From Shigella virus Moo19: DNA of 64,000 bases. Location of the stretch: the sequence record MZ358387, one strand, 5' to 3'. The notes under the pieces were generated by a model. It was not told the DNA's origin. It worked only from the letters and a program-made list of their open reading frames with translations, and ran no database searches. Made by a program: the position numbers and the translations under genes. The number at the start of each line of letters is the position of its first letter. Position 1 is the stretch's first letter. Positions 1-64,000 of this stretch are shown piece by piece.

Positions 1-215
1 TGATGGTGACGATGTGATTCTTGCTGTACCCCGCCCAGTGGCTAGTGGCGGGACCGATTAACTAAAGGGCTTTCCACCTCCTTACCCGTTTAGCTAAAGG
101 CTAATAACTACCACAGTCAGGGTTCCTCGGCTCCTTTGACTTAAGACTGCAATCTTAAGTTTAACGGTACATAAGTACCTAGAGGGATGAACTGACCCGA
201 TACTGAAGTCGGTCA

Positions 216-252
216 GGGGCATAGTCGAGAGGCTATGCCCCATTTCTTTTTA
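216..252 (+). terminator. Stem-loop (9-bp stem ggggcatag/ctatgcccc, 8-nt loop) followed by T-rich tract, just upstream of first ORF
   Basis: Inverted repeat read directly; atttcttttta follows. Confidence 0.4.
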
Positions 253-263
253 TAGGAGCTATC

Positions 264-674
264 ATGGACATCTACGGTCTTGATATAGAAACACAGACAC
301 AAAAGAAAGAAGCTGACCCATACGTGATAGGTTCAGCTCAGTTCTTCGCCACCATCTTTGGTAACAAACACGCTATCCTTCTCCCAGATTGTGAAGAATC
401 CCACGAACTAGTAGGTTGCTGGCTGTTAGACAACATCCCACTAACCACTCGTATCATGAAGCAAGGTGAGACTATCATCTACAATCTGGAAGACTATGGA
501 ATACAAGAGGATGGTCAGTACACATGGATGCCACCTACTTACTTTATTCCACTGCCTGACTGGGAACTCATAGCTTCTCACGACGTATTCAAAAGGCAGA
601 TTGCTATCTACTTCCGTCCACGCCCTACCTGGAGAAAGAATCCATATGCAAGTCCAATTAATCTGTCGCAGTGA
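264..674 (+). CDS. Hypothetical early protein, member A of tandem small-ORF paralog family (SHELVGCWLL motif)
   Basis: ORF track; aggag RBS at 255-259; shares H-E-(V/L/F)-x-G-x-L-L motif with downstream ORFs. Confidence 0.4.
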   Translation: MDIYGLDIETQTQKKEADPYVIGSAQFFATIFGNKHAILLPDCEESHELVGCWLLDNIPLTTRIMKQGETIIYNLEDYGIQEDGQYTWMPPTYFIPLPDWELIASHDVFKRQIAIYFRPRPTWRKNPYASPINLSQ

Positions 675-1011
675 TAAAGATTCTGATGTAGTAAACGCAT
701 TAGAAATTCCATTCGACTTCTTTAGTCATGAGCTACACCTGAGCCAAGTAATCCTGGTTCCCTCCCTTGAGCATTATCATGAAGTTCAGGGGCAACTGTT
801 AATCAATGGTGTGACTGCTAAAGTAATCTGCATTCTTCCACCATCCCAATATCAGCCACCAGTTGGAAGTGTTCCTTATGCACTAGTCACTGATGACTAC
901 GTTGCTAAGTGTGACCCACTGCCTAATGTTGGTAAGTACAACGATACTTTAAATCTTACTTATTATTTCGAGAAGAAAGATGCAGCTACAACTAACGAGG
1001 TTCATGAGTAA
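646..1011 (+). CDS. Hypothetical early protein, paralog family member B (YHEVQGQLLINGVTAKV)
   Basis: ORF track 601-1011; first in-frame ATG beyond most of the overlap with upstream ORF is 646. Confidence 0.4.
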   Translation: MQVQLICRSDKDSDVVNALEIPFDFFSHELHLSQVILVPSLEHYHEVQGQLLINGVTAKVICILPPSQYQPPVGSVPYALVTDDYVAKCDPLPNVGKYNDTLNLTYYFEKKDAATTNEVHE

Positions 1012-1288
1012 CCCTCATAACTTATCTCTAGTGCACCCGGACGCAGAACCTTATCTATTAAGTGACGTTGGTTATGTACTCAGCGGTGAGTCCAAAGTCG
1101 TTATGCTTACCAGTGAGTCAGCTAACCTATTCCTCGTTGAGTGCATGATGCGGGGTGTCAATGCTGATATCACCCTCAAGGAACCAGGTGAGAAAGTATA
1201 TGGTGGCCTGCTCTGCTACTTAATACATAGTCCGCATGAGTATCCTGACTACGATAATGATGGTTATGTCTGGATAAGGAGGCCGTAA
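1004..1288 (+). CDS. Hypothetical early protein, paralog family member C (ends WIRRP)
   Basis: ORF track 980-1288; ATG 1004 overlaps upstream stop (ATGAGTAA). Confidence 0.45.
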   Translation: MSNPHNLSLVHPDAEPYLLSDVGYVLSGESKVVMLTSESANLFLVECMMRGVNADITLKEPGEKVYGGLLCYLIHSPHEYPDYDNDGYVWIRRP

Positions 1289-1563
1289 TGTTTGCCTATT
1301 TTGTACGCTCTACTTACGATGCCTACCACGGTATGCTATCCATCAAGTTAGAAGTAGGGCAACACTGGCCTACTTTTGAACCAGGAACAGCAGCTATTTG
1401 GGTTCATCCTGACATAGACTTTCATGAAGTACAGGGTGACCTGTTACTTCGGGGTAAGACAGCTAAGCTGATGGAATGTCCTCCGAACTATCGAATAAAA
1501 GAGAGTGGCATATTCATCCTGGCTCATAGTTACAGTAATGCACTGGAGTTACTGCGTCCATGA
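1288..1563 (+). CDS. Hypothetical early protein, paralog family member D (FHEVQGDLLLRGKTAKL, ends LLRP)
   Basis: ORF track; start overlaps upstream stop (TAATG). Confidence 0.5.
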   Translation: MFAYFVRSTYDAYHGMLSIKLEVGQHWPTFEPGTAAIWVHPDIDFHEVQGDLLLRGKTAKLMECPPNYRIKESGIFILAHSYSNALELLRP

Positions 1564-1922
1564 ATCTCTTCCTAATACCCCCTATGTCCTGTAATCCGCT
1601 TAAGCTGGTGGGCGAACAACCTACCTGGGATAGACTTGGCGTAACTAAAGAGACTGTCCTGTATGAACCAAGTGAAGAAGCACACGAGTTCATTGGTCAC
1701 TGTCTCATGATAAGTAGTGAAATACAGTTCAAGTCTCTTGCTGAACCAGTAGAAGTAAGGGAACAGGATAAGGTTTATGTAATAGGGCATCACTATCCTG
1801 ATGTATGCACCACCTTACAGGGCAGGCTTATCAGGCTTACTGATGAGAGTACCTGCATCCAGTGTACCTGCTATCACCCCTGCCCTTCTTCAAAGAAGGT
1901 TATCTACCCACTGGATATCTAA
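1560..1922 (+). CDS. Hypothetical early protein, paralog family member E (AHEFIGHCLM), Cys-rich C-terminus
   Basis: ORF track; ATGA overlap with upstream gene. Confidence 0.45.
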   Translation: MNLFLIPPMSCNPLKLVGEQPTWDRLGVTKETVLYEPSEEAHEFIGHCLMISSEIQFKSLAEPVEVREQDKVYVIGHHYPDVCTTLQGRLIRLTDESTCIQCTCYHPCPSSKKVIYPLDI

Positions 1923-2210
1923 ATGAATCTTACTAAGATACACGTTACTCCTACTAAGATGGTTAACTGTCCTATAACTAAAAAGTTATTTACTGTATCC
2001 AGTGACATACTCATTCTTGTACCAGACCTGGATAGCTTTCATGAAGTGAAAGGACAGGAGATGTTACTCAATAAGAAATGGGAAGTTCATCTACTTGAAC
2101 CAGGAAAGGAACTTAGGTGGCTGGGTATGTACAGTCCCTGGCATCTTAATACGGATAGCTACCGTCTTACCTTTACTGACCATATTGCTGTATATACTCC
2201 ACGCCCCTAG
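1923..2210 (+). CDS. Hypothetical early protein, paralog family member F (FHEVKGQEMLL, ends YTPRP)
   Basis: ORF track; tttcatgaagt nucleotide motif shared with members B and D. Confidence 0.5.
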   Translation: MNLTKIHVTPTKMVNCPITKKLFTVSSDILILVPDLDSFHEVKGQEMLLNKKWEVHLLEPGKELRWLGMYSPWHLNTDSYRLTFTDHIAVYTPRP

Positions 2211-2245
2211 CTCCTCAAACATAACTGCTTATAAAGAGTAACCTC

Positions 2246-2434
2246 ATGGATAATATTGCATTAAAAAACTACCGTACTGCTATTCAAGCCATAGAGCTTA
2301 TTAAAGCAGAGGTAGAAGTAACCTTTGGGTTACACGTAGGAACAGACCCAGAACCAGAAATAATGGTGGAAGCTTATAACATTGTTCTGGCTATACGTGC
2401 AGGTTATAACAGGCTATGCGAAGCATCTAAATAG
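2246..2434 (+). CDS. Hypothetical small protein (62 aa)
   Basis: ORF track only. Confidence 0.3.
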   Translation: MDNIALKNYRTAIQAIELIKAEVEVTFGLHVGTDPEPEIMVEAYNIVLAIRAGYNRLCEASK

Positions 2435-2480
2435 GAGGTATATAATTACCCTCTATCTAATATTTTTGCATGTCAAAATG

Positions 2481-2593
2481 GTGATAGCTACTTGTGATAG
2501 CTGTGGTGTGGCAGGGGCTACACCCTTACACGTTAACTACCCCCCCGGTATGTTGACTCATGGGTGTACTACCCTACCCCACCTTACACGTTA
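2481..2593. repeat. Intergenic direct repeats: gtgatagct x2 (2481, 2494) and ccttacacgtta x2 (2524, 2582), plus repeated ctaccc runs
   Basis: Read directly from sequence. Confidence 0.6.
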
Positions 2594-2595
2594 CA

Positions 2596-2608
2596 CATGC
2601 TCCGCATG
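2596..2608 (+). promoter_or_regulatory. Tri-loop hairpin catgc-TCC-gcatg (bottom strand GC-GGA-GC); candidate N4-type vRNAP early promoter hairpin
   Basis: Perfect 5-bp stem, 3-nt loop; same core as hairpins at 3584 and 7442; upstream of ORF 2652. Confidence 0.35.
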
Positions 2609-2651
2609 GTATGGACATGTCGTCCTTATCATTAACTATTGGAGCTATACA

Positions 2652-2972
2652 ATGACTACTACTGCTAACGTACGTATGACTGCTGGAACTTTACTGGGTA
2701 CTGTAAATGAAGCAGCTACTACTATTGCTGATACCTTTGGTACTGCAACTAAAGCTGTTGGTATGCTGAACTCATATGTCACTACTATGAGTGAGAAACA
2801 ACGTATTCGTACTAAATTGGAAATGCATACATTTACCAATAAATTAGCTGAAGAAACAGCTATGCAAGATACTATCCGTAAGAAAGCTATCGTAGAATTC
2901 TGCAAAGATGAAAAGAATGCTGAACTCTATAAAGCATCTTACGATGATGTAATGGCACTGTTATCTAAATAG
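2652..2972 (+). CDS. Hypothetical protein (106 aa)
   Basis: ORF track frame 2382-2972; ATG 2652 has ggag RBS 8 nt upstream; upstream part of track ORF is repeat-rich intergenic DNA. Confidence 0.4.
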   Translation: MTTTANVRMTAGTLLGTVNEAATTIADTFGTATKAVGMLNSYVTTMSEKQRIRTKLEMHTFTNKLAEETAMQDTIRKKAIVEFCKDEKNAELYKASYDDVMALLSK

Positions 2973-2981
2973 TAAAATAAC

Positions 2982-3010
2982 GGAAGACTCCTTGGAGTCT
3001 TCCTGTTTTA
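2982..3010 (+). terminator. Rho-independent terminator (9-bp stem ggaagactc/gagtcttcc, loop cttg, then tgtttta)
   Basis: Read directly. Confidence 0.6.
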
Positions 3011-3013
3011 AAG

Positions 3014-3032
3014 ATTAGATAGTCAATCTAAT
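3014..3032. promoter_or_regulatory. Palindrome attagat-agtca-atctaat containing 14-mer ttagatagtcaatc (second copy at 3529-3542)
   Basis: 7-bp inverted repeat read directly; lies just after a terminator and upstream of ORF 3063. Confidence 0.4.
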
Positions 3033-3062
3033 TTGAATAAATAGTTAAAAGAGAATCCTACT

Positions 3063-3209
3063 ATGAGCAAACTAAAAAACGCATTTATCCTGATTGTCAG
3101 TATCCTTGCACTTGTTACTTTGGTTTCCGTTCACATTGGAAAACCTCTGGTAAACACTGACTATGGTAATGGTCAAAAAGTAAAATCCATCCTGTTAGCG
3201 GATAAGTAA
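3063..3209 (+). CDS. Small putative membrane protein (48 aa, MSKLKNAFILIVSILALVTLVSV...)
   Basis: Hand-translated; hydrophobic N-terminal segment; below the 60-aa cutoff of the ORF track. Confidence 0.3.
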   Translation: MSKLKNAFILIVSILALVTLVSVHIGKPLVNTDYGNGQKVKSILLADK

Positions 3210-3276
3210 AAACCGCATCTAGAAACTGGGCTGTTCCACAGCTTACGGATACATTTCAACCAATTAGGAGGCATCC

Positions 3277-3492
3277 ATGAACGTAGAAAATATCCGTATA
3301 ATTGAGAATTGCTTTGGTGATAAACCAGTAGACCTCAGCAACGCAAGAAGGTCTACAGATGAAGAATACAGAGAGTTTTTATCCTTACTCGATGAATATC
3401 ATATGCAAGGGCATGTTGAATTACATGCCCATCTGCATAACTCAGGCTACTTCATGGATAAACTGGAAGCTGAGACAGGCTGTCCATTCTAA
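3277..3492 (+). CDS. Hypothetical protein (71 aa)
   Basis: ORF track; strong RBS aggagg upstream. Confidence 0.45.
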   Translation: MNVENIRIIENCFGDKPVDLSNARRSTDEEYREFLSLLDEYHMQGHVELHAHLHNSGYFMDKLEAETGCPF

Positions 3493-3499
3493 GTAAAGC

Positions 3500-3526
3500 A
3501 TTCCCTCTTAGGAGGGAATTAGCCAT
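3500..3526 (+). terminator. Terminator-like hairpin (attccctc-ttag-gagggaat)
   Basis: 8-bp inverted repeat read directly; weak T tract. Confidence 0.4.
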
Positions 3527-3528
3527 CT

Positions 3529-3547
3529 TTAGATAGTCAATCAAAAG
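3529..3547. promoter_or_regulatory. Second copy of 14-mer ttagatagtcaatc in an imperfect palindrome
   Basis: Identical 14-mer to 3015-3028. Confidence 0.4.
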
Positions 3548-3583
3548 TAGATTGTGATTCTACTTTAGTTCAACTTCAAAACC

Positions 3584-3600
3584 AAGACGCTCCGCGTCTT
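3584..3600 (+). promoter_or_regulatory. Tri-loop hairpin aagacgc-TCC-gcgtctt (7-bp stem); candidate vRNAP early promoter hairpin
   Basis: Perfect inverted repeat; GC-TCC-GC core shared with 2596 and 7442. Confidence 0.35.
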
Positions 3601-3705
3601 AAGGATGTATGAGTGCATCCAATCCTGTATGAAATCTTAGTCCTTTGTTTGGGTATGTTCACCGACGAGCGTACCCATAAATCACATTTATCTGGAGAGT
3701 ATAAA

Positions 3706-4089
3706 ATGTCTATTAAAACTTTTGGTCAAACTTTCGGTTCTGCTGTTGCTAACAAACCTGCTGCAACTGAACGTCCTAAAGCTAAATTCTGGCTGAACGT
3801 TGGCTATACAGCTAACGAAGGCACAGAAGAAGCTAAGTTCATCTCACTGCCTACTGGTATTCCACTGGATACTCAGGAGCATGTAAGCACTAAGTCCAGC
3901 AATGCTGACTTCCGTGCTATGCGTTGTGCTCAGAACGACCTGCTTGACCAGCTTCTGGCATTTGCAGAAGGTCTGGAACCAGGTGAAGAAGGTGTCATTC
4001 AACTTCAGGTTCAACTTCGTCGAGTCAAAGAAGAAGAAGCTGACATCCCAGCAGACGAGAATAAATATGCTCGTAAGCTGACTTTCTAA
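3706..4089 (+). CDS. Hypothetical early protein (127 aa)
   Basis: ORF track frame 3613-4089; ATG 3706 with ggagag RBS; followed by strong terminator. Confidence 0.5.
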
Positions 4090-4098
4090 TCACTAACT

Positions 4099-4127
4099 GG
4101 ACTCCCTTCGGGGAGTCCTTTTATTTT
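4099..4127 (+). terminator. Rho-independent terminator (ggactccc-ttcg-gggagtcc + T tract)
   Basis: Read directly. Confidence 0.7.
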
Positions 4128-4232
4128 AACTCAGCGATAAACTAAGTTTAACTTTTAGGAGCTTTTCGACGAAGAGTCACTAAAACTTAAACGTAAACAC
4201 AAGCAGATAACTTAGAGTAAGGAGTAATCAAG

Positions 4233-4418
4233 ATGCGTGTACTATGTAACCGTTATAATCCGACTAGGTTAATTAACATAATGGCTATGTATGGTAGCAA
4301 GATGGCTTATGATGCTCGTTGGCAGGTATCTGTAGAAGATAGAGATGGTCAGCATTATGACCACTACTTCACAGCTAAGCCAACTCGTAAACAAATCCGC
4401 AAACTTCACAAAGGATAA
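4233..4418 (+). CDS. Hypothetical protein (61 aa)
   Basis: ORF track; RBS taaggag upstream. Confidence 0.4.
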   Translation: MRVLCNRYNPTRLINIMAMYGSKMAYDARWQVSVEDRDGQHYDHYFTAKPTRKQIRKLHKG

Positions 4419-4422
4419 TGCT

Positions 4423-4575
4423 ATGAAGCTACTGGCAGAGATTCTATGTATTTTATTAATGATACTGCTGGTAGCTGCATTTCCGTGGCTATTAGCCGTA
4501 GGCGTAATTATTGGCATGTTCGCAGCCGGAGTGAATGATGCTCGTGGCAGAGATGAACCAGGTGGAGACGTATAA
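4423..4575 (+). CDS. Small membrane protein (50 aa, MKLLAEILCILLMILLVAAFPWLLAVGVIIGMF...)
   Basis: ORF track frame 4345-4575; ATG 4423 with aagga RBS; hydrophobic. Confidence 0.4.
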   Translation: MKLLAEILCILLMILLVAAFPWLLAVGVIIGMFAAGVNDARGRDEPGGDV

Positions 4576-4576
4576 C

Positions 4577-4657
4577 ATGGCCTATGTAATCATAGTTGTT
4601 GCGTGGTTAGCTGTTGGTGTATTCGTAGGTATGGCATTCGGGAGAATGGCTAAATGA
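4577..4657 (+). CDS. Possible tiny hydrophobic peptide (26 aa, MAYVIIVVAWLAVGVFVGMAFGRMAK)
   Basis: Hand-translated; tightly packed between neighbours; speculative. Confidence 0.2.
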   Translation: MAYVIIVVAWLAVGVFVGMAFGRMAK

Positions 4658-4845
4658 TTGAATTTAAGGTAGGCGATATAATTGAACCAATAGAGGGATT
4701 CCCACAGTGGAAAGGTATAACAATACTTGAGTGGAATCCTATTACTCGTGATGCCTCAGTTAAGCTTAAATCCGGTACTGTTATACATGGTTTTAATCTA
4801 GACCCTGACTATGGAGTTGAATTCAAATGCGTAAGTCCATCTTAA
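4654..4845 (+). CDS. Hypothetical protein (63 aa)
   Basis: ORF track; ggag RBS. Confidence 0.4.
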   Translation: MIEFKVGDIIEPIEGFPQWKGITILEWNPITRDASVKLKSGTVIHGFNLDPDYGVEFKCVSPS

Positions 4846-4989
4846 TGGGAACCAGAGAAGATGTTATTAAGCGTCGTGCTAAACAAGTTACTGCTCAATC
4901 AGTGCCTGTTACTGGTTATAGTAGAACATATAACAGTAAGCCTAAGCAGTATATCGTAACTTTCAATCATCCTTGTATTCAATAATAGT

Positions 4990-5017
4990 GGCTCCCATTA
5001 GGGAGCTTCTATTTTTT
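4990..5017 (+). terminator. Terminator (gctccc-atta-gggagc + T tract)
   Basis: Read directly. Confidence 0.5.
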
Positions 5018-5031
5018 ATTTAGAATAGTTA

Positions 5032-5062
5032 GTCCCGAAGGGACAATCTTACGAAGTAAGAT
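5032..5062 (+). promoter_or_regulatory. Two adjacent GAA tri-loop hairpins (gtccc-GAA-gggac; atcttac-GAA-gtaagat)
   Basis: Perfect inverted repeats read directly; function unknown. Confidence 0.3.
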
Positions 5063-5095
5063 TAGACATAGATAGATATAGGAGAAACTATTAAA

Positions 5096-5404
5096 TTGTT
5101 AAATGAAATCATCTGTATTCCACAGAATAAGGCTCGCATTGCAGATAGGAATATTCGTATTCATCTGCCAATGCCATTAGCTAACCCATTCAGTAAGTCT
5201 GAAAGACTGAACCAGGATGATGTAGATGTGGCTTATGAGGCATATCTGCGTAATCGTCTTATCTCAGGCGATAAGCTAATCACTGCTGAAATGGAAAAGA
5301 TTGCAGGCTTTGTCATGGACAAAACAGGCAAACCTGTAGGACTGATAGGCAATGAGCCAGAGGTAAATGTAATACGTAAACTTATTATGGAGGCTATTGG
5401 ATAA
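5096..5404 (+). CDS. Hypothetical protein; N-terminal half resembles DUF4326-type motif (LANPF...AYEAYL) seen in ORF 6220
   Basis: ORF track (non-ATG start at 5096 implied); start uncertain. Confidence 0.35.
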   Translation: MLNEIICIPQNKARIADRNIRIHLPMPLANPFSKSERLNQDDVDVAYEAYLRNRLISGDKLITAEMEKIAGFVMDKTGKPVGLIGNEPEVNVIRKLIMEAIG

Positions 5405-5625
5405 TGATTCTTAATCCTAATTACCGTACATGTGAAATATGTGGTAAACACAGGGCTAAGGGAAATCATAATAAGTGTTCACGTATACTACAGAAGCAAC
5501 GTAATAATGCTGAACAAGCATTAATATTAGAGAACCAGAGGAAACACGAAGAGTACATCTCTGTTCGTAAGGCTTCTCTAAACAAATTTAGAAGGAAACC
5601 ATTTATACGTATAAGTAAAGGTTAA
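5404..5625 (+). CDS. Hypothetical basic protein with CxxC...H...C (possible zinc-binding)
   Basis: ORF track; composition. Confidence 0.35.
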   Translation: MILNPNYRTCEICGKHRAKGNHNKCSRILQKQRNNAEQALILENQRKHEEYISVRKASLNKFRRKPFIRISKG

Positions 5626-5627
5626 CT

Positions 5628-5912
5628 ATGAAAGTAATCACCTATCCTACTCATAAAATAGCACTCTACATGGGACAAAAAGTAGAAGTTCCATTATGGG
5701 TTAAATATTTAGCAGTACTTCCAATGATGTATGGTCATTCAAGTTCTGCACTAATTGGCTTCAGCCATAAACCCAAATTCACTAAGACTGGTATTTGGAA
5801 AATATCATCTCAGTATAAGAACACTAAGCAGGAACAAATAGGCATAGTCCGTAACTTTGCTCCTGCTAAAAATGAAATTGAAGCTACTCTAAGTGAGGTT
5901 CTATTACCATGA
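5628..5912 (+). CDS. Hypothetical protein (94 aa)
   Basis: ORF track. Confidence 0.4.
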   Translation: MKVITYPTHKIALYMGQKVEVPLWVKYLAVLPMMYGHSSSALIGFSHKPKFTKTGIWKISSQYKNTKQEQIGIVRNFAPAKNEIEATLSEVLLP

Positions 5913-6223
5913 CTACCATCGTAGTATTGCATGACACCACATTCAAAGATGTGGATAAGATGATGAACAATATAGACTATGTTGCTCAGCATTCTAAAGC
6001 ATTCAATGGGGAGTTCACTATTTATTGTGAACCAGAATCTCCATTGGCTCCTGTATTAAAAGAAGCAGGGCTTCCGTTCAGTACTACTGACTTCCCAGAA
6101 GAACCTGACTTCGTTATCTCATTCATCTACGATTTACACGACGGTTCTAAAGCCAGTGAACTGGCAATGAACCAGTGGAAGTCTCGCCGTCCTGTATGGC
6201 CTTTCCAGGTACTGAAACCATGA
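5909..6223 (+). CDS. Hypothetical protein (104 aa)
   Basis: ORF track; ATGA overlaps with neighbours. Confidence 0.4.
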   Translation: MTTIVVLHDTTFKDVDKMMNNIDYVAQHSKAFNGEFTIYCEPESPLAPVLKEAGLPFSTTDFPEEPDFVISFIYDLHDGSKASELAMNQWKSRRPVWPFQVLKP

Positions 6224-6600
6224 AGACTATCTCATTAGGTGACGATACCAATGCTTTGCTGGGTGTAGCTGCACGTCCAATCATCATTGTTAATAAACAT
6301 CATGGTAAACCGGGTGAGTATATTGGACGTGGTTCACCATTGGGTAATCCATACCCAATTGGTGATAAATACAACCGTCAACAAGCTATTGCTATGTATC
6401 GTGTCTGGCTGCAAGAACAGATTGATAAAGGTAATCCAGTTGTACTGGATGAACTTAATCGTCTGGGTAATAAAGCCATTGACGAAAAAGGACTGGCCTT
6501 ACAGTGCTTCTGTTATCCGAAACCATGTCATGGTGAGGTTATTAAAGAGAAGCTCGTAGAGGCTATGTACAACTACTTTGTGGAGAATCCAAATGAGTAA
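6220..6600 (+). CDS. DUF4326-like protein (GRGSPLGNPY ... CFCYPKPCHGEV)
   Basis: Motifs GNP and C-x-C-x-P-x-P-CHG recalled as DUF4326 signature; ATG 6220 overlaps upstream stop. Confidence 0.5.
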   Translation: MKTISLGDDTNALLGVAARPIIIVNKHHGKPGEYIGRGSPLGNPYPIGDKYNRQQAIAMYRVWLQEQIDKGNPVVLDELNRLGNKAIDEKGLALQCFCYPKPCHGEVIKEKLVEAMYNYFVENPNE

Positions 6601-6787
6601 GCAATGTAAATGTGGTAAAGGCTATGTATCCCAATGGGATGATAAGTGTGGTAAATGCCGAACCAAGAAGGAACAGCGTGACCATCAAATAGCTTTAAGG
6701 GACTTAGACCTGTATATCGCAGGTCGTCCAGAATTTAATATGACTCCACAAGAAGCCTATAAAGGCTTAAGGAAACTGTACAAATGA
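6593..6787 (+). CDS. Small zinc-ribbon-like protein (CKCGKG...CGKC)
   Basis: ORF track frame; ATG 6593 with ggag RBS; two Cys pairs. Confidence 0.4.
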   Translation: MSKQCKCGKGYVSQWDDKCGKCRTKKEQRDHQIALRDLDLYIAGRPEFNMTPQEAYKGLRKLYK

Positions 6788-7167
6788 AAGAAATATTCGT
6801 ATTCGGTTCTAATCTGGCTGGTGTACACGGTGCTGGTGCAGCTAAGACTGCATATAAGAAGCACGGTGCTCGTTGGGGTATGGGCGTAGGCCATTATGGT
6901 TGCAGCTATGCAATTCCAACTAAAGACCAGAACATCAAAACAATGGAGTTGGTTGATATCGCTGTATTTGTATCTGCCTTCATCCTGTATGCAGCAGCAC
7001 ACCCAGAGTGGGACTTCAAAGTAACACGAGTAGGTTGTGGGCTGGCTGGCCTGTCTGATAAAGACATGGCATTCATGTTCTTACCTGCAACAGGTAATGT
7101 CATGTTTGATGAAGCATGGAAACCTTATTTAGGTGATACCTATAACTACTGGGGTACATTCGAATGA
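6784..7167 (+). CDS. Gly-rich Rossmann-like motif protein (FVFGSNLAGVHGAGAAKTA...GCGLAGL); possible nucleotide-binding (SLOG/macro-like?)
   Basis: Motif only; family assignment uncertain. Confidence 0.35.
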   Translation: MKEIFVFGSNLAGVHGAGAAKTAYKKHGARWGMGVGHYGCSYAIPTKDQNIKTMELVDIAVFVSAFILYAAAHPEWDFKVTRVGCGLAGLSDKDMAFMFLPATGNVMFDEAWKPYLGDTYNYWGTFE

Positions 7168-7436
7168 CCTATGAAGAATTATGGGCTGCTCAAGTAAGAA
7201 GTAAGGCGAGAGCCTTTGCTCATGTCTACAGCACATTGCAGCATCTTATTAAAAGCAGAACCAAAGCTGGACATATACATGGTTACTACAAAGAAGATTG
7301 TATTCCCGATGGTGACTACCTATGGGATAAAAGAATCCGTCACGAGAGTGACATTATAAAAGTGAATATTGCTATTCATTCATACCCACCAAGGGGTAAT
7401 CGCTACCTATCTATTCACTTTTATACAAAGCGTTAG
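7164..7436 (+). CDS. Hypothetical protein (90 aa)
   Basis: ORF track. Confidence 0.4.
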   Translation: MTYEELWAAQVRSKARAFAHVYSTLQHLIKSRTKAGHIHGYYKEDCIPDGDYLWDKRIRHESDIIKVNIAIHSYPPRGNRYLSIHFYTKR

Positions 7437-7441
7437 GTAAT

Positions 7442-7460
7442 AGCTGCTCCGCAGCTTTTG
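7442..7460 (+). promoter_or_regulatory. Tri-loop hairpin agctgc-TCC-gcagct followed by TTTT; candidate vRNAP promoter hairpin or short terminator, 30 nt upstream of RNAP II genes
   Basis: Perfect 6-bp stem, TCC loop; same GC-TCC-GC core as 2596 and 3584. Confidence 0.35.
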
Positions 7461-7488
7461 GTCATTAATCATATTTAGGAGATATGCG

Positions 7489-8307
7489 ATGTACTCATCT
7501 ATTGAACATCAGAAGCAACTGGAAACTCTGTTTAACAAGAATCAACTAATTCCTCGTATGAGGAAAGAGTTCGAGGACTCCGAAGAAATCCAATTCACTA
7601 AGTATTTTGAGCATATTGGCATCGACCCCAAACTGGGTATTGATGCAATGGTGCAAATTGCTCTGCATAAACGTGCTGACATTCCTACTATGGTTGGCTC
7701 ACTCATGAGTCACAGTCAGGATGCTCAGTACATAGCAGACACTCTGCTTAAGATGGCAGAGCACGACTGCTTTGACTTCGACCCAAGTATCGATAAGTTC
7801 ATCGTCATCTATGAAATCAGTGATGATGTACAACTGGAACTGGAAGCATTCCAGTATCCACTGCCTATCGTCAGTGAACCGAGAGAGGTTAAAGATAACC
7901 GTGGCTCAGGTTACTGGAATACCAAAGGCAGTATCATCCTCAAGAAGAACCACCATGAAATGGATGTGTGTCTCGACCACATTAACCGTATGAACAATCA
8001 ACGACTCAGCATCAACTGGGACGTTGCCAAGTTCGTCAAAAACTCATGGGCTAACCTGGATAAACCTAAAGAAGGGGAATCCCGTCAGGACTTTCAGAAG
8101 CGTGTACGTGCATTCGAGAAATACGACCGTACAGCAAAAGACGTTATGGAACTGGTGACTAAAGAAGGTAACAACTTCTCACTTGACCATAAGTATGACA
8201 AGCGTGGACGCACCTACTCACAGGGCTACCACATTAACTATCAAGGTACTAGCTGGAATAAAGCTGTTATCGAGTTCGCTGATAAGGAGTTGGTAAACGA
8301 TGAGTAG
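7489..8307 (+). CDS. Phage RNA polymerase II small subunit (N4 gp15-like)
   Basis: 272 aa; lies upstream of a T7-like RNAP C-terminal-half homolog; N4-like organisation; strong RBS aggag. Confidence 0.55.
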   Translation: MYSSIEHQKQLETLFNKNQLIPRMRKEFEDSEEIQFTKYFEHIGIDPKLGIDAMVQIALHKRADIPTMVGSLMSHSQDAQYIADTLLKMAEHDCFDFDPSIDKFIVIYEISDDVQLELEAFQYPLPIVSEPREVKDNRGSGYWNTKGSIILKKNHHEMDVCLDHINRMNNQRLSINWDVAKFVKNSWANLDKPKEGESRQDFQKRVRAFEKYDRTAKDVMELVTKEGNNFSLDHKYDKRGRTYSQGYHINYQGTSWNKAVIEFADKELVNDE

Positions 8308-8587
8308 GAAAGAATTTAAAGCTATTGCTCAAACCAGTGGTGGTATGGGCACATTAGCACTAGGAGAAGACGGTACAGTACTGTACACGGCTTACGACGT
8401 ATTATCTGGCAAAACAGTAACAGTATGTCTGTTCTTTGATGTAAATACTTACATGTCACTGGAGAATGCTTTCTCAGATTTCAGCAATGTTATGCGTAAT
8501 CGTGACCAGAAAGCTGACTTAACTCCGGCTGACAAAGACTTCCAGGCAATCCTCAATGACCTGAAGAAACCAGGCAAACTTCATTAA
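8300..8587 (+). CDS. Hypothetical protein between the two RNAP II subunit genes
   Basis: ORF track. Confidence 0.4.
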   Translation: MSRKEFKAIAQTSGGMGTLALGEDGTVLYTAYDVLSGKTVTVCLFFDVNTYMSLENAFSDFSNVMRNRDQKADLTPADKDFQAILNDLKKPGKLH

Positions 8588-8636
8588 TTAACCCATATGC
8601 GTGTTCCATACAGGAACCAGATGCAGGAGTAATAAA

Positions 8637-9854
8637 ATGCAAACTTTTACCGCTAAACAGTACCTGGCTATCGATATCGCTAACAACTTTGGTCTGGATA
8701 AGAAGACCTGGGATGAGCGTTTGGCCTGGTTCGATGAGAACAAAGACAACCTCATGAACCAGTTAGAAGCAGCAGAGGAACCTGCTCTGTATTATGCAGG
8801 CGTTAAAGCCTATGAAGACATGCTGGCTGGTAAGCCTATTGGTTATACCATTGCACTGGATGCTACTGCATCTGGTCTGCAATTACTGGCATGTCTGACT
8901 GGTGACCGTAAGGCTGCTCAGTTGTGTAACGTAGTGAACTACTATGGTAGCGAAGGCAAGGCTCGTCGTAGCGATGCCTACACCGTTATCTACCGTACCA
9001 TGCTGGAAGCCGTAGGTCAGTCTTCTCGTGTTAAACGTGATGACTGTAAGCAGGCTGTAATGACTGCATTCTATGGCTCAGAAGCTAAGCCTAAAGAAGT
9101 GTTCGGTGAAGGTATTCTGTTGAAGACCTTTGAACACGTAATGGGTATCGAAGCACCTGGCCCGTGGGAACTGAACAAGTTCTATCTGCAATGTGGTAAC
9201 CCGGATGCAACCTCATATTTATGGGTTCTGCCGGATAACTTCCATTGTCAGATTAAGGTAATGGTTGACGAAGTACAGACCATTAACTTTATGAACAAGC
9301 CATATGACATCATTCGCAAAGTACAGGGTACTGAAGAGAAGACTCGTATGCTCTCTGCTAATACCACTCACTCAATTGATGGAATGGTAGTGCGTGAGAT
9401 GCTGCGTCGTTGTAACTATGATGCTGACCTGATTACCTATGTAAAACAGCTTTGCTATGGCGTACAGGAATCAAATGTATTCCTGCCAGAAAACGCTGAA
9501 ATGGTGCATGAGTTATGGAACCACTATGAACGTAGTGGTTTCCTGTCCATGCGTATCTGCGATTATCTGGATGCAGGCTCCATCGCTCTGGTTGACCGTC
9601 AGGTCATCCTTGAGATGCTGGAGACTCTGCCTAAGAAGCCATTCAAAGTACTGACTGTACATGACTGCTTCCGTTGCCATCCTAATTATGGCAATGACCT
9701 GCGTCGTCAATACAATCAGATTCTGTCTGACATTGCTAAATCCAACCTGCTGTCATTCATTCTGTCTCAGGTACTGGGACAAGAGTTCACTGCTGGTAAG
9801 CTGGACAATGACATGTGGAAAGATGTCTTAGACGCTGAGTACGCATTAAGCTAA
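8637..9854 (+). CDS. Phage RNA polymerase II large subunit, T7-like single-subunit RNAP catalytic half (N4 gp16-like)
   Basis: Motifs DATASGLQ (motif A-like), KQAVMTAFYGS (motif B-like), TVHDCF (motif C-like); ATG 8637 with aggag RBS (track ORF starts 8601). Confidence 0.75.
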   Translation: MQTFTAKQYLAIDIANNFGLDKKTWDERLAWFDENKDNLMNQLEAAEEPALYYAGVKAYEDMLAGKPIGYTIALDATASGLQLLACLTGDRKAAQLCNVVNYYGSEGKARRSDAYTVIYRTMLEAVGQSSRVKRDDCKQAVMTAFYGSEAKPKEVFGEGILLKTFEHVMGIEAPGPWELNKFYLQCGNPDATSYLWVLPDNFHCQIKVMVDEVQTINFMNKPYDIIRKVQGTEEKTRMLSANTTHSIDGMVVREMLRRCNYDADLITYVKQLCYGVQESNVFLPENAEMVHELWNHYERSGFLSMRICDYLDAGSIALVDRQVILEMLETLPKKPFKVLTVHDCFRCHPNYGNDLRRQYNQILSDIAKSNLLSFILSQVLGQEFTAGKLDNDMWKDVLDAEYALS

Positions 9855-9857
9855 TAT

Positions 9858-9895
9858 GAGCCTCATACCTTCGGGTATGGGGCTTATTTTTTTCG
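9858..9895 (+). terminator. Rho-independent terminator (catacc-ttcg-ggtatg extended, then ttattttttt)
   Basis: Read directly. Confidence 0.6.
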
Positions 9896-9911
9896 AATTG
9901 AGGACACAACT

Positions 9912-10733
9912 ATGCCTGAGTTAAAAGTTGCTTTTAACAAAGACACCTATGTAGCTACCGTACTGGATGCCAGTGGTAGCGTTCCGAGTGGTTCTGTGAA
10001 CGTAGGTACTTTCTTCCATCCTGATGAGACTTACCCTGATAGTTATGTTATCTATCATGGTGTTCGTGAACTCCTGTATAAGCGTTCTGAAGTTGACCCG
10101 GCACAACCAGGCTTCTGGCCTGAGAACATTACCAACATGCAAGCTGTTACCATCGATAACAAGGCTACTGCACGTCTGGTACTGAATACCTCCCTACCTC
10201 GTGTAGTATCTACCATCGAAGGTGGTAAGGTTACTCTGTCTGTTGTTGCTCTGGGTGGTAAGGCTCCTCTTAAATACAAGTGGGAGTTCCGTGCACCTAA
10301 TGCTTCAACCTGGACTGCTGTATCTGGGCAGACTACTGCTAATCTGGTTCTGGATAATATCGATGCTGATAAAGCAGGTGAGTATAAAGTCACCGTTACC
10401 GATGCTGCCGGAACCAGTGTAGATAGTACTGCTCTGGTAGCTGTGGGTGCTTATCCACCACCAGCACTGACGGGCATTAAGGCTACGCCTACTTCCCTGT
10501 CTCTGTCTGTAGCTACTGACGCTGCTGGTAAAACTGTAGCTCTGTCTGCTATCCCGACTGATGCTGAACTGGGTACATTGTCTATTAAGACTGCTCCAGA
10601 TTCTGCTCGTGCTACTGCTACTATTTCTGGTTCTACTCTGACTGTTAAACCAGTGGCTGCTGGTGCTGCAACTTCTGTTGTAGTAACCAACGGTAAAGTT
10701 GATGTGACTATCACTATCAACGTTGCAGCATAA
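9912..10733 (+). CDS. Ig-like domain protein; probable capsid decoration protein (N4 gp17-like)
   Basis: Ig-like sequence features (GEYKVTVTDAAG; Big_2-like C-terminal repeats); position after RNAP II genes. Confidence 0.5.
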   Translation: MPELKVAFNKDTYVATVLDASGSVPSGSVNVGTFFHPDETYPDSYVIYHGVRELLYKRSEVDPAQPGFWPENITNMQAVTIDNKATARLVLNTSLPRVVSTIEGGKVTLSVVALGGKAPLKYKWEFRAPNASTWTAVSGQTTANLVLDNIDADKAGEYKVTVTDAAGTSVDSTALVAVGAYPPPALTGIKATPTSLSLSVATDAAGKTVALSAIPTDAELGTLSIKTAPDSARATATISGSTLTVKPVAAGAATSVVVTNGKVDVTITINVAA

Positions 10734-10754
10734 GCTGATAGTTTTGTTTGGCTA

Positions 10755-10784
10755 AAGCCCTCCTTGTGAGGGCTTTCTTGTATC
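10755..10784 (+). terminator. Terminator-like hairpin (aaagccctc-cttgt-gagggcttt)
   Basis: Read directly; T tract weak. Confidence 0.5.
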
Positions 10785-10799
10785 TATAGGAGAGTAAAA

Positions 10800-11114
10800 G
10801 TGACTAACAAATTACGTGTATGGCATATCCCGCAAGTGCCAATGAAAGCATTCTTTGTAGAATGCGATAGCATTCAGGAAGCTGTTAAAATTCGTAGTGC
10901 ACTGGCAGATTACGACTTGTTCCAGTATGAGAACAATGTCAAAGGTGATTACTGTAACGCCAGCGGTATTCATATCTGGGATGAAACTCTGTCTGACCAA
11001 GACCTCATCGATATGGAACTAGACGACCGTTGGGTTGACTGGTTCTATGAAGATGAAAATGAATACTTCGATGACCCAGAAGAATATCTGGAATGGCTTG
11101 CTACGCAATCCTGA
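10800..11114 (+). CDS. Small acidic protein (C-terminal half D/E/W/Y-rich); candidate DNA-mimic-type host-interference protein
   Basis: ORF track (GTG start with aggag RBS); composition; bracketed by terminators. Confidence 0.45.
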   Translation: MTNKLRVWHIPQVPMKAFFVECDSIQEAVKIRSALADYDLFQYENNVKGDYCNASGIHIWDETLSDQDLIDMELDDRWVDWFYEDENEYFDDPEEYLEWLATQS

Positions 11115-11161
11115 TTGCTTTTTTGGGTTGAGCAAACCCGTAACATTCCTTTGATATCCTT

Positions 11162-11190
11162 GACCTCCCTAAATGGGAGGTCTTTTTTTG
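11162..11190 (+). terminator. Rho-independent terminator (gacctccc-taaat-gggaggtc + T7)
   Basis: Read directly. Confidence 0.75.
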
Positions 11191-11216
11191 GTTGTTATCT
11201 ACTTTGGAAAATAAAT

Positions 11217-11417
11217 ATGAAATTTTCTGATTTACTCTGGGCAATTCTATTCCTGTTACTTACTGCCTTTATTTATGGGGTAGTACTGCCTAATGCAGTA
11301 TCTGCTTCAGATAGTATAAGTGTAGTAATTGGATTGATTGTTTCTATTATGTGGCCTGTTATAGCAGGTCGTGTTGTTTACCTTATCGTTAAGAAACGGA
11401 AGAAGAAACATGCGTAA
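11217..11417 (+). CDS. Small membrane protein (66 aa, two hydrophobic segments, basic C-terminus)
   Basis: ORF track frame 11115-11417; ATG 11217. Confidence 0.4.
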   Translation: MKFSDLLWAILFLLLTAFIYGVVLPNAVSASDSISVVIGLIVSIMWPVIAGRVVYLIVKKRKKKHA

Positions 11418-12246
11418 ATTTATTATAGGTTGTTTACTGGCAATAGTTGCAATGGCTAGTCTTACTGGTTGTTATCAACGAGTAGAGCCAGGTAATGTAG
11501 GTATTATCGTTAACCGTTTGGGTGACGATAAGGGCGTTGACCAACAAGTAAAAGGCGTAGGCCGTTACTGGATTGGTTGGAATGAAGACCTGTATACGTT
11601 CCCGACATTCAAACAGATGAAAACCTACGACGATAAGTTTTACTTCCAACTGTCGGACGGTACTCAAATTGGCCATCAACTGGCTATCAGCTATAAGGTC
11701 AACCCGACCAAAGTAGCGACCATCTTCCAGACCTACCGTAAAGGTGTCGATGAAATCACTGACCAGGATTTACGTCAGCGTATTGCCGATATCCTGAACC
11801 GTCAGGGTAACCTGATTAACACTGACAAGTTCATTGACGGTGGTAAGTCACGTTTGCTGGATAGTGTAGCTGATGCAGTTAAAAAAGAGATGGAGCCAGT
11901 CGGTATCGACATTATGGCTATCTCCTGGGTAGGTGCACCGGAATACCCGGACAACGTGAAGCGTGCAATTAACGCGAAAGTTGAAGCTACCCAGAAAACC
12001 CTGCAACGTGAGCAAGAAGTGCAACAGCGTATCGCTGAAGCAAATATGGCTCGTGAGCAAGCCAAAGGTGAAGCTGATGCCGTAGTACTGAAAGCAAAAG
12101 CAGAAGCTGATGCTATTAAGCTGCGTGGTGATGCACTTCGTGAAAACCCTGGTGTAATGGAACTGGAAGCAATCAACAAGTGGAATGGTGTATTACCAAC
12201 CACAATGATTCCAGGTGCAGCCACACCATTTGTGCCTGTTAAATAA
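11410..12246 (+). CDS. SPFH/band-7 (prohibitin/HflC-like) lipoprotein
   Basis: Lipobox LTGC after signal peptide; SPFH-like core and C-terminal coiled-coil; ATG 11410 with ggaag RBS. Confidence 0.65.
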   Translation: MRKFIIGCLLAIVAMASLTGCYQRVEPGNVGIIVNRLGDDKGVDQQVKGVGRYWIGWNEDLYTFPTFKQMKTYDDKFYFQLSDGTQIGHQLAISYKVNPTKVATIFQTYRKGVDEITDQDLRQRIADILNRQGNLINTDKFIDGGKSRLLDSVADAVKKEMEPVGIDIMAISWVGAPEYPDNVKRAINAKVEATQKTLQREQEVQQRIAEANMAREQAKGEADAVVLKAKAEADAIKLRGDALRENPGVMELEAINKWNGVLPTTMIPGAATPFVPVK

Positions 12247-12252
12247 CAATAA

Positions 12253-12282
12253 AACCCCCAGACATTGCTGGGGGTTTTTACG
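12253..12282 (+). terminator. Rho-independent terminator (aaccccca-loop-tgggggtt + T tract)
   Basis: Read directly. Confidence 0.7.
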
Positions 12283-12295
12283 TCTGGAAAGTGTA

Positions 12296-12646
12296 ATGGA
12301 AAAGAACCGCAGGAAGACACTCATTGAGCGTCTGCTTGCCCGTATCAAGATAATGGATATGGGCTATACCGTTAATGGTCAGCCAAGCCTATGCCACATC
12401 TGGACTGGTTCCCACTCTGGGAATGGTCGAGGTGGTCAATATGGCAGGATTTCCGTGAATGGAGTTACCTCTGCTACACATATTGTGGCCTATACCCACT
12501 ATCACGGTTACATCCCTTGCAAAATGCAGGTAGACCATCTCTGTAATAACCGTCTGTGCTGTAACCCGGAACATCTCGAACTGGTGACTCACCAAGAGAA
12601 CCAGAGAAGAAGAGCTGCACGCCAAACTAAAGGTAAAAAGAAATGA
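12296..12646 (+). CDS. HNH homing endonuclease (HNH_3 type)
   Basis: Motifs CHIWTGS...GYI...VDHLCNNRLCCNPEHL...HQEN; ATG 12296 downstream of terminator. Confidence 0.7.
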   Translation: MEKNRRKTLIERLLARIKIMDMGYTVNGQPSLCHIWTGSHSGNGRGGQYGRISVNGVTSATHIVAYTHYHGYIPCKMQVDHLCNNRLCCNPEHLELVTHQENQRRRAARQTKGKKK

Positions 12647-12813
12647 TGAACTATTTAGGTGGTATTACTCTTGGTTGGCTTATTACCGCATTAGTTTTTG
12701 TATATCTGCCAGATGAGCATATTGCTAAAGCAAAAGCCATGAAAGAAACTTGCGAACAAAAACTTTCTCGTGAGCAGCAATGTGTAATGCAATTCGTACC
12801 GGAGAAAAAATGA
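12643..12813 (+). CDS. Small membrane protein (56 aa)
   Basis: Hand-translated; hydrophobic N-terminus; overlapping start/stop with neighbours. Confidence 0.3.
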   Translation: MMNYLGGITLGWLITALVFVYLPDEHIAKAKAMKETCEQKLSREQQCVMQFVPEKK

Positions 12814-13007
12814 CCTTAACTCGTACTCAACAGTCTACCCTGCGAATGATTGCAGGTGGTTTAACTCGTGTTGCACCGAATAACAAAACAGCCCTTGCTT
12901 TGAAAAAAGCAGGGCTGATTACATTCAATCCACCTTTCGGGTGGGTATGTACTAAAGCTGGTCTTGAAAAGAACCAGGAACTGATAGGTATGCGTAAGCC
13001 TACCTGA
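12810..13007 (+). CDS. Hypothetical protein (65 aa)
   Basis: ORF track frame 12780-13007; ATG 12810 overlaps upstream stop. Confidence 0.35.
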   Translation: MTLTRTQQSTLRMIAGGLTRVAPNNKTALALKKAGLITFNPPFGWVCTKAGLEKNQELIGMRKPT

Positions 13008-13035
13008 TAATTAATTCCCTAACAGGAGATGCAAA

Positions 13036-13380
13036 ATGAGTGACCGTACTCCCTCAACTGATGCCCTGGAAACTCTCGGCATGATTCACTTCAAACCGGA
13101 ACATCGTGACGCTATTCACTTAGCTGTTGAACCAGTTAAAGCAGGATTGCCACTGTCACCCGGTGAACGCATTGGTATCGTGGATGGCTTTGCTTATCCG
13201 GCTGGTTATAAACTGGTACTGGAAAACAAAGCATTGGTAGTCCCTTACCACGGAATTGTTGACCCATTCCTGCCTAAAGGTGTTATTACACCAGGCAAAT
13301 CCTTCTGGTTCGTAATGGCTCCACGTATGGTTACATCTCTACGTCATGTCTGGTCACACCCGGAGTTCCCTGATGAGTGA
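13036..13380 (+). CDS. Hypothetical protein (114 aa)
   Basis: ORF track; RBS aggag. Confidence 0.45.
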   Translation: MSDRTPSTDALETLGMIHFKPEHRDAIHLAVEPVKAGLPLSPGERIGIVDGFAYPAGYKLVLENKALVVPYHGIVDPFLPKGVITPGKSFWFVMAPRMVTSLRHVWSHPEFPDE

Positions 13381-13732
13381 ACCATTAGATATTAATGATA
13401 CCGGGCTGTGTGAAGCACTGCTCATCATGGGCGACGAAAAAGCCGTAGCCTGGGCATGGATTCGAGGTTATACCAAGAATCTGCTACAACAAATCGAAGA
13501 GTATCTCGGTGACACAGACTATAAATATCAGTCCAATGTCATTGAAGATGAATACGACTTAATGGAACTCGCTGACGGTCACCAAAATGGTAACTGGGGC
13601 GATTACATGATTGTCGGTGGACTCTTTGAAGGTGAAAGAATTGACCCAACTTTTTGGAACAAATATGCCCTCGTCCGTGGTATTCCTCGTGAAGAAATTT
13701 CAGAAAGTAATCTCTTCTCTTGCTCCTGTTAA
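13373..13732 (+). CDS. Hypothetical protein (119 aa)
   Basis: ORF track frame 13346-13732; ATG 13373 overlaps upstream stop. Confidence 0.4.
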   Translation: MSEPLDINDTGLCEALLIMGDEKAVAWAWIRGYTKNLLQQIEEYLGDTDYKYQSNVIEDEYDLMELADGHQNGNWGDYMIVGGLFEGERIDPTFWNKYALVRGIPREEISESNLFSCSC

Positions 13733-13743
13733 GGAATGAAATA

Positions 13744-14799
13744 ATGTCAAACATCGATTCACTTGTCGTGTGTAACTCAAGACAAGCTCGTAAATTTATC
13801 ATCCGTGCATTGCAGGCAGGTAACGTACCGTTCCTGACCTCCTCACCCGGTATGGGTAAATCTGCAATGATTCATAGCATTGCAGAAGAATTTGGCATGA
13901 AGCTGATTGACCATCGTCTGTCTACTTCTGCCCCAGAAGACCTGTCTGGTCTGCCACGTTTCCGTCCAGATGGACGTGCAGAGTTTGCACCGTTTGCAGA
14001 CCTGTTCCCACTGGAGGGTGACGAAGTACCCGAAGGTTATAACGGCTGGCTCCTATTCCTTGATGAGTTCAACTCAGCCAAGAAAGAAGTTGTTGCTGCT
14101 GCATACAAACTGATTCTCGACCGTATGACTGGTCAGAAGAAGCTGCATCCTCAAGTGATGATTGTATGTGCTGGTAACAAACAAACTGACCGTGCAATCG
14201 TTAACCCAATGGGTACTGCAATGCAGTCTCGTGTTGTGCATCTGGAAATGGAAATCAACTTCGACATCTTTGTCGAAGACGTAATGATTCCTCAGAAATG
14301 GGATGAGCGTTTAGTTGCATTCCTCCATGCTAATACGTCGTATCTGCATGACTTCGACCCGGCACACAAGAACAAAACGTTCTGCTGTCCTCGTACCTGG
14401 GACTTCGTTAACGAAGACCTAAAGAACCAGCCTCCTGGTGCTCTGCCTGATGAAGATTCTATCTTCTATGCTGGTCACGTCACTGCTGGTAAGGCAACTG
14501 AGTTCGTTCAGTTTACTCAGGTATATAACCAACTGGTCACTATTGAGCAAGTGGTTAAAGACCCTAAAGAGGCACGTTTACCGAAAGATAACAACCTCTG
14601 CTGGGCAACTGTTACCTATCTGGCTAATAAGACCACGGTAGATAACTTCCCGGATGTAGTTGAGTATATCCAGCGTCTGGATAAGATGACTCACCGCATC
14701 CTGTACTTCCGTACTGTGCATAAAATCGTACCAGATGTTACTGGCCTCCCTGAATGGCGTAAAGCTGGTGCAGAACTGTCTCGCTACCTACACGGATAA
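13744..14799 (+). CDS. MoxR-like AAA+ ATPase
   Basis: Walker A SSPGMGKS, Walker B LLFLDEF; ATG 13744 with aagga RBS. Confidence 0.75.
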   Translation: MSNIDSLVVCNSRQARKFIIRALQAGNVPFLTSSPGMGKSAMIHSIAEEFGMKLIDHRLSTSAPEDLSGLPRFRPDGRAEFAPFADLFPLEGDEVPEGYNGWLLFLDEFNSAKKEVVAAAYKLILDRMTGQKKLHPQVMIVCAGNKQTDRAIVNPMGTAMQSRVVHLEMEINFDIFVEDVMIPQKWDERLVAFLHANTSYLHDFDPAHKNKTFCCPRTWDFVNEDLKNQPPGALPDEDSIFYAGHVTAGKATEFVQFTQVYNQLVTIEQVVKDPKEARLPKDNNLCWATVTYLANKTTVDNFPDVVEYIQRLDKMTHRILYFRTVHKIVPDVTGLPEWRKAGAELSRYLHG

Positions 14800-14802
14800 A
14801 AC

Positions 14803-15975
14803 ATGAACCAGATACCTCAGCACACTTTGACCGACGAGCAACTCATGCGAGAGTATGACCGTACTCAGGCTCAGGCTTTTCTGGGCAAGAGTGCTGCGTT
14901 CTTTGGCTCACTACTGTGTAGTCTTAAATTCTCCTGGCAACGGGAGAATTGCGATACCGCTCAGACCGATGGTACTGAGCTTCAGTTTAACCCTGACTTC
15001 TTTGTCTGGTTAAAGCCTGAAACAAGAAAGACCGTGCTTATGCACGAGCTTTGGCATGTAGGTTATCTGCATGGTGTCCGTCAGGGTTCTCGTGACCCAG
15101 AGTTCTGGAACTATGCCTGTGACATCTACATTAACAACCAGTTAGAAGACGACGGCTACTCCTTCGAGGGAGTAGAGAACTGCTGGAAAGACCCAAAATA
15201 TAAAGGTTGGGTCGAAGAGGATATTTACGATGACCTTATGAAGAATCCCCACAAGAAGCCGAAGGCATTGGGGGCATTTGGAACAGGGTCTGGTGGAGAT
15301 ATGGTTAGCCCCACTTCGGGTTCATCTCCTGCAACTATCGTCAACAACGTAGTACGTGCACTGCAACAACAAAAACTGGCTGGTGGCACACTAGCTGGTA
15401 CTGGTGCAGGCCGTATGCAAGAGGTGATTACCCAATTCCTCAAGCCAGTAGTTCCGTGGCAGCAAGTCCTGTTCGACTTCTTCACTGACATTGATGACAC
15501 CAAGTACACCTGGGCAAGACCTAATCGTCGTTACCCGGATATGTACCTGCCATCTCTGGAAGATGATGAAGGTCGCTTACGACATCTGGCCTATTTCGAG
15601 GATGTCTCTGGTTCCATTAGCAATGCTGACTCTCTGCGTTTTAACTCAGAAGTGGCCTATGTTAAGAGCCAGTTTAATCCGAAGAAAATGACCCTACTCA
15701 CTTTCGATACTGTTATTCAGGACGAAATCGATATCACCGAAGAGGATACCTTTGAGGAGATTAAGATTACAGGCCGTGGAGGTACTTGCCTCAAGCCTGT
15801 TCGTGAGTGGATTATCAAGAACAAGCCAACTGCTGCTATCATCTTCTCTGATATGCACGTTGCACCTATGGAAGAACTCCCGTTTGATATACCTATCATC
15901 TGGGTTTGTTTGGGAAACCGACATGCCACCGTGCCTTTCGGTGAAATCTTACATATTGACCCAGGAATGAAATAA
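14803..15975 (+). CDS. VWA domain protein with N-terminal metallopeptidase-like HExxH (DUF2201-like)
   Basis: MIDAS-like DVSGSIS; HELWHVGYLH; typical partner of MoxR ATPases. Confidence 0.7.
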   Translation: MNQIPQHTLTDEQLMREYDRTQAQAFLGKSAAFFGSLLCSLKFSWQRENCDTAQTDGTELQFNPDFFVWLKPETRKTVLMHELWHVGYLHGVRQGSRDPEFWNYACDIYINNQLEDDGYSFEGVENCWKDPKYKGWVEEDIYDDLMKNPHKKPKALGAFGTGSGGDMVSPTSGSSPATIVNNVVRALQQQKLAGGTLAGTGAGRMQEVITQFLKPVVPWQQVLFDFFTDIDDTKYTWARPNRRYPDMYLPSLEDDEGRLRHLAYFEDVSGSISNADSLRFNSEVAYVKSQFNPKKMTLLTFDTVIQDEIDITEEDTFEEIKITGRGGTCLKPVREWIIKNKPTAAIIFSDMHVAPMEELPFDIPIIWVCLGNRHATVPFGEILHIDPGMK

Positions 15976-16481
15976 TGGTTTTAAACGGAAATGCTCTGTA
16001 TCGTTCGTCTCAACTGCTGGATGTCCCAGACCGTAAGGTATCCGAGCATGGTGTAAGCTATGGATTGGGTGAAGCTGGTTATGATATTCGTATCAAACAA
16101 GACATCACCTTCTATCGCTTATTTGGGTTGATTCCAATGGTGAAAACTGTCGATGGTGAGACGGTAACTCGTCGCTTCGGTAAGTTCGCATTGGCTTCAG
16201 CAATTGAGAAGTTCAATATGTCTCCGTCCTGTGTAGCTATCGTTCACGATAAGTCTACCTGGGCAAGACGTGCATTATCAGTGTTCAATACCGTGATTGA
16301 ACCAGGATGGAAAGGGTATCTTACTCTCGAACTGGTCTATCATGGTCGTAAGAAACTGCATATCCCGGCTGGTGCTGGGATTGCACAAGTGCTGTTCCAT
16401 CTGGTTCAAGAACCTGCCCATTACAATGGGAAGTATCAGAACCAGGAAAACCAACCTGTCGCTGCAAGAAGCAGCAAATAA
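15975..16481 (+). CDS. dCTP deaminase/dUTPase-fold protein
   Basis: Sequence resemblance to dCTP deaminase family (GYDIR...; beta-barrel motifs). Confidence 0.55.
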   Translation: MVLNGNALYRSSQLLDVPDRKVSEHGVSYGLGEAGYDIRIKQDITFYRLFGLIPMVKTVDGETVTRRFGKFALASAIEKFNMSPSCVAIVHDKSTWARRALSVFNTVIEPGWKGYLTLELVYHGRKKLHIPAGAGIAQVLFHLVQEPAHYNGKYQNQENQPVAARSSK

Positions 16482-16490
16482 GGAATTACC

Positions 16491-16688
16491 ATGTCTGTAT
16501 TTACTACTAAAGTTGGCGGTGTAAAAGTTACTGTTGTTGCTGCAAATGTTGCATTTGTACGCGATATCGAAGGTAAAGGTGAACTGAACTTCGTATCCGG
16601 TCTGCAACTGCAAACTGAAGTCGGTTATGACTCTGTACGTCGTAACGTAGCTAAAGCACTGTCAGGGGCTGAAGCAGAAGCTGAATAA
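16491..16688 (+). CDS. Hypothetical protein (65 aa)
   Basis: ORF track; RBS aagga. Confidence 0.4.
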   Translation: MSVFTTKVGGVKVTVVAANVAFVRDIEGKGELNFVSGLQLQTEVGYDSVRRNVAKALSGAEAEAE

Positions 16689-16708
16689 GTAGCAAGTGCT
16701 TACCTTAA

Positions 16709-16736
16709 TAGCCCTGCAATGCAGGGCTATTTGTGG
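16709..16736 (+). terminator. Rho-independent terminator (tagccctgc-aat-gcagggcta + ttt)
   Basis: Read directly. Confidence 0.6.
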
Positions 16737-16746
16737 AAGTTCCTTC
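16731..16746 (+). repeat. 16-mer ttgtggaagttccttc (copy 1), near-palindromic core ggaagttcc
   Basis: Identical 16-mer at 17055-17070. Confidence 0.6.
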
Positions 16747-16764
16747 AATAACTCAGGAGTCTTA

Positions 16765-17025
16765 ATGGAAGTTTTATCTGCATTACTGGTTCTGGTAATT
16801 GCTCTTACAGCTTATCTGTTACCAACTATCATCGCATTCGTTCGTGGTCATGCTTCTAAGTGGGGCATTTTTATCACTAATTTACTGTTGGGCTGGTCAC
16901 TGATTTTCTGGATTGTTGCACTGATTTGGTCACTGTCCAATAAAGGACAATCTCAGACTACAATCGTTAACGTTGGAAGTGGTAACAGCTACAACGTGTC
17001 TCAAACGAGTCAGTCTGATAAGTAA
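16765..17025 (+). CDS. Superinfection-immunity (T4 Imm-like) membrane protein
   Basis: Motif LPTIIAFVRGH...NLLLGWSLIFWIVALIW; ATG 16765 with aggag RBS. Confidence 0.6.
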   Translation: MEVLSALLVLVIALTAYLLPTIIAFVRGHASKWGIFITNLLLGWSLIFWIVALIWSLSNKGQSQTTIVNVGSGNSYNVSQTSQSDK

Positions 17026-17054
17026 CTAACCTAAGCATCATTTAAAAGTGGTGC

Positions 17055-17070
17055 TTGTGGAAGTTCCTTC
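17055..17070 (+). repeat. 16-mer ttgtggaagttccttc (copy 2)
   Basis: Identical to 16731-16746. Confidence 0.6.
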
Positions 17071-17098
17071 CAGCTCATTGCTTATCCATGCGTAACCC

Positions 17099-17127
17099 AA
17101 AGCCCACTTAATCGTGGGCTTTTTTAA
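17099..17127 (+). terminator. Rho-independent terminator (aaagcccac-loop-gtgggcttt + T6)
   Basis: Read directly. Confidence 0.75.
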
Positions 17128-17140
17128 TTTAGGTACTCTT

Positions 17141-17602
17141 ATGTCAGTCGTTAAAGGTTCATGGTCTGCCCGATACCCTAACTTAATGAATATACCCCGT
17201 GGCTCAGGTAAGTCAGTACTAGTAGGAATGGACTTTTCTAGTTTGGAAGACCGTGCAGCAATAGCTATACGTGATGGTAAATCTGCAAGAGTTATATCAG
17301 TATCGCCTACAGGTCGTATAAAAGATGACGCTATAGATGCGATGCTTATGCAAGCTCTACAACATAACCTGTCTGGAACAAAAGCTGACTGGTACACAGT
17401 AGATGACTTGTATACACCCCCTAAACCACACTGCATGTCCCAAGTGCATGACATTATTGATAGCTTCTGGTCTGCCCCGGCACTGGGATTATATGGGCAA
17501 TATATTGCTCAGTTAGACAAGAAGCCAAAAACCAAAGATGTTTTTAAAGGAAAAAGCACTACTCACCATTACCCCTGGTATAGAAGAGGAAGCAAATACT
17601 AA
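17141..17602 (+). CDS. Hypothetical protein (153 aa)
   Basis: ORF track frame; ATG 17141. Confidence 0.4.
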   Translation: MSVVKGSWSARYPNLMNIPRGSGKSVLVGMDFSSLEDRAAIAIRDGKSARVISVSPTGRIKDDAIDAMLMQALQHNLSGTKADWYTVDDLYTPPKPHCMSQVHDIIDSFWSAPALGLYGQYIAQLDKKPKTKDVFKGKSTTHHYPWYRRGSKY

Positions 17603-17604
17603 TA

Positions 17605-18051
17605 ATGCGTATCCCATTCTTAAACAAAAGGAAAAGGGTTCCAACCCTGTTTCAAAAGGGAATTGAAGACGAGTTCGCTCTTAACCGTAAAGCACAGCAA
17701 TACATCGTAACTTTGTTCACTGGTGCAAAGGTAGATGCAGAAATGCAGCTTACTTTCATATTTGAACAGCTATTCATCGTGTACAATCTCGCCTTGTTTA
17801 CTGGCTCTCACGAAGTGAGTGATTGTGCACGAGAAGCCCTCCGTAAGCTCCGTGGTGAGTTTGAAAGACTACATGCCAGCTTTCCCTTCACTATGGATGC
17901 AGTCGCCTCTGTGAACTGCTCAAAGGCTCTGGCAATGGGTATACCCATTTTGCAAGAACTACCTCGTAGTGAATTTAAGTTGGCTTATGTGCAAGCCCGT
18001 AAGCTAACGGAGTCCAAACAAACCCTAATCTATTTAGAGAACCTACGATGA
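17605..18051 (+). CDS. Hypothetical protein (148 aa)
   Basis: ORF track. Confidence 0.4.
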   Translation: MRIPFLNKRKRVPTLFQKGIEDEFALNRKAQQYIVTLFTGAKVDAEMQLTFIFEQLFIVYNLALFTGSHEVSDCAREALRKLRGEFERLHASFPFTMDAVASVNCSKALAMGIPILQELPRSEFKLAYVQARKLTESKQTLIYLENLR

Positions 18052-18992
18052 TTAAAGCAGAAGTAATTGCTGATAGTCTTCATGAGAAGACAGGCACTCG
18101 CATTACCACGTTTGAACTGGTTTACCCACGTTTCATTCACAGTGAGTTTATGACTCACCGCATCTTCAACCGTAATGCTTCAAGCAGTCGTGCAATTCCT
18201 ACCGACCGTTTTATTGAACAGGTGCGTACTGACCCTGTATTCCCAAGCTATTGGGGTAAGAACCAGAAAGGGATGCAGGCATTTGAAGAACTGTCTGAAG
18301 ACCAACGTAGTGATGCAATGTTTATCTGGGACCAGGCTGCGTCCAGTGCTGCTACCTATGCAGAAATGCTGCGTCGTGGACAAGTCCATAAGCAGATTGT
18401 TAACCGCATTCTGGAACCGTTCACCCATATCCGTGTGGTAGTTACATCCACTAGCTGGACAAACTTCTATGGTTTACGTGACCATGAGGATGCCCAACCG
18501 GAAATCCGTTTACTGGCTCAGGCCATGAAGAAGGCTCATGAAGAATCTGTTCCGCAAAAACTCAAGAAAGGTGACTGGCATCTGCCTTATATTCGTGGTG
18601 CTGATTGTGCTAACGCTTACAATCATTGCAAATATCAACGAATTACAAGGGATGAACCAGGTAATGAGGAAATTTTAGGCTTACTGCTTAAAGTTTCTGC
18701 TGCTCGTTGTGCTCGTGCCTCCTATAACAACTTCGAAGGCAAGCCATCTACTATCAGTGATGACCTTGACCTCTTCGCTAAGTTGGTAGAGAAACAGCCA
18801 ATTCATGCCTCACCTACTGAGCATCAGGCTACACCGATGGACTTCAGTACCAAGTACGTTAATAACTCAAACCCAGCAACCTGGGAACAGGGTGTTACCT
18901 CTATGGATAGGGAGGGTAATCTCTACTCCGGTAACCTGCTGCACTTCGTCCAATTCCGTAAACTCATCCCCGGCGAAACAATCACTGCGTGA
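18048..18992 (+). CDS. Putative FAD-dependent thymidylate synthase (ThyX-like)
   Basis: ThyX-like signature region (FMTHRIFNRNASSSRAIP); assignment by recall, not searched. Confidence 0.45.
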   Translation: MIKAEVIADSLHEKTGTRITTFELVYPRFIHSEFMTHRIFNRNASSSRAIPTDRFIEQVRTDPVFPSYWGKNQKGMQAFEELSEDQRSDAMFIWDQAASSAATYAEMLRRGQVHKQIVNRILEPFTHIRVVVTSTSWTNFYGLRDHEDAQPEIRLLAQAMKKAHEESVPQKLKKGDWHLPYIRGADCANAYNHCKYQRITRDEPGNEEILGLLLKVSAARCARASYNNFEGKPSTISDDLDLFAKLVEKQPIHASPTEHQATPMDFSTKYVNNSNPATWEQGVTSMDREGNLYSGNLLHFVQFRKLIPGETITA

Positions 18993-19028
18993 TTGTGTTG
19001 TTTGGTTTGAACAACTCTTAAGGCAAAT

Positions 19029-19301
19029 ATGAAAAAGCTCGCTTTGTACGCAATGATTGCTAGTTGCATCATTACACTGGTTTATGTAATTAAGCTCCAA
19101 TGGTTCGTTGAAACAGACTATGCGTTCTGGCGAATCACAGCCATTACTGCACTAAGTGAAATTGGTCTGTGGTGCTTCTATTACTACGCTCGTGACTACG
19201 AAGGCATCAAAGCACACGAAGAAAATGCCAAGCGTATTGCACGGCACTTTACTATGATGGTTCAGCCATCAGATGAAGACGACTCAGGACAAAAGCAGTA
19301 A
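19029..19301 (+). CDS. Membrane protein (90 aa, two TM-like segments)
   Basis: ORF track; hydrophobicity. Confidence 0.45.
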   Translation: MKKLALYAMIASCIITLVYVIKLQWFVETDYAFWRITAITALSEIGLWCFYYYARDYEGIKAHEENAKRIARHFTMMVQPSDEDDSGQKQ

Positions 19302-19307
19302 ACTTAA

Positions 19308-19334
19308 AGACCTCCTACGGGAGGTCTTTTTTTG
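19308..19334 (+). terminator. Rho-independent terminator (agacctcc-tacg-ggaggtct + T7)
   Basis: Read directly. Confidence 0.75.
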
Positions 19335-19359
19335 AGTCTACTACTGTCCGGGAGGACTT

Positions 19360-19578
19360 ATGCCACATAAATACCGTATTAAAAGCTCTGGTGATTTCGT
19401 CTATGCGTTAGTTTACTCGGACTACGGAGCAGCTAAGTTAGACACCAATGCTACTGGCATTGAGCACAAATCCGTAACCCTGGAAGAGAATGGAGGGTAT
19501 CCATTCTTCACTGTACCAGTTAATCAGTTGGAAGAAATTTATGATGAATCCAAAGGTAATACACAGCAAAACGGGTGA
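19360..19578 (+). CDS. Hypothetical protein (72 aa)
   Basis: ORF track; RBS ggagg. Confidence 0.35.
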   Translation: MPHKYRIKSSGDFVYALVYSDYGAAKLDTNATGIEHKSVTLEENGGYPFFTVPVNQLEEIYDESKGNTQQNG

Positions 19579-19888
19579 AGCTGTAGAGCTTGATACCATT
19601 GCTAAAGTGGAAGATATTCTGGCTTGCCCTGCAAATATTGCATCACTTTGCCAGTGTATTGTTGCACTGTCAGAGGAGCGTAAGCTATGGCTTGAACCAA
19701 ACAAAGAGATGGTTCAGGCTGGGATTGCTGAAGTACATAGTACTTTAGAAAATATTTCTCAGGAAAACTACGAAGCTGGGGAATGTAGTCATGTTGGTCA
19801 TATTGACCTTGATACAATGACTGATGACCAGGCTTCTGATTTAGCTGTATTCGTCCTGCAAGCTATGGCAGGTAAGCGTAGTGGTTGA
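19541..19888 (+). CDS. Hypothetical protein (115 aa)
   Basis: ORF track frame 19490-19888; ATG 19541. Confidence 0.4.
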   Translation: MMNPKVIHSKTGEAVELDTIAKVEDILACPANIASLCQCIVALSEERKLWLEPNKEMVQAGIAEVHSTLENISQENYEAGECSHVGHIDLDTMTDDQASDLAVFVLQAMAGKRSG

Positions 19889-20022
19889 GCTGTTCAACCT
19901 AATATCCCCACTGATGTATACCTTCAATGATTTTCTTGGAACATACGGCACTGCTTTAGGTAGTGCCGTAGTTCTATTCGCTCTTTTCTATTAAAAGCTG
20001 CATTCTATCTGGAGAGTTAAAA

Positions 20023-22647
20023 ATGCAAGTCGCAGACAATCAAGAATTAACTACCTCTGCTACCCTCGGTGGCAAACAAGCTATCTCATTCGGTATCTCG
20101 GATGACCCGGCATTCTTTCACGTACTGAGTTCATCTCTGTATAACAATCCAAATCTGGCTGTTGTACGTGAAACCATCTGTAATCAGTGGGATGCTCACA
20201 TTGAAGCAGGTAAGACACACCTGCCCGTGCTAATCGTCATTGATAAAGACAACTTTATTACCTTTCGTGACTACGGTAAAGGTATCCCATCCGATAAGAT
20301 TGGTGCTGTATATGCCACTTATGGGGCATCCACCAAGAAAGCTAATTCCAGTGTAACTGGTGGCTTTGGTCTGGGATGTAAATCACCATTCGCTTATACA
20401 GACAGCTTCCAGGTTACTTCATGGAACCAGGGTAAGATGTCTATCTATAACGTTACTAAGTCCTCGGTAGAGACTGACGGTAAGCCGGGTGTAATCCCAA
20501 TTATTACGGACGTTGCCTCTGACGATACTGGTCTGGAAGTTAAATTCCAGCTTCGTCCTGAAGATGTGAACGAGTTCATTCGTTACATCGAATCCATTGT
20601 TTATAACGGTGAGATTAAAGCAATCCTGCGTAGCCCTAAGATGGTACTCAATCCTGATGGTAACCGTACCATCGAGCTGCAAGACCGTAGTCTGCCTGTA
20701 CTAGGTATGTCCTTTGAACCTGGTTCATATGACATTAACGGTACATGGCATCGTAGCTATATGGGCAGCAGTGCTGTTTATGTACGTTATGGTAACGTAA
20801 TGTATCCGGCTGTTGAAAGTCCGGCTACAGAGGAAGCACTGGGAGTTATTCATAACTTCATGAACATCATTGGTGCTAACCGTATTGTTGTTCAAGCTGC
20901 TCCATCTACTCTGGCTATTGCCCCAAGCCGTGAAACACTGTCGAACCAGAAAATGACTGACGATGGTATCGTAGACATCTGTGTTGACCTCGTTGACCGT
21001 CTGGAAAAGGAAATCAAAGCAGGTATCCCAATAGCTTTGAAAGAAATTGAAGAAGGTATTGCTAAGTCTAATCACTTTAGCATGTATGACTGGGAAAATT
21101 TCTTTGATTACGTATCTAACACTCGTGTTAGAGGCTACATGAAGTCAAGCCTGTGGCGTAAAGCATCTCGCCACTATCGTAAACACTGGAAAAAACTGTC
21201 TAATAAACGATTCTTTGAACAAGAAGAGTTTAAAGGTATTCACTTTAGTCGTAGTCGTGCAATGACTGCACTAAAGCAATCCCGTTCAAGCCAAAGACAG
21301 GATTATTTTCTGAGCTTCCTGCAACGCTATGTTGTACTGCCTAAGCTGTATGAATGGAAGTTGTGTAAGCTGAAATGGTCTGGTCACGTTGTTGGTCGTT
21401 ATCACAACTGCATGTTAGTAAAGCATGGGTTACGTACCTATATGCGTACCTATTCTGACCTGGCTGTGCTTCAGACACTGGTAACCAAAAACGTAATCAT
21501 TACCCGTCGTATGTCAGATTGTCATGAATCGTTTTATTACCATCCTGATTATCATGGTTCAGCATGGGAAGCTAAATGTGGTGGCAATAGTGGTGTATAC
21601 ACTACTAAAACTGCTCATGTTATTCACATTGGAGCCAAGAAAGGCGAAGCTGAGGAGGTAGCTGCTAAGTATACTGCTCTGGGCTATCAAATCATTGACC
21701 TTACCAAGCAAAATGATTGGGATAAACCAGCAGAAATGCGACGTATTGCTACTGCATCGGCTAATGCTAAACGTGCCAAGAACAAAGCTGATTTATTAGC
21801 TGCTGGCATGAAAGGCTCTGAACCAAACCGTTTAATTTCAATTAACTGTGTGCTTAATAAGCGTAGTGGTATTGACCGTGATACCAAAAAAATCTATGAG
21901 TTCGATTATATCGACCCTGATTTTGCTGCACCAGAAAAGTGGAAACAATATGGTCACGTTGACGTAGAGAATCCACTCTATTACGTAGAACTTAAAGAGA
22001 TTCGTTCTGGGCGTCCTGAACAGAATCCTGACATTGGTTCTATGCACCAATGGACTGATTTAACTGATGAAGTTAAAGCAGTAACCGTTGTCTGCCGTAA
22101 TAAAATTGAGGTTAACAAAGCCATTAAACGTGGTGCTGTGCATCTCGATGACAAACGCTACAAGGAAGTGCTGGACATTGTTAAATCCAAAGAGTTCAAG
22201 AAATACGTTACTTATGAACGTATTGGTATTCTTGAATATCTGAACATGGAGGATGGTCAGTACCAAGAGTTGCTTAAGCTGCTCGGCATTAAAGCTAAGG
22301 TATTCGATAATCTGGTTCTAAGACCAGAGTTCGAGTGGGCATATAAATTCCTCAATTACATGGACTCCAGTAAGAAACGCAAATTGGTTTCTCTGGGTTG
22401 CATGGAAAAAGAGGAAGATATTGACCAGTACCTACCATTAACTCACTTGAAGACGTTCAAAAACCTTCAATCGTTACTGGATATCAAGGGTATCTTCCAA
22501 GTAAGGGAAGTAAGTGGTCCTGCTATGTATTACTCATCTGTGCAGGATTTAATCAACTGGCTTACTGAACACCCAGAGGATATTCCTGGGTATAAGATAC
22601 TCATCCGTAACTGTTTAACTAAACGTAAAGGTATATACACAAGATGA
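20023..22647 (+). CDS. rIIA-like protein with N-terminal GHKL-type ATPase domain
   Basis: Bergerat-fold motifs (RETICNQWDAH; RDYGKGI; TGGFGLGCKSPF); size and pairing with downstream gene. Confidence 0.55.
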   Translation: MQVADNQELTTSATLGGKQAISFGISDDPAFFHVLSSSLYNNPNLAVVRETICNQWDAHIEAGKTHLPVLIVIDKDNFITFRDYGKGIPSDKIGAVYATYGASTKKANSSVTGGFGLGCKSPFAYTDSFQVTSWNQGKMSIYNVTKSSVETDGKPGVIPIITDVASDDTGLEVKFQLRPEDVNEFIRYIESIVYNGEIKAILRSPKMVLNPDGNRTIELQDRSLPVLGMSFEPGSYDINGTWHRSYMGSSAVYVRYGNVMYPAVESPATEEALGVIHNFMNIIGANRIVVQAAPSTLAIAPSRETLSNQKMTDDGIVDICVDLVDRLEKEIKAGIPIALKEIEEGIAKSNHFSMYDWENFFDYVSNTRVRGYMKSSLWRKASRHYRKHWKKLSNKRFFEQEEFKGIHFSRSRAMTALKQSRSSQRQDYFLSFLQRYVVLPKLYEWKLCKLKWSGHVVGRYHNCMLVKHGLRTYMRTYSDLAVLQTLVTKNVIITRRMSDCHESFYYHPDYHGSAWEAKCGGNSGVYTTKTAHVIHIGAKKGEAEEVAAKYTALGYQIIDLTKQNDWDKPAEMRRIATASANAKRAKNKADLLAAGMKGSEPNRLISINCVLNKRSGIDRDTKKIYEFDYIDPDFAAPEKWKQYGHVDVENPLYYVELKEIRSGRPEQNPDIGSMHQWTDLTDEVKAVTVVCRNKIEVNKAIKRGAVHLDDKRYKEVLDIVKSKEFKKYVTYERIGILEYLNMEDGQYQELLKLLGIKAKVFDNLVLRPEFEWAYKFLNYMDSSKKRKLVSLGCMEKEEDIDQYLPLTHLKTFKNLQSLLDIKGIFQVREVSGPAMYYSSVQDLINWLTEHPEDIPGYKILIRNCLTKRKGIYTR

Positions 22648-24734
22648 AAATCGAGCTGATTTCAATAATCGCACTCGCCGTAGACAGCCGTAACATCACG
22701 CTGTGGAAACCTGATGGTTCCACGGTAGTCTTCCCACAAGGCGACCTTCGTGTCGCCCGTATCGTTGCCGAAGCTAAAGCCAAAGGTCTTGAACCAGGCA
22801 AGGTAATTGAAGTGAATATCGCACCAGAAATCGCAGGTAAAACTGAGTTCACTGATGCAGAGAAACACACTAACGGCCTCGTTAAATTCTTCAAAGTGGC
22901 TAAAGCCAAACTCAAAGAGTTCTTTGAAGACGAAACCGAAGTCCGTCCTGCACCACAAGTACCTGATATCAAAATGGGTAGCCCATGTCAGGTAATGGTT
23001 GATAAAGCAATGGATACCTTCCTGGCTATCCAGGCTAATCAACCAGAGGTAACTGTAGAGTATGGGGATTACGACCGCTGTAATCACCTGCTGTGGATTA
23101 CCGGGTATGACAAAGAGCATGACCGTGTTGGCTTAATTCGTTTCATTAGTGAGACTCTGAATTACAGCCCGGAACGTGCAACTACTCATGCCAATCTGGA
23201 ATGGCCTATTGCCCTGAAAGCTGTGTCTGATGATGCACTGGTAGAATTTACCAATCGTCTACAACAACTTAAGGGTGTGCACTGGGCAGTTACTAATCGC
23301 AGTGTAACGCCGGATGCTTATGAAGAACCTAAAGTTACTCAGGACAAACCTGCTGAACCAACTAAGCAAGAAAAACTGACTGCTGCGTCTGAGAAGCTGA
23401 AAGCACTGGGTGCTGTAAGTACCGATGATGCTTCCTTCCACGAAGATGTAAAAGAAGACGAAGCAATCGTAGCTGTTACGAGTGCTGGTGTAGTCCCTGG
23501 TGTTGAAGGGCTGCAACGTCATCTGCGTCAGGCAAGTAAGCTGAAAGACTACAAGGGCTTTAACCGTTTCCTTGAGCGTCTGGCTCCGGTAGTTAAAGAC
23601 CGTCGTCACTCAGTTGAAGACCTGATGAAATTCATGGAAAAAGCAGAACTTCCTATCGCTGATGATGGTTGTATTCTGTTCCTGAAACGCCTGAACTTCA
23701 AAGAGACTGGCGTAGATGGTCGTCGTGTATTCGTGGATTGTCACTCCGGTAAAATTAAACAATGGGTTGGCATGAAGGTACAGGTTCGTGAAGACCTGGT
23801 AGACCCTGACCGTCGTAAAGACTGTTCTAACGGTCTGCACGTTGCTGCTATGAGCTATATTACTGGCTTCAGCGGTAATGTAACCATCCTGGGTAAAGTA
23901 GCACCTGAAGACGTATTTGCTGTTCCTGAGTACAGCACCAACAAGATGCGAGTAGCTGCATATCACATCATTGCTGAGTTGCCTGAAAAAGAACGTAGTA
24001 ACGTCTGTAATGGCGTTTACCTGTCCAAAACGGACGTAGGTAAAAAACTACTTAACGATGCAATTGTGGGCAACCACACTGCACCAACAGACCTGGTAAT
24101 GGTTGGTGGTCATATGGGCAGCAACCTGAAATACACCCAGTTAACTGGCGGTACTGTAGAGCAAATCCGTACCACTGCATCGAAAGAAGCATTGGATATG
24201 GAAGAGTCTCTGTCACCAGAAGCTCTGAGTGCTGAACCAGTGAAAGCACTTGATGTCAAACCCGTAAACAAACCAGCGGTTGAAATTAAACCTGCTAAGG
24301 CTCCTACTGTGAAAGAACAAATCCTGGAACTGGTAAAAGAGTTCCAAAATGCAACTTCCCCGGAAGATAAGCTGGCTGCTGCTGACCTGCTGGTCGAACT
24401 ACGTGGTAAGGCTAAGAAGCCGTGGGGTGCATTCGGCGTCGATAGCTCTATCGTCGATGAGATTGCCAAAGTACGTTCCACTCAGGAACGTCTGGAAGAA
24501 GCTAAAGCCGAACCAGTGAAAGTAAGCAAGCCCGTTAAGGCTGCTGCTAAACCTGGTAAGGGCAAACATGCTGATACCATCCGTAGCTGGCTCAATGATA
24601 GTGGTATGTCTGACTATCAGAAAGCCCACTCTATTCATGACCTGAAACGTGCTGCTAAGAAATCTTATGCTGCACTGGGTCTTACTGAAGAAGAGTGCAA
24701 AGCTATTGACAAGCTTAAGCATCATCTGAAGTAA
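22644..24734 (+). CDS. rIIB-like protein (by adjacency to rIIA-like gene)
   Basis: ORF track; translational coupling (ATGA overlap) with rIIA-like gene; no independent motif. Confidence 0.35.
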   Translation: MKIELISIIALAVDSRNITLWKPDGSTVVFPQGDLRVARIVAEAKAKGLEPGKVIEVNIAPEIAGKTEFTDAEKHTNGLVKFFKVAKAKLKEFFEDETEVRPAPQVPDIKMGSPCQVMVDKAMDTFLAIQANQPEVTVEYGDYDRCNHLLWITGYDKEHDRVGLIRFISETLNYSPERATTHANLEWPIALKAVSDDALVEFTNRLQQLKGVHWAVTNRSVTPDAYEEPKVTQDKPAEPTKQEKLTAASEKLKALGAVSTDDASFHEDVKEDEAIVAVTSAGVVPGVEGLQRHLRQASKLKDYKGFNRFLERLAPVVKDRRHSVEDLMKFMEKAELPIADDGCILFLKRLNFKETGVDGRRVFVDCHSGKIKQWVGMKVQVREDLVDPDRRKDCSNGLHVAAMSYITGFSGNVTILGKVAPEDVFAVPEYSTNKMRVAAYHIIAELPEKERSNVCNGVYLSKTDVGKKLLNDAIVGNHTAPTDLVMVGGHMGSNLKYTQLTGGTVEQIRTTASKEALDMEESLSPEALSAEPVKALDVKPVNKPAVEIKPAKAPTVKEQILELVKEFQNATSPEDKLAAADLLVELRGKAKKPWGAFGVDSSIVDEIAKVRSTQERLEEAKAEPVKVSKPVKAAAKPGKGKHADTIRSWLNDSGMSDYQKAHSIHDLKRAAKKSYAALGLTEEECKAIDKLKHHLK

Positions 24735-24793
24735 CCTGTTCAAGAACCCTCAGTTGAAATATACTGAGGGTATCTTTGAAGAGGAAATGTACT

Positions 24794-25189
24794 ATGTCTA
24801 AAGTTTATCGTGTTAATCGCAAAGCAACTGATGAAGACATCATTAAGATGAATGCAGTTGGTTTATCCCTGGCAACTATTGCAAAGACGTTGGGGATTCA
24901 TCCCACAACAGTTACTTTGCGATTGCGTTCTCTAAATATTGAACCTGCCGACACCCGTCGGACGTTCATGGAGAATGTACTAACACCACTGCCCACCCAT
25001 GTGGTCGATTGGTTAGCCGAGCAAGTGGGTCCACAATATGAGATTCGCTCATATGTTCGTGACCTGCTTATGGAGGCTTACAACAATCGCCACCAATATC
25101 AAGAGAGTGCTCATGAGCGATTCCTCAAACGATACGCTGGTACAAACTCAGAACTGGTTTCTGAAAGCAGTACCAAACCCAACGAGTAA
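24794..25189 (+). CDS. Helix-turn-helix DNA-binding protein
   Basis: HTH-like segment GLSLATIAKTLGIHPTTVTLRL; ATG 24794 with gagga RBS. Confidence 0.45.
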   Translation: MSKVYRVNRKATDEDIIKMNAVGLSLATIAKTLGIHPTTVTLRLRSLNIEPADTRRTFMENVLTPLPTHVVDWLAEQVGPQYEIRSYVRDLLMEAYNNRHQYQESAHERFLKRYAGTNSELVSESSTKPNE

Positions 25190-25574
25190 AAATATCAGTA
25201 CCCAAATTGGTTGCCATTTAGAAGAAGTTCTAGAAATGGTAGATGTATTAATGGGGGAAGATTCATTTTCCCAGATGGCTCTTACCGATTTACGCCATGC
25301 ACTACGAACTGTGTCAGAGCGTATGAAAAACAATTCAGATGCCATTTATATTAATCAGGAAGACAGGGAAGAACTTCTGGACAGTCTTGCTGACCAGATT
25401 GTTACAGCGACTGGTGTCGGTGTTTTCCTGGGTATGAATGTACCCGGTGCTCTCGATGAAGTTAACCGTTCGAACTACTCTAAGTTCGAGAATGGGGAAC
25501 CAGTATTCAACGAGAACAAAAAGGTCATGAAAGGCAAAGACTATACGCCACCTGACCTGAGCAAATTTATCTAA
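25113..25574 (+). CDS. Putative MazG-like nucleotide pyrophosphohydrolase (all-alpha NTP-PPase)
   Basis: EExxE-type motif HLEEVLEMVD and downstream acidic residues; overlaps upstream gene by 77 nt. Confidence 0.4.
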   Translation: MSDSSNDTLVQTQNWFLKAVPNPTSKNISTQIGCHLEEVLEMVDVLMGEDSFSQMALTDLRHALRTVSERMKNNSDAIYINQEDREELLDSLADQIVTATGVGVFLGMNVPGALDEVNRSNYSKFENGEPVFNENKKVMKGKDYTPPDLSKFI

Positions 25575-25595
25575 CCCTCTACGGAGGGTTTTTTA
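25573..25595 (+). terminator. Rho-independent terminator (aaccctc-tacg-gagggtt + tttt)
   Basis: Read directly. Confidence 0.65.
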
Positions 25596-25604
25596 CTGGA
25601 GAAA

Positions 25605-26918
25605 TTGATGTTTTCTAAACCTACCAAGTCCCCGTTGAACCAGGGGCAGAATGCTGTCGCAGACGCTTTCTTTGACTTCCTGCTTGACCCTAATCAGTCA
25701 GAGTTCAATATCAGTGGACCTGGGGGTACTGGTAAGACTTACCTCATGTCTCACCTGATTGATGACACGATGCCACGTTACATGGAAACATGTGAACTGA
25801 TGGGTACTAAACCCATGTATCAGGAAGTTGTCATGACAGCGACGACTAACAAGGCTGCTGAAGTACTGGCTCGTGCTACTGGGCGTCCTACGTCTACGTA
25901 TCACTCATTCCAGGGACTGACTGTTAAGAACGACTTTAAGACTGGTGACAGTAATGTAATTCCGTCCAAGTCATTCAGTGTTAAACGAAACAAAATCATC
26001 TTTATTGATGAAGCGTCAATGATTGACCGTCAGTTACTGAAGTATGCCCGTGAGGGAACTCATAACAGTAAGCTGGTATTCGTAGGTGATGCAAGTCAGC
26101 TACTGCCAGTAAAAGAAAACAAGTCACCAGTATATGCTGGTAACATCCCGACTCACTATCTGACCCAGCAGATGCGTACCGACCAGCCAGAACTGAAAGC
26201 ATTGCACCAGCAACTGCGAGATACAGTTAACGGCGTAACGGGATTCCTGCCAATCAAATGTGTACCGGGAGTTATCGACTGGGTACAAGGCGAGGAGATG
26301 GAGAAGCTGGTACTTGACCACTTCACCCAACCTACTGATAGCCGTATTGTGGCCTACACGAATGACCAGGTTATTAATTACAATAACTACATTCGTGGTG
26401 CTAATGGTCACACTGGCGAATACAAAGTAGGTGAGAAACTCGTTTCTAACTCTGCTGTAGCAGTTACTGCCGAAGACCGTCTGTCTATTGAACAGGAAGT
26501 CGAAATCATCGACCAAGACAGTGCAACTCGTATGATTCGTGTCGTTAACGACATTGAATTAGAAGTACGGGATAGCACTCTTGACCTGGGTTACGGTGGT
26601 ATCGTCAGCAGTGTACCTGTTCCGACTGACCCAGATTATTTCAACCGTTTGGTTAAATGGCTGGGTAAGGATAAGAACTGGGAACCCTATTTCCGTATGA
26701 AGGAAACTATCCCAGACCTCCGTGCTCTACATGCCTGTACTGTTCACAAGTCACAAGGCTCGACTTACGACACTATCTTCATTGATGCTTCCGACCTCTC
26801 AAGCTGTCGCCAACCTGACATGGTTGCCCGTCTGCTTTATGTCGCAGTATCCCGTGCTCGTAAACGAGTTGTGTTCTATGGTGACCTGGCTCAGAAATAC
26901 GGTGGCCTTACCTACTAG
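25605..26918 (+). CDS. Dda-like SF1 DNA helicase
   Basis: Walker A GPGGTGKT, Walker B IIFIDEASM, motif TVHKSQGSTYD, VAVSRARKRV. Confidence 0.75.
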   Translation: MMFSKPTKSPLNQGQNAVADAFFDFLLDPNQSEFNISGPGGTGKTYLMSHLIDDTMPRYMETCELMGTKPMYQEVVMTATTNKAAEVLARATGRPTSTYHSFQGLTVKNDFKTGDSNVIPSKSFSVKRNKIIFIDEASMIDRQLLKYAREGTHNSKLVFVGDASQLLPVKENKSPVYAGNIPTHYLTQQMRTDQPELKALHQQLRDTVNGVTGFLPIKCVPGVIDWVQGEEMEKLVLDHFTQPTDSRIVAYTNDQVINYNNYIRGANGHTGEYKVGEKLVSNSAVAVTAEDRLSIEQEVEIIDQDSATRMIRVVNDIELEVRDSTLDLGYGGIVSSVPVPTDPDYFNRLVKWLGKDKNWEPYFRMKETIPDLRALHACTVHKSQGSTYDTIFIDASDLSSCRQPDMVARLLYVAVSRARKRVVFYGDLAQKYGGLTY

Positions 26919-26926
26919 GAGGAACT

Positions 26927-27457
26927 ATGGCACAGATAGGAACCAGAACGATTAACGACATTTCCAACAGTAGTGAAATCGTTAAACATTTGTTCTTCGC
27001 TGAATTAACCCGTCTGGATGATGTGCTTAACAAGCTCATTGACCAGAATGACCGTATTCACGGTATAGATATATCAGCAGGATTCATGTATCAGGGGGAG
27101 TATTACCTACGTTCCAACGCAAGCCGTGCACCAACCTACGGTGAGAGACTCATGCTTAACCCAGAACTCTGGGAAAAGATGAATAATTATCTCAAAGCTG
27201 CTAGTCGTCTGGTCATGGAAGTGCATCTGGTAAACCAGACCGTATTCCGTCTGGTTCGTGGTTGTATGACCTATCAGGATGTACGTGATGCTCTACCTGA
27301 ATGTCTGGTAGCGCAAGACCAGTCAGGACGTTATAAAGGGCTGGAGCGTACTCGTGAGGCTGCTTGGACACTGGCTGGTGACAAACGTGCACTAGAACAG
27401 TACGAAAAGATTTTGCCTTCGATTGAATATTACGCTGCTGCCCACTTAATCTTCTAA
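26927..27457 (+). CDS. Hypothetical protein (176 aa)
   Basis: ORF track; RBS aggagg. Confidence 0.45.
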   Translation: MAQIGTRTINDISNSSEIVKHLFFAELTRLDDVLNKLIDQNDRIHGIDISAGFMYQGEYYLRSNASRAPTYGERLMLNPELWEKMNNYLKAASRLVMEVHLVNQTVFRLVRGCMTYQDVRDALPECLVAQDQSGRYKGLERTREAAWTLAGDKRALEQYEKILPSIEYYAAAHLIF

Positions 27458-27467
27458 GAGGGAAGCT

Positions 27468-30047
27468 ATGCGTCATATCGTATCCCATGATTCCGGCAAG
27501 TATCCTATTGCCATTCTGTCTACCCGACTCAACAGGGAAGACATGATAAAAACCTATCTGCACCCCGACCAGTTATCTATGGAAGATTTTATCTTCCTGG
27601 AACTGCATTCTGCACCGGGTAAAAAGAAAACTCCTGCCAAGGAAATGAAGGAGTTTATTCAGTCAGAGTTGCAGCAAGTGCTCGACACTGCTGAGACTAA
27701 GTACGTTATCTGTACTGACTCTGACTACTTTAAGGTGCTGACTAAGGAAACTAAAGCTGAAGCCAACTTAGGCTACATCGTTGATTCCATCTGGGGTGAC
27801 CAGAAAGTTATCTATGTGCCTAACTACAGACAGGTCTTTTATGACCCACCTGTGGTTAAGGCCAAGATTAAACAAGGGATGGATGCTTTACTCAACCATA
27901 TCCGGGGGCAGTATGCTGAACCAGGACAAGGAATAATTGAGTTTGAAGCCTATCCCCGTACTAACCAGGAAATCAAAGCATGGCTTGACCAGTTGCTTGA
28001 GATGAATAAGCCATTGGCAATAGACATCGAAGCATTCGGTTTAAAGCACTATAACGCAGGCATAGGAACGATTACGTTCTGCTGGAGTAAGACACAGGGC
28101 ATTGCCTTCAACGTCGATTACGAGCCGATTGTAGGGGCTACACAGCCACCTTACGGACGAGTTAACCGTAACGACATTGTTCGTAACCTGTTACGTGACT
28201 TCTTCATGAAGTACATGCAACGGCAGATATATCACAATATCAGCTATGACGTGTATGTCCTCATCTATCAGTTGTTCATGGACAACCTGATTGATACAGG
28301 AGGACTGCTTGACGGCATGGACGTAATGCTTCGTAACTGGGACTGTACAAAACTGATTACCTATCTGGCTACAAATAGCTGTGCTGGTAATCACCTTAGC
28401 TTGAAGGAACAAGCTCAAGAATACGCTGGTAACTATGCTCAGGATGACATTAAAGACATCTGTCAGATTCCTAATGACCAACTGCTGCGTTACAACCTCA
28501 TAGATGGTCTATGTACCTGGTACACCTATGAGAAGCACTGGGATACTCTGGTAGCTGATGACCAACTGGATGTTTACAACAACATCTTTAAGCCAGCATG
28601 TGAGGATATTATTCAGATGCAGCTTACGGGTATGCCCATGAACATGGACACCGTAAATGAAGTTGCAACTGAGATGGAACAAGACCGGAACCGGGCAATG
28701 AAGACTATCCAGAGTAGCACTCTGGTTAAGAACTTCACCCTGCATCTTCGTCAGAAGTGGGTAGACGAAAAGAATCAGAAGCTGAAAAAGAAACGAGTAA
28801 CACTGGCTGATTGTAACCTTGAGTTTAATCCAAACTCTGGGCCACAACTGCAAGATTTGTTATTCGAATTCATAGGCTTACCTGTATTAGGTCTGACTAA
28901 GAGCAAGCAACCTGCTACCGATGGTGACACCATTAAAGCTCTACGAAGTCACACCAAAAATGACGACGTTAAGGAACTGCTCAATGCACTTATCGACTAT
29001 AAGCTTGTGGATAAGATTATCACTAGCTTCATCCCAGCCTTCCGTAATGCTCAGCCAGGGCCAGATGGATGGCACTACTTATTCGGCAACCTCAACCTTG
29101 GGGGAACTGTATCTGGACGGCTGTCGGCAAGCGAGCCTAACCTTCAGACAATACCATCTGGTTCGAAATATGCTAAGGCAATAAAACGTTGCTTCCAAGC
29201 ACCACCGGGATGGATATTCTGTGGATTAGACTTTGCCTCACTGGAGGACAGAATCTCTGCACTGACTACGAAAGACCCTCAGAAACTTAAGGTATATACC
29301 GATGGTTACGATGGTCATAGTCTTCGTGCATATGCTTACTTCGGTGAGCAAATGCCCGACATCGTAGACACAGTTGAGTCAATTAATTCCATTCAAGAGA
29401 AGTACAAACACTTGCGTGGTGACTCTAAAGCCCCAACATTCTTGCTTACTTATGGTGGCACGTATATGGGCTTGATGAAAAACTGTGGATTCTCGGAAGA
29501 GAAAGCTAAGACAACAGAGAAACGTTATCACGACCTCTATACGGTCAGTGATGCGTGGGTACAGGCTAAGCTGGACGAAGCTGCCAAAACTGGTTATGTT
29601 ACTGCCGCATTCGGTTTGAGAGTGCGTACTCCTTTACTGGCTCAGGTATTACGTGGGACATGTAAGACTCCGTATGAGGCAGAAGCTGAAGGCCGAACTG
29701 CTGGTAATGCTTTAGGGCAAAGCTGGTGTCTGCTTAATAACCGTGCTGGTTCAGAGTTCATGCGTAAAGTCAGAACCAGTGAGTTCAGGCTGGATATCCG
29801 ACCGAGTATTCATATTCATGATGCTCAGTACTTCATGATTCGTGACAACATGGACACGTTGCAGTTTACCAACAAGCACCTCGTTGATGCAGTTAACTGG
29901 CAGAATCACCCGGATATTGCCCATCCAGATGTTGGTCTGGGTGGAGAGCTATCTTTATTCTACCCAACGTGGGCTAACGAGATTGTCATTCCAAATCACG
30001 CTACCCCGGAAGAAGTTCATTCAACAATTCAAAAGGCATTTTCATGA
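27468..30047 (+). CDS. Family A DNA polymerase with 3'-5' exonuclease domain
   Basis: Exo I LAIDIEAFG; pol motif A GLDFASLEDR, motif B KAPTFLLTYGG, motif C IHIHDAQY. Confidence 0.85.
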   Translation: MRHIVSHDSGKYPIAILSTRLNREDMIKTYLHPDQLSMEDFIFLELHSAPGKKKTPAKEMKEFIQSELQQVLDTAETKYVICTDSDYFKVLTKETKAEANLGYIVDSIWGDQKVIYVPNYRQVFYDPPVVKAKIKQGMDALLNHIRGQYAEPGQGIIEFEAYPRTNQEIKAWLDQLLEMNKPLAIDIEAFGLKHYNAGIGTITFCWSKTQGIAFNVDYEPIVGATQPPYGRVNRNDIVRNLLRDFFMKYMQRQIYHNISYDVYVLIYQLFMDNLIDTGGLLDGMDVMLRNWDCTKLITYLATNSCAGNHLSLKEQAQEYAGNYAQDDIKDICQIPNDQLLRYNLIDGLCTWYTYEKHWDTLVADDQLDVYNNIFKPACEDIIQMQLTGMPMNMDTVNEVATEMEQDRNRAMKTIQSSTLVKNFTLHLRQKWVDEKNQKLKKKRVTLADCNLEFNPNSGPQLQDLLFEFIGLPVLGLTKSKQPATDGDTIKALRSHTKNDDVKELLNALIDYKLVDKIITSFIPAFRNAQPGPDGWHYLFGNLNLGGTVSGRLSASEPNLQTIPSGSKYAKAIKRCFQAPPGWIFCGLDFASLEDRISALTTKDPQKLKVYTDGYDGHSLRAYAYFGEQMPDIVDTVESINSIQEKYKHLRGDSKAPTFLLTYGGTYMGLMKNCGFSEEKAKTTEKRYHDLYTVSDAWVQAKLDEAAKTGYVTAAFGLRVRTPLLAQVLRGTCKTPYEAEAEGRTAGNALGQSWCLLNNRAGSEFMRKVRTSEFRLDIRPSIHIHDAQYFMIRDNMDTLQFTNKHLVDAVNWQNHPDIAHPDVGLGGELSLFYPTWANEIVIPNHATPEEVHSTIQKAFS

Positions 30048-30355
30048 CCAAAGAAACCCAAAAAGAAGATAAAGCCATGCACCACTGGATGGTATCTGCA
30101 CAGGTTGTATTTACCAACAAAGATGCCAGTGATGGTGGCGTACTTCCAATGAATGCCATTCTGCTGACCGAGCAACAGTATGTTAACGCTGCTTCTCTGG
30201 CACAGGCTCAACGTACTCTGACAGCAAATACGATGGAACGTATGCAAGCCCCAGATATGGGTATTGTTGATATCGTATTTATGGGTATCAGCTATCTGGG
30301 TCACATGACTCAGGCAGGCTTCAACCCGGATAACTCAGTTAAGCCGGGGGTCTGA
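30044..30355 (+). CDS. Hypothetical protein (103 aa)
   Basis: ORF track. Confidence 0.4.
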   Translation: MTKETQKEDKAMHHWMVSAQVVFTNKDASDGGVLPMNAILLTEQQYVNAASLAQAQRTLTANTMERMQAPDMGIVDIVFMGISYLGHMTQAGFNPDNSVKPGV

Positions 30356-30356
30356 T

Positions 30357-30635
30357 ATGACTAAGCTCTCCGGTGGTCTTAATAACTGGTATGTAGTACC
30401 AGTAAAAAATCCCCAACGGAAAGAGCAAGAGCCATATCAGGCAGAGTGTGAGGATATTATCCAGGCACTGGGCATGACCTTCGATGAAGGTTGTGCCTTT
30501 AAAGCCTTATGGCGAAATGCTGCTGCTCGTATGGGTAATGGTAAACCAGGCAACACTGCTGTTTACGATGCTCAAAAAATGGTGCATTACACCACTCGTG
30601 TATTGAATAAGGAGTTAGCTGATGAAGATAACTAA
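30357..30635 (+). CDS. Hypothetical protein (92 aa)
   Basis: ORF track. Confidence 0.4.
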   Translation: MTKLSGGLNNWYVVPVKNPQRKEQEPYQAECEDIIQALGMTFDEGCAFKALWRNAAARMGNGKPGNTAVYDAQKMVHYTTRVLNKELADEDN

Positions 30636-31602
30636 TGAACATGACGTAAGTCTGGCCTTAGCTGTCTGGCTCCTGTACGACGAATATGACTATGTGGATA
30701 ATCCGAAGTATCTTTCGGCTACCACACTGCTTAAACCACTTAAGCAGATTGTCATGAAGCACCGTGTTGACTTCAGCAATGAGTCAATCGATGTGATGGA
30801 CTTTGCTCAGGCTTCGATGGGTACTGGTTTACACGACTCTATCGAGAAAGCATGGAAGTTAGGCCATAAGTCTGCACTCAAGAAACTGGGATACCCAGAC
30901 CGTGTTGTTAATGCTGTAGTCATTAACCCTACCAAAGAAGATTTCGATAAGAACCCGAATTTAATTCCGGTGTATATCGAACGTCGTGGAACCAAGAACC
31001 TCAGAGGCTGGCTCATTGGGGGTAAGTTCGACATTGTAACAGAAGGTCTGTTGCAGGACTTTAAGTCCACCTCAACCTATTCCTGGGTTGCAGGTTCCCG
31101 TGACGACGAACATAAAATGCAAGGTAGCATCTACCGTTGGATTCACGATGATGTAATCACAGAGGATGTGATTCGCATTAACTACATTTTTACCGACTTC
31201 GTTAAGTACATGGCAGCAAATAATCCGAAGTATCCTGCCCGTCGCATTATGCACAAAGATATTCCGTTGCTGTCTTACGAACGTACTGAAGCCTGGCTAA
31301 ATGAAAAGCTACAGCTTATTGAGAAGTACTGGGATGCTCCTGAAAGTGAAATCCCTGAGTGTACTGACGAAGAGCTGTGGCGAACTGAGCCACAGTTTAA
31401 GTATTTTTCTGACCCAACAAAGGTAGATGTACCCGGAGCGAGAAGTACTAAGAACTTTGATGACATGATTTCTGCTCGCAAATTCATGGCTGAAAAAGGT
31501 GGTAAGGGTGCAATCAAAGTAGTCGAGGGACAAGTTAAACGCTGCGAGTATTGTGCCGTAGCACCTATTTGTAAACAAAGAGAGAGATATTTCCCATCAT
31601 GA
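30622..31602 (+). CDS. Putative PD-(D/E)XK exonuclease with Cas4-like C-terminal Cys cluster
   Basis: GGKFDIV...DFKST core-like motif; C-terminal CEYCAVAPIC (C-x2-C-x5-C). Confidence 0.5.
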   Translation: MKITNEHDVSLALAVWLLYDEYDYVDNPKYLSATTLLKPLKQIVMKHRVDFSNESIDVMDFAQASMGTGLHDSIEKAWKLGHKSALKKLGYPDRVVNAVVINPTKEDFDKNPNLIPVYIERRGTKNLRGWLIGGKFDIVTEGLLQDFKSTSTYSWVAGSRDDEHKMQGSIYRWIHDDVITEDVIRINYIFTDFVKYMAANNPKYPARRIMHKDIPLLSYERTEAWLNEKLQLIEKYWDAPESEIPECTDEELWRTEPQFKYFSDPTKVDVPGARSTKNFDDMISARKFMAEKGGKGAIKVVEGQVKRCEYCAVAPICKQRERYFPS

Positions 31603-32114
31603 GTAAGCTGACTCAGCAACGGCTGAAAGAGTTGCTGCATTATGACCCATTAACTGGGATATTCACTCGCCGCATTTCTTTAAGCAACCGCACACCAGTA
31701 GGTAGCGTTGCTGGGTCACTTAATAAAAGTGACGGCTACGTCTACATAACTGTTGATTCAATACGTGAATCTGCACATAGATTGGCTTGGTTGTATGAAA
31801 AAGGTGTTTGGCCTAAAGGTCTTATAGACCATAGGGATACAATACGTCATCACAACTGGATAGCAAATTTAAGGGAAGCAGATAAAAGTACTAATGGTGC
31901 TAACCGTGGACTGAATATAAACAACACCACTGGTTTTATGGGTGTTGCAAAATTCAGAAAGGGATACCGAGCAGCAATAAAGGTAAACCATAAATCATAT
32001 TTTTTAGGCGTGTTTCCAAAGGCAAACGATGCAGCAAAAGTCTATGACCAAGCAGCTATTGAACACTTTGGTGAATTTGCTGTCACTAACATGAGTTTAG
32101 GATTAATTACATGA
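31599..32114 (+). CDS. HNH homing endonuclease with AP2-like DNA-binding domain
   Basis: HNH_3-like region (SAHRLAWL...IDHRD...NLR) and AP2-like region (GFMGVAKFRKGYRAAIKV...YDQAA). Confidence 0.7.
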   Translation: MSKLTQQRLKELLHYDPLTGIFTRRISLSNRTPVGSVAGSLNKSDGYVYITVDSIRESAHRLAWLYEKGVWPKGLIDHRDTIRHHNWIANLREADKSTNGANRGLNINNTTGFMGVAKFRKGYRAAIKVNHKSYFLGVFPKANDAAKVYDQAAIEHFGEFAVTNMSLGLIT

Positions 32115-34267
32115 GTATCGACCTTACTGGTATAAGCCACCATCCTGCAATTGAAGAAATTGTGGATGTGTTGTGTAACAAGACACAAAATAACGACCGG
32201 GGGTTCTTCCGTGTCGAAGTAGCTTACTTCCTGGCTAAAATGGCATCCTGTATGGGTGCAACCATCGTCACTAAAGACCGTGGTGACCTGCCAGTAAACA
32301 TCTATGCTATGGCGTTAGCTACGTCTGGCTTCGGTAAAGGTCACTCGGTAAATATCATTGAAGATGGGTTCATGTCTGGATTCCGTAAACGTTTTATGGA
32401 AGACACCATGCCCGTCATCTCTAACGACCGTCTATGGCGTATTGCCAATGACCGTTCTGCAAGGAATGGTACTGACCAACAGGAAGAGTTTGATAAAGTT
32501 GAAGCTGAGTATAAACGTGCTGGTGCATATCCATTTACGTTTGACTCAGGTACTCCACCAGCAGTTAAGCAATTACGCCATAAACTGTTAATGGCTGGCT
32601 GTGGTTCTATCAACCTACAGATTGACGAAATTGGTTCCAACTTGTTAGCCAACGTCGATGTGCTGAATCTGTTCCTGGAGTTATATGACCAGGGTAAGGT
32701 TAAGCAGAAGCTGACCAAGAACACTGCCGAGAGCCAGCGAGGTGAGGAACTGGACGGTAAGACTCCAACTAATCTGCTGCTTTTTGGTACGCCAAGTAAA
32801 CTGCTGGATGGTGGTCAGACCGAAGACCAGTACTATGACTTCCTGGACACTGGTTACGCACGTCGTTGTATCTTTGCTATCGGTCAAGTTGACCGTAAAG
32901 CCTATAACACAATGACTCCTGAAGAAATCTACCATAACCTGACTAAGCAGGATAATACGGCATCGTTAAGTAAGTGGGCTAATAAGTTTCACGACTTAGC
33001 TGACCCAAATTTATTCGGCTTTAAGATGGTAGTAGAAGACGATGTAGGTATTGCCCTGATTGCTTATAAAATTGACTGTGAAAGACAAGCTGAAGCTATG
33101 GCTGACCACGAAGAAATTCGTAAAGCTGAAATCTCTCACCGTTACTTTAAAGCACTCAAACTGGCTGGTGCATTGGCCTTTGTTGACCAAAGTTCATTTA
33201 TTGAAATGGGTCACTTACAGCAAGCCATTCTGTTAGTAGAAGAGTCTGGTGCAGCATTCCAAACAATTCTGAATCGTGAGAAAGCTTACGTTAAGCTGGC
33301 TCGTTACATTGCCTCTGTAGGCAAGGAAGTAACTCACGCAGATTTGCTGGAGTCATTGCCATTCTATAAGAGTGGTAATGCAGCTCGTAATGAGATGATG
33401 ACCCTTGCTACTGCATGGGGCTACAAACAGCACATTATTATTAAGAAGACCTTCAACGAAGGAATTGAGTTCTTCCGTGGGGAAACTCTGAAAGAAACCA
33501 ATACTGATGAAATGGTAATCGCCTACAGTGATAACTTTGCTTATAACTACATTGGCGAAAAAGTACCATTCGACCAGCTTCATGTGCTGACCCAGCATGA
33601 GGGTATGCACTGGATTAACCACCACGTTAAGAACGGTCATCGTTCTGAAGAAAACGTTATCGCTGGCTTTAACATGATTGTTATTGACTGTGATGGTGGC
33701 ATTCCACTGAATACGTGCCATGAACTGATGAAAGATTATAAGTTCATGACGTATACCACCAAACGTCACACAGATGACGAAAACCGTTTCCGTCTCATTC
33801 TGCCAATGAACTACCAACTCGAACTGGACACAGAAGAGTACAAGGAGTTCATGAATAACGTTATGGCCTGGCTCCCGTTTGATACGGATGAATCAGCCAA
33901 CCAACGTGCTAAGAAATGGATGTCTTGTGAGACAGGAACGTATCACTACAACCTTGAAGCTCCACTTCTGGATGTACGTGATTTCATTCCTCGAACCAGT
34001 AAGAACGAGCAATTCCGTCAGCATATGCAACAGGTTCAATCATTGGATAACCTGGAACGTTGGTTTGCTGGGCGTATTGCCTCTGGCAACCGTAACAACC
34101 AGATGATTAAGTATGCCCTGGCTCTCGTAGACAGTGGCTGGGACTTTAATCAGGTTCATAAGTCAGTGATGGAATTTAACAAGAAATTGTCTAATCCATT
34201 GCCAGACGATGAACTTAACTCAACTGTTATGGTCACTGTAGCGAAGAAATTCGCAGGCAGTAAGTAA
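32111..34267 (+). CDS. Putative DNA primase / replication protein
   Basis: Size and position in replication module; possible primase-like acidic motif IVIDCDGG; weak. Confidence 0.4.
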   Translation: MSIDLTGISHHPAIEEIVDVLCNKTQNNDRGFFRVEVAYFLAKMASCMGATIVTKDRGDLPVNIYAMALATSGFGKGHSVNIIEDGFMSGFRKRFMEDTMPVISNDRLWRIANDRSARNGTDQQEEFDKVEAEYKRAGAYPFTFDSGTPPAVKQLRHKLLMAGCGSINLQIDEIGSNLLANVDVLNLFLELYDQGKVKQKLTKNTAESQRGEELDGKTPTNLLLFGTPSKLLDGGQTEDQYYDFLDTGYARRCIFAIGQVDRKAYNTMTPEEIYHNLTKQDNTASLSKWANKFHDLADPNLFGFKMVVEDDVGIALIAYKIDCERQAEAMADHEEIRKAEISHRYFKALKLAGALAFVDQSSFIEMGHLQQAILLVEESGAAFQTILNREKAYVKLARYIASVGKEVTHADLLESLPFYKSGNAARNEMMTLATAWGYKQHIIIKKTFNEGIEFFRGETLKETNTDEMVIAYSDNFAYNYIGEKVPFDQLHVLTQHEGMHWINHHVKNGHRSEENVIAGFNMIVIDCDGGIPLNTCHELMKDYKFMTYTTKRHTDDENRFRLILPMNYQLELDTEEYKEFMNNVMAWLPFDTDESANQRAKKWMSCETGTYHYNLEAPLLDVRDFIPRTSKNEQFRQHMQQVQSLDNLERWFAGRIASGNRNNQMIKYALALVDSGWDFNQVHKSVMEFNKKLSNPLPDDELNSTVMVTVAKKFAGSK

Positions 34268-34273
34268 GAAACC

Positions 34274-34303
34274 GGGAGTCTTTCTTTGGTTTGAAGGACT
34301 CCC
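34274..34303. promoter_or_regulatory. Inverted repeat gggagtc ... gactccc with 16-nt loop, intergenic
   Basis: Read directly; no T tract. Confidence 0.3.
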
Positions 34304-34322
34304 AATTAACCGAGGAAAAGTA

Positions 34323-35078
34323 ATGTCCGAAGAATTAGTCGCCAATGACATGAACACACAATTGATTCTGATTGCTGGGTTCTCTGCGAGTGGTAAATCA
34401 GCGTCACTCCGTAACTTACGGAACCAAGAACGCTGGTTGTATCTGAATACCGAAGCAGGTAAACGTCTGCCATTCCGTAACAAGTTTCAGTCCTACAACA
34501 TCGAAGACCCGTATCAAATCTGGGAAGCGTTCGATGCTGCATCACCTGGTGGTGATATGGCTAATGACATTGATGGCATCATCATTGACTCAGCCACATT
34601 TATGATGGATATGCTGGAATCCCAGTATGTACTTCCATCAGCAAACACCCAGAAAGCCTGGGGGGACTTTGCTCAGTTCTTCAAAATTCTGCTTCAGCAG
34701 AAGGTTGTTAAGTTTGGTAAGCCAGTGATTATCACGGCTCATGCCAAAGACGAACTGGACGAAGCAGCAGGTATCATGAAGACGTTCATTCCAGTGAAAG
34801 GTTCGCTGAAGAATAACGGCCTGGAAGCATACTTCTCAACTGTCGTTTACGCAGAGCGTGTAGACATTAAGGAACTAGAGAAGTATGGCAATAAGATGCT
34901 GGAGATTACGGAAGAAGAACGTGACTTAGGTTATAAACACGTATTCCAGACTCGCCCGACTAAGAAATCTGTCGGTAAGCGTCTTCGTTCACCAATGGGT
35001 ATGTTCGAGAAGTCAGAGACTTATATCGATAACGATGCCCAGAAACTGCTCGACCACCTGGCTGAATACTACGCTTAA
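34323..35078 (+). CDS. RecA-fold P-loop ATPase (Sak4/AAA_24-like)
   Basis: Walker A GFSASGKS; acidic DSAT motif; position next to SSB. Confidence 0.45.
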   Translation: MSEELVANDMNTQLILIAGFSASGKSASLRNLRNQERWLYLNTEAGKRLPFRNKFQSYNIEDPYQIWEAFDAASPGGDMANDIDGIIIDSATFMMDMLESQYVLPSANTQKAWGDFAQFFKILLQQKVVKFGKPVIITAHAKDELDEAAGIMKTFIPVKGSLKNNGLEAYFSTVVYAERVDIKELEKYGNKMLEITEEERDLGYKHVFQTRPTKKSVGKRLRSPMGMFEKSETYIDNDAQKLLDHLAEYYA

Positions 35079-35117
35079 GCGTTTGCCTGGTTGTTAATAA
35101 CTTATTAGGAAAATCAC

Positions 35118-35909
35118 ATGTCAAATCTGTTTGGTAATCTGAAAGACAAAACCAAAAACGCTGAAGCTACTAAAGACTCCCTGGGTGGTGGCTTCGGTGC
35201 TAAAGAAACTGACATCTACACTGGTGTTGTGAAAGTTGCCTACGTAGGCAAAGCTGACTCCGGTGCTGACTGGATGCAGCTTATCATCGAAGAACTGAAG
35301 AACTCTGACGGTGCACCTGCTGGTGAATACCGTGAGCAAGTCTACTTCACTTCCGGTAAAGAAAAAGGCAACAAGCCTACTTACGAGAAGAACGGTAAGG
35401 AATACTTCCTGCCTGGTTACACCACCATCAACGATATGATGTTGATGACTACTGGCAAAGAACTGTTCGAAGCTGACTTCGAAGAGAAGATTGTCAAAGT
35501 GTATGACTTCGACCAGCAAGCCGAAGTTAACAAGTCTGTCATGGTTCCAGTCGAAATGATTGGTCAGCCAATCACCATTGCGATTGAAAAAGTTCTGGAG
35601 AACAAACAGTCCAAAGGTGACGACGGTAAGTACTACGACAACGGTGAAACCCGTGAAGTAAACAACATCCAGAAAGTGTTCCACCCGGAACTGTTGGTTA
35701 CTGTTGTTGAAGCTCGTGAAGCCGAAAAAGCAGAGAAAGACCTGACGCCTGAACTGGCTCAGTTCCATGCTGCATGGCTGGATAAGAACAAAGGTAAAAC
35801 CCGTGATAAAACCAGCAAGACTGGTGGCAAAGCGGGTACTCCACCTAAACCAGGTTCTACTGGTGGTTCTGCTCCGGCTGGTGGTAAGTCTCTGTTCGGT
35901 AAGAAATAA
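35118..35909 (+). CDS. Putative single-stranded DNA-binding protein (N4 SSB-like)
   Basis: 263 aa; Gly/Lys-rich flexible C-terminus; synteny with replication and recombination genes. Confidence 0.5.
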   Translation: MSNLFGNLKDKTKNAEATKDSLGGGFGAKETDIYTGVVKVAYVGKADSGADWMQLIIEELKNSDGAPAGEYREQVYFTSGKEKGNKPTYEKNGKEYFLPGYTTINDMMLMTTGKELFEADFEEKIVKVYDFDQQAEVNKSVMVPVEMIGQPITIAIEKVLENKQSKGDDGKYYDNGETREVNNIQKVFHPELLVTVVEAREAEKAEKDLTPELAQFHAAWLDKNKGKTRDKTSKTGGKAGTPPKPGSTGGSAPAGGKSLFGKK

Positions 35910-36469
35910 TGCAAATCCCAATTCTCGGAGCAGACATCTCTCTTCGGAATTGGGGATTAGCAAGGGGTATGCTGGACATTGAGTCCGGCGTGTTTGAGAA
36001 GGTAGAACTCAAACTGGTTCAGACTGAAGTTGACCACAACAAGCAAGTCCGAACCAACTCCAAAGACATTCAAGCTGCCCATGATATCTTCATTGGCGTT
36101 AAGGACTGGTTCATTGAAGACAAGCCCAAAGCTGTATTCATTGAAGTGCCTGTAGGCTCTCAGTCTGCTAATGGCATGAAGTCATATGGCTTGTGTGTCG
36201 GACTCGTTGGGGCATTCCGTGCATTGGGATGCCCCGTCTTCGAGGTATCCCCTACCGAAAACAAAATTGCACTGGCTGGTAATAAAACAGCCTCCAAAGA
36301 CGTAATGATACGTACTGCCTACGAAATCTATCCTGAAGCTAACTGGCTCAAGGATAGTAAGGGTAAGTTGCTCAATAAGAATGAGCACTTAGCTGATGCA
36401 ATCGGTGCAATCCATGCTGGTGTAAATCTGCCAGCGTTTCAAAACTTACTGAAAATGTTAAAGGCTTAA
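35909..36469 (+). CDS. RuvC-like Holliday junction resolvase
   Basis: N-terminal ILGADIS...GLA and C-terminal EHLADAIGAIHAG resemble RuvC catalytic motifs. Confidence 0.55.
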   Translation: MQIPILGADISLRNWGLARGMLDIESGVFEKVELKLVQTEVDHNKQVRTNSKDIQAAHDIFIGVKDWFIEDKPKAVFIEVPVGSQSANGMKSYGLCVGLVGAFRALGCPVFEVSPTENKIALAGNKTASKDVMIRTAYEIYPEANWLKDSKGKLLNKNEHLADAIGAIHAGVNLPAFQNLLKMLKA

Positions 36470-36470
36470 C

Positions 36471-36968
36471 ATGCAAATCACACTGAACCAAGAAGAAGTA
36501 CAGGCTGCGTTGCAGGCTCACGTTGACACACTTGTTAACGTAGCAGGTGATGCTCATATCACCGTCAACGAAGATGGTACTGCCCTGGTTATTATCGGGG
36601 AGGAACATCATGAAGATACTCCACCCGTGGTAGATAAGCCAAAACGTACCCGTGGTCCGAACAAACGCAACCCTGCTGAAGCTAAGCATGTTCCTGTAGA
36701 AGCAAAAAAGGAACTGGAACAGCCTGCCGAAACCCAGACCTCGACTGGTGGTCAGAACGAGAGTTCTACGCAGGAAGCTAAAGAATCCGAGCAGGAAAAG
36801 GATACTGAATCAACCGAGCAACTGAAAGAAGAAGCTACCGAGCAAGCTGAAGAAGCAGCATCGAAAGGGGCTTCTCAGGAAGCTGAAGTAAAACAGGAAG
36901 TTCAGGAAGAGAAGGCTGCTGAAGCTCCGGCTGCAAAACCTTCCCTGTTTGCTAACCTGAAACGTTAA
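36471..36968 (+). CDS. Acidic low-complexity protein (E/Q/T/S-rich)
   Basis: ORF track; composition. Confidence 0.45.
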   Translation: MQITLNQEEVQAALQAHVDTLVNVAGDAHITVNEDGTALVIIGEEHHEDTPPVVDKPKRTRGPNKRNPAEAKHVPVEAKKELEQPAETQTSTGGQNESSTQEAKESEQEKDTESTEQLKEEATEQAEEAASKGASQEAEVKQEVQEEKAAEAPAAKPSLFANLKR

Positions 36969-36976
36969 TCTGGTAG

Positions 36977-37138
36977 GTGGCTCAGAAGCTGCTGCTATTT
37001 GTGGTAGTGTTCATAATTCTGATGCTATTGCTTATCAGGATTCTGGACGTGTCGGCTCCATACATAGCCTTTATCATCACTGTGATTATCCTCTGGAAAT
37101 GCAGTGAAAAGTCCGGTGGTGACAAGCCGCCAGATTAA
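36977..37138 (+). CDS. Possible small hydrophobic protein (53 aa, GTG start)
   Basis: Hand-translated; two hydrophobic segments; weak RBS; overlaps next ORF; speculative. Confidence 0.2.
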   Translation: MAQKLLLFVVVFIILMLLLIRILDVSAPYIAFIITVIILWKCSEKSGGDKPPD

Positions 37139-37445
37139 TAACAACCGAACCAGTGTGCAGGAATACTCTCCCCTGTGCATTGGTTCAACTCGGATAAGTA
37201 ATATGACTGTTCATCCTATGGAAGAGTACATTGATGCTCTTGTTACCTGTGAAATTGCCATGTTGATGGCCATCAAACACAAGGAGAATCCGAATGTTTC
37301 TGTAGCTTTGTGTGCTGCAAGGCAGTCACTTAAGTGCACTAACAGAATGAACAGGGATTTGTTTCGTGAAGTCAGTAAATCTGAATTACCTGCTGTAATG
37401 GTCTATAGTTTCAGGACTATGCTGGATGAAGCAATTAGTAAATAG
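37104..37445 (+). CDS. Hypothetical protein (start uncertain)
   Basis: ORF track. Confidence 0.3.
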   Translation: MKSPVVTSRQINNNRTSVQEYSPLCIGSTRISNMTVHPMEEYIDALVTCEIAMLMAIKHKENPNVSVALCAARQSLKCTNRMNRDLFREVSKSELPAVMVYSFRTMLDEAISK

Positions 37446-37484
37446 TTGCACAAGCAGATAAGTTTGTAGTATAAAGATTTCCAC

Positions 37485-37566
37485 GGGGGAGTAGTCAAGC
37501 GGTCGAAGACGGCAGACTGTAAATCTGTTATCCCACACGGTAGTTCGAATCTACCCTCCCCCACCA
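37485..37566 (+). tRNA. tRNA-Tyr (anticodon GTA), 10-nt variable region, CCA encoded
   Basis: Hand-folded cloverleaf: acceptor GGGGGAG/CTCCCCC, T-loop TTCGAAT, anticodon loop CTGTAAA. Confidence 0.65.
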
Positions 37567-37567
37567 C

Positions 37568-37642
37568 GGTAAGTTAGCTAATTGGTGAAGCGGCTGACTG
37601 TTAATCAGTGATAGAGTGGTTCGAGTCCACTACTTACCGCCA
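37568..37642 (+). tRNA. tRNA-Asn (anticodon GTT), CCA encoded
   Basis: Hand-folded: acceptor GGTAAGT/ACTTACC, T-loop TTCGAGT, anticodon loop CTGTTAA. Confidence 0.7.
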
Positions 37643-37647
37643 CATTA

Positions 37648-37724
37648 CGGAGTTTAGCTCAGTCTGGTAGAGCATCTGCTTTGGGAGCAGAGGGTCGTAG
37701 GTTCGAGTCCTGCAATTCCGACCA
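37648..37724 (+). tRNA. tRNA-Pro (anticodon TGG), CCA encoded
   Basis: Hand-folded: acceptor CGGAGTT/AATTCCG, D-arm GCTCAGTCTGGTAGAGC, anticodon TGG. Confidence 0.7.
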
Positions 37725-37730
37725 AACAAT

Positions 37731-37806
37731 TAGGGGTTAGTTCAGTTGGTAGAACATCGGACTTTGATTCCGAATGTCACAGGTTCGAATCCTGTACCCC
37801 TTGCCA
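37731..37806 (+). tRNA. tRNA-Gln (anticodon TTG), CCA encoded; position 1-72 is T-T (unpaired)
   Basis: Hand-folded: D-arm GTTCAGTTGGTAGAAC, anticodon loop CTTTGAT, T-loop TTCGAAT. Confidence 0.6.
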
Positions 37807-37808
37807 AA

Positions 37809-37884
37809 TGCTTCATAGCTTAGTAGGTAGAGCACACCCCTGATAAGGGTGAGGTCATTGGTTCAAATCCAATAACGGACGCCC
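37809..37884 (+). pseudogene. tRNA-Ile(GAT)-like element with non-complementary acceptor stem (possible pseudo-tRNA)
   Basis: D-arm, anticodon arm (CACCC-CTGATAA-GGGTG) and T-arm are canonical, but 5' TGCTTCA cannot pair with 3' AACGGAC. Confidence 0.4.
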
Positions 37885-38112
37885 AATTTGGCAGTAACAT
37901 AGTCCTGATTGTATAGCACTCTAAAGACAACACTGGTAAGACAGTCCAGTGGCTGCTAATATATTGTTATTCCCCTCGACGGGAATTTCGCTGGAGAATA
38001 GGAACTCCTTAAATCCTAGCCCTGATGAAGTAGTGGACTATCAATCCATCCTCGCTCTAGTGATGAGTACTACTGAATCTGCAAGCCTCCCAGCTATGGG
38101 TAAATAGTACTA

Positions 38113-38148
38113 AGCCCCTCAGAGCCGTCACTCTGGGGGGCTTTTTTA
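38113..38148 (+). terminator. Rho-independent terminator (11-bp stem gcccctcagag/ctctggggggc + T6)
   Basis: Read directly; ends tRNA-region transcript. Confidence 0.7.
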
Positions 38149-38176
38149 TTCGAACAATACAAACACTGAGGAACCT

Positions 38177-38599
38177 ATGGAACTCGAACAAAAGATTAAA
38201 GAAGCTGGTGCTGATAAAGCTCCACGTATTACCCCTGACCATATCCAGAGCAAAGTAATTGCTAAGCACTTCTTCACAGCATTAGATGGTGCATCCACTC
38301 AGATGCGTAGCGAAGATAAGTTCTCGAACCAGGAAGTACAGTCACTGTCTCTACTGACTTTCTGTGTACTGGTTCTGGAGAATGGCTTTACTGTTACTGG
38401 TGAGTCTGCCTGTGCATCCCCGGAAAATTTCAATGAGGAAATTGGACGTAAGATTGCCTATGACAATGCAATCGATAAAGTCTGGTTGCTGGAAGGTTAC
38501 CTGCTTAAGCAGAATCTCCATGAGCAAGCTCAGAGCCAGGAAATGCTGAAGGGTTTTCTGGAAAACAATGAATGTGAGGGTGGGGGCTGTAAAATATAA
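38177..38599 (+). CDS. Conserved phage protein (N4 gp49 / Phage_gp49_66-like)
   Basis: Motif NGFTVTGESACASPENFNEEIGRKIAYDNA recalled as characteristic of this family; immediately precedes vRNAP gene as in N4. Confidence 0.45.
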   Translation: MELEQKIKEAGADKAPRITPDHIQSKVIAKHFFTALDGASTQMRSEDKFSNQEVQSLSLLTFCVLVLENGFTVTGESACASPENFNEEIGRKIAYDNAIDKVWLLEGYLLKQNLHEQAQSQEMLKGFLENNECEGGGCKI

Positions 38600-38835
38600 T
38601 GTCGTTAACTGAAATCATCCGAAATTCTATTATCGAAACGGATACCCGTGGCAAAGCCTTTGACTTTATTCAACGCGAAGCAGGTGTACCCCGTATCGTA
38701 GCTAAGAGACTACTGTTCTCTTTCCTCTGGTTCCCTACTGAGGAAACACTCCAGAAGATTAAAGATAGTGGTGGTGATGATTTACCTGCCGATATCAAAA
38801 GCAACCTGGAAAGTGCAGTAGCAGCAAAGCTGTAA
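38599..38835 (+). CDS. Hypothetical protein (78 aa)
   Basis: ORF track. Confidence 0.4.
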   Translation: MSLTEIIRNSIIETDTRGKAFDFIQREAGVPRIVAKRLLFSFLWFPTEETLQKIKDSGGDDLPADIKSNLESAVAAKL

Positions 38836-38840
38836 AAATT

Positions 38841-38872
38841 AAAGCCCCTCTAATGAGGGGCTTTTTTATTTT
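38841..38872. terminator. Bidirectional terminator (aaagcccctc-taat-gaggggctt flanked by A-run and T-run) between convergent + and - transcription units
   Basis: Read directly; T/A tracts on both sides. Confidence 0.7.
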
Positions 38873-41800
38873 AGTTTACCAGATTCATCCAAGGGTTGAG
38901 GTTATGAGCACGTAAGCCCTGACCCAATCCGATAGAGTAATCCAGTCTACCATCAGCAGCAGCCGAGAACAGGTTATCCTGTAATGGCAGACCAACGTTA
39001 CCAAACATGGTAGGAGTTGGAGCCAGCATAGCCATAGCTGCATGAACAGGGTTATTACGAATCATGGACACTGCAACTTTAGTAGAACGAATCTTAAAGT
39101 TATAGAACCACATCAGACCCATGCTTTCCATGTAACCACGGAAACGACCCGGCAGACGGTCATAGTTAATGAACTCTTCGGTAACACGACCCAGAGCTTC
39201 TTCCTTACTCTTACCTTTACGCTTAGTCAGTTCATCATAGATGATTGCTTTAGCAATAAAGTCAGAGTACTCAACCGTCTTCTGGATACCCTGGAACAGA
39301 GCAGTATCCTTAGTGATAAGTGCATAACGACCAGCAGTTTGCAGCTTCTTAGGCAGCTTATCTGCTAAACGCTGCATGTACTCCTGTACCTTACCATCCG
39401 GGATTAACAGGTCATCACGAGAGATACCAGCATCAGCAATAGAAGAGAACTCACCAGCTTCCAGCAAAGGCCAGATACTCATACGCTTATAGCTATCATT
39501 GATGGACTGAATCTCAGCTTTCAGTTTACGAGCCTGGTTCGGATTAGTAGTTGCACGAAGTTCTGCTTCAGCATCAACCTGGCGAAGACGAGACTTCATA
39601 TACTGGTTAATCTCAGCAGTCTTCTGAGGGATACCTTTAGCAATATCCTTAACTGGAACACCACGGGCAACCATCTGATAGAGGTTAGCCAGGAAGTTCA
39701 CAGCAGGAACCACGAGAGACTTGACCACGATTAAGGTCTTAGCCTCACGTACAACCGTCTGAGTGATATTCTCACCCTGCATAAAGTATTTGTATGCACG
39801 GTTGCCAAATACGCCCAGCATTGCTTTCTTGAAGGTATCCAAAGTCTCAGGTGACCAACGAGAGTTACCAGTCCATACATCACCAACAGAAGCAGCACGA
39901 TAACCAAGTGCATCATTCAACATGTCACGACGTACCCACAGTTCACCATTACCAAACAGTGACTCAGCTTTCTGACGAGTTTCTGCATTCATCAGACGCA
40001 TAGCATCAGCAGTAACTGGGTCAAGTTTAGAACCAAGAAGGTTAATGTACTGGCTCTTATTGCTGGTAGAATCTGCCATGTCCTTCTCGTACATAGCGTG
40101 AAGATTTTCAATCAGAGCATCGTTAAACTTCTGGGCTTTAGCTTCTTCTACCTGACGACCTCGCCATACACCAATTGCTTTAGCAAGGTTATCCTCACCA
40201 GCAATGTGAGTCAGCATGTTAGGGTCAATAGAGTGCTCATAAGCAACCACACGACCATTGCCATCATAGATAGGCATCAGTGGTTCATTACCACGTTCAC
40301 CCTTCGCCAGAGCTTTGGTGATACGGTCAACGGAAGGCTTGTCAGTAATACGACCAGCAACCATTGTTCCCATTGTGAAGCCAGTACCAACATCCACACC
40401 ACCAGCAGTATTACGAACGTTCTGGAGAATACCCTGTGAGTATGGAGCACGAGCAGCAACCGGGCTGAAGTAGTAACCACGACTACGAGTACGTTCACCA
40501 GAGCTACCCTGATAACCAGCAATACGAGTGAATGACTTCTCACTCAGTTCGTTAAACTGGCTGTCTTCTGCAACAATCAGGTTAACACCCTGCTTAGTCT
40601 CAGAAGGAATGTAGCCTTTGTAGTGGTTCAAACGAGCACGGTCATCATTCTGTGCTTTACGTTTCTCTTCCACACGCTGGCCTACCAGATAGGAAGTGAC
40701 AAAGTCCATACCTTCGGTTTCAGTCTGAGCCAGGGAAGCTAATGCCTCACGGTCAGCCTGACTCATTGCTTCGATGGCATACAGAGTAATCAGCTTGTCT
40801 AAGGTGTCCACATCAACGGTAGATTTAACGCTGGTACGCTCACCTAACAGACGGGAGATTGCCTCAGCATTACGCAGCAGGTTGTTACCGACAGTACCAT
40901 TAATCATGTACTGAGCCAGTTGCTTAGACTTACGGTTAATCAAAGGCCAGTTACGTCCTGCCTGATTCTGGAGGTCAGCTTCCAGCTTATTAACCAGCTT
41001 ATCCATTTCTTTCTGTGAAGACAGCAGGTCACGAATTTCACCCAGACTCATGGTGTCACGCAGTACAGCAAGGTCAGTTTTACCCATACCAGTGTGCATA
41101 GCTTTCCACTCTGCATCAGTCAGCTTACGGCTGAACTTAGAAGCAATAGTGGTAGGCAGATGCTCACGGAATTGCTGACGGTCAGCCTGTACCTGAGAGC
41201 GAACAGCTTTAATCATGTCATAGACAGAAGCATTCGACTTAGTACGACCTACGATGTCATTAACCAGGTCATAGAAAGGTTGCCATGCTTTTCCCTGGTT
41301 CATTGCAGCCATAACACCCTGTGCAACTTTCTCACCGTTCTTCTCAGTAGCAATAGCAGCTACCAATTGAGCAGCATGAGCAGTTGCCTTAACCAGTGGG
41401 TTCTTAGCATTAGCAGCAACATCACGAGCAGTATCCAGTGTGGCATCAGCCAGACGTTCTACACCATCAACAATATATTGGTTAGCACGGTCAATCATAT
41501 TCCCAGTTGGGGTAGCAACAGAGTCATAGAAGGACTGAGCATTCAGGCTGGATTCCATAATAGTTTCTGCCAGAGCATCAATACCTTCCTGAACGTTAGT
41601 TGCTTTGGTATCACCAGCAACACGCTTGTTCAGGCTATCCATTGCAGCTACGCCAATGTTAGTCAGCATTGCATCAATAGTATTACCGGATGCTTTATCT
41701 GCTTTCATAACAGGCATGTCAGTCAGTACGTTACGTACCTCTTCGCTTACCATTGCCAGACCAACAAAGGTAGGCAGTAAGGAAGAACGACCCTGAGCAT

Positions 41801-44800
41801 CAAACTCAATATTGTTAGCACCCATCAACGTATCGAACTTCTGTTGAGCATAGTAACGGTCAGCAGGGTTAGTGCTGTTCGGGTCTGCCATGAAGTCTTC
41901 TACTTTCAGGTTCTTGGTAACGTGAGTGTAATACTCCTGAGCACGAGCCAGAGCAGCAGGATGAATTGCAGCCTCAGTTGCTAGTGCAGCAACAATGTTG
42001 GTGAACAGACGACGTTCTTGCATGTTCATAGTAAAACCATGCCCCTGAACATCACGAGTTACCTTAACTGCATTCACTACTGCGTCAGAGAATTTACCCT
42101 TACGCATATGTTGCTGTACCGGGTCATTACCCAGGTAGTTCGTAATGAGACGGTCAAAGGTTTGACCCAGTGAAGTAAGACGGTCATTGTTGCCATAAGC
42201 AGTGCTATGGAACAGGGTAGCCTCAGCAGTAACCGGAGCAACCGGAGGCTGTGAACGCATCACTACAGCAGAGTTAAACAGCAGACCGGAGAACATATCT
42301 TCACCGTAAGCAGGGGCTTTCTTACGACCAAAAATGAGGCGTTTAATTGCTTCATAAACATCTTTAACCATCCTGGTAAGAGCAGTGGTTTTCTTCTGCT
42401 TCTTAATCAGTTCATGGTTGGTTAAGCCCCATGCCATGTACTCATTCAGTGCAGCAGCTTTAGCCATTGCTGGGTCAATGAAACCGTTGGACAGATGACC
42501 ATTGATAGTATCCAGTGCATCAGCGTAAGCCTCACGCATAGCCGGAGTATCTTTGGATACATCCAGACTACGGAACTGTTCCATCAGATTCTCGATGTTC
42601 TGTACAGCTTCATTGGTCTGGCCTTGATAGTGGTCAAGTACAGTCTCAAAAGTAGAAGCATGAACCAGTTCATGAATCAAGGTTTCCATTGATGGGCTAA
42701 CCAGGTAGACAGTCTTATCTGCAAAGTTAGTCCAACCATAGATATTACCTGCATTTGCAGCTTCAATATCTTCTGGAGCAGGACGCTCTACGTTACGTTC
42801 CATTGCATACTGGTCAATCTGGTTCACGTTACCGTAAACAACCTTGTAGCCTTTAGCAGCCAGTGACTTCTGAATCTCATTCAGTACAGCAGCCTGTTCA
42901 ACAGGAAGGTTGGACTCTTTAGCCAGTTTGTTAATAGCAGTCTGAGACAGCACACGAACACCAGACTTCAGAGCACGGCCTACAGTATCAAACTTATTAG
43001 TATCGGCTACTGGAGTCTTCTCAGCTTTACGAGCCTCTTTACGAGCCTGCAATTCAGCATCGAATAGCTCATTCAGTTTTGCTACTTGCTGGTCAACAGT
43101 CAGACCATCCAGAGAGATATTACCGTTGTTCACATAAGGGGAACCAACAGCAGCCATCTGGTCAACAGTAGTCTGTACCTGGTTCATTACCTTGTGACGG
43201 ATATCGACACCCAGAGCAATGTTACGCAGGTTACGCTCAATAAGATTAACACCTGCTTTCTCAATCATATCAATCTTATACTGCCTGTCACCATCAACAC
43301 GACTGATATGAGAAAGTTGTTCAAAATCCAAAGCAGAACGGGCAATACTATCAATTGCTTCATCTGATAACTTATTGAAATCTACATTTTTTACAAACTT
43401 AGAGAAGGAGTCATACACATTCTTGATAGGGTTACCCTGCCATGAAGTGTATACAGCTTCGTTAGCCTTACGGCTTGCATCAGTGATGTCATTGATACCG
43501 ATGTTCATACCATCAAAGATTTTGAGAGTATTTTTCGGTGCACCTTTCATAATAGAAAGGGTCTGCATCATCATGCCGTCACCAGTACCAATCGTCATGA
43601 AAGGAATACCAGCAACACCAGCTTGTGACGGTGCATAGATGCTCATTGGCACACGCATACGGTCATCAAAGTTGGTAGCCAGAACCTGGTTAGCAACATC
43701 AGTATTCTCAGAACCAGCAATGTAGAAAGTCTGGGAACCAGTCTCAATCATTGGAGCTAAGTCAGACAGTGAAGCCTGAATATCGTTAAGCTCTTTCTGA
43801 GTTAAGAAGTCACCCTTCTTCCAGTTAGGGTCTTTTTCTTTTTCTGCCAGCTTCTCCTGGACACGTTGCTGGAACATGTCTTGCAGAACCAGAGACTGAA
43901 TCTGGGTAGCTTTCTGAAGCTGTTCAGTGGAGTGCATCAGCCCTTCACCAACAGTATTCTGAATACCCTGTCTCATTGGTTCAACGAAAAAGTGCAGCAT
44001 GTTCTCTTGCAGAGACTTCAGTTGCTCACCTTTGACAGTGAACTTCTGAGGGTCAATCTTGCCAGACATAGCAGTACCAGTGTCTTCAAGAGACAGTTTA
44101 CCTTTACGCATAACTGGAACAGTACCAGTCAATGCTTTCATGTCTTCAATGAAACGACCGAGCATAGCCTCAGCATCGGCCTCAGATGCTGCCTGCTTGC
44201 CGAACATTGCCATAGCCGGGGAAATGTCCGGGTTCTGTGCACGGGCTTGCAGAACGTCGCTGAAGCGTTCGTAGATGGCATCAGTAATTGCACTCACCAT
44301 CTTGCCTGCAATACCACGAGCACCGGAACCATAAATGGTAATGGTCAGTGGGTTCTTGGCAATGCCACGTTTCAGTTCGAGGTTGCCTTCTTCATTGATG
44401 TTATAGTCAGGAATGAACAAGTCCATCAGAGAGGACAGATGATTCATCTGAGTATTAACAGCCGGGTTATTGGCATAGGTATTTCGCAGGTTAGTCAGTG
44501 CAGCTTTCAGACCGTTAGTGGATGCTTCGTACAGGTCAACGCTATCGTCAATAGAACGATGTTCGTTCATCGTCTTACCAGCACGACCAAAGAATAGACC
44601 ACCCTTAGCAGTATTCTGTACCCATTCTTTGGTGAACTTACCACCAGTCATCAGCATCATTGCGTTAATCGGACCGTTGGTTACACCATCAGCCTCAACG
44701 TACAGTGGAGTGTTGAACTTAGACTTGTCTTCAGCATTCAGGTAACGGGCATACTCCATCAGAGCCATGAGAGCTACGAAGGATTTATCACCACCCAATG

Positions 44801-47800
44801 CAGTATTCAGAATCTCAACAGAGTTATCTGGCAGGTTCCCAGTTTTATCGAAATCAACCATCATATCGACAGCAGGTTTCAAATTGCCTTCCAGTGCAGC
44901 AGTCAGTTTTGCTGACATTGCCTCACGAGACATGTTGTGAACCTTGATGCCCAATGCCTGAGCCAAGCCAACCTGGAAATCAGAGAAGGTCTGTGAGTTT
45001 TCATTGGACAGGTCAATAGTAGAAAACGTAGGCAGAATAGCTTCACGAACCAGCTTACTGGACTGAGGATTATTCTTACCAAGCATCTGCATACGACCAA
45101 CACGAGTCATGTTGTAGGCATAGTGGATTGGAGTTTCCAGTCCGTTTTCCTGTGCACGAGTTTGCTCTACCACACTAAACAAGGAATCATAAGCCATAGC
45201 TACTGACAGGTTTTTACCTTCCAGTGACTTAGCAGTATTCACATTCAGCAGTTCAGGATTAAGCGTACCAGCACCCATCAATTCCAGAATCTTGTCACGA
45301 CCCATAGCCTCATAGAAGTTAACCATAGGTTCATGAATACGGAACTCAGTAGCCTGTTCTGCTTTCAGAGCAGCTTTCTGTTCCGGGGTATTCTTAACAG
45401 CAGGGTTGCGTAACTGAGTCTGAGCCACAGAAGGTACGTCGTCACCGAAGTACATTTTCTCTTCTGGTTCTACCAACACAGCTTCTTCAATTGCTGTAGG
45501 GAATTTATTGATAGGGTCATTGTCTGCCAGCTTATCAATGGTATACAGACCAACAGTCTTAGTGGAGTCTGGGTCAATTTCAGAGACATCTAGCATAGTC
45601 TCAGTAACTTCACCTGCTTCAATAAGAGCAGACAGAATCTCAGTTGCCATAGCAACAGGGATACCTTTGGTATAACCCAGTGGTGCATTAGGGTTACGGT
45701 CAAAGCCCCAGTAAGATTCAATTTTCTGAGCCAGTGAGTTAGTAGCTTCAACGAGAGTCTGAGCATTCTCAAACATCTCAACTACACCTTCCGGTAACAG
45801 AGCCTGTTCAATACCAGTAATAGCAGCCACGTCTTTAGCATCTTTAACGGCAGCATTCTGAGTAGCAGTCAGTCGCCATTGCAGACCAGCAAGTACGGCA
45901 GTTTCAAGCAGAGAATCGTTGAACTTAAAGCTATTGCCATCTGGTTCAACAATATTCAGCAGCTTACCACCAACCCAACGGTTAGCTTCAGTGCCCTCAG
46001 CAAAACGCTTACCTACGTTCTTGTTAGACAGGAACTTAGCCAGTCGGTCATTCAGAATGGATTTAATGTTTTCACCCGTGTTCATCAGGTCTTTATAACG
46101 ACCAGATACATCAGGGGTAAGAGCAGTATTCTCACTCTGAGTAAACGTTTCGAAACGTGCATTAGAAGACAGAGCCTGACCAATATCTTTCATTGGAGAC
46201 TCGGAACCAGTGGTACGAGACTTAGGTTCAGCAGGTAATGAGTAAGCAATCTTGAGGTAATTTTTTACCCCAGGCTGGCTGACATCAGTACTCCCAACCA
46301 AATCAGGATAAGCAGCGTCAATACCACTACGAGTGGATTCCACTTCATTAGTAGTTTCCTCAGTATTTTCAGTAACATCCTCGATGCTACCCTCATTGAT
46401 GAGGGTAGCATCCTTTGCCTTTTCGGATTGAGGCTTAGTTACTTTCTCTGGTTCTGCCTTAGACTCAGTAAAAGGAGCACTATTTTCTACCGTCGATTCC
46501 CTATTAGGAGTTACAGTAGGTGCAGCCTCCTGAGTTTGTGCAGGAGTTTCGTCAACTTGATTCACTGGTTCATTAGTCTGTTGGGATTGAGCAGCGTCAA
46601 GATTGCCCTGACGGAACTCTTTAACCACCTGGGCAGCAGGCTTGTCCAGACGTGAATCCAATGAGGTAACATTGATATGAGAAACGTTAAGCTCCGGGTA
46701 AGCCGTAGCAAGTGCATTAGCAATATCAGCTACGGTTTTGGCTTCCAGTCCTACTTGCTGGGCAAACTTAACCGACTTGGTATCGTAAGGATTAACACCG
46801 AGTCCAGTACGACTTCTTACCCATTCACGGGAAGGGGTGAGGGCTTGGTAATGGACAGACTTATTCTTATCCGCATTCCCAGAAATCAGATGTTCATTCA
46901 ACGCTCCGACCTTGTTCTGCATGTGCTGGGCGAACTGCATAAAGTCGCTCAAATAAGCGGAAGCCAAATCGAAGTTACCAGAGTTATACGCAGACCGAAT
47001 GCGTTTAGCATGTTGCAACGCAGAGTACTGGCCTTCATTAGAACGAGACTCGTCGGTTTTAATCTGTTTACCCACAATGTCTTGAGGCCGTAAACCAAGC
47101 TGTTCAGCTTTGGTATCAAACTCACGTGCTCCCTGTAATAGAGCAGCAGCGGATTGCAGGGCAGCACGTTGACGATTGTTCAACGTAATCTTGCCTTCAC
47201 TCGCATGTTTCAGAACCATGTTCACTGAATCAGCGTCCAGTACTTCCGGGCTTACGTCAGCAGCCATTGCTACGTTGTTAGCCTGATTCTGGTCTGCTAC
47301 ATCTTCGGTCACATTCAGATTACCTTGTTCAGCTTGTTCCTGAATCATGGAATGAATGGCACGGAATGCACGAAGTACCTTTGGAGTATTCTGGATGTTA
47401 GCCATCAGACCCGAATACTGGTCGAGCACAGCATTAGCAGGACTATCTTTAGGCAGATTGTTCAGTGCAGCAGGGTCACGGTTAACGAAGTCTTCCATCT
47501 GCATAACCATGTCGTACATATTGGCAGCAGCTTCCATCATCTGGTTCGGGTCTTCAGTAGTGTTAACTACATCAGCCAGTTTCTGGATTACCTGAACTCG
47601 GTCAGTGGAACCGTTAACAGCTTCCTGAACCACAGGAGAAGCATCAGCAAATTCTTCCGGGTTAATACGGGTAGCATTAACCAAATCACTTGCATACTGG
47701 TGTGCAGCAGCCTTCTCTTCAGGAGAGATGTCCATTGCTTCAACAGCATCAGCCATAGTTGCCTGAGCAGTATCTGCTTGTGCAGCAGCTTCCTGAGCAG

Positions 47801-49310
47801 CCTCAGCTACTTTAGCGTCAGCAACAGGAGAAGCCTCTTCATTGCGTCGTGCAACTTCTTCACCACGTTGAACCAGGATATTGGTAATAGGTGAAGCAGC
47901 TTTAGCTACGACATTACCAGCAGCGTTAAGACCAGCCAGGGTAGTACGCAGAGCAGGACCAGCAGCAGCACTTGCAGCTTTAACAGCAGAGCCAGGAGCT
48001 TGAGCAACTCCAGCAGAGCCGAAGCCATAGAGTGCACCCAGACCAGCTTGCTCACCCACACCTTTGAGTGTGTCACGGGTAGCATCAACGTTACTCCGAA
48101 TTGCACGGTTCTGTGCATACTGACCAGTACCAGACTGAATACCTTCTTCCACAGTCTCACGAAGCATGTTGGAACCAGCACCAGCAAGTGAACCTACTTT
48201 CAGTGGATTCAGTTCAAACTTGGATACCAGTGGACCCGTTGCAGCAGCAACCGGAGCAGTGATAGCAGCAGCATCAATACCTGTTTCAGAAGCAGTCTGA
48301 CGACGAGCTTCATCTGGAGAAAGACCATCTTTGATATGTTGCTGATAAACAGGAGACTTAGCAGCCAGTTCTTCATGAGACATTTTCATAATCTCAGAAG
48401 CAGTTTGCTGATAAGCACCACCAGCTTCCATTGTGCCAATAGCAATGGCAGCAGGAGCAACCTTAGAGGCAGCATTAACCAACTGTGCAGGACGATGGCC
48501 TAATTCAGCAGCAAGTGCAATTGCACGAGCAGCTTTTTCACCACCCATTACAGCACGACCTAATGCAGCAACCCCTTTAATAAGAGGACCACCCGTAAAC
48601 AGTGAGCCTACTCCTTCGCTCAATCCATCTGTTGCAGCCATACCAGTGTCAAGAGTGTTGGCAACAGAATCATAAGCGTCACGGCCAATACGAGAAAGAG
48701 AAGCGACCAAATCACTCTCGCCATCTTTAATATCCTGTTCGTATAAACGCTGGTTTTTCTGAGCAGATAGCTGGTTCTGGTTCTGAACTACTTTACGGGA
48801 AAGATTTAAAGCATCAGACTGAAGACCATGAACACCTTCATTCAACCAGTCCATGCCACTAGCTATGGTAGCACCAGCATTATCGTTGATAAGACCTGTT
48901 CCAAGAGAAGCAATGCCCCCAAGGGTATTAGCAACACCAAGACCAACACCAGAAAGAGAATCACCAATTGCTTCTGCATTCGTTCTCTCTCTGGATAAGT
49001 CCTGACGAACAGAATCGGCTGCATTAGCACGGCTATTAAGAATACGAAGACCTTCTTCGGTTCCATACTTAGCAATAAGTTCCATTGGGGAGGCTTGAGT
49101 AAAATCAGCCTGAAGTGAACCTGGTTCGAATGCACCAATGCCGAGATTACCTACCCGACCTGTTTGAAGGTTATAGGCAGTATCTGGGGTGAGTTGGAAA
49201 GGGTTATACCCTTCAGCAGCTTGCTTCTGGGAGGTTGCAGTAGAGACATCGACTTGCTTAGCATTAGTGATGCTGTCTGCGAAACCTGCCAGTCTGTCAA
49301 ATGTTGACAT
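38871..49310 (-). CDS. Virion-encapsidated giant RNA polymerase (N4 vRNAP gp50-like), ~3479 aa
   Basis: Size; T7-like motifs in central part (YVEADGVTNG; RGIAKNPLTITIYGSG; KIFDGMNIG), the two Asp 392 residues apart; ATG 49310 has aggaaa RBS (track start 49352 is GTG). Confidence 0.85.
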   Translation of the reverse strand: MSTFDRLAGFADSITNAKQVDVSTATSQKQAAEGYNPFQLTPDTAYNLQTGRVGNLGIGAFEPGSLQADFTQASPMELIAKYGTEEGLRILNSRANAADSVRQDLSRERTNAEAIGDSLSGVGLGVANTLGGIASLGTGLINDNAGATIASGMDWLNEGVHGLQSDALNLSRKVVQNQNQLSAQKNQRLYEQDIKDGESDLVASLSRIGRDAYDSVANTLDTGMAATDGLSEGVGSLFTGGPLIKGVAALGRAVMGGEKAARAIALAAELGHRPAQLVNAASKVAPAAIAIGTMEAGGAYQQTASEIMKMSHEELAAKSPVYQQHIKDGLSPDEARRQTASETGIDAAAITAPVAAATGPLVSKFELNPLKVGSLAGAGSNMLRETVEEGIQSGTGQYAQNRAIRSNVDATRDTLKGVGEQAGLGALYGFGSAGVAQAPGSAVKAASAAAGPALRTTLAGLNAAGNVVAKAASPITNILVQRGEEVARRNEEASPVADAKVAEAAQEAAAQADTAQATMADAVEAMDISPEEKAAAHQYASDLVNATRINPEEFADASPVVQEAVNGSTDRVQVIQKLADVVNTTEDPNQMMEAAANMYDMVMQMEDFVNRDPAALNNLPKDSPANAVLDQYSGLMANIQNTPKVLRAFRAIHSMIQEQAEQGNLNVTEDVADQNQANNVAMAADVSPEVLDADSVNMVLKHASEGKITLNNRQRAALQSAAALLQGAREFDTKAEQLGLRPQDIVGKQIKTDESRSNEGQYSALQHAKRIRSAYNSGNFDLASAYLSDFMQFAQHMQNKVGALNEHLISGNADKNKSVHYQALTPSREWVRSRTGLGVNPYDTKSVKFAQQVGLEAKTVADIANALATAYPELNVSHINVTSLDSRLDKPAAQVVKEFRQGNLDAAQSQQTNEPVNQVDETPAQTQEAAPTVTPNRESTVENSAPFTESKAEPEKVTKPQSEKAKDATLINEGSIEDVTENTEETTNEVESTRSGIDAAYPDLVGSTDVSQPGVKNYLKIAYSLPAEPKSRTTGSESPMKDIGQALSSNARFETFTQSENTALTPDVSGRYKDLMNTGENIKSILNDRLAKFLSNKNVGKRFAEGTEANRWVGGKLLNIVEPDGNSFKFNDSLLETAVLAGLQWRLTATQNAAVKDAKDVAAITGIEQALLPEGVVEMFENAQTLVEATNSLAQKIESYWGFDRNPNAPLGYTKGIPVAMATEILSALIEAGEVTETMLDVSEIDPDSTKTVGLYTIDKLADNDPINKFPTAIEEAVLVEPEEKMYFGDDVPSVAQTQLRNPAVKNTPEQKAALKAEQATEFRIHEPMVNFYEAMGRDKILELMGAGTLNPELLNVNTAKSLEGKNLSVAMAYDSLFSVVEQTRAQENGLETPIHYAYNMTRVGRMQMLGKNNPQSSKLVREAILPTFSTIDLSNENSQTFSDFQVGLAQALGIKVHNMSREAMSAKLTAALEGNLKPAVDMMVDFDKTGNLPDNSVEILNTALGGDKSFVALMALMEYARYLNAEDKSKFNTPLYVEADGVTNGPINAMMLMTGGKFTKEWVQNTAKGGLFFGRAGKTMNEHRSIDDSVDLYEASTNGLKAALTNLRNTYANNPAVNTQMNHLSSLMDLFIPDYNINEEGNLELKRGIAKNPLTITIYGSGARGIAGKMVSAITDAIYERFSDVLQARAQNPDISPAMAMFGKQAASEADAEAMLGRFIEDMKALTGTVPVMRKGKLSLEDTGTAMSGKIDPQKFTVKGEQLKSLQENMLHFFVEPMRQGIQNTVGEGLMHSTEQLQKATQIQSLVLQDMFQQRVQEKLAEKEKDPNWKKGDFLTQKELNDIQASLSDLAPMIETGSQTFYIAGSENTDVANQVLATNFDDRMRVPMSIYAPSQAGVAGIPFMTIGTGDGMMMQTLSIMKGAPKNTLKIFDGMNIGINDITDASRKANEAVYTSWQGNPIKNVYDSFSKFVKNVDFNKLSDEAIDSIARSALDFEQLSHISRVDGDRQYKIDMIEKAGVNLIERNLRNIALGVDIRHKVMNQVQTTVDQMAAVGSPYVNNGNISLDGLTVDQQVAKLNELFDAELQARKEARKAEKTPVADTNKFDTVGRALKSGVRVLSQTAINKLAKESNLPVEQAAVLNEIQKSLAAKGYKVVYGNVNQIDQYAMERNVERPAPEDIEAANAGNIYGWTNFADKTVYLVSPSMETLIHELVHASTFETVLDHYQGQTNEAVQNIENLMEQFRSLDVSKDTPAMREAYADALDTINGHLSNGFIDPAMAKAAALNEYMAWGLTNHELIKKQKKTTALTRMVKDVYEAIKRLIFGRKKAPAYGEDMFSGLLFNSAVVMRSQPPVAPVTAEATLFHSTAYGNNDRLTSLGQTFDRLITNYLGNDPVQQHMRKGKFSDAVVNAVKVTRDVQGHGFTMNMQERRLFTNIVAALATEAAIHPAALARAQEYYTHVTKNLKVEDFMADPNSTNPADRYYAQQKFDTLMGANNIEFDAQGRSSLLPTFVGLAMVSEEVRNVLTDMPVMKADKASGNTIDAMLTNIGVAAMDSLNKRVAGDTKATNVQEGIDALAETIMESSLNAQSFYDSVATPTGNMIDRANQYIVDGVERLADATLDTARDVAANAKNPLVKATAHAAQLVAAIATEKNGEKVAQGVMAAMNQGKAWQPFYDLVNDIVGRTKSNASVYDMIKAVRSQVQADRQQFREHLPTTIASKFSRKLTDAEWKAMHTGMGKTDLAVLRDTMSLGEIRDLLSSQKEMDKLVNKLEADLQNQAGRNWPLINRKSKQLAQYMINGTVGNNLLRNAEAISRLLGERTSVKSTVDVDTLDKLITLYAIEAMSQADREALASLAQTETEGMDFVTSYLVGQRVEEKRKAQNDDRARLNHYKGYIPSETKQGVNLIVAEDSQFNELSEKSFTRIAGYQGSSGERTRSRGYYFSPVAARAPYSQGILQNVRNTAGGVDVGTGFTMGTMVAGRITDKPSVDRITKALAKGERGNEPLMPIYDGNGRVVAYEHSIDPNMLTHIAGEDNLAKAIGVWRGRQVEEAKAQKFNDALIENLHAMYEKDMADSTSNKSQYINLLGSKLDPVTADAMRLMNAETRQKAESLFGNGELWVRRDMLNDALGYRAASVGDVWTGNSRWSPETLDTFKKAMLGVFGNRAYKYFMQGENITQTVVREAKTLIVVKSLVVPAVNFLANLYQMVARGVPVKDIAKGIPQKTAEINQYMKSRLRQVDAEAELRATTNPNQARKLKAEIQSINDSYKRMSIWPLLEAGEFSSIADAGISRDDLLIPDGKVQEYMQRLADKLPKKLQTAGRYALITKDTALFQGIQKTVEYSDFIAKAIIYDELTKRKGKSKEEALGRVTEEFINYDRLPGRFRGYMESMGLMWFYNFKIRSTKVAVSMIRNNPVHAAMAMLAPTPTMFGNVGLPLQDNLFSAAADGRLDYSIGLGQGLRAHNLNPWMNLVN

Positions 49311-49372
49311 AGCTTGTTTCCTGTTCAAACTTATATCTATAAGAGAACTCACTGTACATTAAGTGAGGGTAA

Positions 49373-49398
49373 GAAAAAAGCCCCGAAGGGCTTTTATA
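49373..49398 (-). terminator. Terminator between upstream virion gene and vRNAP gene (hairpin aagccc-cgaa-gggctt; U-run on - strand)
   Basis: Read directly. Confidence 0.55.
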
Positions 49399-49401
49399 GT
49401 A

Positions 49402-51366
49402 TTACTGATTTTGTCTTGGTTGCATATACTCTGGCAACCCTTGTGCTTGTCTCATATATCGAGCAGCACGCTCTCTGTTTTCTTTCTCAACTGCCCGGTC
49501 TACGGAAGCCTGAGATTGAAAGTTTCTCGGAGCCAGATTCTGTGGGTCAGCTTGAACCTGTCCTTGTGCAGCTTGCAACATTGCAGCAGCTTTCTGTACT
49601 GCTTCCTGACGTGATGGAAGCAACGCAGTGAGTGCAGTCTGACCTGTAGCAATCTTATTCTGAGTGTTATTGAGTTGAGCAACAGCAGCGTCATAAGCTG
49701 TCTGTGCAGCCTGGATATTTTGAATAGCCTGAGCATTACCCAGATTACGAACACTTGCTTCCAGTGGTTCACCACGCTTCAATCCCTCAACCATCTGGTC
49801 TACAGCACGGTCATTAAGACGCAAGCCATTACCAGCTTCATTACTAATGAATGGGTTTAGTGCATCAATACCACGACTAATATAGCCTTCCGGTACGTTG
49901 GTCATTGCACGTTGAATAACGTTAGCAGCCATCGCCGGGGACACATTAGCACGTTGACTAATATCATTGATACGAGCCACAACCCAATTCTTATCAGCAC
50001 CCTTAAAGTCACCTTCCAGAAGTTTGGAAGCAACTTCACCTACAGTAGAGGTGTCATTCAGAGAACGTAAATAATCAGGGGTAATACCACCTGCATTATT
50101 CTCCATCAGACGAGTACCAATCATACCAGAAGCAAGAGTAGATACAGCCTGATTACCCTGAGCATCCTGAACCAGAGCAAGAGGATTAGCTCCTACTTCA
50201 GCCTGAGCAATCACAGGTTTAATCTGTTCCCAGGTCATATCTTTGTAAGCACCTGGAGAAGAGTTAGGCAGAGCAGCCCAGGTATCTTTCAAGTTGCCAT
50301 TCTTACGAGCTTCAAAGATAGCCTTACCAATCTTCTCCTGATTCTCAGCAGACATTGGCTGACTAGCCCAGTTATCTCCCAGTACTTTAGGTGCAAAGTC
50401 CTGAAGAGTAGCCTGATTAATCTGGAATGCACCAACAGGGGAAGCACCCAGATTAGTCTTCATACCATCCTGATGTTTGACCACATCACCAATGCTCATC
50501 TGAGTAATTGGAGTAGAGGTTGGGGTAAAACCATACGTTGTATCATATGGAGAACCAGCACGAGTACCAGCAGTTCCTGGGGCAGAAGGAGCACCAACCC
50601 CATTGCCATAGACACCTGGGTAAGCCTGAGCAAGTAAACCTTGCAGACGAGCCTGAGCTACTGGGGACAGTTGCTTACTATATGCCTCAGCCAGGATACG
50701 AGCATCGTTGGGGTTCTCAGCACCACGAGTAATCTGAGACATAACACCCATAGCAGCCTGAGCATCAGCATCATTACGCATCTGAGTACCCAAGTTGAAA
50801 CGAGATTGGTTGTTACCAATACCACCCCGTTCCTGACCTTGCAGACGACCCATAATATCAAGAGCCTGGTCAGCAGGAAGAGTAGACAGAGCATCCCCTA
50901 CCTGACTTTGTGCAGCCTGAATCTGTTTAGGGTCACCAGACTGGTAAGCCATAGCCAGTTGACGAACAGCAGGGGAAGCAGCATCCATTGCAGCGTCAGT
51001 AGTCTTAAGACGACCAAAACGGTAATCATTATAGGCATTAGTCCCAGCCTGACCTTCCTGGTTCAACAGAGTGCCAGCACGGTTATCCAGATTTTCCAGA
51101 GTACGGGTACTAATCAGATTGGGGTCAACACCCTCAAACAGAGCACCAGATGCCAGAGCATTACGGTACGCTGTAGGGTCTTGATAACGCATAGCGTTCA
51201 TCATGACAGCACTGCCAGCATCCTGACGAGCAGCGTTCTGGAAGTTACCCAGTGCATCACTCAAGCCAGTAGTGGCATTACCAATCATGTTGCCAAATGT
51301 GCGAATGCTATCACCAACTCCAGAGAAGTTAGGTGTATCAACATTACGCCAAGTAATTTGAGCCAT
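49402..51366 (-). CDS. Virion structural protein (N4 gp51 position), Gly/Ala/Gln-rich
   Basis: ORF track; aggaaa RBS; late-operon position. Confidence 0.5.
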   Translation of the reverse strand: MAQITWRNVDTPNFSGVGDSIRTFGNMIGNATTGLSDALGNFQNAARQDAGSAVMMNAMRYQDPTAYRNALASGALFEGVDPNLISTRTLENLDNRAGTLLNQEGQAGTNAYNDYRFGRLKTTDAAMDAASPAVRQLAMAYQSGDPKQIQAAQSQVGDALSTLPADQALDIMGRLQGQERGGIGNNQSRFNLGTQMRNDADAQAAMGVMSQITRGAENPNDARILAEAYSKQLSPVAQARLQGLLAQAYPGVYGNGVGAPSAPGTAGTRAGSPYDTTYGFTPTSTPITQMSIGDVVKHQDGMKTNLGASPVGAFQINQATLQDFAPKVLGDNWASQPMSAENQEKIGKAIFEARKNGNLKDTWAALPNSSPGAYKDMTWEQIKPVIAQAEVGANPLALVQDAQGNQAVSTLASGMIGTRLMENNAGGITPDYLRSLNDTSTVGEVASKLLEGDFKGADKNWVVARINDISQRANVSPAMAANVIQRAMTNVPEGYISRGIDALNPFISNEAGNGLRLNDRAVDQMVEGLKRGEPLEASVRNLGNAQAIQNIQAAQTAYDAAVAQLNNTQNKIATGQTALTALLPSRQEAVQKAAAMLQAAQGQVQADPQNLAPRNFQSQASVDRAVEKENRERAARYMRQAQGLPEYMQPRQNQ

Positions 51367-51378
51367 GATGGTTTCCTA

Positions 51379-51834
51379 TTAGCGAGAAAGTTTATTCTTC
51401 TCAATGTACTCGTCAGCAGTAGATTGGTCACGGTTTTCTGCAACAGCACGACTACGTGCACGGTCTTCTAACGCAGTGTTATAAGACTTAATCGAGTTAT
51501 TAAGGTTCGTGTTAGTAATGTCCTTAGTAAAGGACAACTGGTCTTTGGCTAACTTGTTAGCCTGGAAACCACCATAGATATTAGCCAATGAACCAAGAGC
51601 ACCAAGTCCCAATTGGAAGGTTGGAATATTCAAGCCTAAGCCCTGAGATGCCCCACCAAACAGAGAGGTATTACCAGCAGAGGAAGTACCTGGGGAAGTG
51701 TAATCTCCCAAAGTCATGCCCGGCTGATAATTCATTGCTGGAGTATTAAAGTTTTGGTTCTGGTTGTTACCAGATAACCAGGACATCCCACCAGCATTTT
51801 GAGAGGGATTCCCTGTAAGGAAGTTCAAATCCAT
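51379..51834 (-). CDS. Virion protein (N4 gp52 position), Gly/Asn-rich
   Basis: ORF track; aggag RBS. Confidence 0.45.
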   Translation of the reverse strand: MDLNFLTGNPSQNAGGMSWLSGNNQNQNFNTPAMNYQPGMTLGDYTSPGTSSAGNTSLFGGASQGLGLNIPTFQLGLGALGSLANIYGGFQANKLAKDQLSFTKDITNTNLNNSIKSYNTALEDRARSRAVAENRDQSTADEYIEKNKLSR

Positions 51835-51847
51835 AAGGATTCTCCTG

Positions 51848-54490
51848 TTAATCTTTCAGTGTTAAGTCTAAGGTCATGTCAGAGAAATTGGTAATCATAT
51901 CCAGAGACATACCAGCAATATCGGAACCAGTTAAGGTAGTACGAGAGAGGAAGGTATCCAGCGACTCGATAGAGACAAACTGCATTGGGTCAATTACACC
52001 CATACCATCTGTACCGAACATCTCTTCATACTTCTTATTAACAGCCATCATATCAGTATTGTACTGCTGCATGGTTTGCTCTGCCTGACGAATGATATCA
52101 GCAGTAGAGGCATTAATGTACTGAGTAATCCCATTACCTACAGCAGAGGTAAGCTGCATGATATTCTGAGCATTCATCATGTTAGCTGCCATAGTAGACA
52201 TAGTAGTACCTGTAGCCATTGCAGTACCCACGTTCATTGCAACTACAGAGGCAATAGCAGCTACGATGAAACCAATCTTATCACCGAACAGTTGAGTAGA
52301 AGCCAACTGAAGAATAGAGATAAGAACCATTGCAGCAATGGCATTTGCCACAGCACCTACAATTACAGCAGCTAAGCCAGCAAAGCCTAATGCAGCCCCT
52401 ACAGCACCGTAAGCACCCAGGATACCAGCACCACCTGCACCAGCAGTAAATACTGATACAACCACAGCAACCACAACTACTACGATTTTAAATGTCCCAG
52501 TTTGATACCACTTCTGCTTAACCTTCTTGTATGAGTTCATTACAAGATAGGAGCAAGCAGTAGCTAACTGAGTACTATGAGTCAGTGACATAGCACGATA
52601 AATATTGGTATGCAGTGGGATAAGGAATCCTGACTCCTCAGCATCACCCATAGCCTCTGCTACATCAATGCCAACAGACTTGTTCTTATACACCCGGTTA
52701 TTATGATACAGACCCAGAACACGAAGACGGCGATAGGTGTTCTTACCATCCTGCCATAACATTTCATACTCCTGCATGTTATAGACAGTATTGGTTTTTA
52801 CTAAGTCACCCGTTTGATTATCTTTACGGAAATTGCTACGAGTAAGCTGAACATCACCAGCATAGCGAGTTCTTAGCTGGCTCTGCTTTGCACCTTCCCA
52901 TGCTTGACCTGTATGAATAGTTTCAAATACGAAGTTCCACTCAATGGTCATATCATACTTGTAACCCTTATCACTGCTAACCCTAAAGCTACGCTTAGGA
53001 ATTACAGGATACTGTGGGGGTTCTGGTGGATTACCAGCAGAATGGTCACCCTCTTTCCACCACTTATAATATGCCTCAGCAGCGGCATTAGCATCAGCAA
53101 ACCCCTGGATAACAGCTTCCAATGTCGGATATTCTGGGTCAGGTGGGAATGACTCAGTAGCCATCTGGAAGAATCGATAAATATACTCTTTAGCCGTATC
53201 TTCCGGTGTATTGAGTGCACAACCGAATGTACCGTAGATGTATTGAATATCCCCAATTTTGTCGTTCTTTTTTAATTCAGTAACGACATCATCAAGCTTC
53301 CCTCCGGTTGCCTTCTTCATTGCTTTTTTGCAATCAGGGTAGATAGGGTCATTCTCTACCCAACGTTTATCATTACGAATAGGAATGAATGGATAGAAGC
53401 GGTTATCAGACGCTGGGGTATCAAATAAAGCGTCCAGCACAGGATTACCATCCCCCTGCTTATAGATAAACAAATGAGGTTCATCAGTAGCAGTCATGGT
53501 TGTGTTGTTACTGGTGGACTGAGATACATAGAAGTTAACCAAAGATTCTTTGGTCACTTCAGTAATTGTAGTAATGGTTACCCCACCAACAGTTTCAGTC
53601 TTAGTATCGGTAGTGGTTTGCTTATCCACTCTCCCACGTTTAGATTGAGTCATCACACGGTTATCAATGATGATAGTAGTGCCATCAGTGTTAAGAGTGA
53701 AGCCTCGTTTATAAACATTGACCCAGGAAGTCCAGTTCTGGGTAGTAGTAACAGGAGTAGTTGTTACTTCATCGGGACGACCATCACTGTACTTCTTAGT
53801 TACCTTGGTGGTGGTAGTCAGGGAAGTACTTTCTGCCTTATCTGTTTCAGACACAGTAGACCATAGAAAGGTAGACGGTAAATCACCCTCAGTAGGATAA
53901 ATATCTTCTGGTCTTACTACAGGTGGTTCAACAGTAGGTTGCCTGTAATAGCTGTAATCCACATAGAGGTAAAGAGCACCCGGAACAAAGTTCTCAGGGA
54001 AGAAGGAGATATCCGTTCCCCCATCCTGAGAAATCATGGTGATTTCGTTGGTATCCTCATCAATATCAATTTCGAATTGTTCCATAATTCGTTCCGGATA
54101 ATTTTCGTAAAGATACTGGTCACACCAATACTCAAAGTCAGCAAACCCAATCTCAGCAGATTGCACGAAAGTAGTGCTGTCTGCCTGAGTAGGTAACTGG
54201 CTGGCAACCACATCTGGGTCAACCTTAGCCAGTACACCTAATGAACTTGCTGCCATGCCTACCTTGTCATCGTAATGGTCTTTGCTCCATGAAGAGAACA
54301 AACGCATACGTACACCCGGACCATTCAGATAACTGCTTTGAATAGTGTCTGCCATAGTAAATCCTGTGTTGGAAACAATGTTCCCAATCACCACGGTCTT
54401 CATATAGTTAGGACGTTGGGCAATATCCCCAGCCAGGTTATACACTGAGGATGCTACGTAAATTTTTGTTTTCCTACTGAACAATCCCAT
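51848..54490 (-). CDS. Large virion protein (880 aa) with long C-terminal hydrophobic Gly/Ala/Val-rich region; candidate ejection/internal protein
   Basis: ORF track; ~100-aa hydrophobic stretch (VVVVVAVVVSVFTAGAGGAGILGAYGAVGAALGFAGLAAVIVGAV...). Confidence 0.5.
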   Translation of the reverse strand: MGLFSRKTKIYVASSVYNLAGDIAQRPNYMKTVVIGNIVSNTGFTMADTIQSSYLNGPGVRMRLFSSWSKDHYDDKVGMAASSLGVLAKVDPDVVASQLPTQADSTTFVQSAEIGFADFEYWCDQYLYENYPERIMEQFEIDIDEDTNEITMISQDGGTDISFFPENFVPGALYLYVDYSYYRQPTVEPPVVRPEDIYPTEGDLPSTFLWSTVSETDKAESTSLTTTTKVTKKYSDGRPDEVTTTPVTTTQNWTSWVNVYKRGFTLNTDGTTIIIDNRVMTQSKRGRVDKQTTTDTKTETVGGVTITTITEVTKESLVNFYVSQSTSNNTTMTATDEPHLFIYKQGDGNPVLDALFDTPASDNRFYPFIPIRNDKRWVENDPIYPDCKKAMKKATGGKLDDVVTELKKNDKIGDIQYIYGTFGCALNTPEDTAKEYIYRFFQMATESFPPDPEYPTLEAVIQGFADANAAAEAYYKWWKEGDHSAGNPPEPPQYPVIPKRSFRVSSDKGYKYDMTIEWNFVFETIHTGQAWEGAKQSQLRTRYAGDVQLTRSNFRKDNQTGDLVKTNTVYNMQEYEMLWQDGKNTYRRLRVLGLYHNNRVYKNKSVGIDVAEAMGDAEESGFLIPLHTNIYRAMSLTHSTQLATACSYLVMNSYKKVKQKWYQTGTFKIVVVVVAVVVSVFTAGAGGAGILGAYGAVGAALGFAGLAAVIVGAVANAIAAMVLISILQLASTQLFGDKIGFIVAAIASVVAMNVGTAMATGTTMSTMAANMMNAQNIMQLTSAVGNGITQYINASTADIIRQAEQTMQQYNTDMMAVNKKYEEMFGTDGMGVIDPMQFVSIESLDTFLSRTTLTGSDIAGMSLDMITNFSDMTLDLTLKD

Positions 54491-54495
54491 GTTAC

Positions 54496-55335
54496 TTACC
54501 CGTTAAGATTATTGTTACGTTTCAGGGTAGTCAGAACATCATCGATGCTGGAGTTAGTGAATCCATTAGGTGGAGTCAGACCTTCATCAATGGTTTTCTG
54601 AGTAATCCATGCGTCAGTAAACAGCTTGGATGCTTTAACTTCTGCATCACGCTGGTAGCTAGTAATCTGCTGAGTATACAGTTCTTTCTGTTTACCAATA
54701 GAACCAGAAACAGTAGCACCGTCAGACCGTTTATCCAGAGTCTGTGCACGTTGTGCTTCAGTCTGCTCGATAAGCAGTTTGAGTTGCTGAGGCAGAGTCT
54801 GTTCTACATTGAACAATGCAGCACAGTAAGTCTCAGATTCAGTAGAGAGTTTGAGCTTGGTAAGAGCATATTCACTCTTAGCATTCAGTGCCTGGAACTT
54901 AGCCAGCACGTACTGAGCTTTAGAAGTAGCCAATGCAACACGAGCACTAACAGCCTGAATCTGTGCCATAGCAGCAGCCCAGTAAGCCTGGTCACGACCT
55001 AACAGATACTGAGTGGCATTGCCCATACAGGTCTCTACAATAGCAATATATGCTTTGGTGTATTCACCACCAGTAATACGACCTTCCTTGAACTCCTGCT
55101 TAAGGTGAGCAGCAGCAGAAGCCATCAGTGCATCGAATGTACCGGAACCACCAACAACACGGGTAGTCAGGTCTTCATTAGTAAGTCGGGTTACTTCTGC
55201 AAAGATAGGGGAACCGTCCCCACCTGGGATATCCCATTCAGGACCGGACATATCAATATCGGGTAGGGCAAAGTCCTCGCCCTCAGTTAATGCTAACAAC
55301 AGTCGGTTAGCTTCTACCTCTGCACCACATGACAT
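54496..55335 (-). CDS. Virion protein (N4 gp54 position)
   Basis: ORF track; ATG 55335 has gagga RBS (track start 55350 lacks one). Confidence 0.45.
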
Positions 55336-55351
55336 GATGTATTTCCTCATG

Positions 55352-55391
55352 GTTCAAAAAGAAACGGCTCACGGAATTAACCAGTGAGCCG
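55352..55391 (-). terminator. Putative terminator hairpin (cggctcac ... gtgagccg; U-run on - strand)
   Basis: 8-bp inverted repeat read directly, long loop. Confidence 0.35.
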
Positions 55392-55412
55392 TGTTATCGG
55401 TCAGCTTACAAC

Positions 55413-56051
55413 TTAATCGTTGTTTGTGCTACCAGCAGCAGTCTGGGCAGCAGCTAACTTATCCAGGTCTTCCTGGGTCAGTGGTGGGAGTTCTTCAATT
55501 GCAAACTCACGCACCCATGCCTGTTCAATCTTTTTACCCTTATTCGATACACGAATGTTCAGGAATTTACGATTCTTCAGGAACTCATAAATACAGTAAG
55601 GGATATGGTATCCATTATCAGTTGCTTCACCGAATGGAACGAACTTACGAATCGTACCCATGTATTCGTTAGCAACAGTGATAATCTCACCCGGTAGGTC
55701 TTTCTTCTTAGGGTCGAGATTCTGGATACGAACACGAATCAGACGGGTTTGTTCCAGACGAATGCGTTGACGCATTTGTGCTTCAGTCTCTTTGACTGGA
55801 GCTTTTTTAGTATCTTCGAGTGGATTCACTTCCGGTTCTTCCTGTTCTGGTTCAGATGCTTTACCTTCCTGTGCATCTGCAATTTTCTGACGCAACTTCT
55901 CAAGACTAATGTTGTTTGAGAATGAAATGTTCATCAGCTTGGCACGTTGCTTCAGTACTGTCAGTTCATCTGGCATTGGTACATCATCAACAGTGTCGTT
56001 GCTCTGAATGACTTCTTCTTGTTCAGGAGTCGGCTTGTCGTTAATGCTCAT
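55413..56051 (-). CDS. Hypothetical late protein (212 aa)
   Basis: ORF track; aggaa RBS. Confidence 0.45.
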   Translation of the reverse strand: MSINDKPTPEQEEVIQSNDTVDDVPMPDELTVLKQRAKLMNISFSNNISLEKLRQKIADAQEGKASEPEQEEPEVNPLEDTKKAPVKETEAQMRQRIRLEQTRLIRVRIQNLDPKKKDLPGEIITVANEYMGTIRKFVPFGEATDNGYHIPYCIYEFLKNRKFLNIRVSNKGKKIEQAWVREFAIEELPPLTQEDLDKLAAAQTAAGSTNND

Positions 56052-56067
56052 GTTAATAATTCCTGTG

Positions 56068-56098
56068 GTTCATAAATAAGGGGGAGGTTCCCCTCCCC
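56068..56098 (-). terminator. Terminator downstream of major capsid gene (ggggagg-ttcc-cctcccc; U-rich on - strand)
   Basis: Read directly. Confidence 0.5.
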
Positions 56099-56111
56099 GT
56101 TAGGTTAGCTA

Positions 56112-57317
56112 TTACAGAGGTGCAACAGCTTTCATTACGGCAATACGTTCTGGACGTTTAACCAGGATACCGTAGTACCACTTGATGCTGGAGAAGCCAG
56201 TCTCACCGTAAGGGTCATTACGGTCAGCAGTTTCTTTACCAGGCATCTTGGTCATAACATTGAACTTAACAGACTTACCGTCAGTCTGGAAGCCAATAGT
56301 GGTGAAGGAATCATCACCAACAACCAGTACTGGGTAGACATCGTAGTGCTCAGTACCGTTAACGGTAGAAGTACGATAACCAGGGTTAGCATCAGTAGCT
56401 GCTGCACCTGCACCTGCCCAGTGGAGCATCTCTGGAACCTGGATGATACGGAACTTATCGATAGTACCGATTTCACCGTTCATCAGAGTACCAGCATCAC
56501 CGTAGTGCTGAATCTCGATGAATGCTTTGTTACCGAACAGGTCTTTCATTGCCTTCAGGTCAGGAACCAGTTCAGAACCAACGTACATTACACGAGTACC
56601 ACCAATCACTTTGGTATCAACCAGACGGGAACCAGTGATGATAGTAGTTTGAGTAGGAGTACGGTTATCGGTCAGGATGGCATCCAGACGCATCAGGTTT
56701 TTATAGGTGATAACAGAAGGGGTAGAACCTTCACCAGTGATGGTTGCATCAGAGGTAGCAGCGCCTGCATACAGTACTGTACCAGCAGCAGCCAGAAGGT
56801 CTTTCTGGAGAACAGCTTCGGTAATCTGTACTGCACCGTTCATCAGTTCACGGGACAGGTGTTCTTTCAGTTGGTCATCAGAGTCGAAGTCCAGAGATTC
56901 CTGGGTGAACTCGTAGAAGAAACCGAACTTATGGATGGAACCTTCACGAGACAGACGGGTGAAGCCAACACGGTTAACACGACCACCGTTCTCGGTCAGC
57001 AGAGGCAGCTTGGAGGTAATAGTACCGATGTCTTTACTTGAACCATACAGGTTACCGTTTACGATGTGTGCACCGTTAGCATCGATACCCTGGTCGTTAA
57101 TGTTACGGTCATCCAGCAGAGGAACATATTCGTAAACCTTAATGGTTTTACCCATGTTCTTCGGCATGTTAGTAACGGAAGCCAGGGGCATAAAGTATTG
57201 GTCTTTACGAGCCTGGATAATAGCTTTCTTGAGCCAGTAGAAGGTATTCATCTGGTCAGAGCCAGCACCATCGATACTGGATTTCTGACCGTCAATTGGA
57301 GCGTTATAGTTCAACAT
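56112..57317 (-). CDS. Major capsid protein (N4 gp56 position, 401 aa)
   Basis: Size and synteny (scaffold-like acidic protein upstream, portal further upstream); terminator immediately downstream; no motif verification. Confidence 0.5.
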
Positions 57318-57329
57318 AATAATTTCCTG

Positions 57330-58565
57330 TTAAAGTCCACCGGGATTCGGCAGTTTAGCGAACTCTTCATCACTCATAGCGAGTGGATTAATGAAACGTT
57401 CTACTTTTTTAGGTGCAGCTCGACTTGGCGAAGCAGCACTTGCTTGTTCAGAGTGGGTCACCGTAGGTTTCGGTTTAACCACTCGTGTTGCTACTGCTGC
57501 ACGTTGAGCAGTAACTTCCGGCTTAGGTTCAACAGGTTTACCAGCCAGATGGTTAAATGCACCTTGTTTAGCAAGAGCATCACCAACATAGTTATAAGCC
57601 TGAATAAACGGTGTTCCGGCTGGAATCTGACCTAACATCTGAAGACGGTTAATCTCATTCGAGATAATGTCATAAATGCCATTTTCACGTTGAGACTGAA
57701 TCGTCTGGATTAAGCCACGATTCTCAAACAGTGCATTCTTACTGGCTTCATCCCATGTCTGAGAAATTACACCTAAAGTAGCTTGTCCTTCTGGGGTAGA
57801 CTTTAAATCGTCCAGTTCGGTTGCAAATGCTGCTTCAGTGTCAGATACACGGTGATTGCCTTTCTGGTAATTGATTTCCTCATCCATATTAATATCGAGA
57901 GGGTCAGTACCAGAATCTTTAAGCAACTTACGAATGGCTTCTGGGTTCTTCTTATCTAAGTCAATTAGATAAGACAGCTTGTCCTCATCCATCAGTCCGT
58001 TGTTTTCTAACATCAGCATCACCTTACGGTAAGGCTGTAATGCTTGCATCTTACGAGTGTAGTTAGCACCCATCTGCATCAGGCTAATGGCCTCCTCCGG
58101 TGATTGGGGAGTAATCATTTTACCGTTAGCTTTAAATGGAGCCATCAAACGTTCGTAACCAGCTTTATAGTCGAAGTCGGTTGGCAGACCTTCAGACTGT
58201 TTATCCTCTTCTGTCTTACTCTGGCCGGAGTCTTCAGTAGCAGGAGCAGCTTTAGTAATCGGCTTACCGTTACTATCAACTTCATTGGCGTCAACTTTAT
58301 CATCAACTTTATCAGAAGTTAAATTTTTTGCTGCATCTTCATCTACTTCAGACTGCTCAGAGTTATCTTCTTCTGGTTCGTCCGTTGTGGTTGTTTCTTC
58401 AGATTGGGTAGTAACTACTTCTTCTTGTTCAGTAGTAACGTCTTCTTCTGGGTTGTTCTGAGTGTCTTGCTCAACTTCCTCTGAAGGAGGAACAGACATA
58501 TTCAGAATCTCATCATCCGACATTGCGAGAATGTCGGAAGCCTGTTTAGTGGCTTCCGTAGTCAT
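57330..58565 (-). CDS. Acidic protein, possible scaffolding protein
   Basis: Very acidic N-terminal 140 aa; located between portal-side genes and capsid gene. Confidence 0.4.
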   Translation of the reverse strand: MTTEATKQASDILAMSDDEILNMSVPPSEEVEQDTQNNPEEDVTTEQEEVVTTQSEETTTTDEPEEDNSEQSEVDEDAAKNLTSDKVDDKVDANEVDSNGKPITKAAPATEDSGQSKTEEDKQSEGLPTDFDYKAGYERLMAPFKANGKMITPQSPEEAISLMQMGANYTRKMQALQPYRKVMLMLENNGLMDEDKLSYLIDLDKKNPEAIRKLLKDSGTDPLDINMDEEINYQKGNHRVSDTEAAFATELDDLKSTPEGQATLGVISQTWDEASKNALFENRGLIQTIQSQRENGIYDIISNEINRLQMLGQIPAGTPFIQAYNYVGDALAKQGAFNHLAGKPVEPKPEVTAQRAAVATRVVKPKPTVTHSEQASAASPSRAAPKKVERFINPLAMSDEEFAKLPNPGGL

Positions 58566-58583
58566 GGGGAGTATCTCCGGTTA

Positions 58584-58946
58584 TTAGTCTTGAATTACTT
58601 CTTCGTCTTCATCCGGTTCTGCACGAACCGTATCCAGCATTTCCTGAACACGTTCGATAGTACCGATAGCCTGGTCACCCAGACGCAAGGAGATATCCAG
58701 CCAACGACGGATATGACCAGCAGCTTGTGCCATTGCCAGAGCATCAGCACGTTGTTCTGCTGTCAGCAGAGGGTCGCCTGATTCCTGAACGTAGCGAGCA
58801 CATTCTTTCTCACAGAACTGTTCCAGAATTACTTTACGGAACAGACGGTTTTCACACAGTTTGCGAACGTCTTCTGCACGGGCAACAATTTCTTTGTTGC
58901 CAGCCAGTTGATATTCCAGTCCTGCGATTTCTTGTTCTTTACTCAT
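58584..58946 (-). CDS. Hypothetical late protein (120 aa)
   Basis: ORF track. Confidence 0.4.
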   Translation of the reverse strand: MSKEQEIAGLEYQLAGNKEIVARAEDVRKLCENRLFRKVILEQFCEKECARYVQESGDPLLTAEQRADALAMAQAAGHIRRWLDISLRLGDQAIGTIERVQEMLDTVRAEPDEDEEVIQD

Positions 58947-58960
58947 GAAGGTCTGCCTTA

Positions 58961-61243
58961 TTAAAGGTTCATGCCGGGACTCAATGCTGGGTCACGACTT
59001 GGGTCAAAATACTGGGAACCAATGGAAAGAGATGGGTCTTGGGGTGCAAGAGCATCACGTTCTAATTCATTGTTCACCTGGTTGTTACCATCGGTAATTG
59101 CATTATATCCGATAGCAGCAGATATGTTAGGGGAAGTTTCGCCTTCTTTTACTGGTTGTGTCAATGCTTTAGTTACTTGAAGGTTCTGGTTACCCTGAGA
59201 TTGTGCTTTTTGTTTTTCCATTTCACGAGCATGTTTAGTGCCGGATTCCTGTTCCAGATAATCCAGATTAGTCATATCTTTCTTAGCATCTTCTGCACGA
59301 ACCTTAGCTTCGTTCAATGCAATCTCAGATTGCAGCTTTTGGTTTTCCAGTTGAGCTTTCTGAATAGCCAGTTGCTTAAGTTGTTCTTCCATTGGGTCTG
59401 GTTCTGGTTTCCAGGTACGTAACTCGTGTGCCAGTTCAGGCATACGTTTAAGTTCTGCAATACGTGCAACCAGTTTAAGAGTAACTTGCTGGTCAACCGT
59501 GTTACCAATAGTCTGAACCATGAAGCCCAGGTCTTGGGATTTCTGGTTATCGACTTCAGCAGTGTTGATATCTACTTCAATATCAAAGTTGCCTTTCAGG
59601 TCTTCACGGTTAATAGTCACGTATTCCTCATTGGTAATACGAACGACTTCTGTCTCAGAAAGGAATACGGCATTCATTGCACAAATCTTTGTACCAATGT
59701 CAGCCATACCTTTTGCCAGACGACGAAGGATTGCCATCTCACGTTTAGAAGCTGCATCCAGTGCACCACGAATACCAGCAGCAACATCACCATAAGCTGA
59801 ACCAGTAACACCACCTGCAAATGCCTTTACCCCGGTAAGTGCTTCTGCTTCTTGGTTCTGCATCTGAGACATTACAATTGCAGACTGAGGTAACTCAGGG
59901 AATTTATGTTCGATAATTGCCTGAGAAGGATTACCCGTCTGGGGATTGTATTCATAGTCCAGACCATCTTCGAAACGACGACGGTTAAGAGTATCCAGCA
60001 TACCTTTAGGGTAAGCACGTTGACCATTGGCACTACGACCAAGTAAGTCAATCATGCCACGCATGGTAGCACCCAGGATTTTCTGGTTATCACCTAACAG
60101 TTCTGCATCTGCTTCGCCATACAATTCACGTTTACGTGGCATATATGGAACCAGTACGAATGGTAGCTTACCATCTGGGTATGGATTCTCTTCCATACGG
60201 ATAAGAGTTGTACCAATCCAGGTAGCTACAATTGGCTTAAGTTCACCGTCACCGTTAGTATCCCAGAATCCCCAGTATTCATATGCAATGACACGTTTAC
60301 GCATAGCATCACGGAACTGGAAGTCACCAGGAGTTTTACTCTCATGGTCTGGGTCAGTAAGTGGGGAAGAACTTTCCCAATCAATTTTATCCAGATTGTG
60401 ATAACGGTCTGGGGTCTTTAACAAATCTGCTTTACAGGTTTCGAATGAGACAACTGCAAACAGTGCTCGGTCGAGGTCACCATTACAGGACGGGTCGATA
60501 ACAACGTTGTTTGGGTCGAGCATTTCAACCGTTGGCCTGTTAACCACAGCCTTCTCGACTTCAACTTCCGTAGTACCCGTCTGGATAGCATAAGTAGCTT
60601 CACCCGTTTCATTGAAATAGTTAACAGCTTCCTTAACGTCATCTGCTACTTGTTCCTCATATCCACGGGGGTTTTGTGCCTGAAGGTCTAAGGCTTGTTG
60701 CAGAATCTGAACTTGTTCTTCTGTTTCAACAGGGTACATCTGGAAGACAGGGGCGTCCTGTTTAACCTTAACTACCTTGCGTTCCCAACCAACACGAGCA
60801 ATGCCAGTACCGTCATCGCAGACAGAGTGAACGTAATCATCCACCAGCTTCACACGGTTAAGCTGAGTACGGAACTGGTAATTAAGTACAAGTTCGTTCT
60901 GACGTGCAGCTTGTTCATCTTCCCAGGTAACCGGGGTAAGTTTGAATAACTTAGGGGATGACAGAAACGGCTCAGACAATGGGGCATAACGCCACTCTGC
61001 CTGACGTCGAACCAGTTTAGGCTGGACCTGGGAACGGCCTTTTACCTTTGGGGGCTTAGCCGAACCTTCTGCTTTCATGAGGTCATTCCATTTCTGGATT
61101 TCTTTCATGATTGCATCATGGGCTGGTTTACCTGCTTCAAGGTCAGCCTTCAGTGTCTGAATACTTGGCTCTTTCTTCCAGTTAGTCAGCTTATCTGATT
61201 GCCCTGGGTCTGGAAGAGGAGTCATAGAATCTTGATGTTCCAT
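58961..61243 (-). CDS. Portal protein (N4 gp59 position, 760 aa)
   Basis: Size and synteny only. Confidence 0.5.
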
Positions 61244-61251
61244 AGTAATTC

Positions 61252-61752
61252 CTATTGTAAAAGTTTCCGGTCGGCCTTGATTTGGTTCCCCAACTCAATC
61301 AATTGGTTGTCACGGAGTCTAACAGTTGCCCTGAGTTCTTCAACCACTCGTCTGCCTTGTTCAAGACTGGAGTCGAGTTCGGCTGCATGGCTTGCAAGAC
61401 TTCTGCACTCAAAGGTTCCGGCTTCGGCTTGACGTTTATATACGTCGGCTCTTTTGCTTGATTGCTGCATCCGGCTGTCGTAATCACTGCTAAGGCGAGC
61501 AAGCTCGCCTGCGTAATTACTCTCAGCCGTCTGCAATCTGGTAGTGAGCATACCGACTTCATAGCTGTGTTGTCTGTTAAGGACATCGTATTCACCCTTA
61601 AGTTTATTGTAGGCTTTCTGGTCTTCTACTTTCTGAGCATCCCACTTGGCCTGAACTTTATCCTGACCATTACTGGAACCCCAAAAGTAAATGGTGGCTC
61701 CCAAAGCCACCACTACCAGATAAGGCCAACCTTTAGAGATTAGCGTCATCAT
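61252..61752 (-). CDS. i-spanin (Rz-like): N-terminal TM plus periplasmic coiled-coil
   Basis: ATG 61752 with ggagg RBS; TM segment [22 protein letters not shown]; adjacent to endolysin. Confidence 0.5.
61299..61586 (-). CDS. o-spanin (Rz1-like) lipoprotein embedded in the i-spanin gene in another frame
   Basis: Lipobox-like ITTAGC after hydrophobic signal; ATG 61586 with aaggg RBS; embedded architecture. Confidence 0.45.
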   Translation of the reverse strand: MSLTDNTAMKSVCSLPDCRRLRVITQASLLALAVITTAGCSNQAKEPTYINVKPKPEPLSAEVLQAMQPNSTPVLNKADEWLKNSGQLLDSVTTN

Positions 61753-62368
61753 TACATGCCTCCAGAGGCACATTACCAATACGGTTTGATATCCAGCCAT
61801 ACGTATAGTCAGGCATGTTTAACGAGGTGTAGTGATTAAGTTGTTTACCATCCAATAGCTTAATCATAGTCTTACAGGCTTCTACTTTGCCTCGTTTTTT
61901 CTGGAGTGCCCTATACGAGTTAATGGTTGCTGTACCAACTTTACCATCAACTTGTATTTTAGGGTAGTCTTTGCCATTACGACTAACGTCATTCAAAGAC
62001 TCTTGAAGCCAACGTGCTGGACGTGGTGTCCCAGTGTTTACTCCAGCATCCACCAGCTTGTGGGTCACAGCAGGACTAATAGAAGCGAACTCAATAAAGT
62101 TTGGCTTGATAATGTAGTCATCAACATAAACTTCAGCAGCCATCTCTTTAGTAAGTCCTTTCATAGTCCCATCCCATCCGTATTTCTTTGCTAAGACTTC
62201 CTTGTGGGACTGGGCTACTTTCTTAGTTATCCCGTGATTAGTTTCCCCTCCTGGGTCTTTGGGGTCATTTACATAACCACCTTCCAGCATAAAAACGGAA
62301 CCAAGAATGGCAGCAACTACTGCTCCCACTGCACCACCCCTGGTTGCTAGTTTTTTATTTATTGCCAT
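61733..62368 (-). CDS. GH108-family N-acetylmuramidase endolysin with N-terminal SAR-like hydrophobic segment
   Basis: Signature EGGYVNDPKDPGGETNHGIT; N-terminal GGAVGAVVAAILGSVFML; gaggagg RBS. Confidence 0.75.
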   Translation of the reverse strand: MAINKKLATRGGAVGAVVAAILGSVFMLEGGYVNDPKDPGGETNHGITKKVAQSHKEVLAKKYGWDGTMKGLTKEMAAEVYVDDYIIKPNFIEFASISPAVTHKLVDAGVNTGTPRPARWLQESLNDVSRNGKDYPKIQVDGKVGTATINSYRALQKKRGKVEACKTMIKLLDGKQLNHYTSLNMPDYTYGWISNRIGNVPLEACNDDANL

Positions 62369-62621
62369 GATAGTCCTCCTCTTTAGGCTTTAAACGAATA
62401 AGCCTGCCAACGATGTTCAAGGCAAATAAGCCAATGGCAACACCTGAACCATGTGGAATCTGGTCAAGCAGATGTCTTGGCAAACCTGAGAACATTGGCT
62501 GGATTATATCGACGGCAGAGAAGAGAATCAGACCAATAGTACTAATCTGGATAGAAGCCCATTTCCAGGCTCGTTTCCAGTTAGGTACTAGTTCAACCCT
62601 TTTGGTTAACCTGCGAACCAT
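62355..62621 (-). CDS. Two-TM holin (pinholin-like)
   Basis: Two hydrophobic segments; overlaps endolysin start; aaggag RBS. Confidence 0.5.
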   Translation of the reverse strand: MVRRLTKRVELVPNWKRAWKWASIQISTIGLILFSAVDIIQPMFSGLPRHLLDQIPHGSGVAIGLFALNIVGRLIRLKPKEEDYHGNK

Positions 62622-62935
62622 GCGAAAATCTCCTTACGTGCTGCAACCAACAGACTTAAGATTGCACCTGCTGCTGCCCATACCCACTTACCAAAGATTC
62701 CTGCACCAACTACCTTGTGCTTAATGGTAATGAACTCTTCGATGGTAGGCTCATTTTTAGCAAGACTCTCTTCAACATTCTTAAGTCTGTTACTAACTTC
62801 AGCAACTGAGTCCTTAAGATTGGTGATGGAGTTTTCCAGCTTTGCTCGGTCATTCCTTTCACGTTCCTGGTTCTCGAACATGGTTTTAAATCGTTCCTCC
62901 AGTCGAGCCAGTAATACATCAGTGGGTTCAGACAT
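62606..62935 (-). CDS. Coiled-coil protein with C-terminal TM; possible holin/antiholin-type lysis regulator
   Basis: ORF track frame (ATG 62935); C-terminal hydrophobic GAGIFGKWVWAAAGAILSLLVAA. Confidence 0.35.
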   Translation of the reverse strand: MSEPTDVLLARLEERFKTMFENQERERNDRAKLENSITNLKDSVAEVSNRLKNVEESLAKNEPTIEEFITIKHKVVGAGIFGKWVWAAAGAILSLLVAARKEIFAWFAG

Positions 62936-63031
62936 AATAATTTTCCACGTAGTAATAATATGCACCAGGAATAATACTTATAAACGCTAGCCTACGAAAG
63001 GAAAAAGCCCCCATTAAGGAGGCTTACTTTT

Positions 63032-64000
63032 TTAAAGCTGGGAGATGCTCCAGTATGCACTACGTGATTTTGTCAGTGGTGGTCTAGTGGTAAGTGGTTC
63101 GGTTGCCCGAATACGAGTACCTGCCGGAACTGCTGTCTGAATAGGATGAGCAATGTCCATCGTAATCGGAGCAGAGATGTTTGTAGCAGGTGTCTGATAA
63201 GGAGCCTTAGTAATATAAGTCTCAAGGTCAGCACCTCCAGCCCCAGCACCCGGAATTGTAATACGAGTACCTGGTGAGAACTGGCAAACGTACAACCATG
63301 CTGAACCCTTAGACGTACCATCTGGAGTCAGATTCTGGGTAATGGTTTTAGTCCCAACAGCAGCAGCTTTAATATCTGCTTCTTCGGTATCCGGGATAAA
63401 CACACCAGGGGAAGTAACTACGAATGGGCTGTTAACGTAAACGTCAGCAGCAACAAACTTAGTCTTATCCCTCATGTTGTCACGACCAGAGAGTGACGTG
63501 TTAGGAACCATCATGGAACGTTGAAGCTCCATAACAAACACCGTATCCCCATAGTTAAACTGACGACCAGTAGGGAAACGAGTACCATTCTGACCGTGGT
63601 CAGCTTCACCAGGGAAGTAGACACGACCAGCAGAACCAACAGGCACACCGTTAGAACCAATGAAGTTAGCGTATGGTACAGACGTAACGTTAGAACCAGT
63701 GATGCTCACCTCAGAGTAACGGCAACGTAACCAGCCCTGACTAATTGCAATACGGTCACCGTGGGTAGCGTTAACGTTAGTCATGTTCAGGACAGAACGT
63801 TGGAACGTAAACCAACCATCACCAGTAAAGCCATCAGCAGAAGAATACTGACCAACACAGTTAAATACCTGAGTCAGTACGTTGGACATGTTCAACTCAG
63901 ATGCTACACCGAACACAGTGAACTTGTAGGCATCAATGTTATCCAGTGTCACACGGTTATTGTGCTCAACCAGATTGCCGTCCAGACCAGCAGATACACC
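63032..64000 (-). CDS. Virion/tail structural protein, C-terminal part (gene continues beyond window edge)
   Basis: Open reading frame continues without stop to position 64000; Gly/Thr/Ser-rich beta-type composition. Confidence 0.4.
   Translation of the reverse strand, partial: GVSAGLDGNLVEHNNRVTLDNIDAYKFTVFGVASELNMSNVLTQVFNCVGQYSSADGFTGDGWFTFQRSVLNMTNVNATHGDRIAISQGWLRCRYSEVSITGSNVTSVPYANFIGSNGVPVGSAGRVYFPGEADHGQNGTRFPTGRQFNYGDTVFVMELQRSMMVPNTSLSGRDNMRDKTKFVAADVYVNSPFVVTSPGVFIPDTEEADIKAAAVGTKTITQNLTPDGTSKGSAWLYVCQFSPGTRITIPGAGAGGADLETYITKAPYQTPATNISAPITMDIAHPIQTAVPAGTRIRATEPLTTRPPLTKSRSAYWSISQL

Follow-up and report, generated by a model that had tools for sequence, protein, structure and literature searches.

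Shigella virus Moo19 carries an accessory gene pair that encodes a 66-residue membrane protein and a 278-residue lipoprotein with an SPFH fold; the two proteins are obligate partners, are joined in some phages into a single polypeptide, and are inherited in mosaic fashion. We analyzed a stretch of 64,000 nucleotides of its genome (sequence record MZ358387), referred to here as the window. Genes of the gp19/gp20 type are already annotated and the family is catalogued in many phages, some relatives carrying the annotation "SPFH domain-containing protein"; new here are the obligate hairpin partner, the fusions, the restriction of the residue that follows the lipidated cysteine (position +2), and the swapping of the SPFH gene body. 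The gene architecture is well supported, and from it we infer a function. We propose tentatively, as a model with somewhat less than an even chance of being correct, that during lytic growth the pair forms a ring or cage resembling a split HflK/C, placed on the periplasmic side of the inner membrane and probably acting on a host inner-membrane client such as FtsH.

Gene layout and flanking hairpins

The pair and its surroundings are arranged on the plus strand of the window as follows.

10800..11114, +, upstream gene, N4 gp18 homolog (P22 gp17-like, annotated "superinfection exclusion"; Pfam GP17 E=2.9e-46; PHROG 1510 E=5.3e-49; syntenic with N4 gp18)
11162..11189, +, upstream hairpin followed by U7, terminator-like (hairpin 11162-11182 + T7; 8-bp stem, 6 GC pairs; -16.6 kcal/mol, z=-3.45)
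11217..11417, +, small partner gene, N4 gp19 family (ATG 11217, TAA 11415-11417, 66 aa; two-helix membrane hairpin)
11410..11417, +, 8-nt overlap of the small-gene stop and the SPFH-gene start, read from the sequence
11410..12246, +, SPFH lipoprotein gene (ATG 11410, TAA 12244-12246, 278 aa)
12251..12283, +, downstream hairpin followed by a U-run, terminator-like, with symmetric A-run/T-run (hairpin 12251-12278 + T5; 11-bp stem, 6 GC pairs; -18.5 kcal/mol, z=-4.3)
12296..12646, +, downstream HNH endonuclease gene, N4 gp22 homolog (Pfam HNH_3 E=3.8e-19; PHROG 1872 E=4e-45)

The small protein belongs to PHROG 1130 (E=4.3e-16) and the SPFH protein to PHROG 200 (E=5.6e-96), and the GC content of the pair shows no anomaly apart from T-rich membrane codons. 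The two genes share the 8-nt overlap ATGCGTAA, a layout typical of translational coupling. The identical overlap is found in N4 and in Klebsiella and Enterobacter N4-like phages; elsewhere, homologous gene pairs abut or overlap within ~20 nt.

The preliminary description of this locus had placed the unit between two strong terminators. Both hairpins are real (z=-3.5 and -4.3, respectively), with a stability equal to that of the downstream element (12251-12278) reached in 0/200 shuffles, and the region contains 11 terminator-like sites vs 3.0 +/- 2.2 in shuffles. Transcriptional autonomy, however, is unproven. Similar hairpin-plus-U elements are located 3' of each preceding gene (9856-9887 and 10754-10776), again with N4 counterparts, and such an element stands behind every gene from 8.6 to 12.3 kb, as it does in N4, where the equivalents of the two flanking elements are at L001 3883-3899 (upstream) and L001 4959-4981 (after gp20). 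The upstream hairpin is assigned to the gp18-like unit and is kept in relatives that lack the pair; similarity to Gamaleyavirus extends to ~11190, i.e., through this hairpin. The stretch from the upstream hairpin to the small gene (11183-11216) contains no sigma-70-like promoter. Since neighboring genes are also followed by hairpin-plus-U elements and a sigma-70-like promoter is absent, the flanking terminators do not demonstrate an autonomous transcription unit, and the locus cannot be called a "moron" with its own promoter and terminator, its GC content also being unremarkable.

Anchor and fold of the SPFH lipoprotein

Four segments can be distinguished along the larger protein.

11410..11472, +, lipoprotein signal peptide with lipobox L-T-G-C21 and Tyr at +2 (from the sequence; N-terminus MRKFIIGCLLAIVAMASLTG-C21)
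11479..12027, +, SPFH/Band-7 domain, residues 24-206, starting 3 residues past the lipidated Cys (Pfam PF01145, Band_7, E=1.2e-22)
11950..12144, +, single long helix, residues 181-245 (65 residues), the coiled-coil "wall" segment of SPFH cages (AF2; prohibitin-2 match)
12145..12243, +, conserved C-terminal tail …NPGVMELEAINKWNGVLP…TPFVPVK (invariant residues in 37 sequences)

A 66-aa membrane protein and an SPFH lipoprotein with a coiled-coil tail had both been anticipated in the preliminary description. The former is borne out by the open reading frame at 11217-11417 with its two hydrophobic helices, the latter by the lipobox, the Band_7 match, the AF2 helix at residues 181-245 and Foldseek matches over the full length. 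As judged by Pfam, the Band_7 assignment is secure, with a score of 81.2 bits vs a cut-off of 23.6. In the AF2 model, a beta-rich core (residues 21-97) precedes a set of helices (99-164), a strand (166-178) and the long helix; the latter region also matches the coiled coil of prohibitin-2 (residues 198-261) by sequence (E=4.5e-5). Foldseek aligned the model with many SPFH structures at a probability of 1.00, and the full-length matches include prohibitin (8rrh_B, E=5.7e-14), HflK/C (7vhq, 7wi3 and 9cz2, ~1e-11 to 1e-13), stomatin, erlin and QmcA-YbbJ (8z5g). The modeled fold is that of an SPFH protein, nearest to prohibitin and HflK/C. Eight tail residues are invariant among 37 sequences (P247, L252, K257, W258, G260, P263, P273 and F274), and in the model the position of the tail corresponds to the cap or oligomerization segment of SPFH cages, with low model confidence (pLDDT <50 for residues 252-278).

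The lipobox is present in 119/119 close homologs, in which the +2 residue is Tyr (61), Asp (50), Glu (5) or Trp (2), and never Ser, Ala or Asn. The latter three residues are typical of outer-membrane lipoproteins, Asp at +2 is the canonical Lol-avoidance signal, and aromatic +2 residues reportedly kept lipoMalE in the inner membrane (Seydel et al. 1999). The limitation of +2 to D/Y/E/W points to retention in the inner membrane, a prediction made from sequence. The retention rule for Tyr comes from one reporter study, which counts against a firm inner-membrane assignment; in distant fused homologs, +2 is often Ser or Thr, and the sorting rule varies by taxon.

A two-helix membrane hairpin as obligate partner

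AF2 models the 66-aa protein as two hydrophobic helices, residues 3-28 and 33-64, with a mean pLDDT of 87, and the C-terminal tail is basic (KKRKKKHA). The predicted topology is N-in/C-in, such that the periplasmic loop bears the family motif P25-x-x-V-S29. Across 38 diverse family members, with identity down to 14%, residues P25, S29, G39 and P47 are invariant, and P-x-x-V/I-S in the loop is the sole strongly conserved polar stretch. The protein is 100% identical to a database entry named "membrane protein [Shigella virus Moo19]". A tblastn search of phages with the 66-aa protein returned nothing, probably because of the low-complexity filter, whereas an HMM and a large protein database did recover the family. 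No Pfam family matched the hairpin above noise, and NfeD was matched in 0/38 family members.

The hairpin HMM matches directly upstream of the SPFH gene at 86/86 loci with an enterobacterial-type gene, a set that takes in N4-like, P2-like (P88), P1-like and rV5-like (PVP-SE1) phages as well as 80 IMG/VR contigs, and it matches at no locus without an SPFH gene. The hairpin protein is an obligate partner of the enterobacterial-type SPFH protein. Single-polypeptide forms account for at least 12 sequences, each standing for a different cluster at 50% identity, and are arranged as hairpin with motif, basic linker, signal peptide with lipobox, and SPFH domain; an enterobacterial fused form, P0063, is also known. 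These fusions place the C-terminus of the hairpin in the cytoplasm, so that its loop would share the periplasmic side with the SPFH domain. In four of five more distant phages (Pseudomonas TL, Staphylococcus Kayvirus with MbpV, phiCbK and Burkholderia), the upstream gene likewise encodes a membrane protein.

The strict pairing at these loci and the independent fusions speak against the locus being functionless passenger DNA spread with the neighboring HNH homing endonuclease, or a misread lysis device of the spanin/holin type, which we find barely credible. The HNH gene does lie immediately downstream and is variable among relatives (Jgk1 and N4 have one, U1G does not), but most carriers of the pair lack the adjacent HNH gene. 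Purifying selection is strong both in the SPFH protein, with 91 invariant columns among 37 sequences and identity down to 61%, and in the hairpin with its four invariant residues, and the passenger reading is largely refuted by these conservation data. The combination of a small inner-membrane protein and a lipoprotein superficially resembles an i-spanin/o-spanin pair. However, the inner-membrane subunit of a spanin pair needs a periplasmic coiled coil, and its outer-membrane lipoprotein must be short and rich in proline, whereas the hairpin has no periplasmic domain and the lipoprotein has an SPFH domain and a length of 278 aa. The true spanin, endolysin and holin genes belong to a complete N4-type lysis cassette on the minus strand (61255-62929).

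In its size (~66 aa), its two transmembrane helices and its charged C-terminus, the hairpin also resembles a class II holin or pinholin, although in this phage its location relative to the endolysin does not fit. The SPFH protein could be a scaffold that keeps the inner membrane energized and intact during a long infection, or one that restrains a holin-like partner, preventing premature release of the SAR endolysin and aiding lysis inhibition of the N4 type. In Kayvirus, mbpV-mbpS directly follow lysK in the lysis region, and MbpV has been noted as holin-like. Lysis inhibition is seen in N4, which has the pair, and not in G7C, and the pair is missing from G7C-like phages, a correlation that covers just two phages. 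Among bacterial SPFH proteins, YdjI/PspA and flotillins serve membrane-stress responses. We nevertheless regard a role in membrane stabilization and lysis timing as distinctly unlikely: the window phage has its complete lysis cassette elsewhere, and more than 60 rapid-lysis isolates of N4 map to gp61, gp63, vRNAP and the terminal repeats, with gp19/gp20 unmentioned.

Distribution, mosaic inheritance and gene context

Homologs are found in 694/50,697 phage records (~1.4%) and in 677/5,426 complete E. coli genomes (12%), in the latter within prophages and phage-plasmids. SPFH proteins are also encoded by giant viruses. The preliminary description had not counted SPFH proteins in the N4 core gene set, and the premise that N4 lacks the pair proved incorrect: its orthologs at the syntenic locus, between gp18 and gp21/gp22, are N4 gp19, annotated as "membrane protein", and gp20, annotated as "lipoprotein". 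These genes, together with their Enquatrovirus, Klebsiella, Enterobacter and Erwinia N4-like orthologs, share with the window the position between gp18-like and gp22-like HNH genes, the overlap and the flanking hairpins; in N4, an additional gene, gp21, precedes the HNH gene. The view that the pair is accessory among N4-like phages did hold. It is absent at the corresponding slot in Gamaleyavirus U1G and Jgk1, and whereas N4-type RNAP2 occurs in ~425 phage records, merely ~35-40 N4-like records are among the close SPFH matches. The pair is not a component of all N4-like phages with a structural role, and its larger protein does have an SPFH fold. It is accessory within N4-like phages and optional in many unrelated phages; the window phage itself has its relatives among the G7C-like phages, from which the pair is otherwise missing.

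Compared with N4, the SPFH proteins are 81% and the hairpins 60% identical; compared with Enterobacter phage SABI, the corresponding values are 97% and 42%. The window thus combines a SABI-like SPFH allele with an N4-like hairpin, and its pair is recombinant. The SPFH gene body has been swapped between two phages that are 95-99% identical elsewhere, leaving 59-77% nucleotide identity within it; the swapped block covers residues ~50-265. Internal allele swapping of this kind is expected less of a proteostasis factor of the housekeeping type than of genes engaged in conflict between phages or between phage and host.

Divergence confined to the SPFH gene body is a pattern common in exclusion, immunity and receptor genes, and, with the accessory, patchy and mosaic character of the pair, it fits a role in superinfection exclusion or inter-phage competition. 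Cage and hairpin would then alter or occupy inner-membrane sites and block the DNA of a second phage, resembling T4 Imm or P22 SieA in effect, not in structure. The pair adjoins the gp18/P22-gp17-like gene, whose annotation is exclusion-related; its predicted site of action would be the inner membrane; and it is frequent in E. coli prophages and phage-plasmids. On the other hand, known exclusion proteins are route-specific, whereas the hosts of the carriers, Gram-negative and Gram-positive, and the entry routes are very diverse, and temperate phages hold the pair in lytic operons rather than in prophage-expressed moron positions. Neither protein matches any PADLOC family, so that neither is assigned to a defense or exclusion system covered by the PADLOC models, and we know of no exclusion protein with an SPFH fold. 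On balance, exclusion seems to us an unlikely function.

Gene order suggests that the pair is expressed in the lytic phase. It lies in the early/middle region of N4, in the early operon of P88 between cox and a replication gene, in a leftward operon of phiP27, and co-directional with ban in P1-like phages, the same slot in P1 itself being downstream of the C1-controlled Pban promoter. The P1-like variants bear the SPFH pair in the variable slot of the ban operon that plp/upl occupy. The idea that P1 plp/upl are the same pair did not hold: Plp of P1 is another protein, 125 aa long and encoded on the opposite strand.

A lytic-phase expression context would also suit a cage that shields the inner membrane from lethal abortive-infection effectors of the host, which depolarize or perforate it. 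The broad host range of the carriers, the allele swapping, which suggests an arms race, and the predicted periplasm-facing location in the inner membrane are compatible with such counter-defense. This support is purely circumstantial, no anti-defense protein of the SPFH-cage type is known to us, and we judge the explanation very unlikely.

Relation to known SPFH systems

The E. coli HflK/HflC-FtsH system shares with the window protein the SPFH core, the long helix and the C-terminal cap segment. The likeness would extend to the N-terminal anchor in the inner membrane and the periplasmic SPFH domains, which in the window protein are predicted from its sequence. However, HflK/C consists of two SPFH paralogs with a transmembrane helix and no separate two-helix partner, whereas the window has one SPFH gene, a lipid anchor and such a partner. 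The protein is not an HflK or HflC ortholog, as judged by the NCBIfam scores (TIGR01932, 23.9 bits vs 134.4; TIGR01933, 15.7 vs 159.4) and by the single SPFH gene. Prohibitin (PHB1/PHB2) is the best match by both sequence and structure, with a similar length and domain order and an orientation facing away from the cytoplasm or matrix. It differs in being a eukaryotic hetero-oligomer of the mitochondrial inner membrane with an N-terminal transmembrane anchor, and the identity is just 16-19%.

With respect to gene organization, the pair matches the SPFH-NfeD operons (QmcA-YbbJ, YqiK-YqiJ, and archaeal stomatin with the STOPP protease), in which an upstream gene for a small membrane protein is co-transcribed with the SPFH gene: in both, the membrane-protein partner is adjacent, co-directional and sometimes fused. 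For SPFH-NfeD systems, the helices of the partner are believed to lie within the cage or beneath it (8z5g is among the Foldseek matches). In contrast to the phage SPFH protein, which is predicted to be exported, QmcA and YqiK face the cytoplasm. The phage hairpin was rejected as an NfeD-type partner; it has neither the NfeD OB-fold domain (PF01957) nor any Pfam match.

Phage "Band 7 lipoproteins" of PHROG 200, Staphylococcus Kayvirus MbpV/MbpS among them, belong to the same family, with 21-29% identity and a membrane-protein gene directly upstream. The Kayvirus pair differs in its Gram-positive host and in having a transmembrane anchor with no clear lipobox, and its upstream partner (102 aa, one transmembrane helix) has no detectable homology to the enterobacterial hairpin. 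In the literature, these phage proteins appear as annotations with speculative roles only. Functional studies of phage SPFH proteins or of N4 gp19/gp20 were found neither in the literature searched, which gave speculative remarks only, nor in CRISPRi-ART or transposon essentiality screens, and a 2026 paper on a Schitoviridae phage states that the reason for the presence of the SPFH protein "remains unclear".

Proposed mechanism

In the split-cage model that we favor, both genes would constitute one module, expressed during lytic growth by phages of many families. The 278-aa product would be exported, lipid-modified on Cys21 and most likely retained in the inner membrane; with the SPFH domain starting three residues past the lipid anchor, this domain would be located at the periplasmic side of that membrane. 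By means of its long helix and conserved tail, the protein probably builds a ring or cage, as prohibitin and HflK/C do. Both ends of the hairpin would be cytoplasmic, and its conserved loop, P-x-x-V/I-S, would be exposed in the periplasm where the SPFH domain is expected, allowing a putative contact between the two. The overlapping stop and start codons suggest that the hairpin is made in equal amounts. In HflK/C and prohibitin, the N-terminal helix of the protein itself is the membrane-spanning "fence"; here the hairpin would provide this part in trans, and the pair would represent a split HflK/C-like protomer.

By homology and topology, the cage would most likely enclose or regulate a host inner-membrane client. 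HflK/C and prohibitin form extracytoplasmic cages around FtsH-type proteases, the partner of prohibitin being the mitochondrial m-AAA protease. FtsH heads the candidates, being the sole known bacterial client of periplasm-facing SPFH cages. As a result, membrane proteolysis or proteostasis would be altered during infection. Several observations weigh on this model. The protein is not an HflK or HflC ortholog, there is a single SPFH gene, the anchor is a lipid rather than a transmembrane helix, the tail is modeled with low confidence, and the internal allele swapping is atypical of a proteostasis factor. In addition, (i) the family is also present in Gram-positive phages, where HflK/C is absent, which counts against an FtsH cage, and (ii) hairpin and SPFH alleles recombine freely, which would not be expected of a finely co-adapted interface, although contact through the invariant residues of the loop could be enough.

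Implications

SPFH proteins (prohibitins, stomatins, flotillins and HflK/C) occur throughout life, and structures of their cages have been solved only since ~2022. For the window alone the practical result is modest, gp19/gp20-type genes having been annotated before. A wider reading, which we hold to be doubtful, is that the pair is the prototype of an unrecognized and very widespread host-takeover module, in which a lipid-anchored SPFH ring and a two-helix hairpin fence on the outer face of the cytoplasmic membrane would, in lytic and temperate phages of many families, capture FtsH or wall off a patch of membrane and thereby control membrane proteolysis, lysis timing or the entry of rival phages. 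Should the pair prove to control FtsH, superinfection or the timing of lysis, it would represent a new kind of device for host takeover or competition. The compact phage version, present in N4-like, P1-like, P2-like and rV5-like coliphages, is genetically tractable and, if the model is true, would offer a simple model for client selection by SPFH cages and a natural tool for studying their roles.

Gene pair and flanking hairpins

Both open reading frames and both hairpins that the preliminary description placed in this part of the window are present, and two further hairpins precede them:

9856-9887 and 10754-10776: hairpin-plus-U elements after the two preceding genes
11162-11189: upstream hairpin, 8-bp GC-rich stem followed by T7
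11217-11417, + strand: small gene, 66-aa product, MKFSDLLWAILFLLLTAFIYGVVLPNAVSASDSISVVIGLIVSIMWPVIAGRVVYLIVKKRKKKHA
11410-12246, + strand: SPFH gene, 278-aa product, N-terminus MRKFIIGCLLAIVAMASLTGC-YQRVEPGNVG
12251-12283: downstream hairpin, 11-bp stem with a T-run

The stop codon of the small gene overlaps the start of the SPFH gene (ATGCGTAA). The pair had been described as a unit between two strong terminators. The hairpins themselves stand (upstream, -16.6 kcal/mol, z = -3.5; downstream, -18.5 kcal/mol, z = -4.3, both against shuffled sequences). They do not establish autonomy: such hairpins occur in series, and a search of the stretch from the upstream hairpin to the small gene found no sigma-70-like promoter. 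Comparable hairpin-plus-U elements lie 3' of gp16, gp17, gp18 and gp20 in N4. The pair is a member of a hairpin-punctuated gene series, and an autonomous unit is not demonstrable.

Four successive units (RNAP2 large subunit, Hoc-like gp17, gp18-like gene and SPFH pair) each close with a strong hairpin and U-run (9856-9887, 10754-10776, 11162-11182 and 12251-12278), with the next start codon only 15-35 nt further on; N4 is organized likewise. Rather than bounding independent units, these hairpins may be partial terminators or RNA-stabilizing 3' ends for N4-type polymerases.

Counterpart in N4 and accessory distribution

The position of the window pair is taken in N4 (NC_008720) by gp19 ("membrane protein", 8057-8263) and gp20 ("lipoprotein", 8256-9092), within the order RNAP2 (gp15/16), Hoc-like gp17, P22-gp17-like gp18, gp19/gp20 and HNH gene gp22. 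The premise that SPFH proteins are foreign to the N4 core set was therefore wrong as regards N4 itself. The pair is nevertheless accessory, as had been proposed, since it is missing from the G7C-type relatives U1G, where other small genes directly follow the gp18-like gene, and Jgk1, where the place before the equivalent HNH gene holds an unrelated ORF. The first 25 kb of the window are most similar to phages of this type (Gamaleyavirus, Jgk1; 78-82% nucleotide identity over about 40-60%), and the nearest record in the phage collection searched is Jgk1 (82%), with no near-identical record. The published genome description of Moo19, which does not mention the genes of the pair, sets this phage apart from every other Enquatrovirinae clade. 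An N4-type RNAP2 large subunit is found in about 425 phage records and a close SPFH homolog in 77, only about 35-40 of which are N4-like, namely Enquatrovirus and some Klebsiella, Enterobacter and Erwinia N4-like phages.

Directly 3' of the pair, the HNH endonuclease gene (12296-12646) is shared with N4 and Jgk1 and absent from U1G. In U1G, another HNH gene splits the gp24-like AAA ATPase gene (5507-7441 of that locus), which the window has in intact form (13720-14799). Homing endonucleases may help to drive the mosaicism of the region. Overlapping the HNH-gene stop is a 56-aa ORF (12643-12813) that has a single hydrophobic segment and ends ...CVMQFVPEKK; it is conserved in U1G and Jgk1 and represents another small membrane protein of the region. 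The gp18-like ORF of Jgk1 (2600-3064 of that locus) can be read with about 50 additional N-terminal residues, including a Walker-A-like GAQCTGKS, possibly an ORF-calling artefact because the record is unannotated and marked UNVERIFIED.

Predicted structures and lipid anchor

The SPFH assignment of the larger protein is borne out by Pfam Band_7/SPFH (residues 24-206, E=1.2e-22) and by Foldseek, which aligned nearly the full chain with cage-forming SPFH proteins, prohibitin among them (8rrh_B, E=5.7e-14). Further Foldseek matches were HflK/C (7vhq, 7wi3, 9cz2), stomatin, erlin, QmcA-YbbJ, flotillin and vault; in a search by sequence only, prohibitin-2 coiled coils were the sole solved relatives. 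The AF2 model (pLDDT 75) comprises a signal helix, a beta-rich SPFH core and a 65-residue helix (181-245), followed by a C-terminal tail that is highly conserved despite its low confidence. The protein also matches PHROG 200 "lipoprotein" (E=5.6e-96). It is orthologous to neither HflK nor HflC: its NCBIfam scores, 23.9 and 15.7 bits, fall well short of the cut-offs of 134 and 159. The small protein, modeled as a two-helix hairpin (pLDDT 87), matches PHROG 1130 "membrane protein" (E=4.3e-16) and no Pfam family.

All 119 close SPFH homologs carry a lipobox, and the residue following the lipid-bearing Cys (+2) is Asp (50), Tyr (61), Glu (5) or Trp (2) and nothing else. In E. coli, Asp at +2 classically retains a lipoprotein in the inner membrane, and aromatic +2 residues reportedly did so for a reporter lipoprotein (Seydel et al. 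1999). Because the SPFH domain starts only three residues past the Cys, it would be held at the membrane of its anchor. This is most likely the inner membrane, on its periplasmic leaflet, in the topology of HflK/C.

The hairpin partner

An HMM of 11 hairpin proteins matched directly upstream of the enterobacterial-type SPFH gene at 86 of 86 loci (80 IMG/VR contigs plus the window, N4, P88, a P1-like phage, PVP-SE1 and SABI), and nowhere in two relatives without the SPFH gene. The hairpin protein is an obligate partner of this SPFH type. Across 38 members, with identities as low as 14%, residues P25, S29, G39 and P47 do not vary; the family spans 148 clusters in a large database, all unnamed or "hypothetical", and those with a named source come from Enterobacterales or their phages. 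That the pair is passenger DNA, or a spanin/holin pair, is very improbable given the strong conservation and the family-membership tests, which contradict it.

At least 12 of the best 150 representatives at 50% identity are single-polypeptide fusions, in which a two-helix hairpin with P-x-x-[VI]-S is followed by a basic linker, a signal peptide with lipobox, and SPFH. They include P0243, P0250, P0253, P0262, P0265, P0266, P0275, P0277, P0278, P0334 and P0367, from many distant clusters. There is also an enterobacterial fusion, P0063. The fusions imply (i) that hairpin and SPFH protein are functionally linked, and (ii) that the hairpin ends are cytoplasmic, with the conserved loop and the SPFH domain on one side. 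They also account for the window protein corresponding to positions 80-359 of the 379-position PHROG 200 profile. If signal peptidase II still cuts at the lipobox, the fused precursor would be split post-translationally into two parts.

The holin-like hairpin could alternatively point to membrane stabilization or lysis timing, as could the lysis-module position of the pair in Kayvirus and the lysis inhibition shown by N4, which has the pair, and not by G7C, whose relatives lack it. The mutations of N4 rapid-lysis mutants, however, lie at other loci, and a separate, complete cassette is present in the window, making this role rather unlikely:

61255-62929, - strand: N4-type lysis cassette; homologs of gp60 spanin (58% aa), gp61 SAR endolysin (71%), gp62 holin (65%) and gp63 pinholin (62%)

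Mosaic inheritance and gene-order context

Hairpin and SPFH identities are discordant between phages, revealing mosaic inheritance.

Protein identities between phages
Window and Enterobacter phage SABI: SPFH 97%, hairpin 42%
Window and N4: SPFH 81%, hairpin 60%
L015 and L018 (IMG/VR contigs of Klebsiella/Enterobacter N4-like phages): SPFH 71%, hairpin 99%

Across the 3.8 kb compared, the last two are 95-99% identical in nucleotide sequence almost throughout, except for about 650 bp inside the SPFH gene (L015 3150-3800; roughly codons 50-265) at 59-77%; the signal peptide, the SPFH C-terminal end and the hairpin gene, outside this block, are alike. The SPFH body has therefore been exchanged as a cassette, and the abundant copies in host prophages and phage-plasmids are a plausible donor pool.

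From gene order, we infer that the pair has a lytic-phase setting in temperate carriers. P88 has it in the early operon, between cox and the replication gene; phiP27 has it in the leftward operon toward xis and int; and in P1-like phages it is co-directional with ban, in a variable slot whose P1 occupant, plp/upl/tciABC, is downstream of the C1-controlled Pban promoter. This slot, tRNA-flanked and situated upstream of ban, varies in its accessory content (9349-11009 of the P1 locus; 1177-3431 of that of P1-like Ro157c2YLVW), and the pair replaces plp, upl and tciABC in other P1-like phages and phage-plasmids. Allele swapping and the patchy distribution are what superinfection exclusion or inter-phage competition might produce, but the diverse entry routes of the carriers and the lytic-operon context argue against such a role, which we regard as unlikely.

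Proposed role and spread of the family

We consider it highly likely that the module has two parts made together: a prohibitin/HflKC-like protein, exported and lipid-anchored, and a two-helix hairpin. At the inner membrane, on the periplasmic side, it probably forms a putative ring or cage. Whereas HflK/C and prohibitin have their own membrane-spanning element, here it would come from the separate hairpin. The pair is a variant of SPFH-plus-partner operons: its anchor is a lipid, its hairpin partner is not of the NfeD type, and it has only one SPFH subunit. Capture or modulation of FtsH, or of another inner-membrane client, during lytic growth is our tentative first choice, because the closest solved relatives of the SPFH protein are extracytoplasmic cages around FtsH-type proteases and FtsH is present in all of the host groups involved; it matches one of the two roles suggested in the preliminary description. 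Counter-defence against membrane-targeting abortive-infection effectors seems improbable.

By tblastn, the SPFH protein matched 694 of 50,697 phage records, including Staphylococcus Kayvirus (MbpS), Pseudomonas Bruynoghevirus, Erwinia, rV5-like (PVP-SE1, 4MG), P2-like P88, P1-like, phiP27, Stx2, Burkholderia phiE125-like and Caulobacter phiCbK phages, SSU5-like phage-plasmids and Lak megaphages. Among 5,426 complete E. coli genomes, 677 have a homolog at the DNA level, named "SPFH domain-containing protein" by PGAP; plasmids of 94-110 kb account for about half of the matches. A library of 1.84 billion representatives yielded 181 proteins at E<=1e-30 and 990 at E<=1e-10, and giant viruses encode SPFH proteins too. 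The 248,734-bp record of Enterobacter phage SonariX (PQ898399.1) has an SPFH gene at 199942-200782, whose nucleotide and protein identities to the window equal those of the 76-kb N4-like vB_Ecl_SABI; the SonariX record may be a chimeric or concatenated assembly.

In the searchable literature we found no functional study of phage SPFH genes, mentions being confined to listing or speculation. The pair is real and correctly read as SPFH, and is less unusual than first supposed, being a further member of a catalogued, uncharacterized phage family (N4 gp19/gp20, PHROG 1130, PHROG 200).

Follow-up and report, generated by a model that had tools for sequence, protein, structure and literature searches.

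Does the HNH endonuclease gene of the N4-like phage Shigella virus Moo19 (MZ358387) mark a site of recent horizontal acquisition? The preliminary description of this locus proposed that it does, and that the preceding SPFH lipoprotein gene and the small ORFs that follow (to position 13007) might be its recently acquired cargo. The analyzed window, by which we mean the whole 64-kb stretch of DNA, is an N4-like phage genome (Schitoviridae, Enquatrovirinae). Among sequenced phages, Escherichia phage Jgk1 is the closest to it, with ~80% nucleotide identity over 87% of the window, and the next relatives are Gamaleyavirus phages such as G7C (~78–79% nucleotide identity).

The gene, which looks expressed, is an intact ORF of 116 amino acids on the plus strand, opening with the ATG at 12296 and closing with the TGA at 12644–12646. 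The mechanical extension of this ORF in the ORF list leads to a GTG at 12215. This upstream start would overlap the 3′ end of the SPFH gene and the terminator, and both the nucleotide and the protein similarity to five relatives open at codon 1–2 of the ATG-12296 reading. Since the similarity opens there, the GTG start is unsupported and the ATG at 12296 is the correct one. The gene is free-standing, as described earlier, with its own ATG after the terminator and outside any intron or intein, and its stop codon overlaps the ATG of the next gene (ATGA). Its position directly downstream of a terminator was likewise confirmed: a hairpin with a T5 tract lies directly 3′ of the SPFH stop codon (12244–12246), and the gap from it to the HNH ATG is 17 nt. 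The repeat search returned this hairpin as an inverted repeat of 11 nt with 100% complementarity. The terminator scan placed it on the minus strand, an effect of the A4 and T4 on either side, which lengthen the stem. On the plus strand it is a normal intrinsic terminator that appears to be bidirectional. The promoter and terminator scan gave no sigma-70 promoter between the terminator and the HNH ATG. A profile search in all six frames detected no paralogue of the HNH family elsewhere in the 64-kb window, and no direct or inverted repeats delimit the gene, the matches being short and at chance level. A 14-nt stretch in the start region of the HNH gene resembles part of the conserved 3′ block of the downstream 56-codon ORF (orf56); this likeness, missing in Jgk1, N4, and KP8, was rejected as a chance match.

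The features of the region are summarized in the table. The order of genes in Moo19 is RNAP2 (gp16), the gp17 Hoc-like gene, the exclusion gene, gp19, the gp20 SPFH gene, the terminator, the HNH gene, four small ORFs, the gp24 ATPase gene, and gp25, and the corresponding order in N4 is gp19, gp20, gp21, gp22 (HNH), gp23, and gp24. The superinfection-exclusion-like gene is present in only some relatives. The gp19 homologue shares 62% amino acid identity with N4 gp19 and only 40% with those of the phages SABI and Tribble. Members of the orf56 family lie directly 3′ of the HNH gene in Moo19, Jgk1, the IMG/VR relative, and KP8-like phages, and not in N4; the last 33 nt of orf56 (12781–12813) are conserved at the nucleotide level. 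Homologues of the next ORF, orf65, occur in Jgk1 (77% amino acid identity) and Gamaleyavirus (43–48%), and in KP8-like phages they lie upstream of the HNH gene. The HNH gene is a self-contained module of one ORF in a hypervariable accessory interval that extends from RNAP2 to the gp24 ATPase gene.

Table. Features of the RNAP2–ATPase interval of Moo19 and the evidence for each.
Feature	Positions	Strand	Evidence and remarks
RNA polymerase II subunit, N4 gp16-like	8637–9854	+	tblastn: N4 66% aa, Jgk1 85%, KP8 70%; conserved gene bounding the variable interval on the left
Hoc-like Ig-domain head decoration protein, N4 gp17 homologue	9912–10733	+	phrog_2973 E 3e-73; Pfam Ig_3
Terminator-like hairpin 3′ of the Hoc-like gene	10754–10776		Terminator scan
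P22 gp17-type superinfection-exclusion-like gene, N4 gp18 homologue	10800–11114	+	Pfam PF17420 E 2.9e-46
Terminator-like hairpin 3′ of the superinfection-exclusion-like gene	11162–11182		Terminator scan
Small membrane protein, N4 gp19 homologue	11217–11417	+	phrog_1130 E 4.3e-16; overlaps the SPFH gene start
SPFH/Band-7 lipoprotein, N4 gp20 homologue	11410–12246	+	Pfam Band_7 E 1.2e-22; phrog_200
Intrinsic terminator hairpin	12251–12279	+	A4-CCCCCAG (stem 12255–12261), loop ACATTG, CTGGGGG (stem 12268–12274)-T5 (12275–12279); between the SPFH and HNH genes
Shine-Dalgarno-like GGAAAG, weak candidate	12286–12291	+	4 nt 5′ of the ATG; putative, read from the sequence
HNH_3/His-Me-finger endonuclease, 116 aa, N4 gp22 ortholog (assigned by sequence)	12296–12646	+	Pfam, PHROG, 57-sequence alignment, AF2, fold matches, dN/dS
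Single-pass membrane protein, 56 aa (orf56)	12643–12813	+	phrog_7508; ATG overlaps the HNH stop
65-aa ORF (orf65), start MTLTRTQQ overlapping the preceding stop	12810–13007	+	phrog_7665
AAA ATPase, N4 gp24-like	13741–14799	+	tblastn, 801 records; conserved right anchor of the variable interval

The 116-aa product matched Pfam HNH_3 (PF13392) with an E value of 3.8e-19 and 68.5 bits against a cut-off of 24.8, over profile positions 2–46 of 46, and the clear HNH_3 motifs reported earlier were thereby borne out. It also scored 28.2 bits (cut-off 27) with zf-His_Me_endon (PF05551), the I-PpoI-type zinc-loop family, and over residues 1–115 it matched PHROG phrog_1872 'endonuclease' (E 4e-45). On these profile scores, the family match is far beyond chance. 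Conservation of the residues was scored in an alignment of 57 homologues. C33, W36, G38, H62, G71, D80, H81, C83, C88, L94, V97, and N102 were invariant; N90, P91, H93, and H99 were near-invariant, with N90, H93, and H99 conserved in at least 90% of the sequences. These residues make up the D-H...N...N/H catalytic pattern of HNH enzymes together with Cys/His positions suited to structural zinc.

The AF2 model of the protein (pLDDT 92.4) consists of an N-terminal helix, a small antiparallel sheet, a beta-beta-alpha finger, and a basic C-terminal helix, and has the beta-beta-alpha-metal fold. A sequence search of the PDB with the 116-aa protein gave no meaningful match, and fold comparison was used instead; it returned moderate matches to I-PpoI and I-HmuI (TM ~0.47, Foldseek E 6e-3). 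According to the model, the whole protein would resemble the DNA-recognition sheet and the beta-beta-alpha-metal site of these site-specific homing endonucleases. D80/H81 would serve as metal ligand and general base, N102 as a metal ligand, N90 would stabilize the finger, and C33, C83, C88, and H93 would hold structural zinc. The protein would thus be predicted to cleave DNA in a metal-dependent manner and, like I-PpoI and I-HmuI, to read the sequence with its N-terminal sheet. In regard to other domains, only HNH_3 and zf-His_Me_endon were matched, and no separate DNA-binding domain (AP2, NUMOD, or HTH) was found in the 116 residues; the I-PpoI-like N-terminal sheet may stand in for one. Most characterized phage HNH_3 homing enzymes carry a separate DNA-binding domain, which the gp22 type does not. 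The designation as a homing endonuclease stands with respect to structural type, as given by these fold matches, whereas homing activity itself is what we infer.

Small HNH proteins are also known as terminase-associated packaging cofactors of the HK97 gp74 or GVE2 type, and the small size (116 aa) and the HNH motif of the Moo19 protein are compatible with such a role. The gene, however, lies in the early/middle accessory region from RNAP2 to the gp24 ATPase gene and not beside the terminase and portal genes, and it is missing from many family members with the same packaging system. A function in packaging is therefore very improbable, and over its whole length the modeled protein resembles a site-specific homing nuclease in minimal form, not a terminase cofactor.

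Sequence comparison assigns the gene as the ortholog of N4 gp22. The Moo19 protein shares 88.7% amino acid identity with N4 gp22 over residues 2–115 (98% of the length) and 96.6% with the copy in Jgk1. N4 gp22 (YP_950500, annotated 'endonuclease') was called a 'putative homing endonuclease' in print in 2009 (Zhao et al., PMC2784036), and the literature searched contained annotation-level mentions of N4 gp22 and its family and no functional study. The two genes agree in length class, in their place in the RNAP2–ATPase interval, in strand and orientation, and in the invariant residues. They differ in that the Moo19 gene directly follows the SPFH terminator, whereas N4 has an extra gene (gp21) in between, and in that the downstream gene belongs to the orf56 family in Moo19 and is gp23 in N4. 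The gp22-type HNH family was thus already annotated, though uncharacterized, and the Moo19 gene is an ordinary further member of it.

Three other enzymes serve for comparison. I-HmuI, the intron-encoded HNH nicking homing endonuclease of SPO1 (PDB 1U3E), is also a member of Pfam HNH_3. I-HmuI has 174 aa with C-terminal helical and HTH DNA-binding modules, whereas the Moo19 protein ends after the HNH helix and a basic tail, is encoded by a free-standing gene and not within an intron, and has conserved Cys/His residues suggesting zinc sites. I-PpoI, a His-Cys box homing endonuclease (PDB 1A73/1A74), shares 18% identity with the Moo19 protein at a TM of ~0.47; unlike it, I-PpoI (162 aa) comes from a eukaryotic nuclear intron and acts as a domain-swapped dimer. 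The third, an example of the free-standing HNH_3+AP2 homing endonucleases of phages, is encoded by G7C, which has a free-standing 158-aa HNH_3+AP2 ORF between the ATPase and vWA (gp25) genes with no counterpart in Moo19. The G7C enzyme resembles the gp22 type in its HNH_3 catalytic domain, its free-standing gene, and its insertion in the same genomic neighborhood. It differs in its AP2 domain, in its 37% identity to the Moo19 protein, and in its sporadic occurrence (one of the sampled relatives), whereas enzymes of the gp22 type occur family-wide, have no AP2 domain, and are far more strongly constrained.

We examined the distribution of the gp22-type gene across the family. It occupies the RNAP2–ATPase interval in N4, Kaypoctavirus (KP8), Rothmandenesvirinae (phiAxp-3), Pokkenvirus (Pokken), Erskinevirinae (Kuerle), and the distant SABI/Tribble lineage. 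Among 80 ATPase-anchored IMG/VR loci, 16 have an HNH gene within 8 kb of the ATPase gene, and in these it is always inside the interval. The HNH protein was matched at E ≤ 1e-15 in 240 phage records, all of 62–88 kb and with one copy each; for comparison, a full-length match to the gp24-type ATPase was found in 464 phage records. The HNH gene is found at other loci in two phages, just 5′ of rIIA in Litunavirus LIT1 and just 3′ of rIIB in roseophage EE36phi1, and has therefore been relocated at deep timescales. Its distribution is patchy (16 of 80 loci, ~240 of ~460 records, three different loci), its neighbors differ between subfamilies, and no single conserved target gene is evident. From these comparisons, the HNH gene is an old resident of the interval and not a recent arrival.

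The dN/dS values of the HNH gene were 0.02–0.07, at or below those of every backbone gene compared: RNAP2 (0.14–0.19), ATPase (0.07–0.26), and vWA (0.09–0.16); the lowest vWA value matches the highest HNH value to within rounding. In 171 of 171 genome pairs, the HNH protein showed higher conservation than either RNAP2 or the ATPase. A non-functional remnant of a former mobile element, for which nothing beyond the general tendency of homing genes to decay would speak, is already refuted by these values; together with the intact ORF, the invariant catalytic residues, and the confident predicted fold, they leave this reading a negligible probability. The same constraint favors another reading, in which the gp22 family is a domesticated nuclease that is kept for a benefit to the phage and is not spread by homing. 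Such an enzyme might cut or nick the DNA of competitor phages or of the host, or might process phage DNA for recombination or replication. Its single copy in ~240 records of Schitoviridae size, the use of the same interval across several subfamilies, and the lack of an extra DNA-binding domain also favor this reading, which we regard as possible but rather unlikely.

Synonymous sites were compared to separate constraint from transfer. The identity at four-fold sites between Moo19 and N4 was 59% for the HNH gene, 55% for RNAP2, and 49% for the ATPase gene. Between Moo19 and the IMG/VR contig UViG_3300024308_000028, the values were 65%, 68%, and 58%, respectively, and within the KP8 group they were 71–80% for the HNH gene and 71–84% for RNAP2 and the ATPase gene. 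The synonymous divergence of the HNH gene is backbone-like in all close pairs except Moo19 and Jgk1, and in following the backbone it points to vertical descent, a further argument for a domesticated nuclease. The 89% protein identity to N4, against 63–66% for the backbone, might suggest a recent transfer from N4-like phages. This was rejected: the four-fold identity of 59% is close to that of the backbone genes (42–55%), and the excess protein identity therefore reflects constraint and not recent transfer. The correlation between HNH and backbone at depth is weak and positive (rho 0.33–0.40), as calculated from pairwise identities in which those of HNH are compressed to 57–70%. Within Enquatrovirinae, the history of the gene is most simply explained by vertical descent and a loss in Gamaleyavirus.

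The pair of Moo19 and Jgk1 gave a different result. Four-fold sites were identical at 42 of 48 positions in the HNH gene and at 320 of 515 in four backbone genes (Fisher p 2.5e-4), and the dS values were 0.28 and 0.78–1.06, respectively. The 351-nt HNH block is 93.7% identical at the nucleotide level, which places it in the top 0.5% of 351-nt windows genome-wide (mean 79.7%, SD 6.5%). These values indicate a more recent exchange confined to the HNH ORF, and no other single finding speaks as strongly for continued movement of the gene. An HNH copy younger than the backbone argues against domestication without spread.

A comparison of the locus among relatives, set beforehand as the test of the proposal, showed that it differs between them; an identical locus in all of them, which would have refuted the proposal, was not found. 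The similarity of Moo19 to Jgk1, UViG_3300024308_000028, N4, and KP8 extends from the start codon of the HNH gene to its stop codon, and the sequences 5′ of the gene are unrelated in all five genomes. The upstream neighbor is the SPFH gene with its terminator in Moo19, a 70-aa ORF in Jgk1, Hoc in the IMG/VR contig, an orf65-like gene in KP8, and gp21 in N4. No co-conversion tract was visible around the gene, the flanks of the HNH-positive genomes being unrelated just outside the ORF. The ATPase is 80–90% identical to that of Moo19 in 54 records of the phage collection, and an HNH protein more than 90% identical is found only in Jgk1. The gene is missing from all of the sampled loci of Gamaleyavirus-like phages, the large group of relatives nearest to Moo19. 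Between the HNH-positive UViG_3300024308_000028 and the HNH-negative ECBP1-like, L011, and PGN829.1 phages, the indel is exactly the HNH ORF; both have the same terminator hairpin on the upstream side and the same small membrane-protein gene on the downstream side. At this indel the HNH ORF occupies the ribosome-binding position, and its stop codon overlaps the next ATG. The HNH gene is thus a precise presence/absence polymorphism with respect to Gamaleyavirus-like relatives, and its translation is coupled to that of the small membrane-protein gene that follows. We also considered the divergent 5′ part of orf56 as an 'immunity' allele tied to the HNH gene, and rejected it: L015, which lacks the HNH gene, has the allele type of the HNH-positive Jgk1 and UViG genomes.

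The SPFH gene has a history of its own. The Moo19 protein (gp20) shares 97% amino acid identity with that of Enterobacter phage SABI (90.6% at the nucleotide level) and 96% with that of Klebsiella phage Tribble_ER49 (84%), and only 81% with that of N4 (75%), whereas RNAP2 and the ATPase of SABI and Tribble_ER49 are only 31–37% identical to those of Moo19 (SABI 33–37%). The SPFH gene was therefore exchanged horizontally with SABI/Tribble-like phages, and to this extent the earlier proposal of recently acquired flanks was right. It did not hold that the SPFH gene came with the HNH gene. The block of high identity is exactly the gp20 ORF (11406–12246); it stops short of the terminator and does not adjoin the HNH gene. 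In SABI and Tribble, the HNH gene product is 57–63% identical, and the gene lies two genes upstream of gp19, not downstream of gp20. With the block limited to the gp20 ORF and the SABI/Tribble HNH gene placed elsewhere, the event was a one-gene allele swap and not the transport of HNH cargo.

These data bear directly on the possibility that a homing endonuclease of recent arrival carried with it, or helped the phage to gain, the SPFH unit and the small ORFs to 13007. The interval is mosaic; gp20 is 97% identical to that of SABI despite a backbone of 31–37%; gp19 and gp20 are missing from Jgk1, UViG_3300024308, and Gamaleyavirus; and the HNH gene and gp19/gp20 lie near each other in N4, Moo19, and SABI/Tribble. 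However, the HNH gene is old and syntenic, and the high-identity block is gp20 alone, with unrelated sequence before the HNH gene and a gp19 of only 40% identity. The distant HNH copies of SABI and Tribble, upstream of the SPFH gene, also disagree with a joint arrival. The orf56 and orf65 families are found across Enquatrovirinae, HNH-less genomes included, and the small ORFs cannot be called HNH cargo. In HNH-less genomes, the interval varies equally in gene content and length (741–1913 nt from Hoc to the ATPase gene), and a causal link between the HNH gene and mosaicism is therefore not demonstrated. We regard the joint arrival as improbable. The interval is a general hotspot of single-gene mosaicism, and the HNH gene, which is old, syntenic, and backbone-like in synonymous divergence in most pairs, does not mark its present neighbors as recently acquired.

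On balance, we lean towards the reading that the HNH gene encodes a long-resident, free-standing endonuclease of the homing type. The gene would usually be passed on vertically under strong purifying selection, would have been lost in some lineages (Gamaleyavirus) and, at deep timescales, moved to a place beside rIIA/rIIB in others (Litunavirus and roseophages), and would now and then be exchanged between co-infecting relatives, as between Moo19 and Jgk1. In a mixed infection, the enzyme would cut HNH-less genomes near the locus, and recombinational repair would then copy the gene in. Such homing-type spread is what the population pattern suggests, and cleavage by the putative enzyme and its target site are presumed. 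Strong purifying selection, one copy per genome, a mostly vertical history, and the lack of both co-conversion tracts and a common neighboring target gene oppose a purely selfish reading.

Domestication is compatible with homing, and the two are not mutually exclusive. The gp22 family may, tentatively, be a Schitoviridae-specific, I-PpoI-like mini-endonuclease that has been domesticated for a role in infection, such as the exclusion of related co-infecting phages or DNA processing. Against this, the entire Gamaleyavirus-like clade and about half of the family lack the gene, which is hence dispensable, it forms a clean single-ORF indel with respect to HNH-less relatives, and the closest folds are those of site-specific homing enzymes. 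If the gp22 family were domesticated, the hypervariable neighboring genes would result from cutting by gp22.

These results confirm the annotation and indicate that an HNH gene alone is no flag for recently acquired neighbors; the direct value of this is small. The locus is a clear case of exchange one gene at a time, with the gp20 SPFH gene swapped between phages with backbones that are 31–37% identical, which is useful to know in choosing markers for the phylogeny of Schitoviridae. The gp22 family is single-copy, family-wide, and strongly constrained, and, together with a clean pair of HNH-positive and HNH-negative alleles in N4-like phages of E. coli, it offers a convenient setting for distinguishing homing from competitor exclusion and from other roles.

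The variable interval between the RNAP2 and gp24 ATPase genes is made of separately terminated cassettes, because three successive units each close with their own terminator-like hairpin. The terminator scan gave 7 terminator-like sites, as against 2.6 expected from shuffles.

Terminator-like hairpins that close successive units of the variable interval (window positions)
Feature	Position	Location	Source
Terminator-like hairpin	10754-10776	After the Hoc-like gene	Terminator scan
Terminator-like hairpin	11162-11182	After the exclusion-like gene	Terminator scan
Terminator-like hairpin	12251-12279	After the gp19-gp20 SPFH pair	Terminator scan

The gp20 SPFH ORF (window 11406-12246) was 90.6% identical in nucleotides and 97% in amino acids to that of Enterobacter phage vB_Ecl_SABI, and 84% and 96% identical, respectively, to that of Klebsiella phage Tribble_ER49. 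The RNAP2 and ATPase of these two phages shared just 31–37% amino acid identity with those of the window, and gp19, which adjoins gp20, was just 40% identical to its counterparts in the same phages. These identities mark gp20 as a clean single-gene horizontal swap, with distant Schitoviridae as partners. The same 90.6% SPFH match as in the 76-kb phage SABI was also observed at 199942-200782 of Enterobacter phage SonariX (PQ898399.1). The length of this record, 248.7 kb, is odd for an N4-like segment and suggests that the assembly may be concatenated or mixed.

We compared the window with its nearest sequenced relative, Jgk1, in 351-nt windows, which gave a genome mean identity of 79.7%. Besides the HNH gene, only the stretches at approximately 35.8–37.6 kb and 46.5–46.7 kb reached 92–98% identity; they might represent additional segments that either were exchanged recently or are under strong constraint. 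In the Jgk1 locus (L002), the reading frame of the exclusion-like gene (3114-3578) spans 154 aa, of which 50 form an extension at the N terminus that contains a GxxGKS-like motif; the extension may simply reflect an in-frame start further upstream. Jgk1 also carries an additional signal-peptide ORF of 109 aa (L002 4715-5044), which has no counterpart in the window and gave a weak, sub-threshold match to Rap1a-immunity.

In G7C (locus L012), a free-standing gene for a 158-aa HNH_3+AP2 endonuclease (7057-7533) lies between the ATPase and gp25 genes, approximately 1 kb from the HNH locus under study. This gene was absent from the ATPase/gp25 junction in the window and in every sampled relative except G7C, and is a classic sporadic homing-endonuclease insertion. 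The N4 gp25 homologue itself (window 14803-15975) is a DUF2201 metallopeptidase and VWA-like protein (Pfam E values of 2.3e-64 and 1.3e-35). Its homologues are labeled "HNH endonuclease" in several RefSeq records, apparently through an annotation error that has been propagated.

Downstream of the HNH gene, the 56-aa membrane-protein ORF (12643-12813) ends in a 33-nt block (12781-12813), TGTGTAATGCA(A/G)TTCGTACCGGAGAA(A/G)AAATGA, which encodes CVMQFVPEKK. For the 5′ two-thirds of the gene, three or more highly divergent types of allele exist (38–41% amino acid identity). At the nucleotide level, every Gamaleyavirus-like, Jgk1-like, or KP8-type locus with a homologue of the ORF conserves the block, in HNH+ and HNH- loci alike; no homologue was found in N4. 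This block might serve as an anchor for recombination or as an element for translational coupling.

Follow-up and report, generated by a model that had tools for sequence, protein, structure and literature searches.

The 64,000-nt stretch of Shigella virus Moo19 DNA analysed here (MZ358387, hereafter the window) contains two neighbouring genes whose products combine a putative ATPase with a protein carrying both an HExxH motif and a VWA domain. The locus raises the question of what such a pair does for a phage, and whether the HExxH domain makes it a protease. The initial annotation had placed two genes at 13744–15975, and both open reading frames (ORF A and ORF B) were found exactly there. 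The features of the locus are as follows:

13731–13735, + strand: Shine-Dalgarno-like AAGGA, 8 nt 5' of the ORF A ATG, as read from the sequence
13744–14799, + strand: ORF A, predicted MoxR-class AAA+ ATPase, 351 aa, almost certain orthologue of N4 gp24
13840–13863, + strand: Walker A / P-loop SSPGMGKS, ORF A aa 33–40
13906–13956, + strand: helix-2-insert motif IDHRLSTSAPEDLSGLP, ORF A aa 55–71, predicted pore-side loop
14050–14067, + strand: Walker B LLFLDE, ORF A aa 103–108
14170–14232, + strand: sensor-1 (AGN, N145) to arginine R163 (QSR) of ORF A
14803–15975, + strand: ORF B, DUF2201 protein, 390 aa, almost certain orthologue of N4 gp25
15043–15057, + strand: HELWH, candidate zinc-binding/catalytic motif, ORF B aa 81–85
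15106–15135, + strand: WNYACDIYIN, next helix after HELWH, ORF B aa 102–111
15511–15552, + strand: linker motif W-x-RPNRR-x4-YLP, directly before the VWA domain, ORF B aa 237–250
15601–15615, + strand: MIDAS DxSxS (DVSGS), ORF B aa 267–271
15772–15855, + strand: other MIDAS residues, GRGGT (T328) and FSDM (D350), ORF B
15975–16481, + strand: dCTP deaminase, N4 gp26 counterpart (PHROG 1663, E = 5e-59)

ORF A and ORF B are separated by 3 nt and are translationally coupled, and the stop codon of ORF B shares bases with the ATG of the dCTP deaminase gene (TAATG). The ORF preceding ORF A ends with a stop codon at 13730–13732. The ORF A start at ATG 13744 agrees with the N-termini of its homologues; a longer version starting at TTG 13720 was rejected, because the homologues begin at the ATG and AAGGA lies 8 nt upstream of it. 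A scan for sigma-70 promoters returned sites that were rarer than in shuffled sequence and was uninformative, as expected because N4 middle genes are read by phage RNA polymerase. The best DNA identity of the window is 83%, to phage Jgk1, and its lineage is Gamaleyavirus-like (G7C-like).

Relatives in phages and plasmids

ORF A and ORF B are almost certainly orthologues of gp24 and gp25 of phage N4 (Schitoviridae), with which they share 62% and 68% identity, respectively, over the full length. The N4 genes occupy the same position as in the window, between the RNAPII genes and rIIA/B, and nothing of substance differs; the gap between gp24 and gp25 is 167 nt in N4 and 3 nt in the window. The order gp24–gp25–dCTP deaminase is also found in N4, IME11, L003 and L005. 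In the published analysis of N4-like phages, gp24 and gp25 are middle genes and two of the 14 core genes, with core gene 24 listed as 'unknown' and core gene 25 as 'vWFA domain' (PMC4193335). The initial annotation did not recognise the pair as these well-known core genes. No functional study of N4 gp24/gp25 was found in the literature, and genes of the gp24/gp25 type are not mentioned in a phage transposon-mutagenesis preprint (PMC12676376).

Across N4-like phages with very different hosts, the pair is >50% identical, and it is also present in Vequintavirus, jumbo phages and bacterial plasmids. The two proteins occur in matching sets of phage records. ORF A and ORF B matched 681 and 814 records, respectively, of which 465 and 466 were matched over the full length, and the two sets have the same host breakdown and diverge in parallel. 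Some relatives have 1–2.5 kb of inserted genes between the pair, or carry the two genes on opposite strands. A genome scan for bacterial relatives using two peptide patterns returned N4-like loci only, and the bacterial contexts were taken from a plasmid collection.

The architecture of the pair was already known prior to the analysis of this window, since a MoxR and metallopeptidase-vWA pair has been described in group 2.2 jumbo phages (Iyer et al. 2021, PMC7824862). Asteriusvirus vB_Ec-M-J has adjacent homologues of ORF A and ORF B, and the jumbo phages phAPEC6 and Atu_ph07 carry ORF B homologues. The jumbo-phage versions are longer than the window proteins and about 23–27% identical to them.

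On plasmids of Burkholderia, Cupriavidus and Synechocystis, homologues of both proteins occur together, encoded by genes that are adjacent (in places overlapping) or have one gene between them. Both parts of these MoxR–DUF2201 pairs are 25–30% identical to the window proteins over the full length, and in the Burkholderiales version the two genes are separated by a conserved third gene of ~300 aa. The plasmid contexts contain either VirB type IV secretion genes, or toxin-antitoxin and DUF262 genes. The homologue of ORF A on Synechocystis pSYSA (28% identity) has the NCBI name 'MoxR family ATPase'. A Rhodococcus 'AAA family ATPase' near a DUF2201 gene is only 14% identical to ORF A and of the AAA_30 helicase type, and was therefore not accepted as its homologue. 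The genes for ORF A and ORF B are thus co-inherited in phages and plasmids, in keeping with the MoxR–VWA pairing proposed at the outset.

Domain architecture of the two proteins

ORF A matched PHROG 1297 'ATPase' (E = 4e-129) and scored above the cut-off for Pfam AAA (26.5 bits, cut-off 21.2). It did not reach the cut-off of the MoxR-type model AAA_5 (17.4 bits, cut-off 22), and no match was found in NCBIfam or among the PADLOC-DB defence models. Within the ORF A family (21 members, E ≤ 0.1), 20 matched AAA_5, while bpMoxR and AAA_3 found 5 and 4, respectively. Because AAA_5 lies under the Pfam cut-off, the assignment of ORF A to MoxR rests on structure and context. The AlphaFold2 (AF2) model of ORF A (pLDDT 83) was compared to known structures using Foldseek, as the initial annotation had proposed, and NorQ or CbbQ accounted for 11 of the 13 top matches (E 8e-8 to 1e-6), with midasin and dynein next; clade discrimination is modest, since NtrX, RFC, Lon and MCM trail NorQ/CbbQ by a factor of only ~10–100 in E-value. 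A PDB sequence search gave the midasin AAA domain as the best match. The earlier reading as a MoxR-type ATPase with Walker A and B motifs is supported, with the caveat that the MoxR-type Pfam model scores below threshold for this sequence.

The motifs of ORF A were examined in 25 homologues. In Walker A, P35, G38, K39 and S40 are invariant, and P35, G38 and K39 stay so when plasmid and jumbo-phage homologues are included. In the helix-2-insert motif, D56, H57, R58, T61, S62, P64, D66, G69 and P71 are invariant, and the pattern P64-x-D66-x-x-G69-x-P71 stays invariant down to 25% identity and is also present in Vequintavirus Bas51. Walker B D107 and E108, sensor-1 N145, R163 and R217 are likewise invariant, with N145 and R163 at least 90% conserved in distant homologues. 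In the model, 40 aa are inserted between strand 2 and Walker B, and sensor-1 is preceded by a short strand (132–134), in line with the helix-2 insert and pre-sensor-1 hairpin of MoxR members. Judged by its motifs, ORF A has all it needs for catalysis as an AAA+ ATPase, and its predicted fold places it in the MoxR/CbbQ/NorQ structural class.

ORF B matched both Pfam models of the DUF2201 family (PF13203 and PF09967) above threshold and in the expected order, DUF2201_N (218 bits, E = 2.3e-64, aa 16–252) and the VWA-like DUF2201 (122.6 bits, E = 1.3e-35, aa 262–386), and both are present in 58/58 diverse relatives, a set reaching down to 22% identity. No match was found in NCBIfam or PADLOC-DB. 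The protein consists of an HExxH domain (~1–155), a poorly ordered, motif-rich linker (~156–260) and a minimal VWA domain (~261–386; AF2 model, pLDDT 77.5). The HExxH-containing N-domain and the VWA MIDAS motif (DVSGSIS, aa 267–273) named in the initial annotation were both read directly.

Conservation of ORF B was assessed in 30 N4-like sequences, in the 58 diverse relatives and in a set of 151 sequences comprising window ORF B and 150 distant cluster representatives. HELWH sits on helix 72–87 of the model; H81, E82 and H85 are invariant in the N4-like sequences and kept in 143/151, 139/151 and 145/151, respectively, and the HExxH is at least 90% conserved in the diverse relatives. D107, located on helix 99–116 and 22 residues past H85, is invariant in both the N4-like and the diverse sequences (kept in 147/151), and is a candidate third metal ligand on the basis of this conservation and of its position in the model. 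The MIDAS residues are invariant in the N4-like sequences; D267, S269 and S271 are present in 151/151 and invariant in the diverse relatives, while T328 is kept in 149/151 and D350 in 150/151. Across thousands of clusters, HExxH, D107 and the MIDAS residues are near-invariant. With the Pfam scores, this conservation puts the HExxH/MIDAS architecture far beyond chance. In the linker, W237, P240, R242, R243, Y248, L249 and P250 are invariant in N4-like homologues, with R243 and P250 at least 90% conserved in the diverse relatives; the region is flexible (pLDDT <50 in the AF2 model), and one may speculate that the RPNRR-YLP motif touches the ATPase.

The fold of the C-terminal part of ORF B is a Rossmann-like VWA fold, and a fold search with ORF B gave VWA only among the matches listed. 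PDB sequence and profile searches gave chance-level matches only, and a Pfam scan of the isolated N-domain (E ≤ 10) returned DUF2201_N alone. In the model, two helices of the N-domain are followed by three strands, the HExxH helix and a further helix bearing the invariant D107, which is the succession shown by a minimal zincin. Sub-threshold matches among the 58 relatives were to PhageMetallopep (12), Peptidase_M48 (6), SprT-like (4), eCIS_core (3) and M56 (2), and the recurrent weak matches were limited to zincin families. Since the fold search showed VWA only, the metallopeptidase reading rests on HExxH invariance, secondary-structure order and these sub-threshold zincin matches.

The family of ORF B carries the label 'HNH endonuclease' in PHROG 1314, in many RefSeq records and for N4 gp25. 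The label is not supported, as no HNH match was found in ORF B or the 58 relatives; a genuine HNH protein is encoded elsewhere in the window (12215–12646) and matches nine HNH/endonuclease PHROGs. The label on the gp25 family looks wrong.

NorQ and CbbQ, of the CGN subfamily of MoxR, are the best structural matches of ORF A at an identity of only 13–21%. Like the window pair, NorQ–NorD and CbbQ–CbbO include a neighbouring VWA partner with a MIDAS, and the NorD/CbbO adaptors share with ORF B the common build of N-domain, linker and VWA. ORF A differs in carrying ~90 additional residues, predicted to be helical, at its C-terminus (351 aa versus about 255–270), and ORF B is much smaller than the adaptors (390 aa), with a minimal VWA and an HExxH in its N-domain. 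No VWA 'finger' comparable to that of NorD is evident in the ORF B model. To our knowledge, NorQD and CbbQO function in metal insertion or inhibitor release, and we know of no protease activity for them.

Phenotype of the Vequintavirus counterparts

Within the family, experimental phenotypes are available for the pair of Vequintavirus Bas54 (MaxBurger) only, from a 2025 transposon-sequencing preprint (bioRxiv 10.1101/2025.11.20.689424). The counterparts are bas54_0063, a MoxR ATPase, and bas54_0055, a putative metallopeptidase, and their homology to the window proteins was judged via the Bas51 orthologues, which are 26% (E 8e-21) and 22% (E 9e-19) identical to ORF A and ORF B and keep the PxDLSGLP, HExxH, ACDxxIN and DVSGSIS motifs. 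At 394 and 486 aa, the Bas54 proteins exceed those of the window in length, their genes are ~3.7 kb apart on opposite strands (Bas51 layout), and the Vequintavirus family is without the high-identity core conservation seen in N4-like phages.

Both Bas54 genes are non-essential on E. coli K-12, with insertions at 60/64 TA sites in bas54_0063 and 81/86 in bas54_0055, while the head and tail genes all score essential (bioRxiv 10.1101/2025.11.20.689424). In resampling with the '311' library, log2FC was –7.23 for bas54_0063 (adjusted p 0) and –2.20 for bas54_0055 (adjusted p 0.009); the supplement sheet is labelled CFE303, yet the 311 library is the one given in its command line. Strain CFE311 carries the defence system DS-28, and knockout of bas54_0063 gave specific sensitivity to cloned DS-28 (bioRxiv 10.1101/2025.11.20.689424). 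The genes reported against DS-28 are bas54_0063 and the unrelated small gene bas54_0140, not bas54_0055 (same preprint). Because the effect of bas54_0055 is much weaker and it is outside this gene pair, the ATPase may not act only via its partner. Nothing further on DS-28 was found in the literature beyond this preprint.

Possible functions of the pair

MoxR ATPases generally work with a neighbouring VWA protein; in NorQ–NorD, the VWA finger docks in the pore of the MoxR ring on the helix-2 insert and the linker twists, and docking on these pore loops has been proposed by the NorQD authors to be general for MoxR/VWA pairs (PMC13036017). By analogy, the helix-2-insert loop of ORF A may have a pore role, and we consider it probable that ORF A and ORF B form an ATPase–adaptor complex. 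ORF A would assemble into a hexameric ring, as in NorQ–NorD and CbbQ–CbbO, and the VWA end of ORF B would dock on the pore face of the ring at the helix-2-insert loop 'PEDLSGLP'. ORF B would grip a client protein through its MIDAS site, its HExxH domain or both, and ATP hydrolysis would twist or stretch the ORF B linker, remodelling the client, which would then most likely be cleaved by the zincin-like domain. We regard proteolysis by this domain as evenly balanced. The net result would be a split, substrate-specific AAA+ protease, expressed among the middle (replication-phase) genes.

The client would most likely be an infection-limiting host protein (counter-defence or host takeover) and not a virion component. 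A host-side client is preferred over virion assembly on the strength of the Bas54 data: neither homologue is essential on K-12, loss of the ATPase exposes the phage to cloned DS-28, and bas54_0055 is likewise depleted in the comparison whose command line gives CFE311. By analogy with Bas54, a host-directed or counter-defence client is possible, with somewhat greater doubt attached than to proteolysis itself. Taken as a whole, the explanation of an ATP-driven, adaptor-mediated protease or remodeller with a host-side client is put forward tentatively, as slightly short of an even proposition. In its most specific form, a protein of the host's immune or surveillance machinery would be captured by the MoxR ring with its VWA adaptor and destroyed by the zincin; this ATP-driven counter-defence protease we consider rather unlikely. 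A component of DS-28-like systems could be the captured protein. Genes for counter-defence, however, tend to be accessory and to evolve fast; the pair belongs to the universal N4-like core set and is >50% identical there, and on this point a housekeeping role fits better.

Such a housekeeping role could lie in virion assembly, with the pair aiding head or tail assembly as a chaperone-protease and the peptidase domain processing structural proteins. Iyer, Anantharaman, Krishnan, Burroughs and Aravind (2021) proposed this role for the group 2.2 pair, with the MoxR/VWA pair of Acidianus two-tailed virus as their precedent (PMC7824862). In Asteriusvirus vB_Ec-M-J the pair lies directly downstream of virion structural genes, and core-gene status suits such a function. 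However, 94% of the TA sites in each Bas54 homologue accept an insertion when the host is K-12, where head and tail genes are essential, and on account of these data the proposal is not favoured for the Vequintavirus relatives. In both the window and N4, moreover, the pair lies in a block of middle genes that also includes those for dCTP deaminase, ThyX, rIIA/B and replication, on the opposite strand from the late structural block and ~23 kb away from it, and homologous pairs occur on plasmids, which form no virions. We therefore consider virion assembly improbable.

To a similar degree, we doubt that the pair remodels a phage or host enzyme, by inserting a metal cofactor or as an activase, like NorQ–NorD, CbbQ–CbbO or CobS–CobT, with the HExxH handling metal without being a protease. 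NorQ–NorD delivers iron into NO reductase, and CbbQ–CbbO activates Rubisco. NorQ and CbbQ are the closest solved structures of ORF A, which also has a weak PHROG match to a CobS-like 'porphyrin biosynthesis' family, and in N4-like phages the pair is tightly linked in an operon to dCTP deaminase, with ThyX or thymidylate synthase nearby. Co-transcribed nucleotide-metabolism or replication enzymes would be the candidate clients. Yet the linkage to dCTP deaminase is missing in Vequintavirus and on plasmids, and we know of no need for an assembly factor among the neighbouring enzymes. The HExxH glutamate, which serves as general base in hydrolysis, matches both histidines in its conservation, although it is unnecessary for mere metal binding, and the weak family matches of the N-domain point to peptidase families.

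SprT/Wss1 proteases work with Cdc48, and by analogy the small zincin and AAA+ unfoldase could clear DNA-bound proteins or adducts from replicating or incoming DNA. The pair sits among replication genes, 4/58 ORF B relatives have sub-threshold SprT-like matches, and one Rhodococcus locus is near an SOS-response-associated peptidase gene. The plasmid pairs next to type IV secretion genes would fit as well, as relaxase–DNA adducts arise on conjugative plasmids. Against this, the SprT-like matches are weak and at the level of motifs, no DNA-binding domain was detected in ORF B or its 58 relatives by family-model searches, the plasmid contexts are variable, and the nearby Rhodococcus 'AAA family ATPase' is unrelated to ORF A. 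A replication-linked protease is accordingly very improbable.

Least credible, and by our judgement nearly negligible, is that the two genes are unrelated neighbours not working jointly, with the HExxH a structural relic without catalysis: the separation of the genes in some relatives and the differing effect sizes of the two Bas54 genes would fit, but the two proteins occur in the same phage sets with parallel divergence and jointly on plasmids of Beta-proteobacteria and cyanobacteria, HExxH, D107 and MIDAS hardly vary, and MoxR ATPases generally act with an adjacent VWA protein (PMC13036017).

The window pair itself is an ordinary, already-described member of its family. The present analysis links the pair of N4 with the MoxR and metallopeptidase-vWA pair of jumbo phages and with the Vequintavirus genes that have a phenotype, and it flags 'HNH endonuclease' as a widely propagated mis-annotation of the gp25 family. 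For two core genes of N4-like phages, a vague 'chaperone?' label is replaced by a testable counter-defence idea. If true, this idea would cover Vequintavirus, jumbo phages and conjugative plasmids besides the N4-like phages, and the pair would represent a new mechanistic class of anti-defence, in which mobile elements of many kinds carry a targeted proteolysis assisted by an AAA+ ATPase.

Gene order and comparative evidence for the pair

The window holds an N4-like podophage genome with rIIA/rIIB, DNA polymerase and primase, and the nearest DNA matches to the region are Escherichia phage Jgk1 (83%), followed by G7C-like Gamaleyavirus genomes (~80%). The span 13744–15975, which the initial annotation had assigned to an ATPase and its partner, coincides exactly with two ORFs: ORF A, the AAA+ ATPase gene, and ORF B, the DUF2201 gene. 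The ATG of the dCTP deaminase gene overlaps the ORF B stop. An upstream TTG was rejected as the ORF A start, as the homologues begin at the ATG.

Genes of the region and of the N4-like setting
7489–8307 and 8601–9854: RNAPII subunit genes
11371–12246: 'lipoprotein' family gene (291 aa, PHROG 200), preceding the HNH ORF
12215–12646, + strand: HNH endonuclease ORF (143 aa), nine HNH/endonuclease PHROG matches
13036–13380 and 13346–13732, + strand: two small overlapping ORFs in different frames, PHROG 11912 (226 aa)
13744–14799, + strand: ORF A, ATG after AAGGA at 13731–13735
14803–15975, + strand: ORF B, starting 3 nt past the ORF A stop
Minus strand: virion RNA polymerase gene (3,493 aa)

Comparative evidence indicates that ORF A and ORF B form a pair. 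Their orthologues in N4 are gp24 (62%) and gp25 (68%), in the identical order gp24, gp25, dCTP deaminase, and both are middle genes that belong to the 14 core genes published for the N4-like group (PMC4193335). In the phage collection, relatives of ORF A occur in 814 records and of ORF B in 681, with full-length matches in 466 and 465, respectively; the host breakdowns match (for instance Pseudomonas 112/112, Achromobacter 17/17 and Rhizobium 16/16), and the divergence of the two sets of relatives runs parallel. Outside the Schitoviridae, Asteriusvirus carries both homologues side by side, Vequintavirus carries them ~3.5 kb apart in divergent orientation, and further jumbo phages carry relatives of ORF B. 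DUF2201 is a very large family, to which 12,893 representative clusters belong at E ≤ 1e-3.

The pair is also found on plasmids, where both proteins can be aligned to those of the window end to end. Synechocystis pSYSA has genes for a 'MoxR family ATPase' and for a DUF2201 protein, with a 4-nt overlap, surrounded by toxin-antitoxin and DUF262 genes. Megaplasmids of Burkholderiales (B. pseudomallei NZ_CP009155, C. necator pBB2) have a conserved triad of ATPase, ~300-aa hypothetical protein and DUF2201, in one case directly adjoining VirB2/3/4 secretion genes; the middle gene had no Pfam match.

N4-like blocks with a gp24-like ATPase, DUF2201, a deaminase and ThyX lie on large bacterial contigs: L015 (a Mesorhizobium MAG contig, GCA_004016625.1 SAJN01000019.1), L005 (Mesorhizobium yinganensis contig2) and L003 (a Roseococcus MAG). 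The L015 block additionally holds H-NS, helicase and PolA, and is abutted by the host-type genes LysR, NmrA and a glycosyltransferase; no RNAPII genes were detected upstream of the block in L015 or L005. These blocks may be integrated N4-like elements or remnants of such elements, although N4-like phages are considered to be strictly lytic. A further contig (JANQNF010000027.1, 69,347 bp), binned as 'MAG: archaeon isolate PL23a_bin.95', is 100% identical to the window across the ORF B region; as it is an N4-like coliphage-type genome, the archaeon label is almost certainly wrong.

Hairpins and possible signs of homing endonucleases

Terminator-like hairpins are ~2.5-fold commoner in 10000–19500 than in shuffles (19 vs 7.6). 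Of the strong ones (at least 5 G-C pairs), only those at 11162–11182 (+) and 12278–12251 (− strand), on the upstream side, and at 17099–17122 (+), on the downstream side, lie near the pair; those inside ORF A and ORF B are weaker candidates on the − strand. The strong + strand hairpins at 11162–11182, 17099–17122 and 19306–19329 share the stem start AAAG(A/C)CC.

The HNH ORF lies 1.1 kb upstream of the pair and overlaps the end of 11371–12246. In IME11 the equivalent part upstream is annotated without an HNH gene, so this ORF may be an inserted homing endonuclease. The two small ORFs match the N-terminal (6–110) and C-terminal (143–226) halves of PHROG 11912, and 13036–13732, directly 5' of the ATPase, resembles a gene that has been split or frameshifted. 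The ATPase gene may itself be a homing-endonuclease target. In some G7C-like phages (U1G, MZ394712.1/NC_070872.1; OP312987.1), ~0.5–0.9 kb of extra DNA interrupts the match to 13744–14799; U1G is annotated with 'ATPase (x2)' and HNH endonuclease genes in RefSeq and with an HNH homing endonuclease in GenBank. Shortened ATPase clusters of 224–231 aa are known (P0147, P0150).

The ATPase and its DUF2201 partner

The AAA+ catalytic motifs of ORF A (Walker A GMGKS, Walker B DE, sensor-1 N145, R163 and R217) are complete and invariant among 25 homologues of 51–82% identity. Between strand 2 and Walker B is a 40-residue insert with an almost wholly invariant core, IDHRLSTSAPEDLSGLP, whose P-x-D-x-x-G-x-P skeleton is kept in relatives from plasmids, jumbo phages and Vequintavirus at identities as low as 25%. 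Among Pfam families, generic AAA alone was matched above cut-off; the MoxR/dynein-type AAA_5 scored below it for ORF A, and was touched by 20 of the 21 family members. The top PDB sequence match is a midasin AAA domain. The AF2 model (pLDDT 83) is nearest to NorQ and CbbQ, two ATPases of the MoxR family with VWA proteins as partners, followed by midasin and dynein, with other AAA+ clades close behind. We accept the MoxR type proposed in the initial annotation on grounds of predicted structure and gene context, and not as a family match above threshold. ORF A differs from NorQ/CbbQ in ~90 additional C-terminal helical residues, which are kept in the plasmid homologues.

ORF B matches two Pfam families, DUF2201_N at 218 bits ('putative metallopeptidase') and DUF2201 at 122.6 bits ('VWA-like'), and its AF2 model (pLDDT 77.5) has three parts.

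Predicted parts of ORF B
aa 1–155: N-domain, confident (pLDDT about 90)
aa about 195–255: linker, poorly predicted (pLDDT below 50)
C-terminal: C-domain, small alpha/beta

In the modelled N-domain, two helices are followed by three short strands, the HExxH helix and a helix with invariant D107, which is the minimal zincin order. Recurrent sub-threshold Pfam matches of this domain (at least 2 members of 58 relatives) were to zincin families only: PhageMetallopep, M48, SprT-like, eCIS_core and M56. We infer, with good support, that the domain is 'zincin-like'. The matches listed in the fold comparison, a step proposed at the outset for both proteins, were to VWA structures, with no direct match for the N-domain among them, and sequence search detected no solved structure. 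The expected partner with an HExxH N-domain and a VWA domain is borne out. Directly ahead of the VWA domain, the disordered linker carries a striking motif, W-x-RPNRR-x4-YLP.

PHROG 1314, the gp25/DUF2201 family, is labelled 'HNH endonuclease', as are many RefSeq phage records including N4 (gp25, L017 3165–4307). No HNH domain was detectable in ORF B or 58 relatives, and judging from sequence the label is probably a propagated mis-annotation.

Possible mechanism and function

In the 2026 NorQ–NorD structures, the VWA domain docks on the MoxR ring, a finger enters the pore and touches the helix-2 insert, and ATP drives twisting of the linker that joins the adaptor's N-domain to its VWA domain; in the authors' view, such docking applies to MoxR/VWA pairs in general (PMC13036017). 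Because the helix-2 insert is the most conserved non-catalytic element of ORF A, and ORF B is likewise laid out as N-domain, linker and VWA, an ORF A ring and an ORF B adaptor probably form one complex. ATP hydrolysis would then remodel the ORF B linker and a bound client, and the HExxH domain would either cleave that client or be gated by linker movement. Unlike NorD, ORF B has a small VWA domain with no obvious finger-like insertion.

The only experimental data found concern distant homologues in Vequintavirus Bas54 (HIDEN-SEQ preprint, bioRxiv 10.1101/2025.11.20.689424); proteins of its sister phage Bas51 are 26% and 22% identical to those of the window, with all motifs kept. On E. coli K-12, both the MoxR ATPase bas54_0063 (60 of 64 TA sites hit) and the putative metallopeptidase bas54_0055 (81/86) are non-essential. 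In the '311'-library resampling, insertions were depleted in the ATPase (log2FC −7.23) and in the peptidase (log2FC −2.20, adjusted p 0.009), although the supplementary resampling sheet is headed CFE303 while its command line names the '311' library. Knockout of 0063 gave specific sensitivity to DS-28, a cloned two-gene defence system of strain CFE311. These data point to a host-specific, counter-defence-type function, and we rank a host-directed role of the pair first, with limited confidence. Against its transfer to N4-like phages, the pair there is a universal, slowly evolving core set, atypical of anti-defence genes, the Bas54 peptidase effect is modest, and the second gene reported against DS-28 is a different small ORF.

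For such a pair in group 2.2 jumbo phages, a role in virion assembly and processing was proposed on the precedent of Acidianus two-tailed virus and its MoxR/VWA pair (Iyer et al. 2021, PMC7824862). The Bas54 data, for that lineage at least, speak against an assembly role that is essential, and with both homologues dispensable on K-12 an assembly chaperone-protease appears unlikely. An enzyme activase or metal-insertion system is just as improbable, and a replication-linked protease is more doubtful still.

Since the architecture is published and the N4 record already remarks on the similarity of gp24/gp25 to a gene pair of Streptomyces coelicolor, neither feature nor architecture is new: this is an ordinary member of the known N4 gp24/gp25 family, with proteins 97–99% identical to both ORFs in public data. 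Its interest is limited to its function and to the new lead on it.
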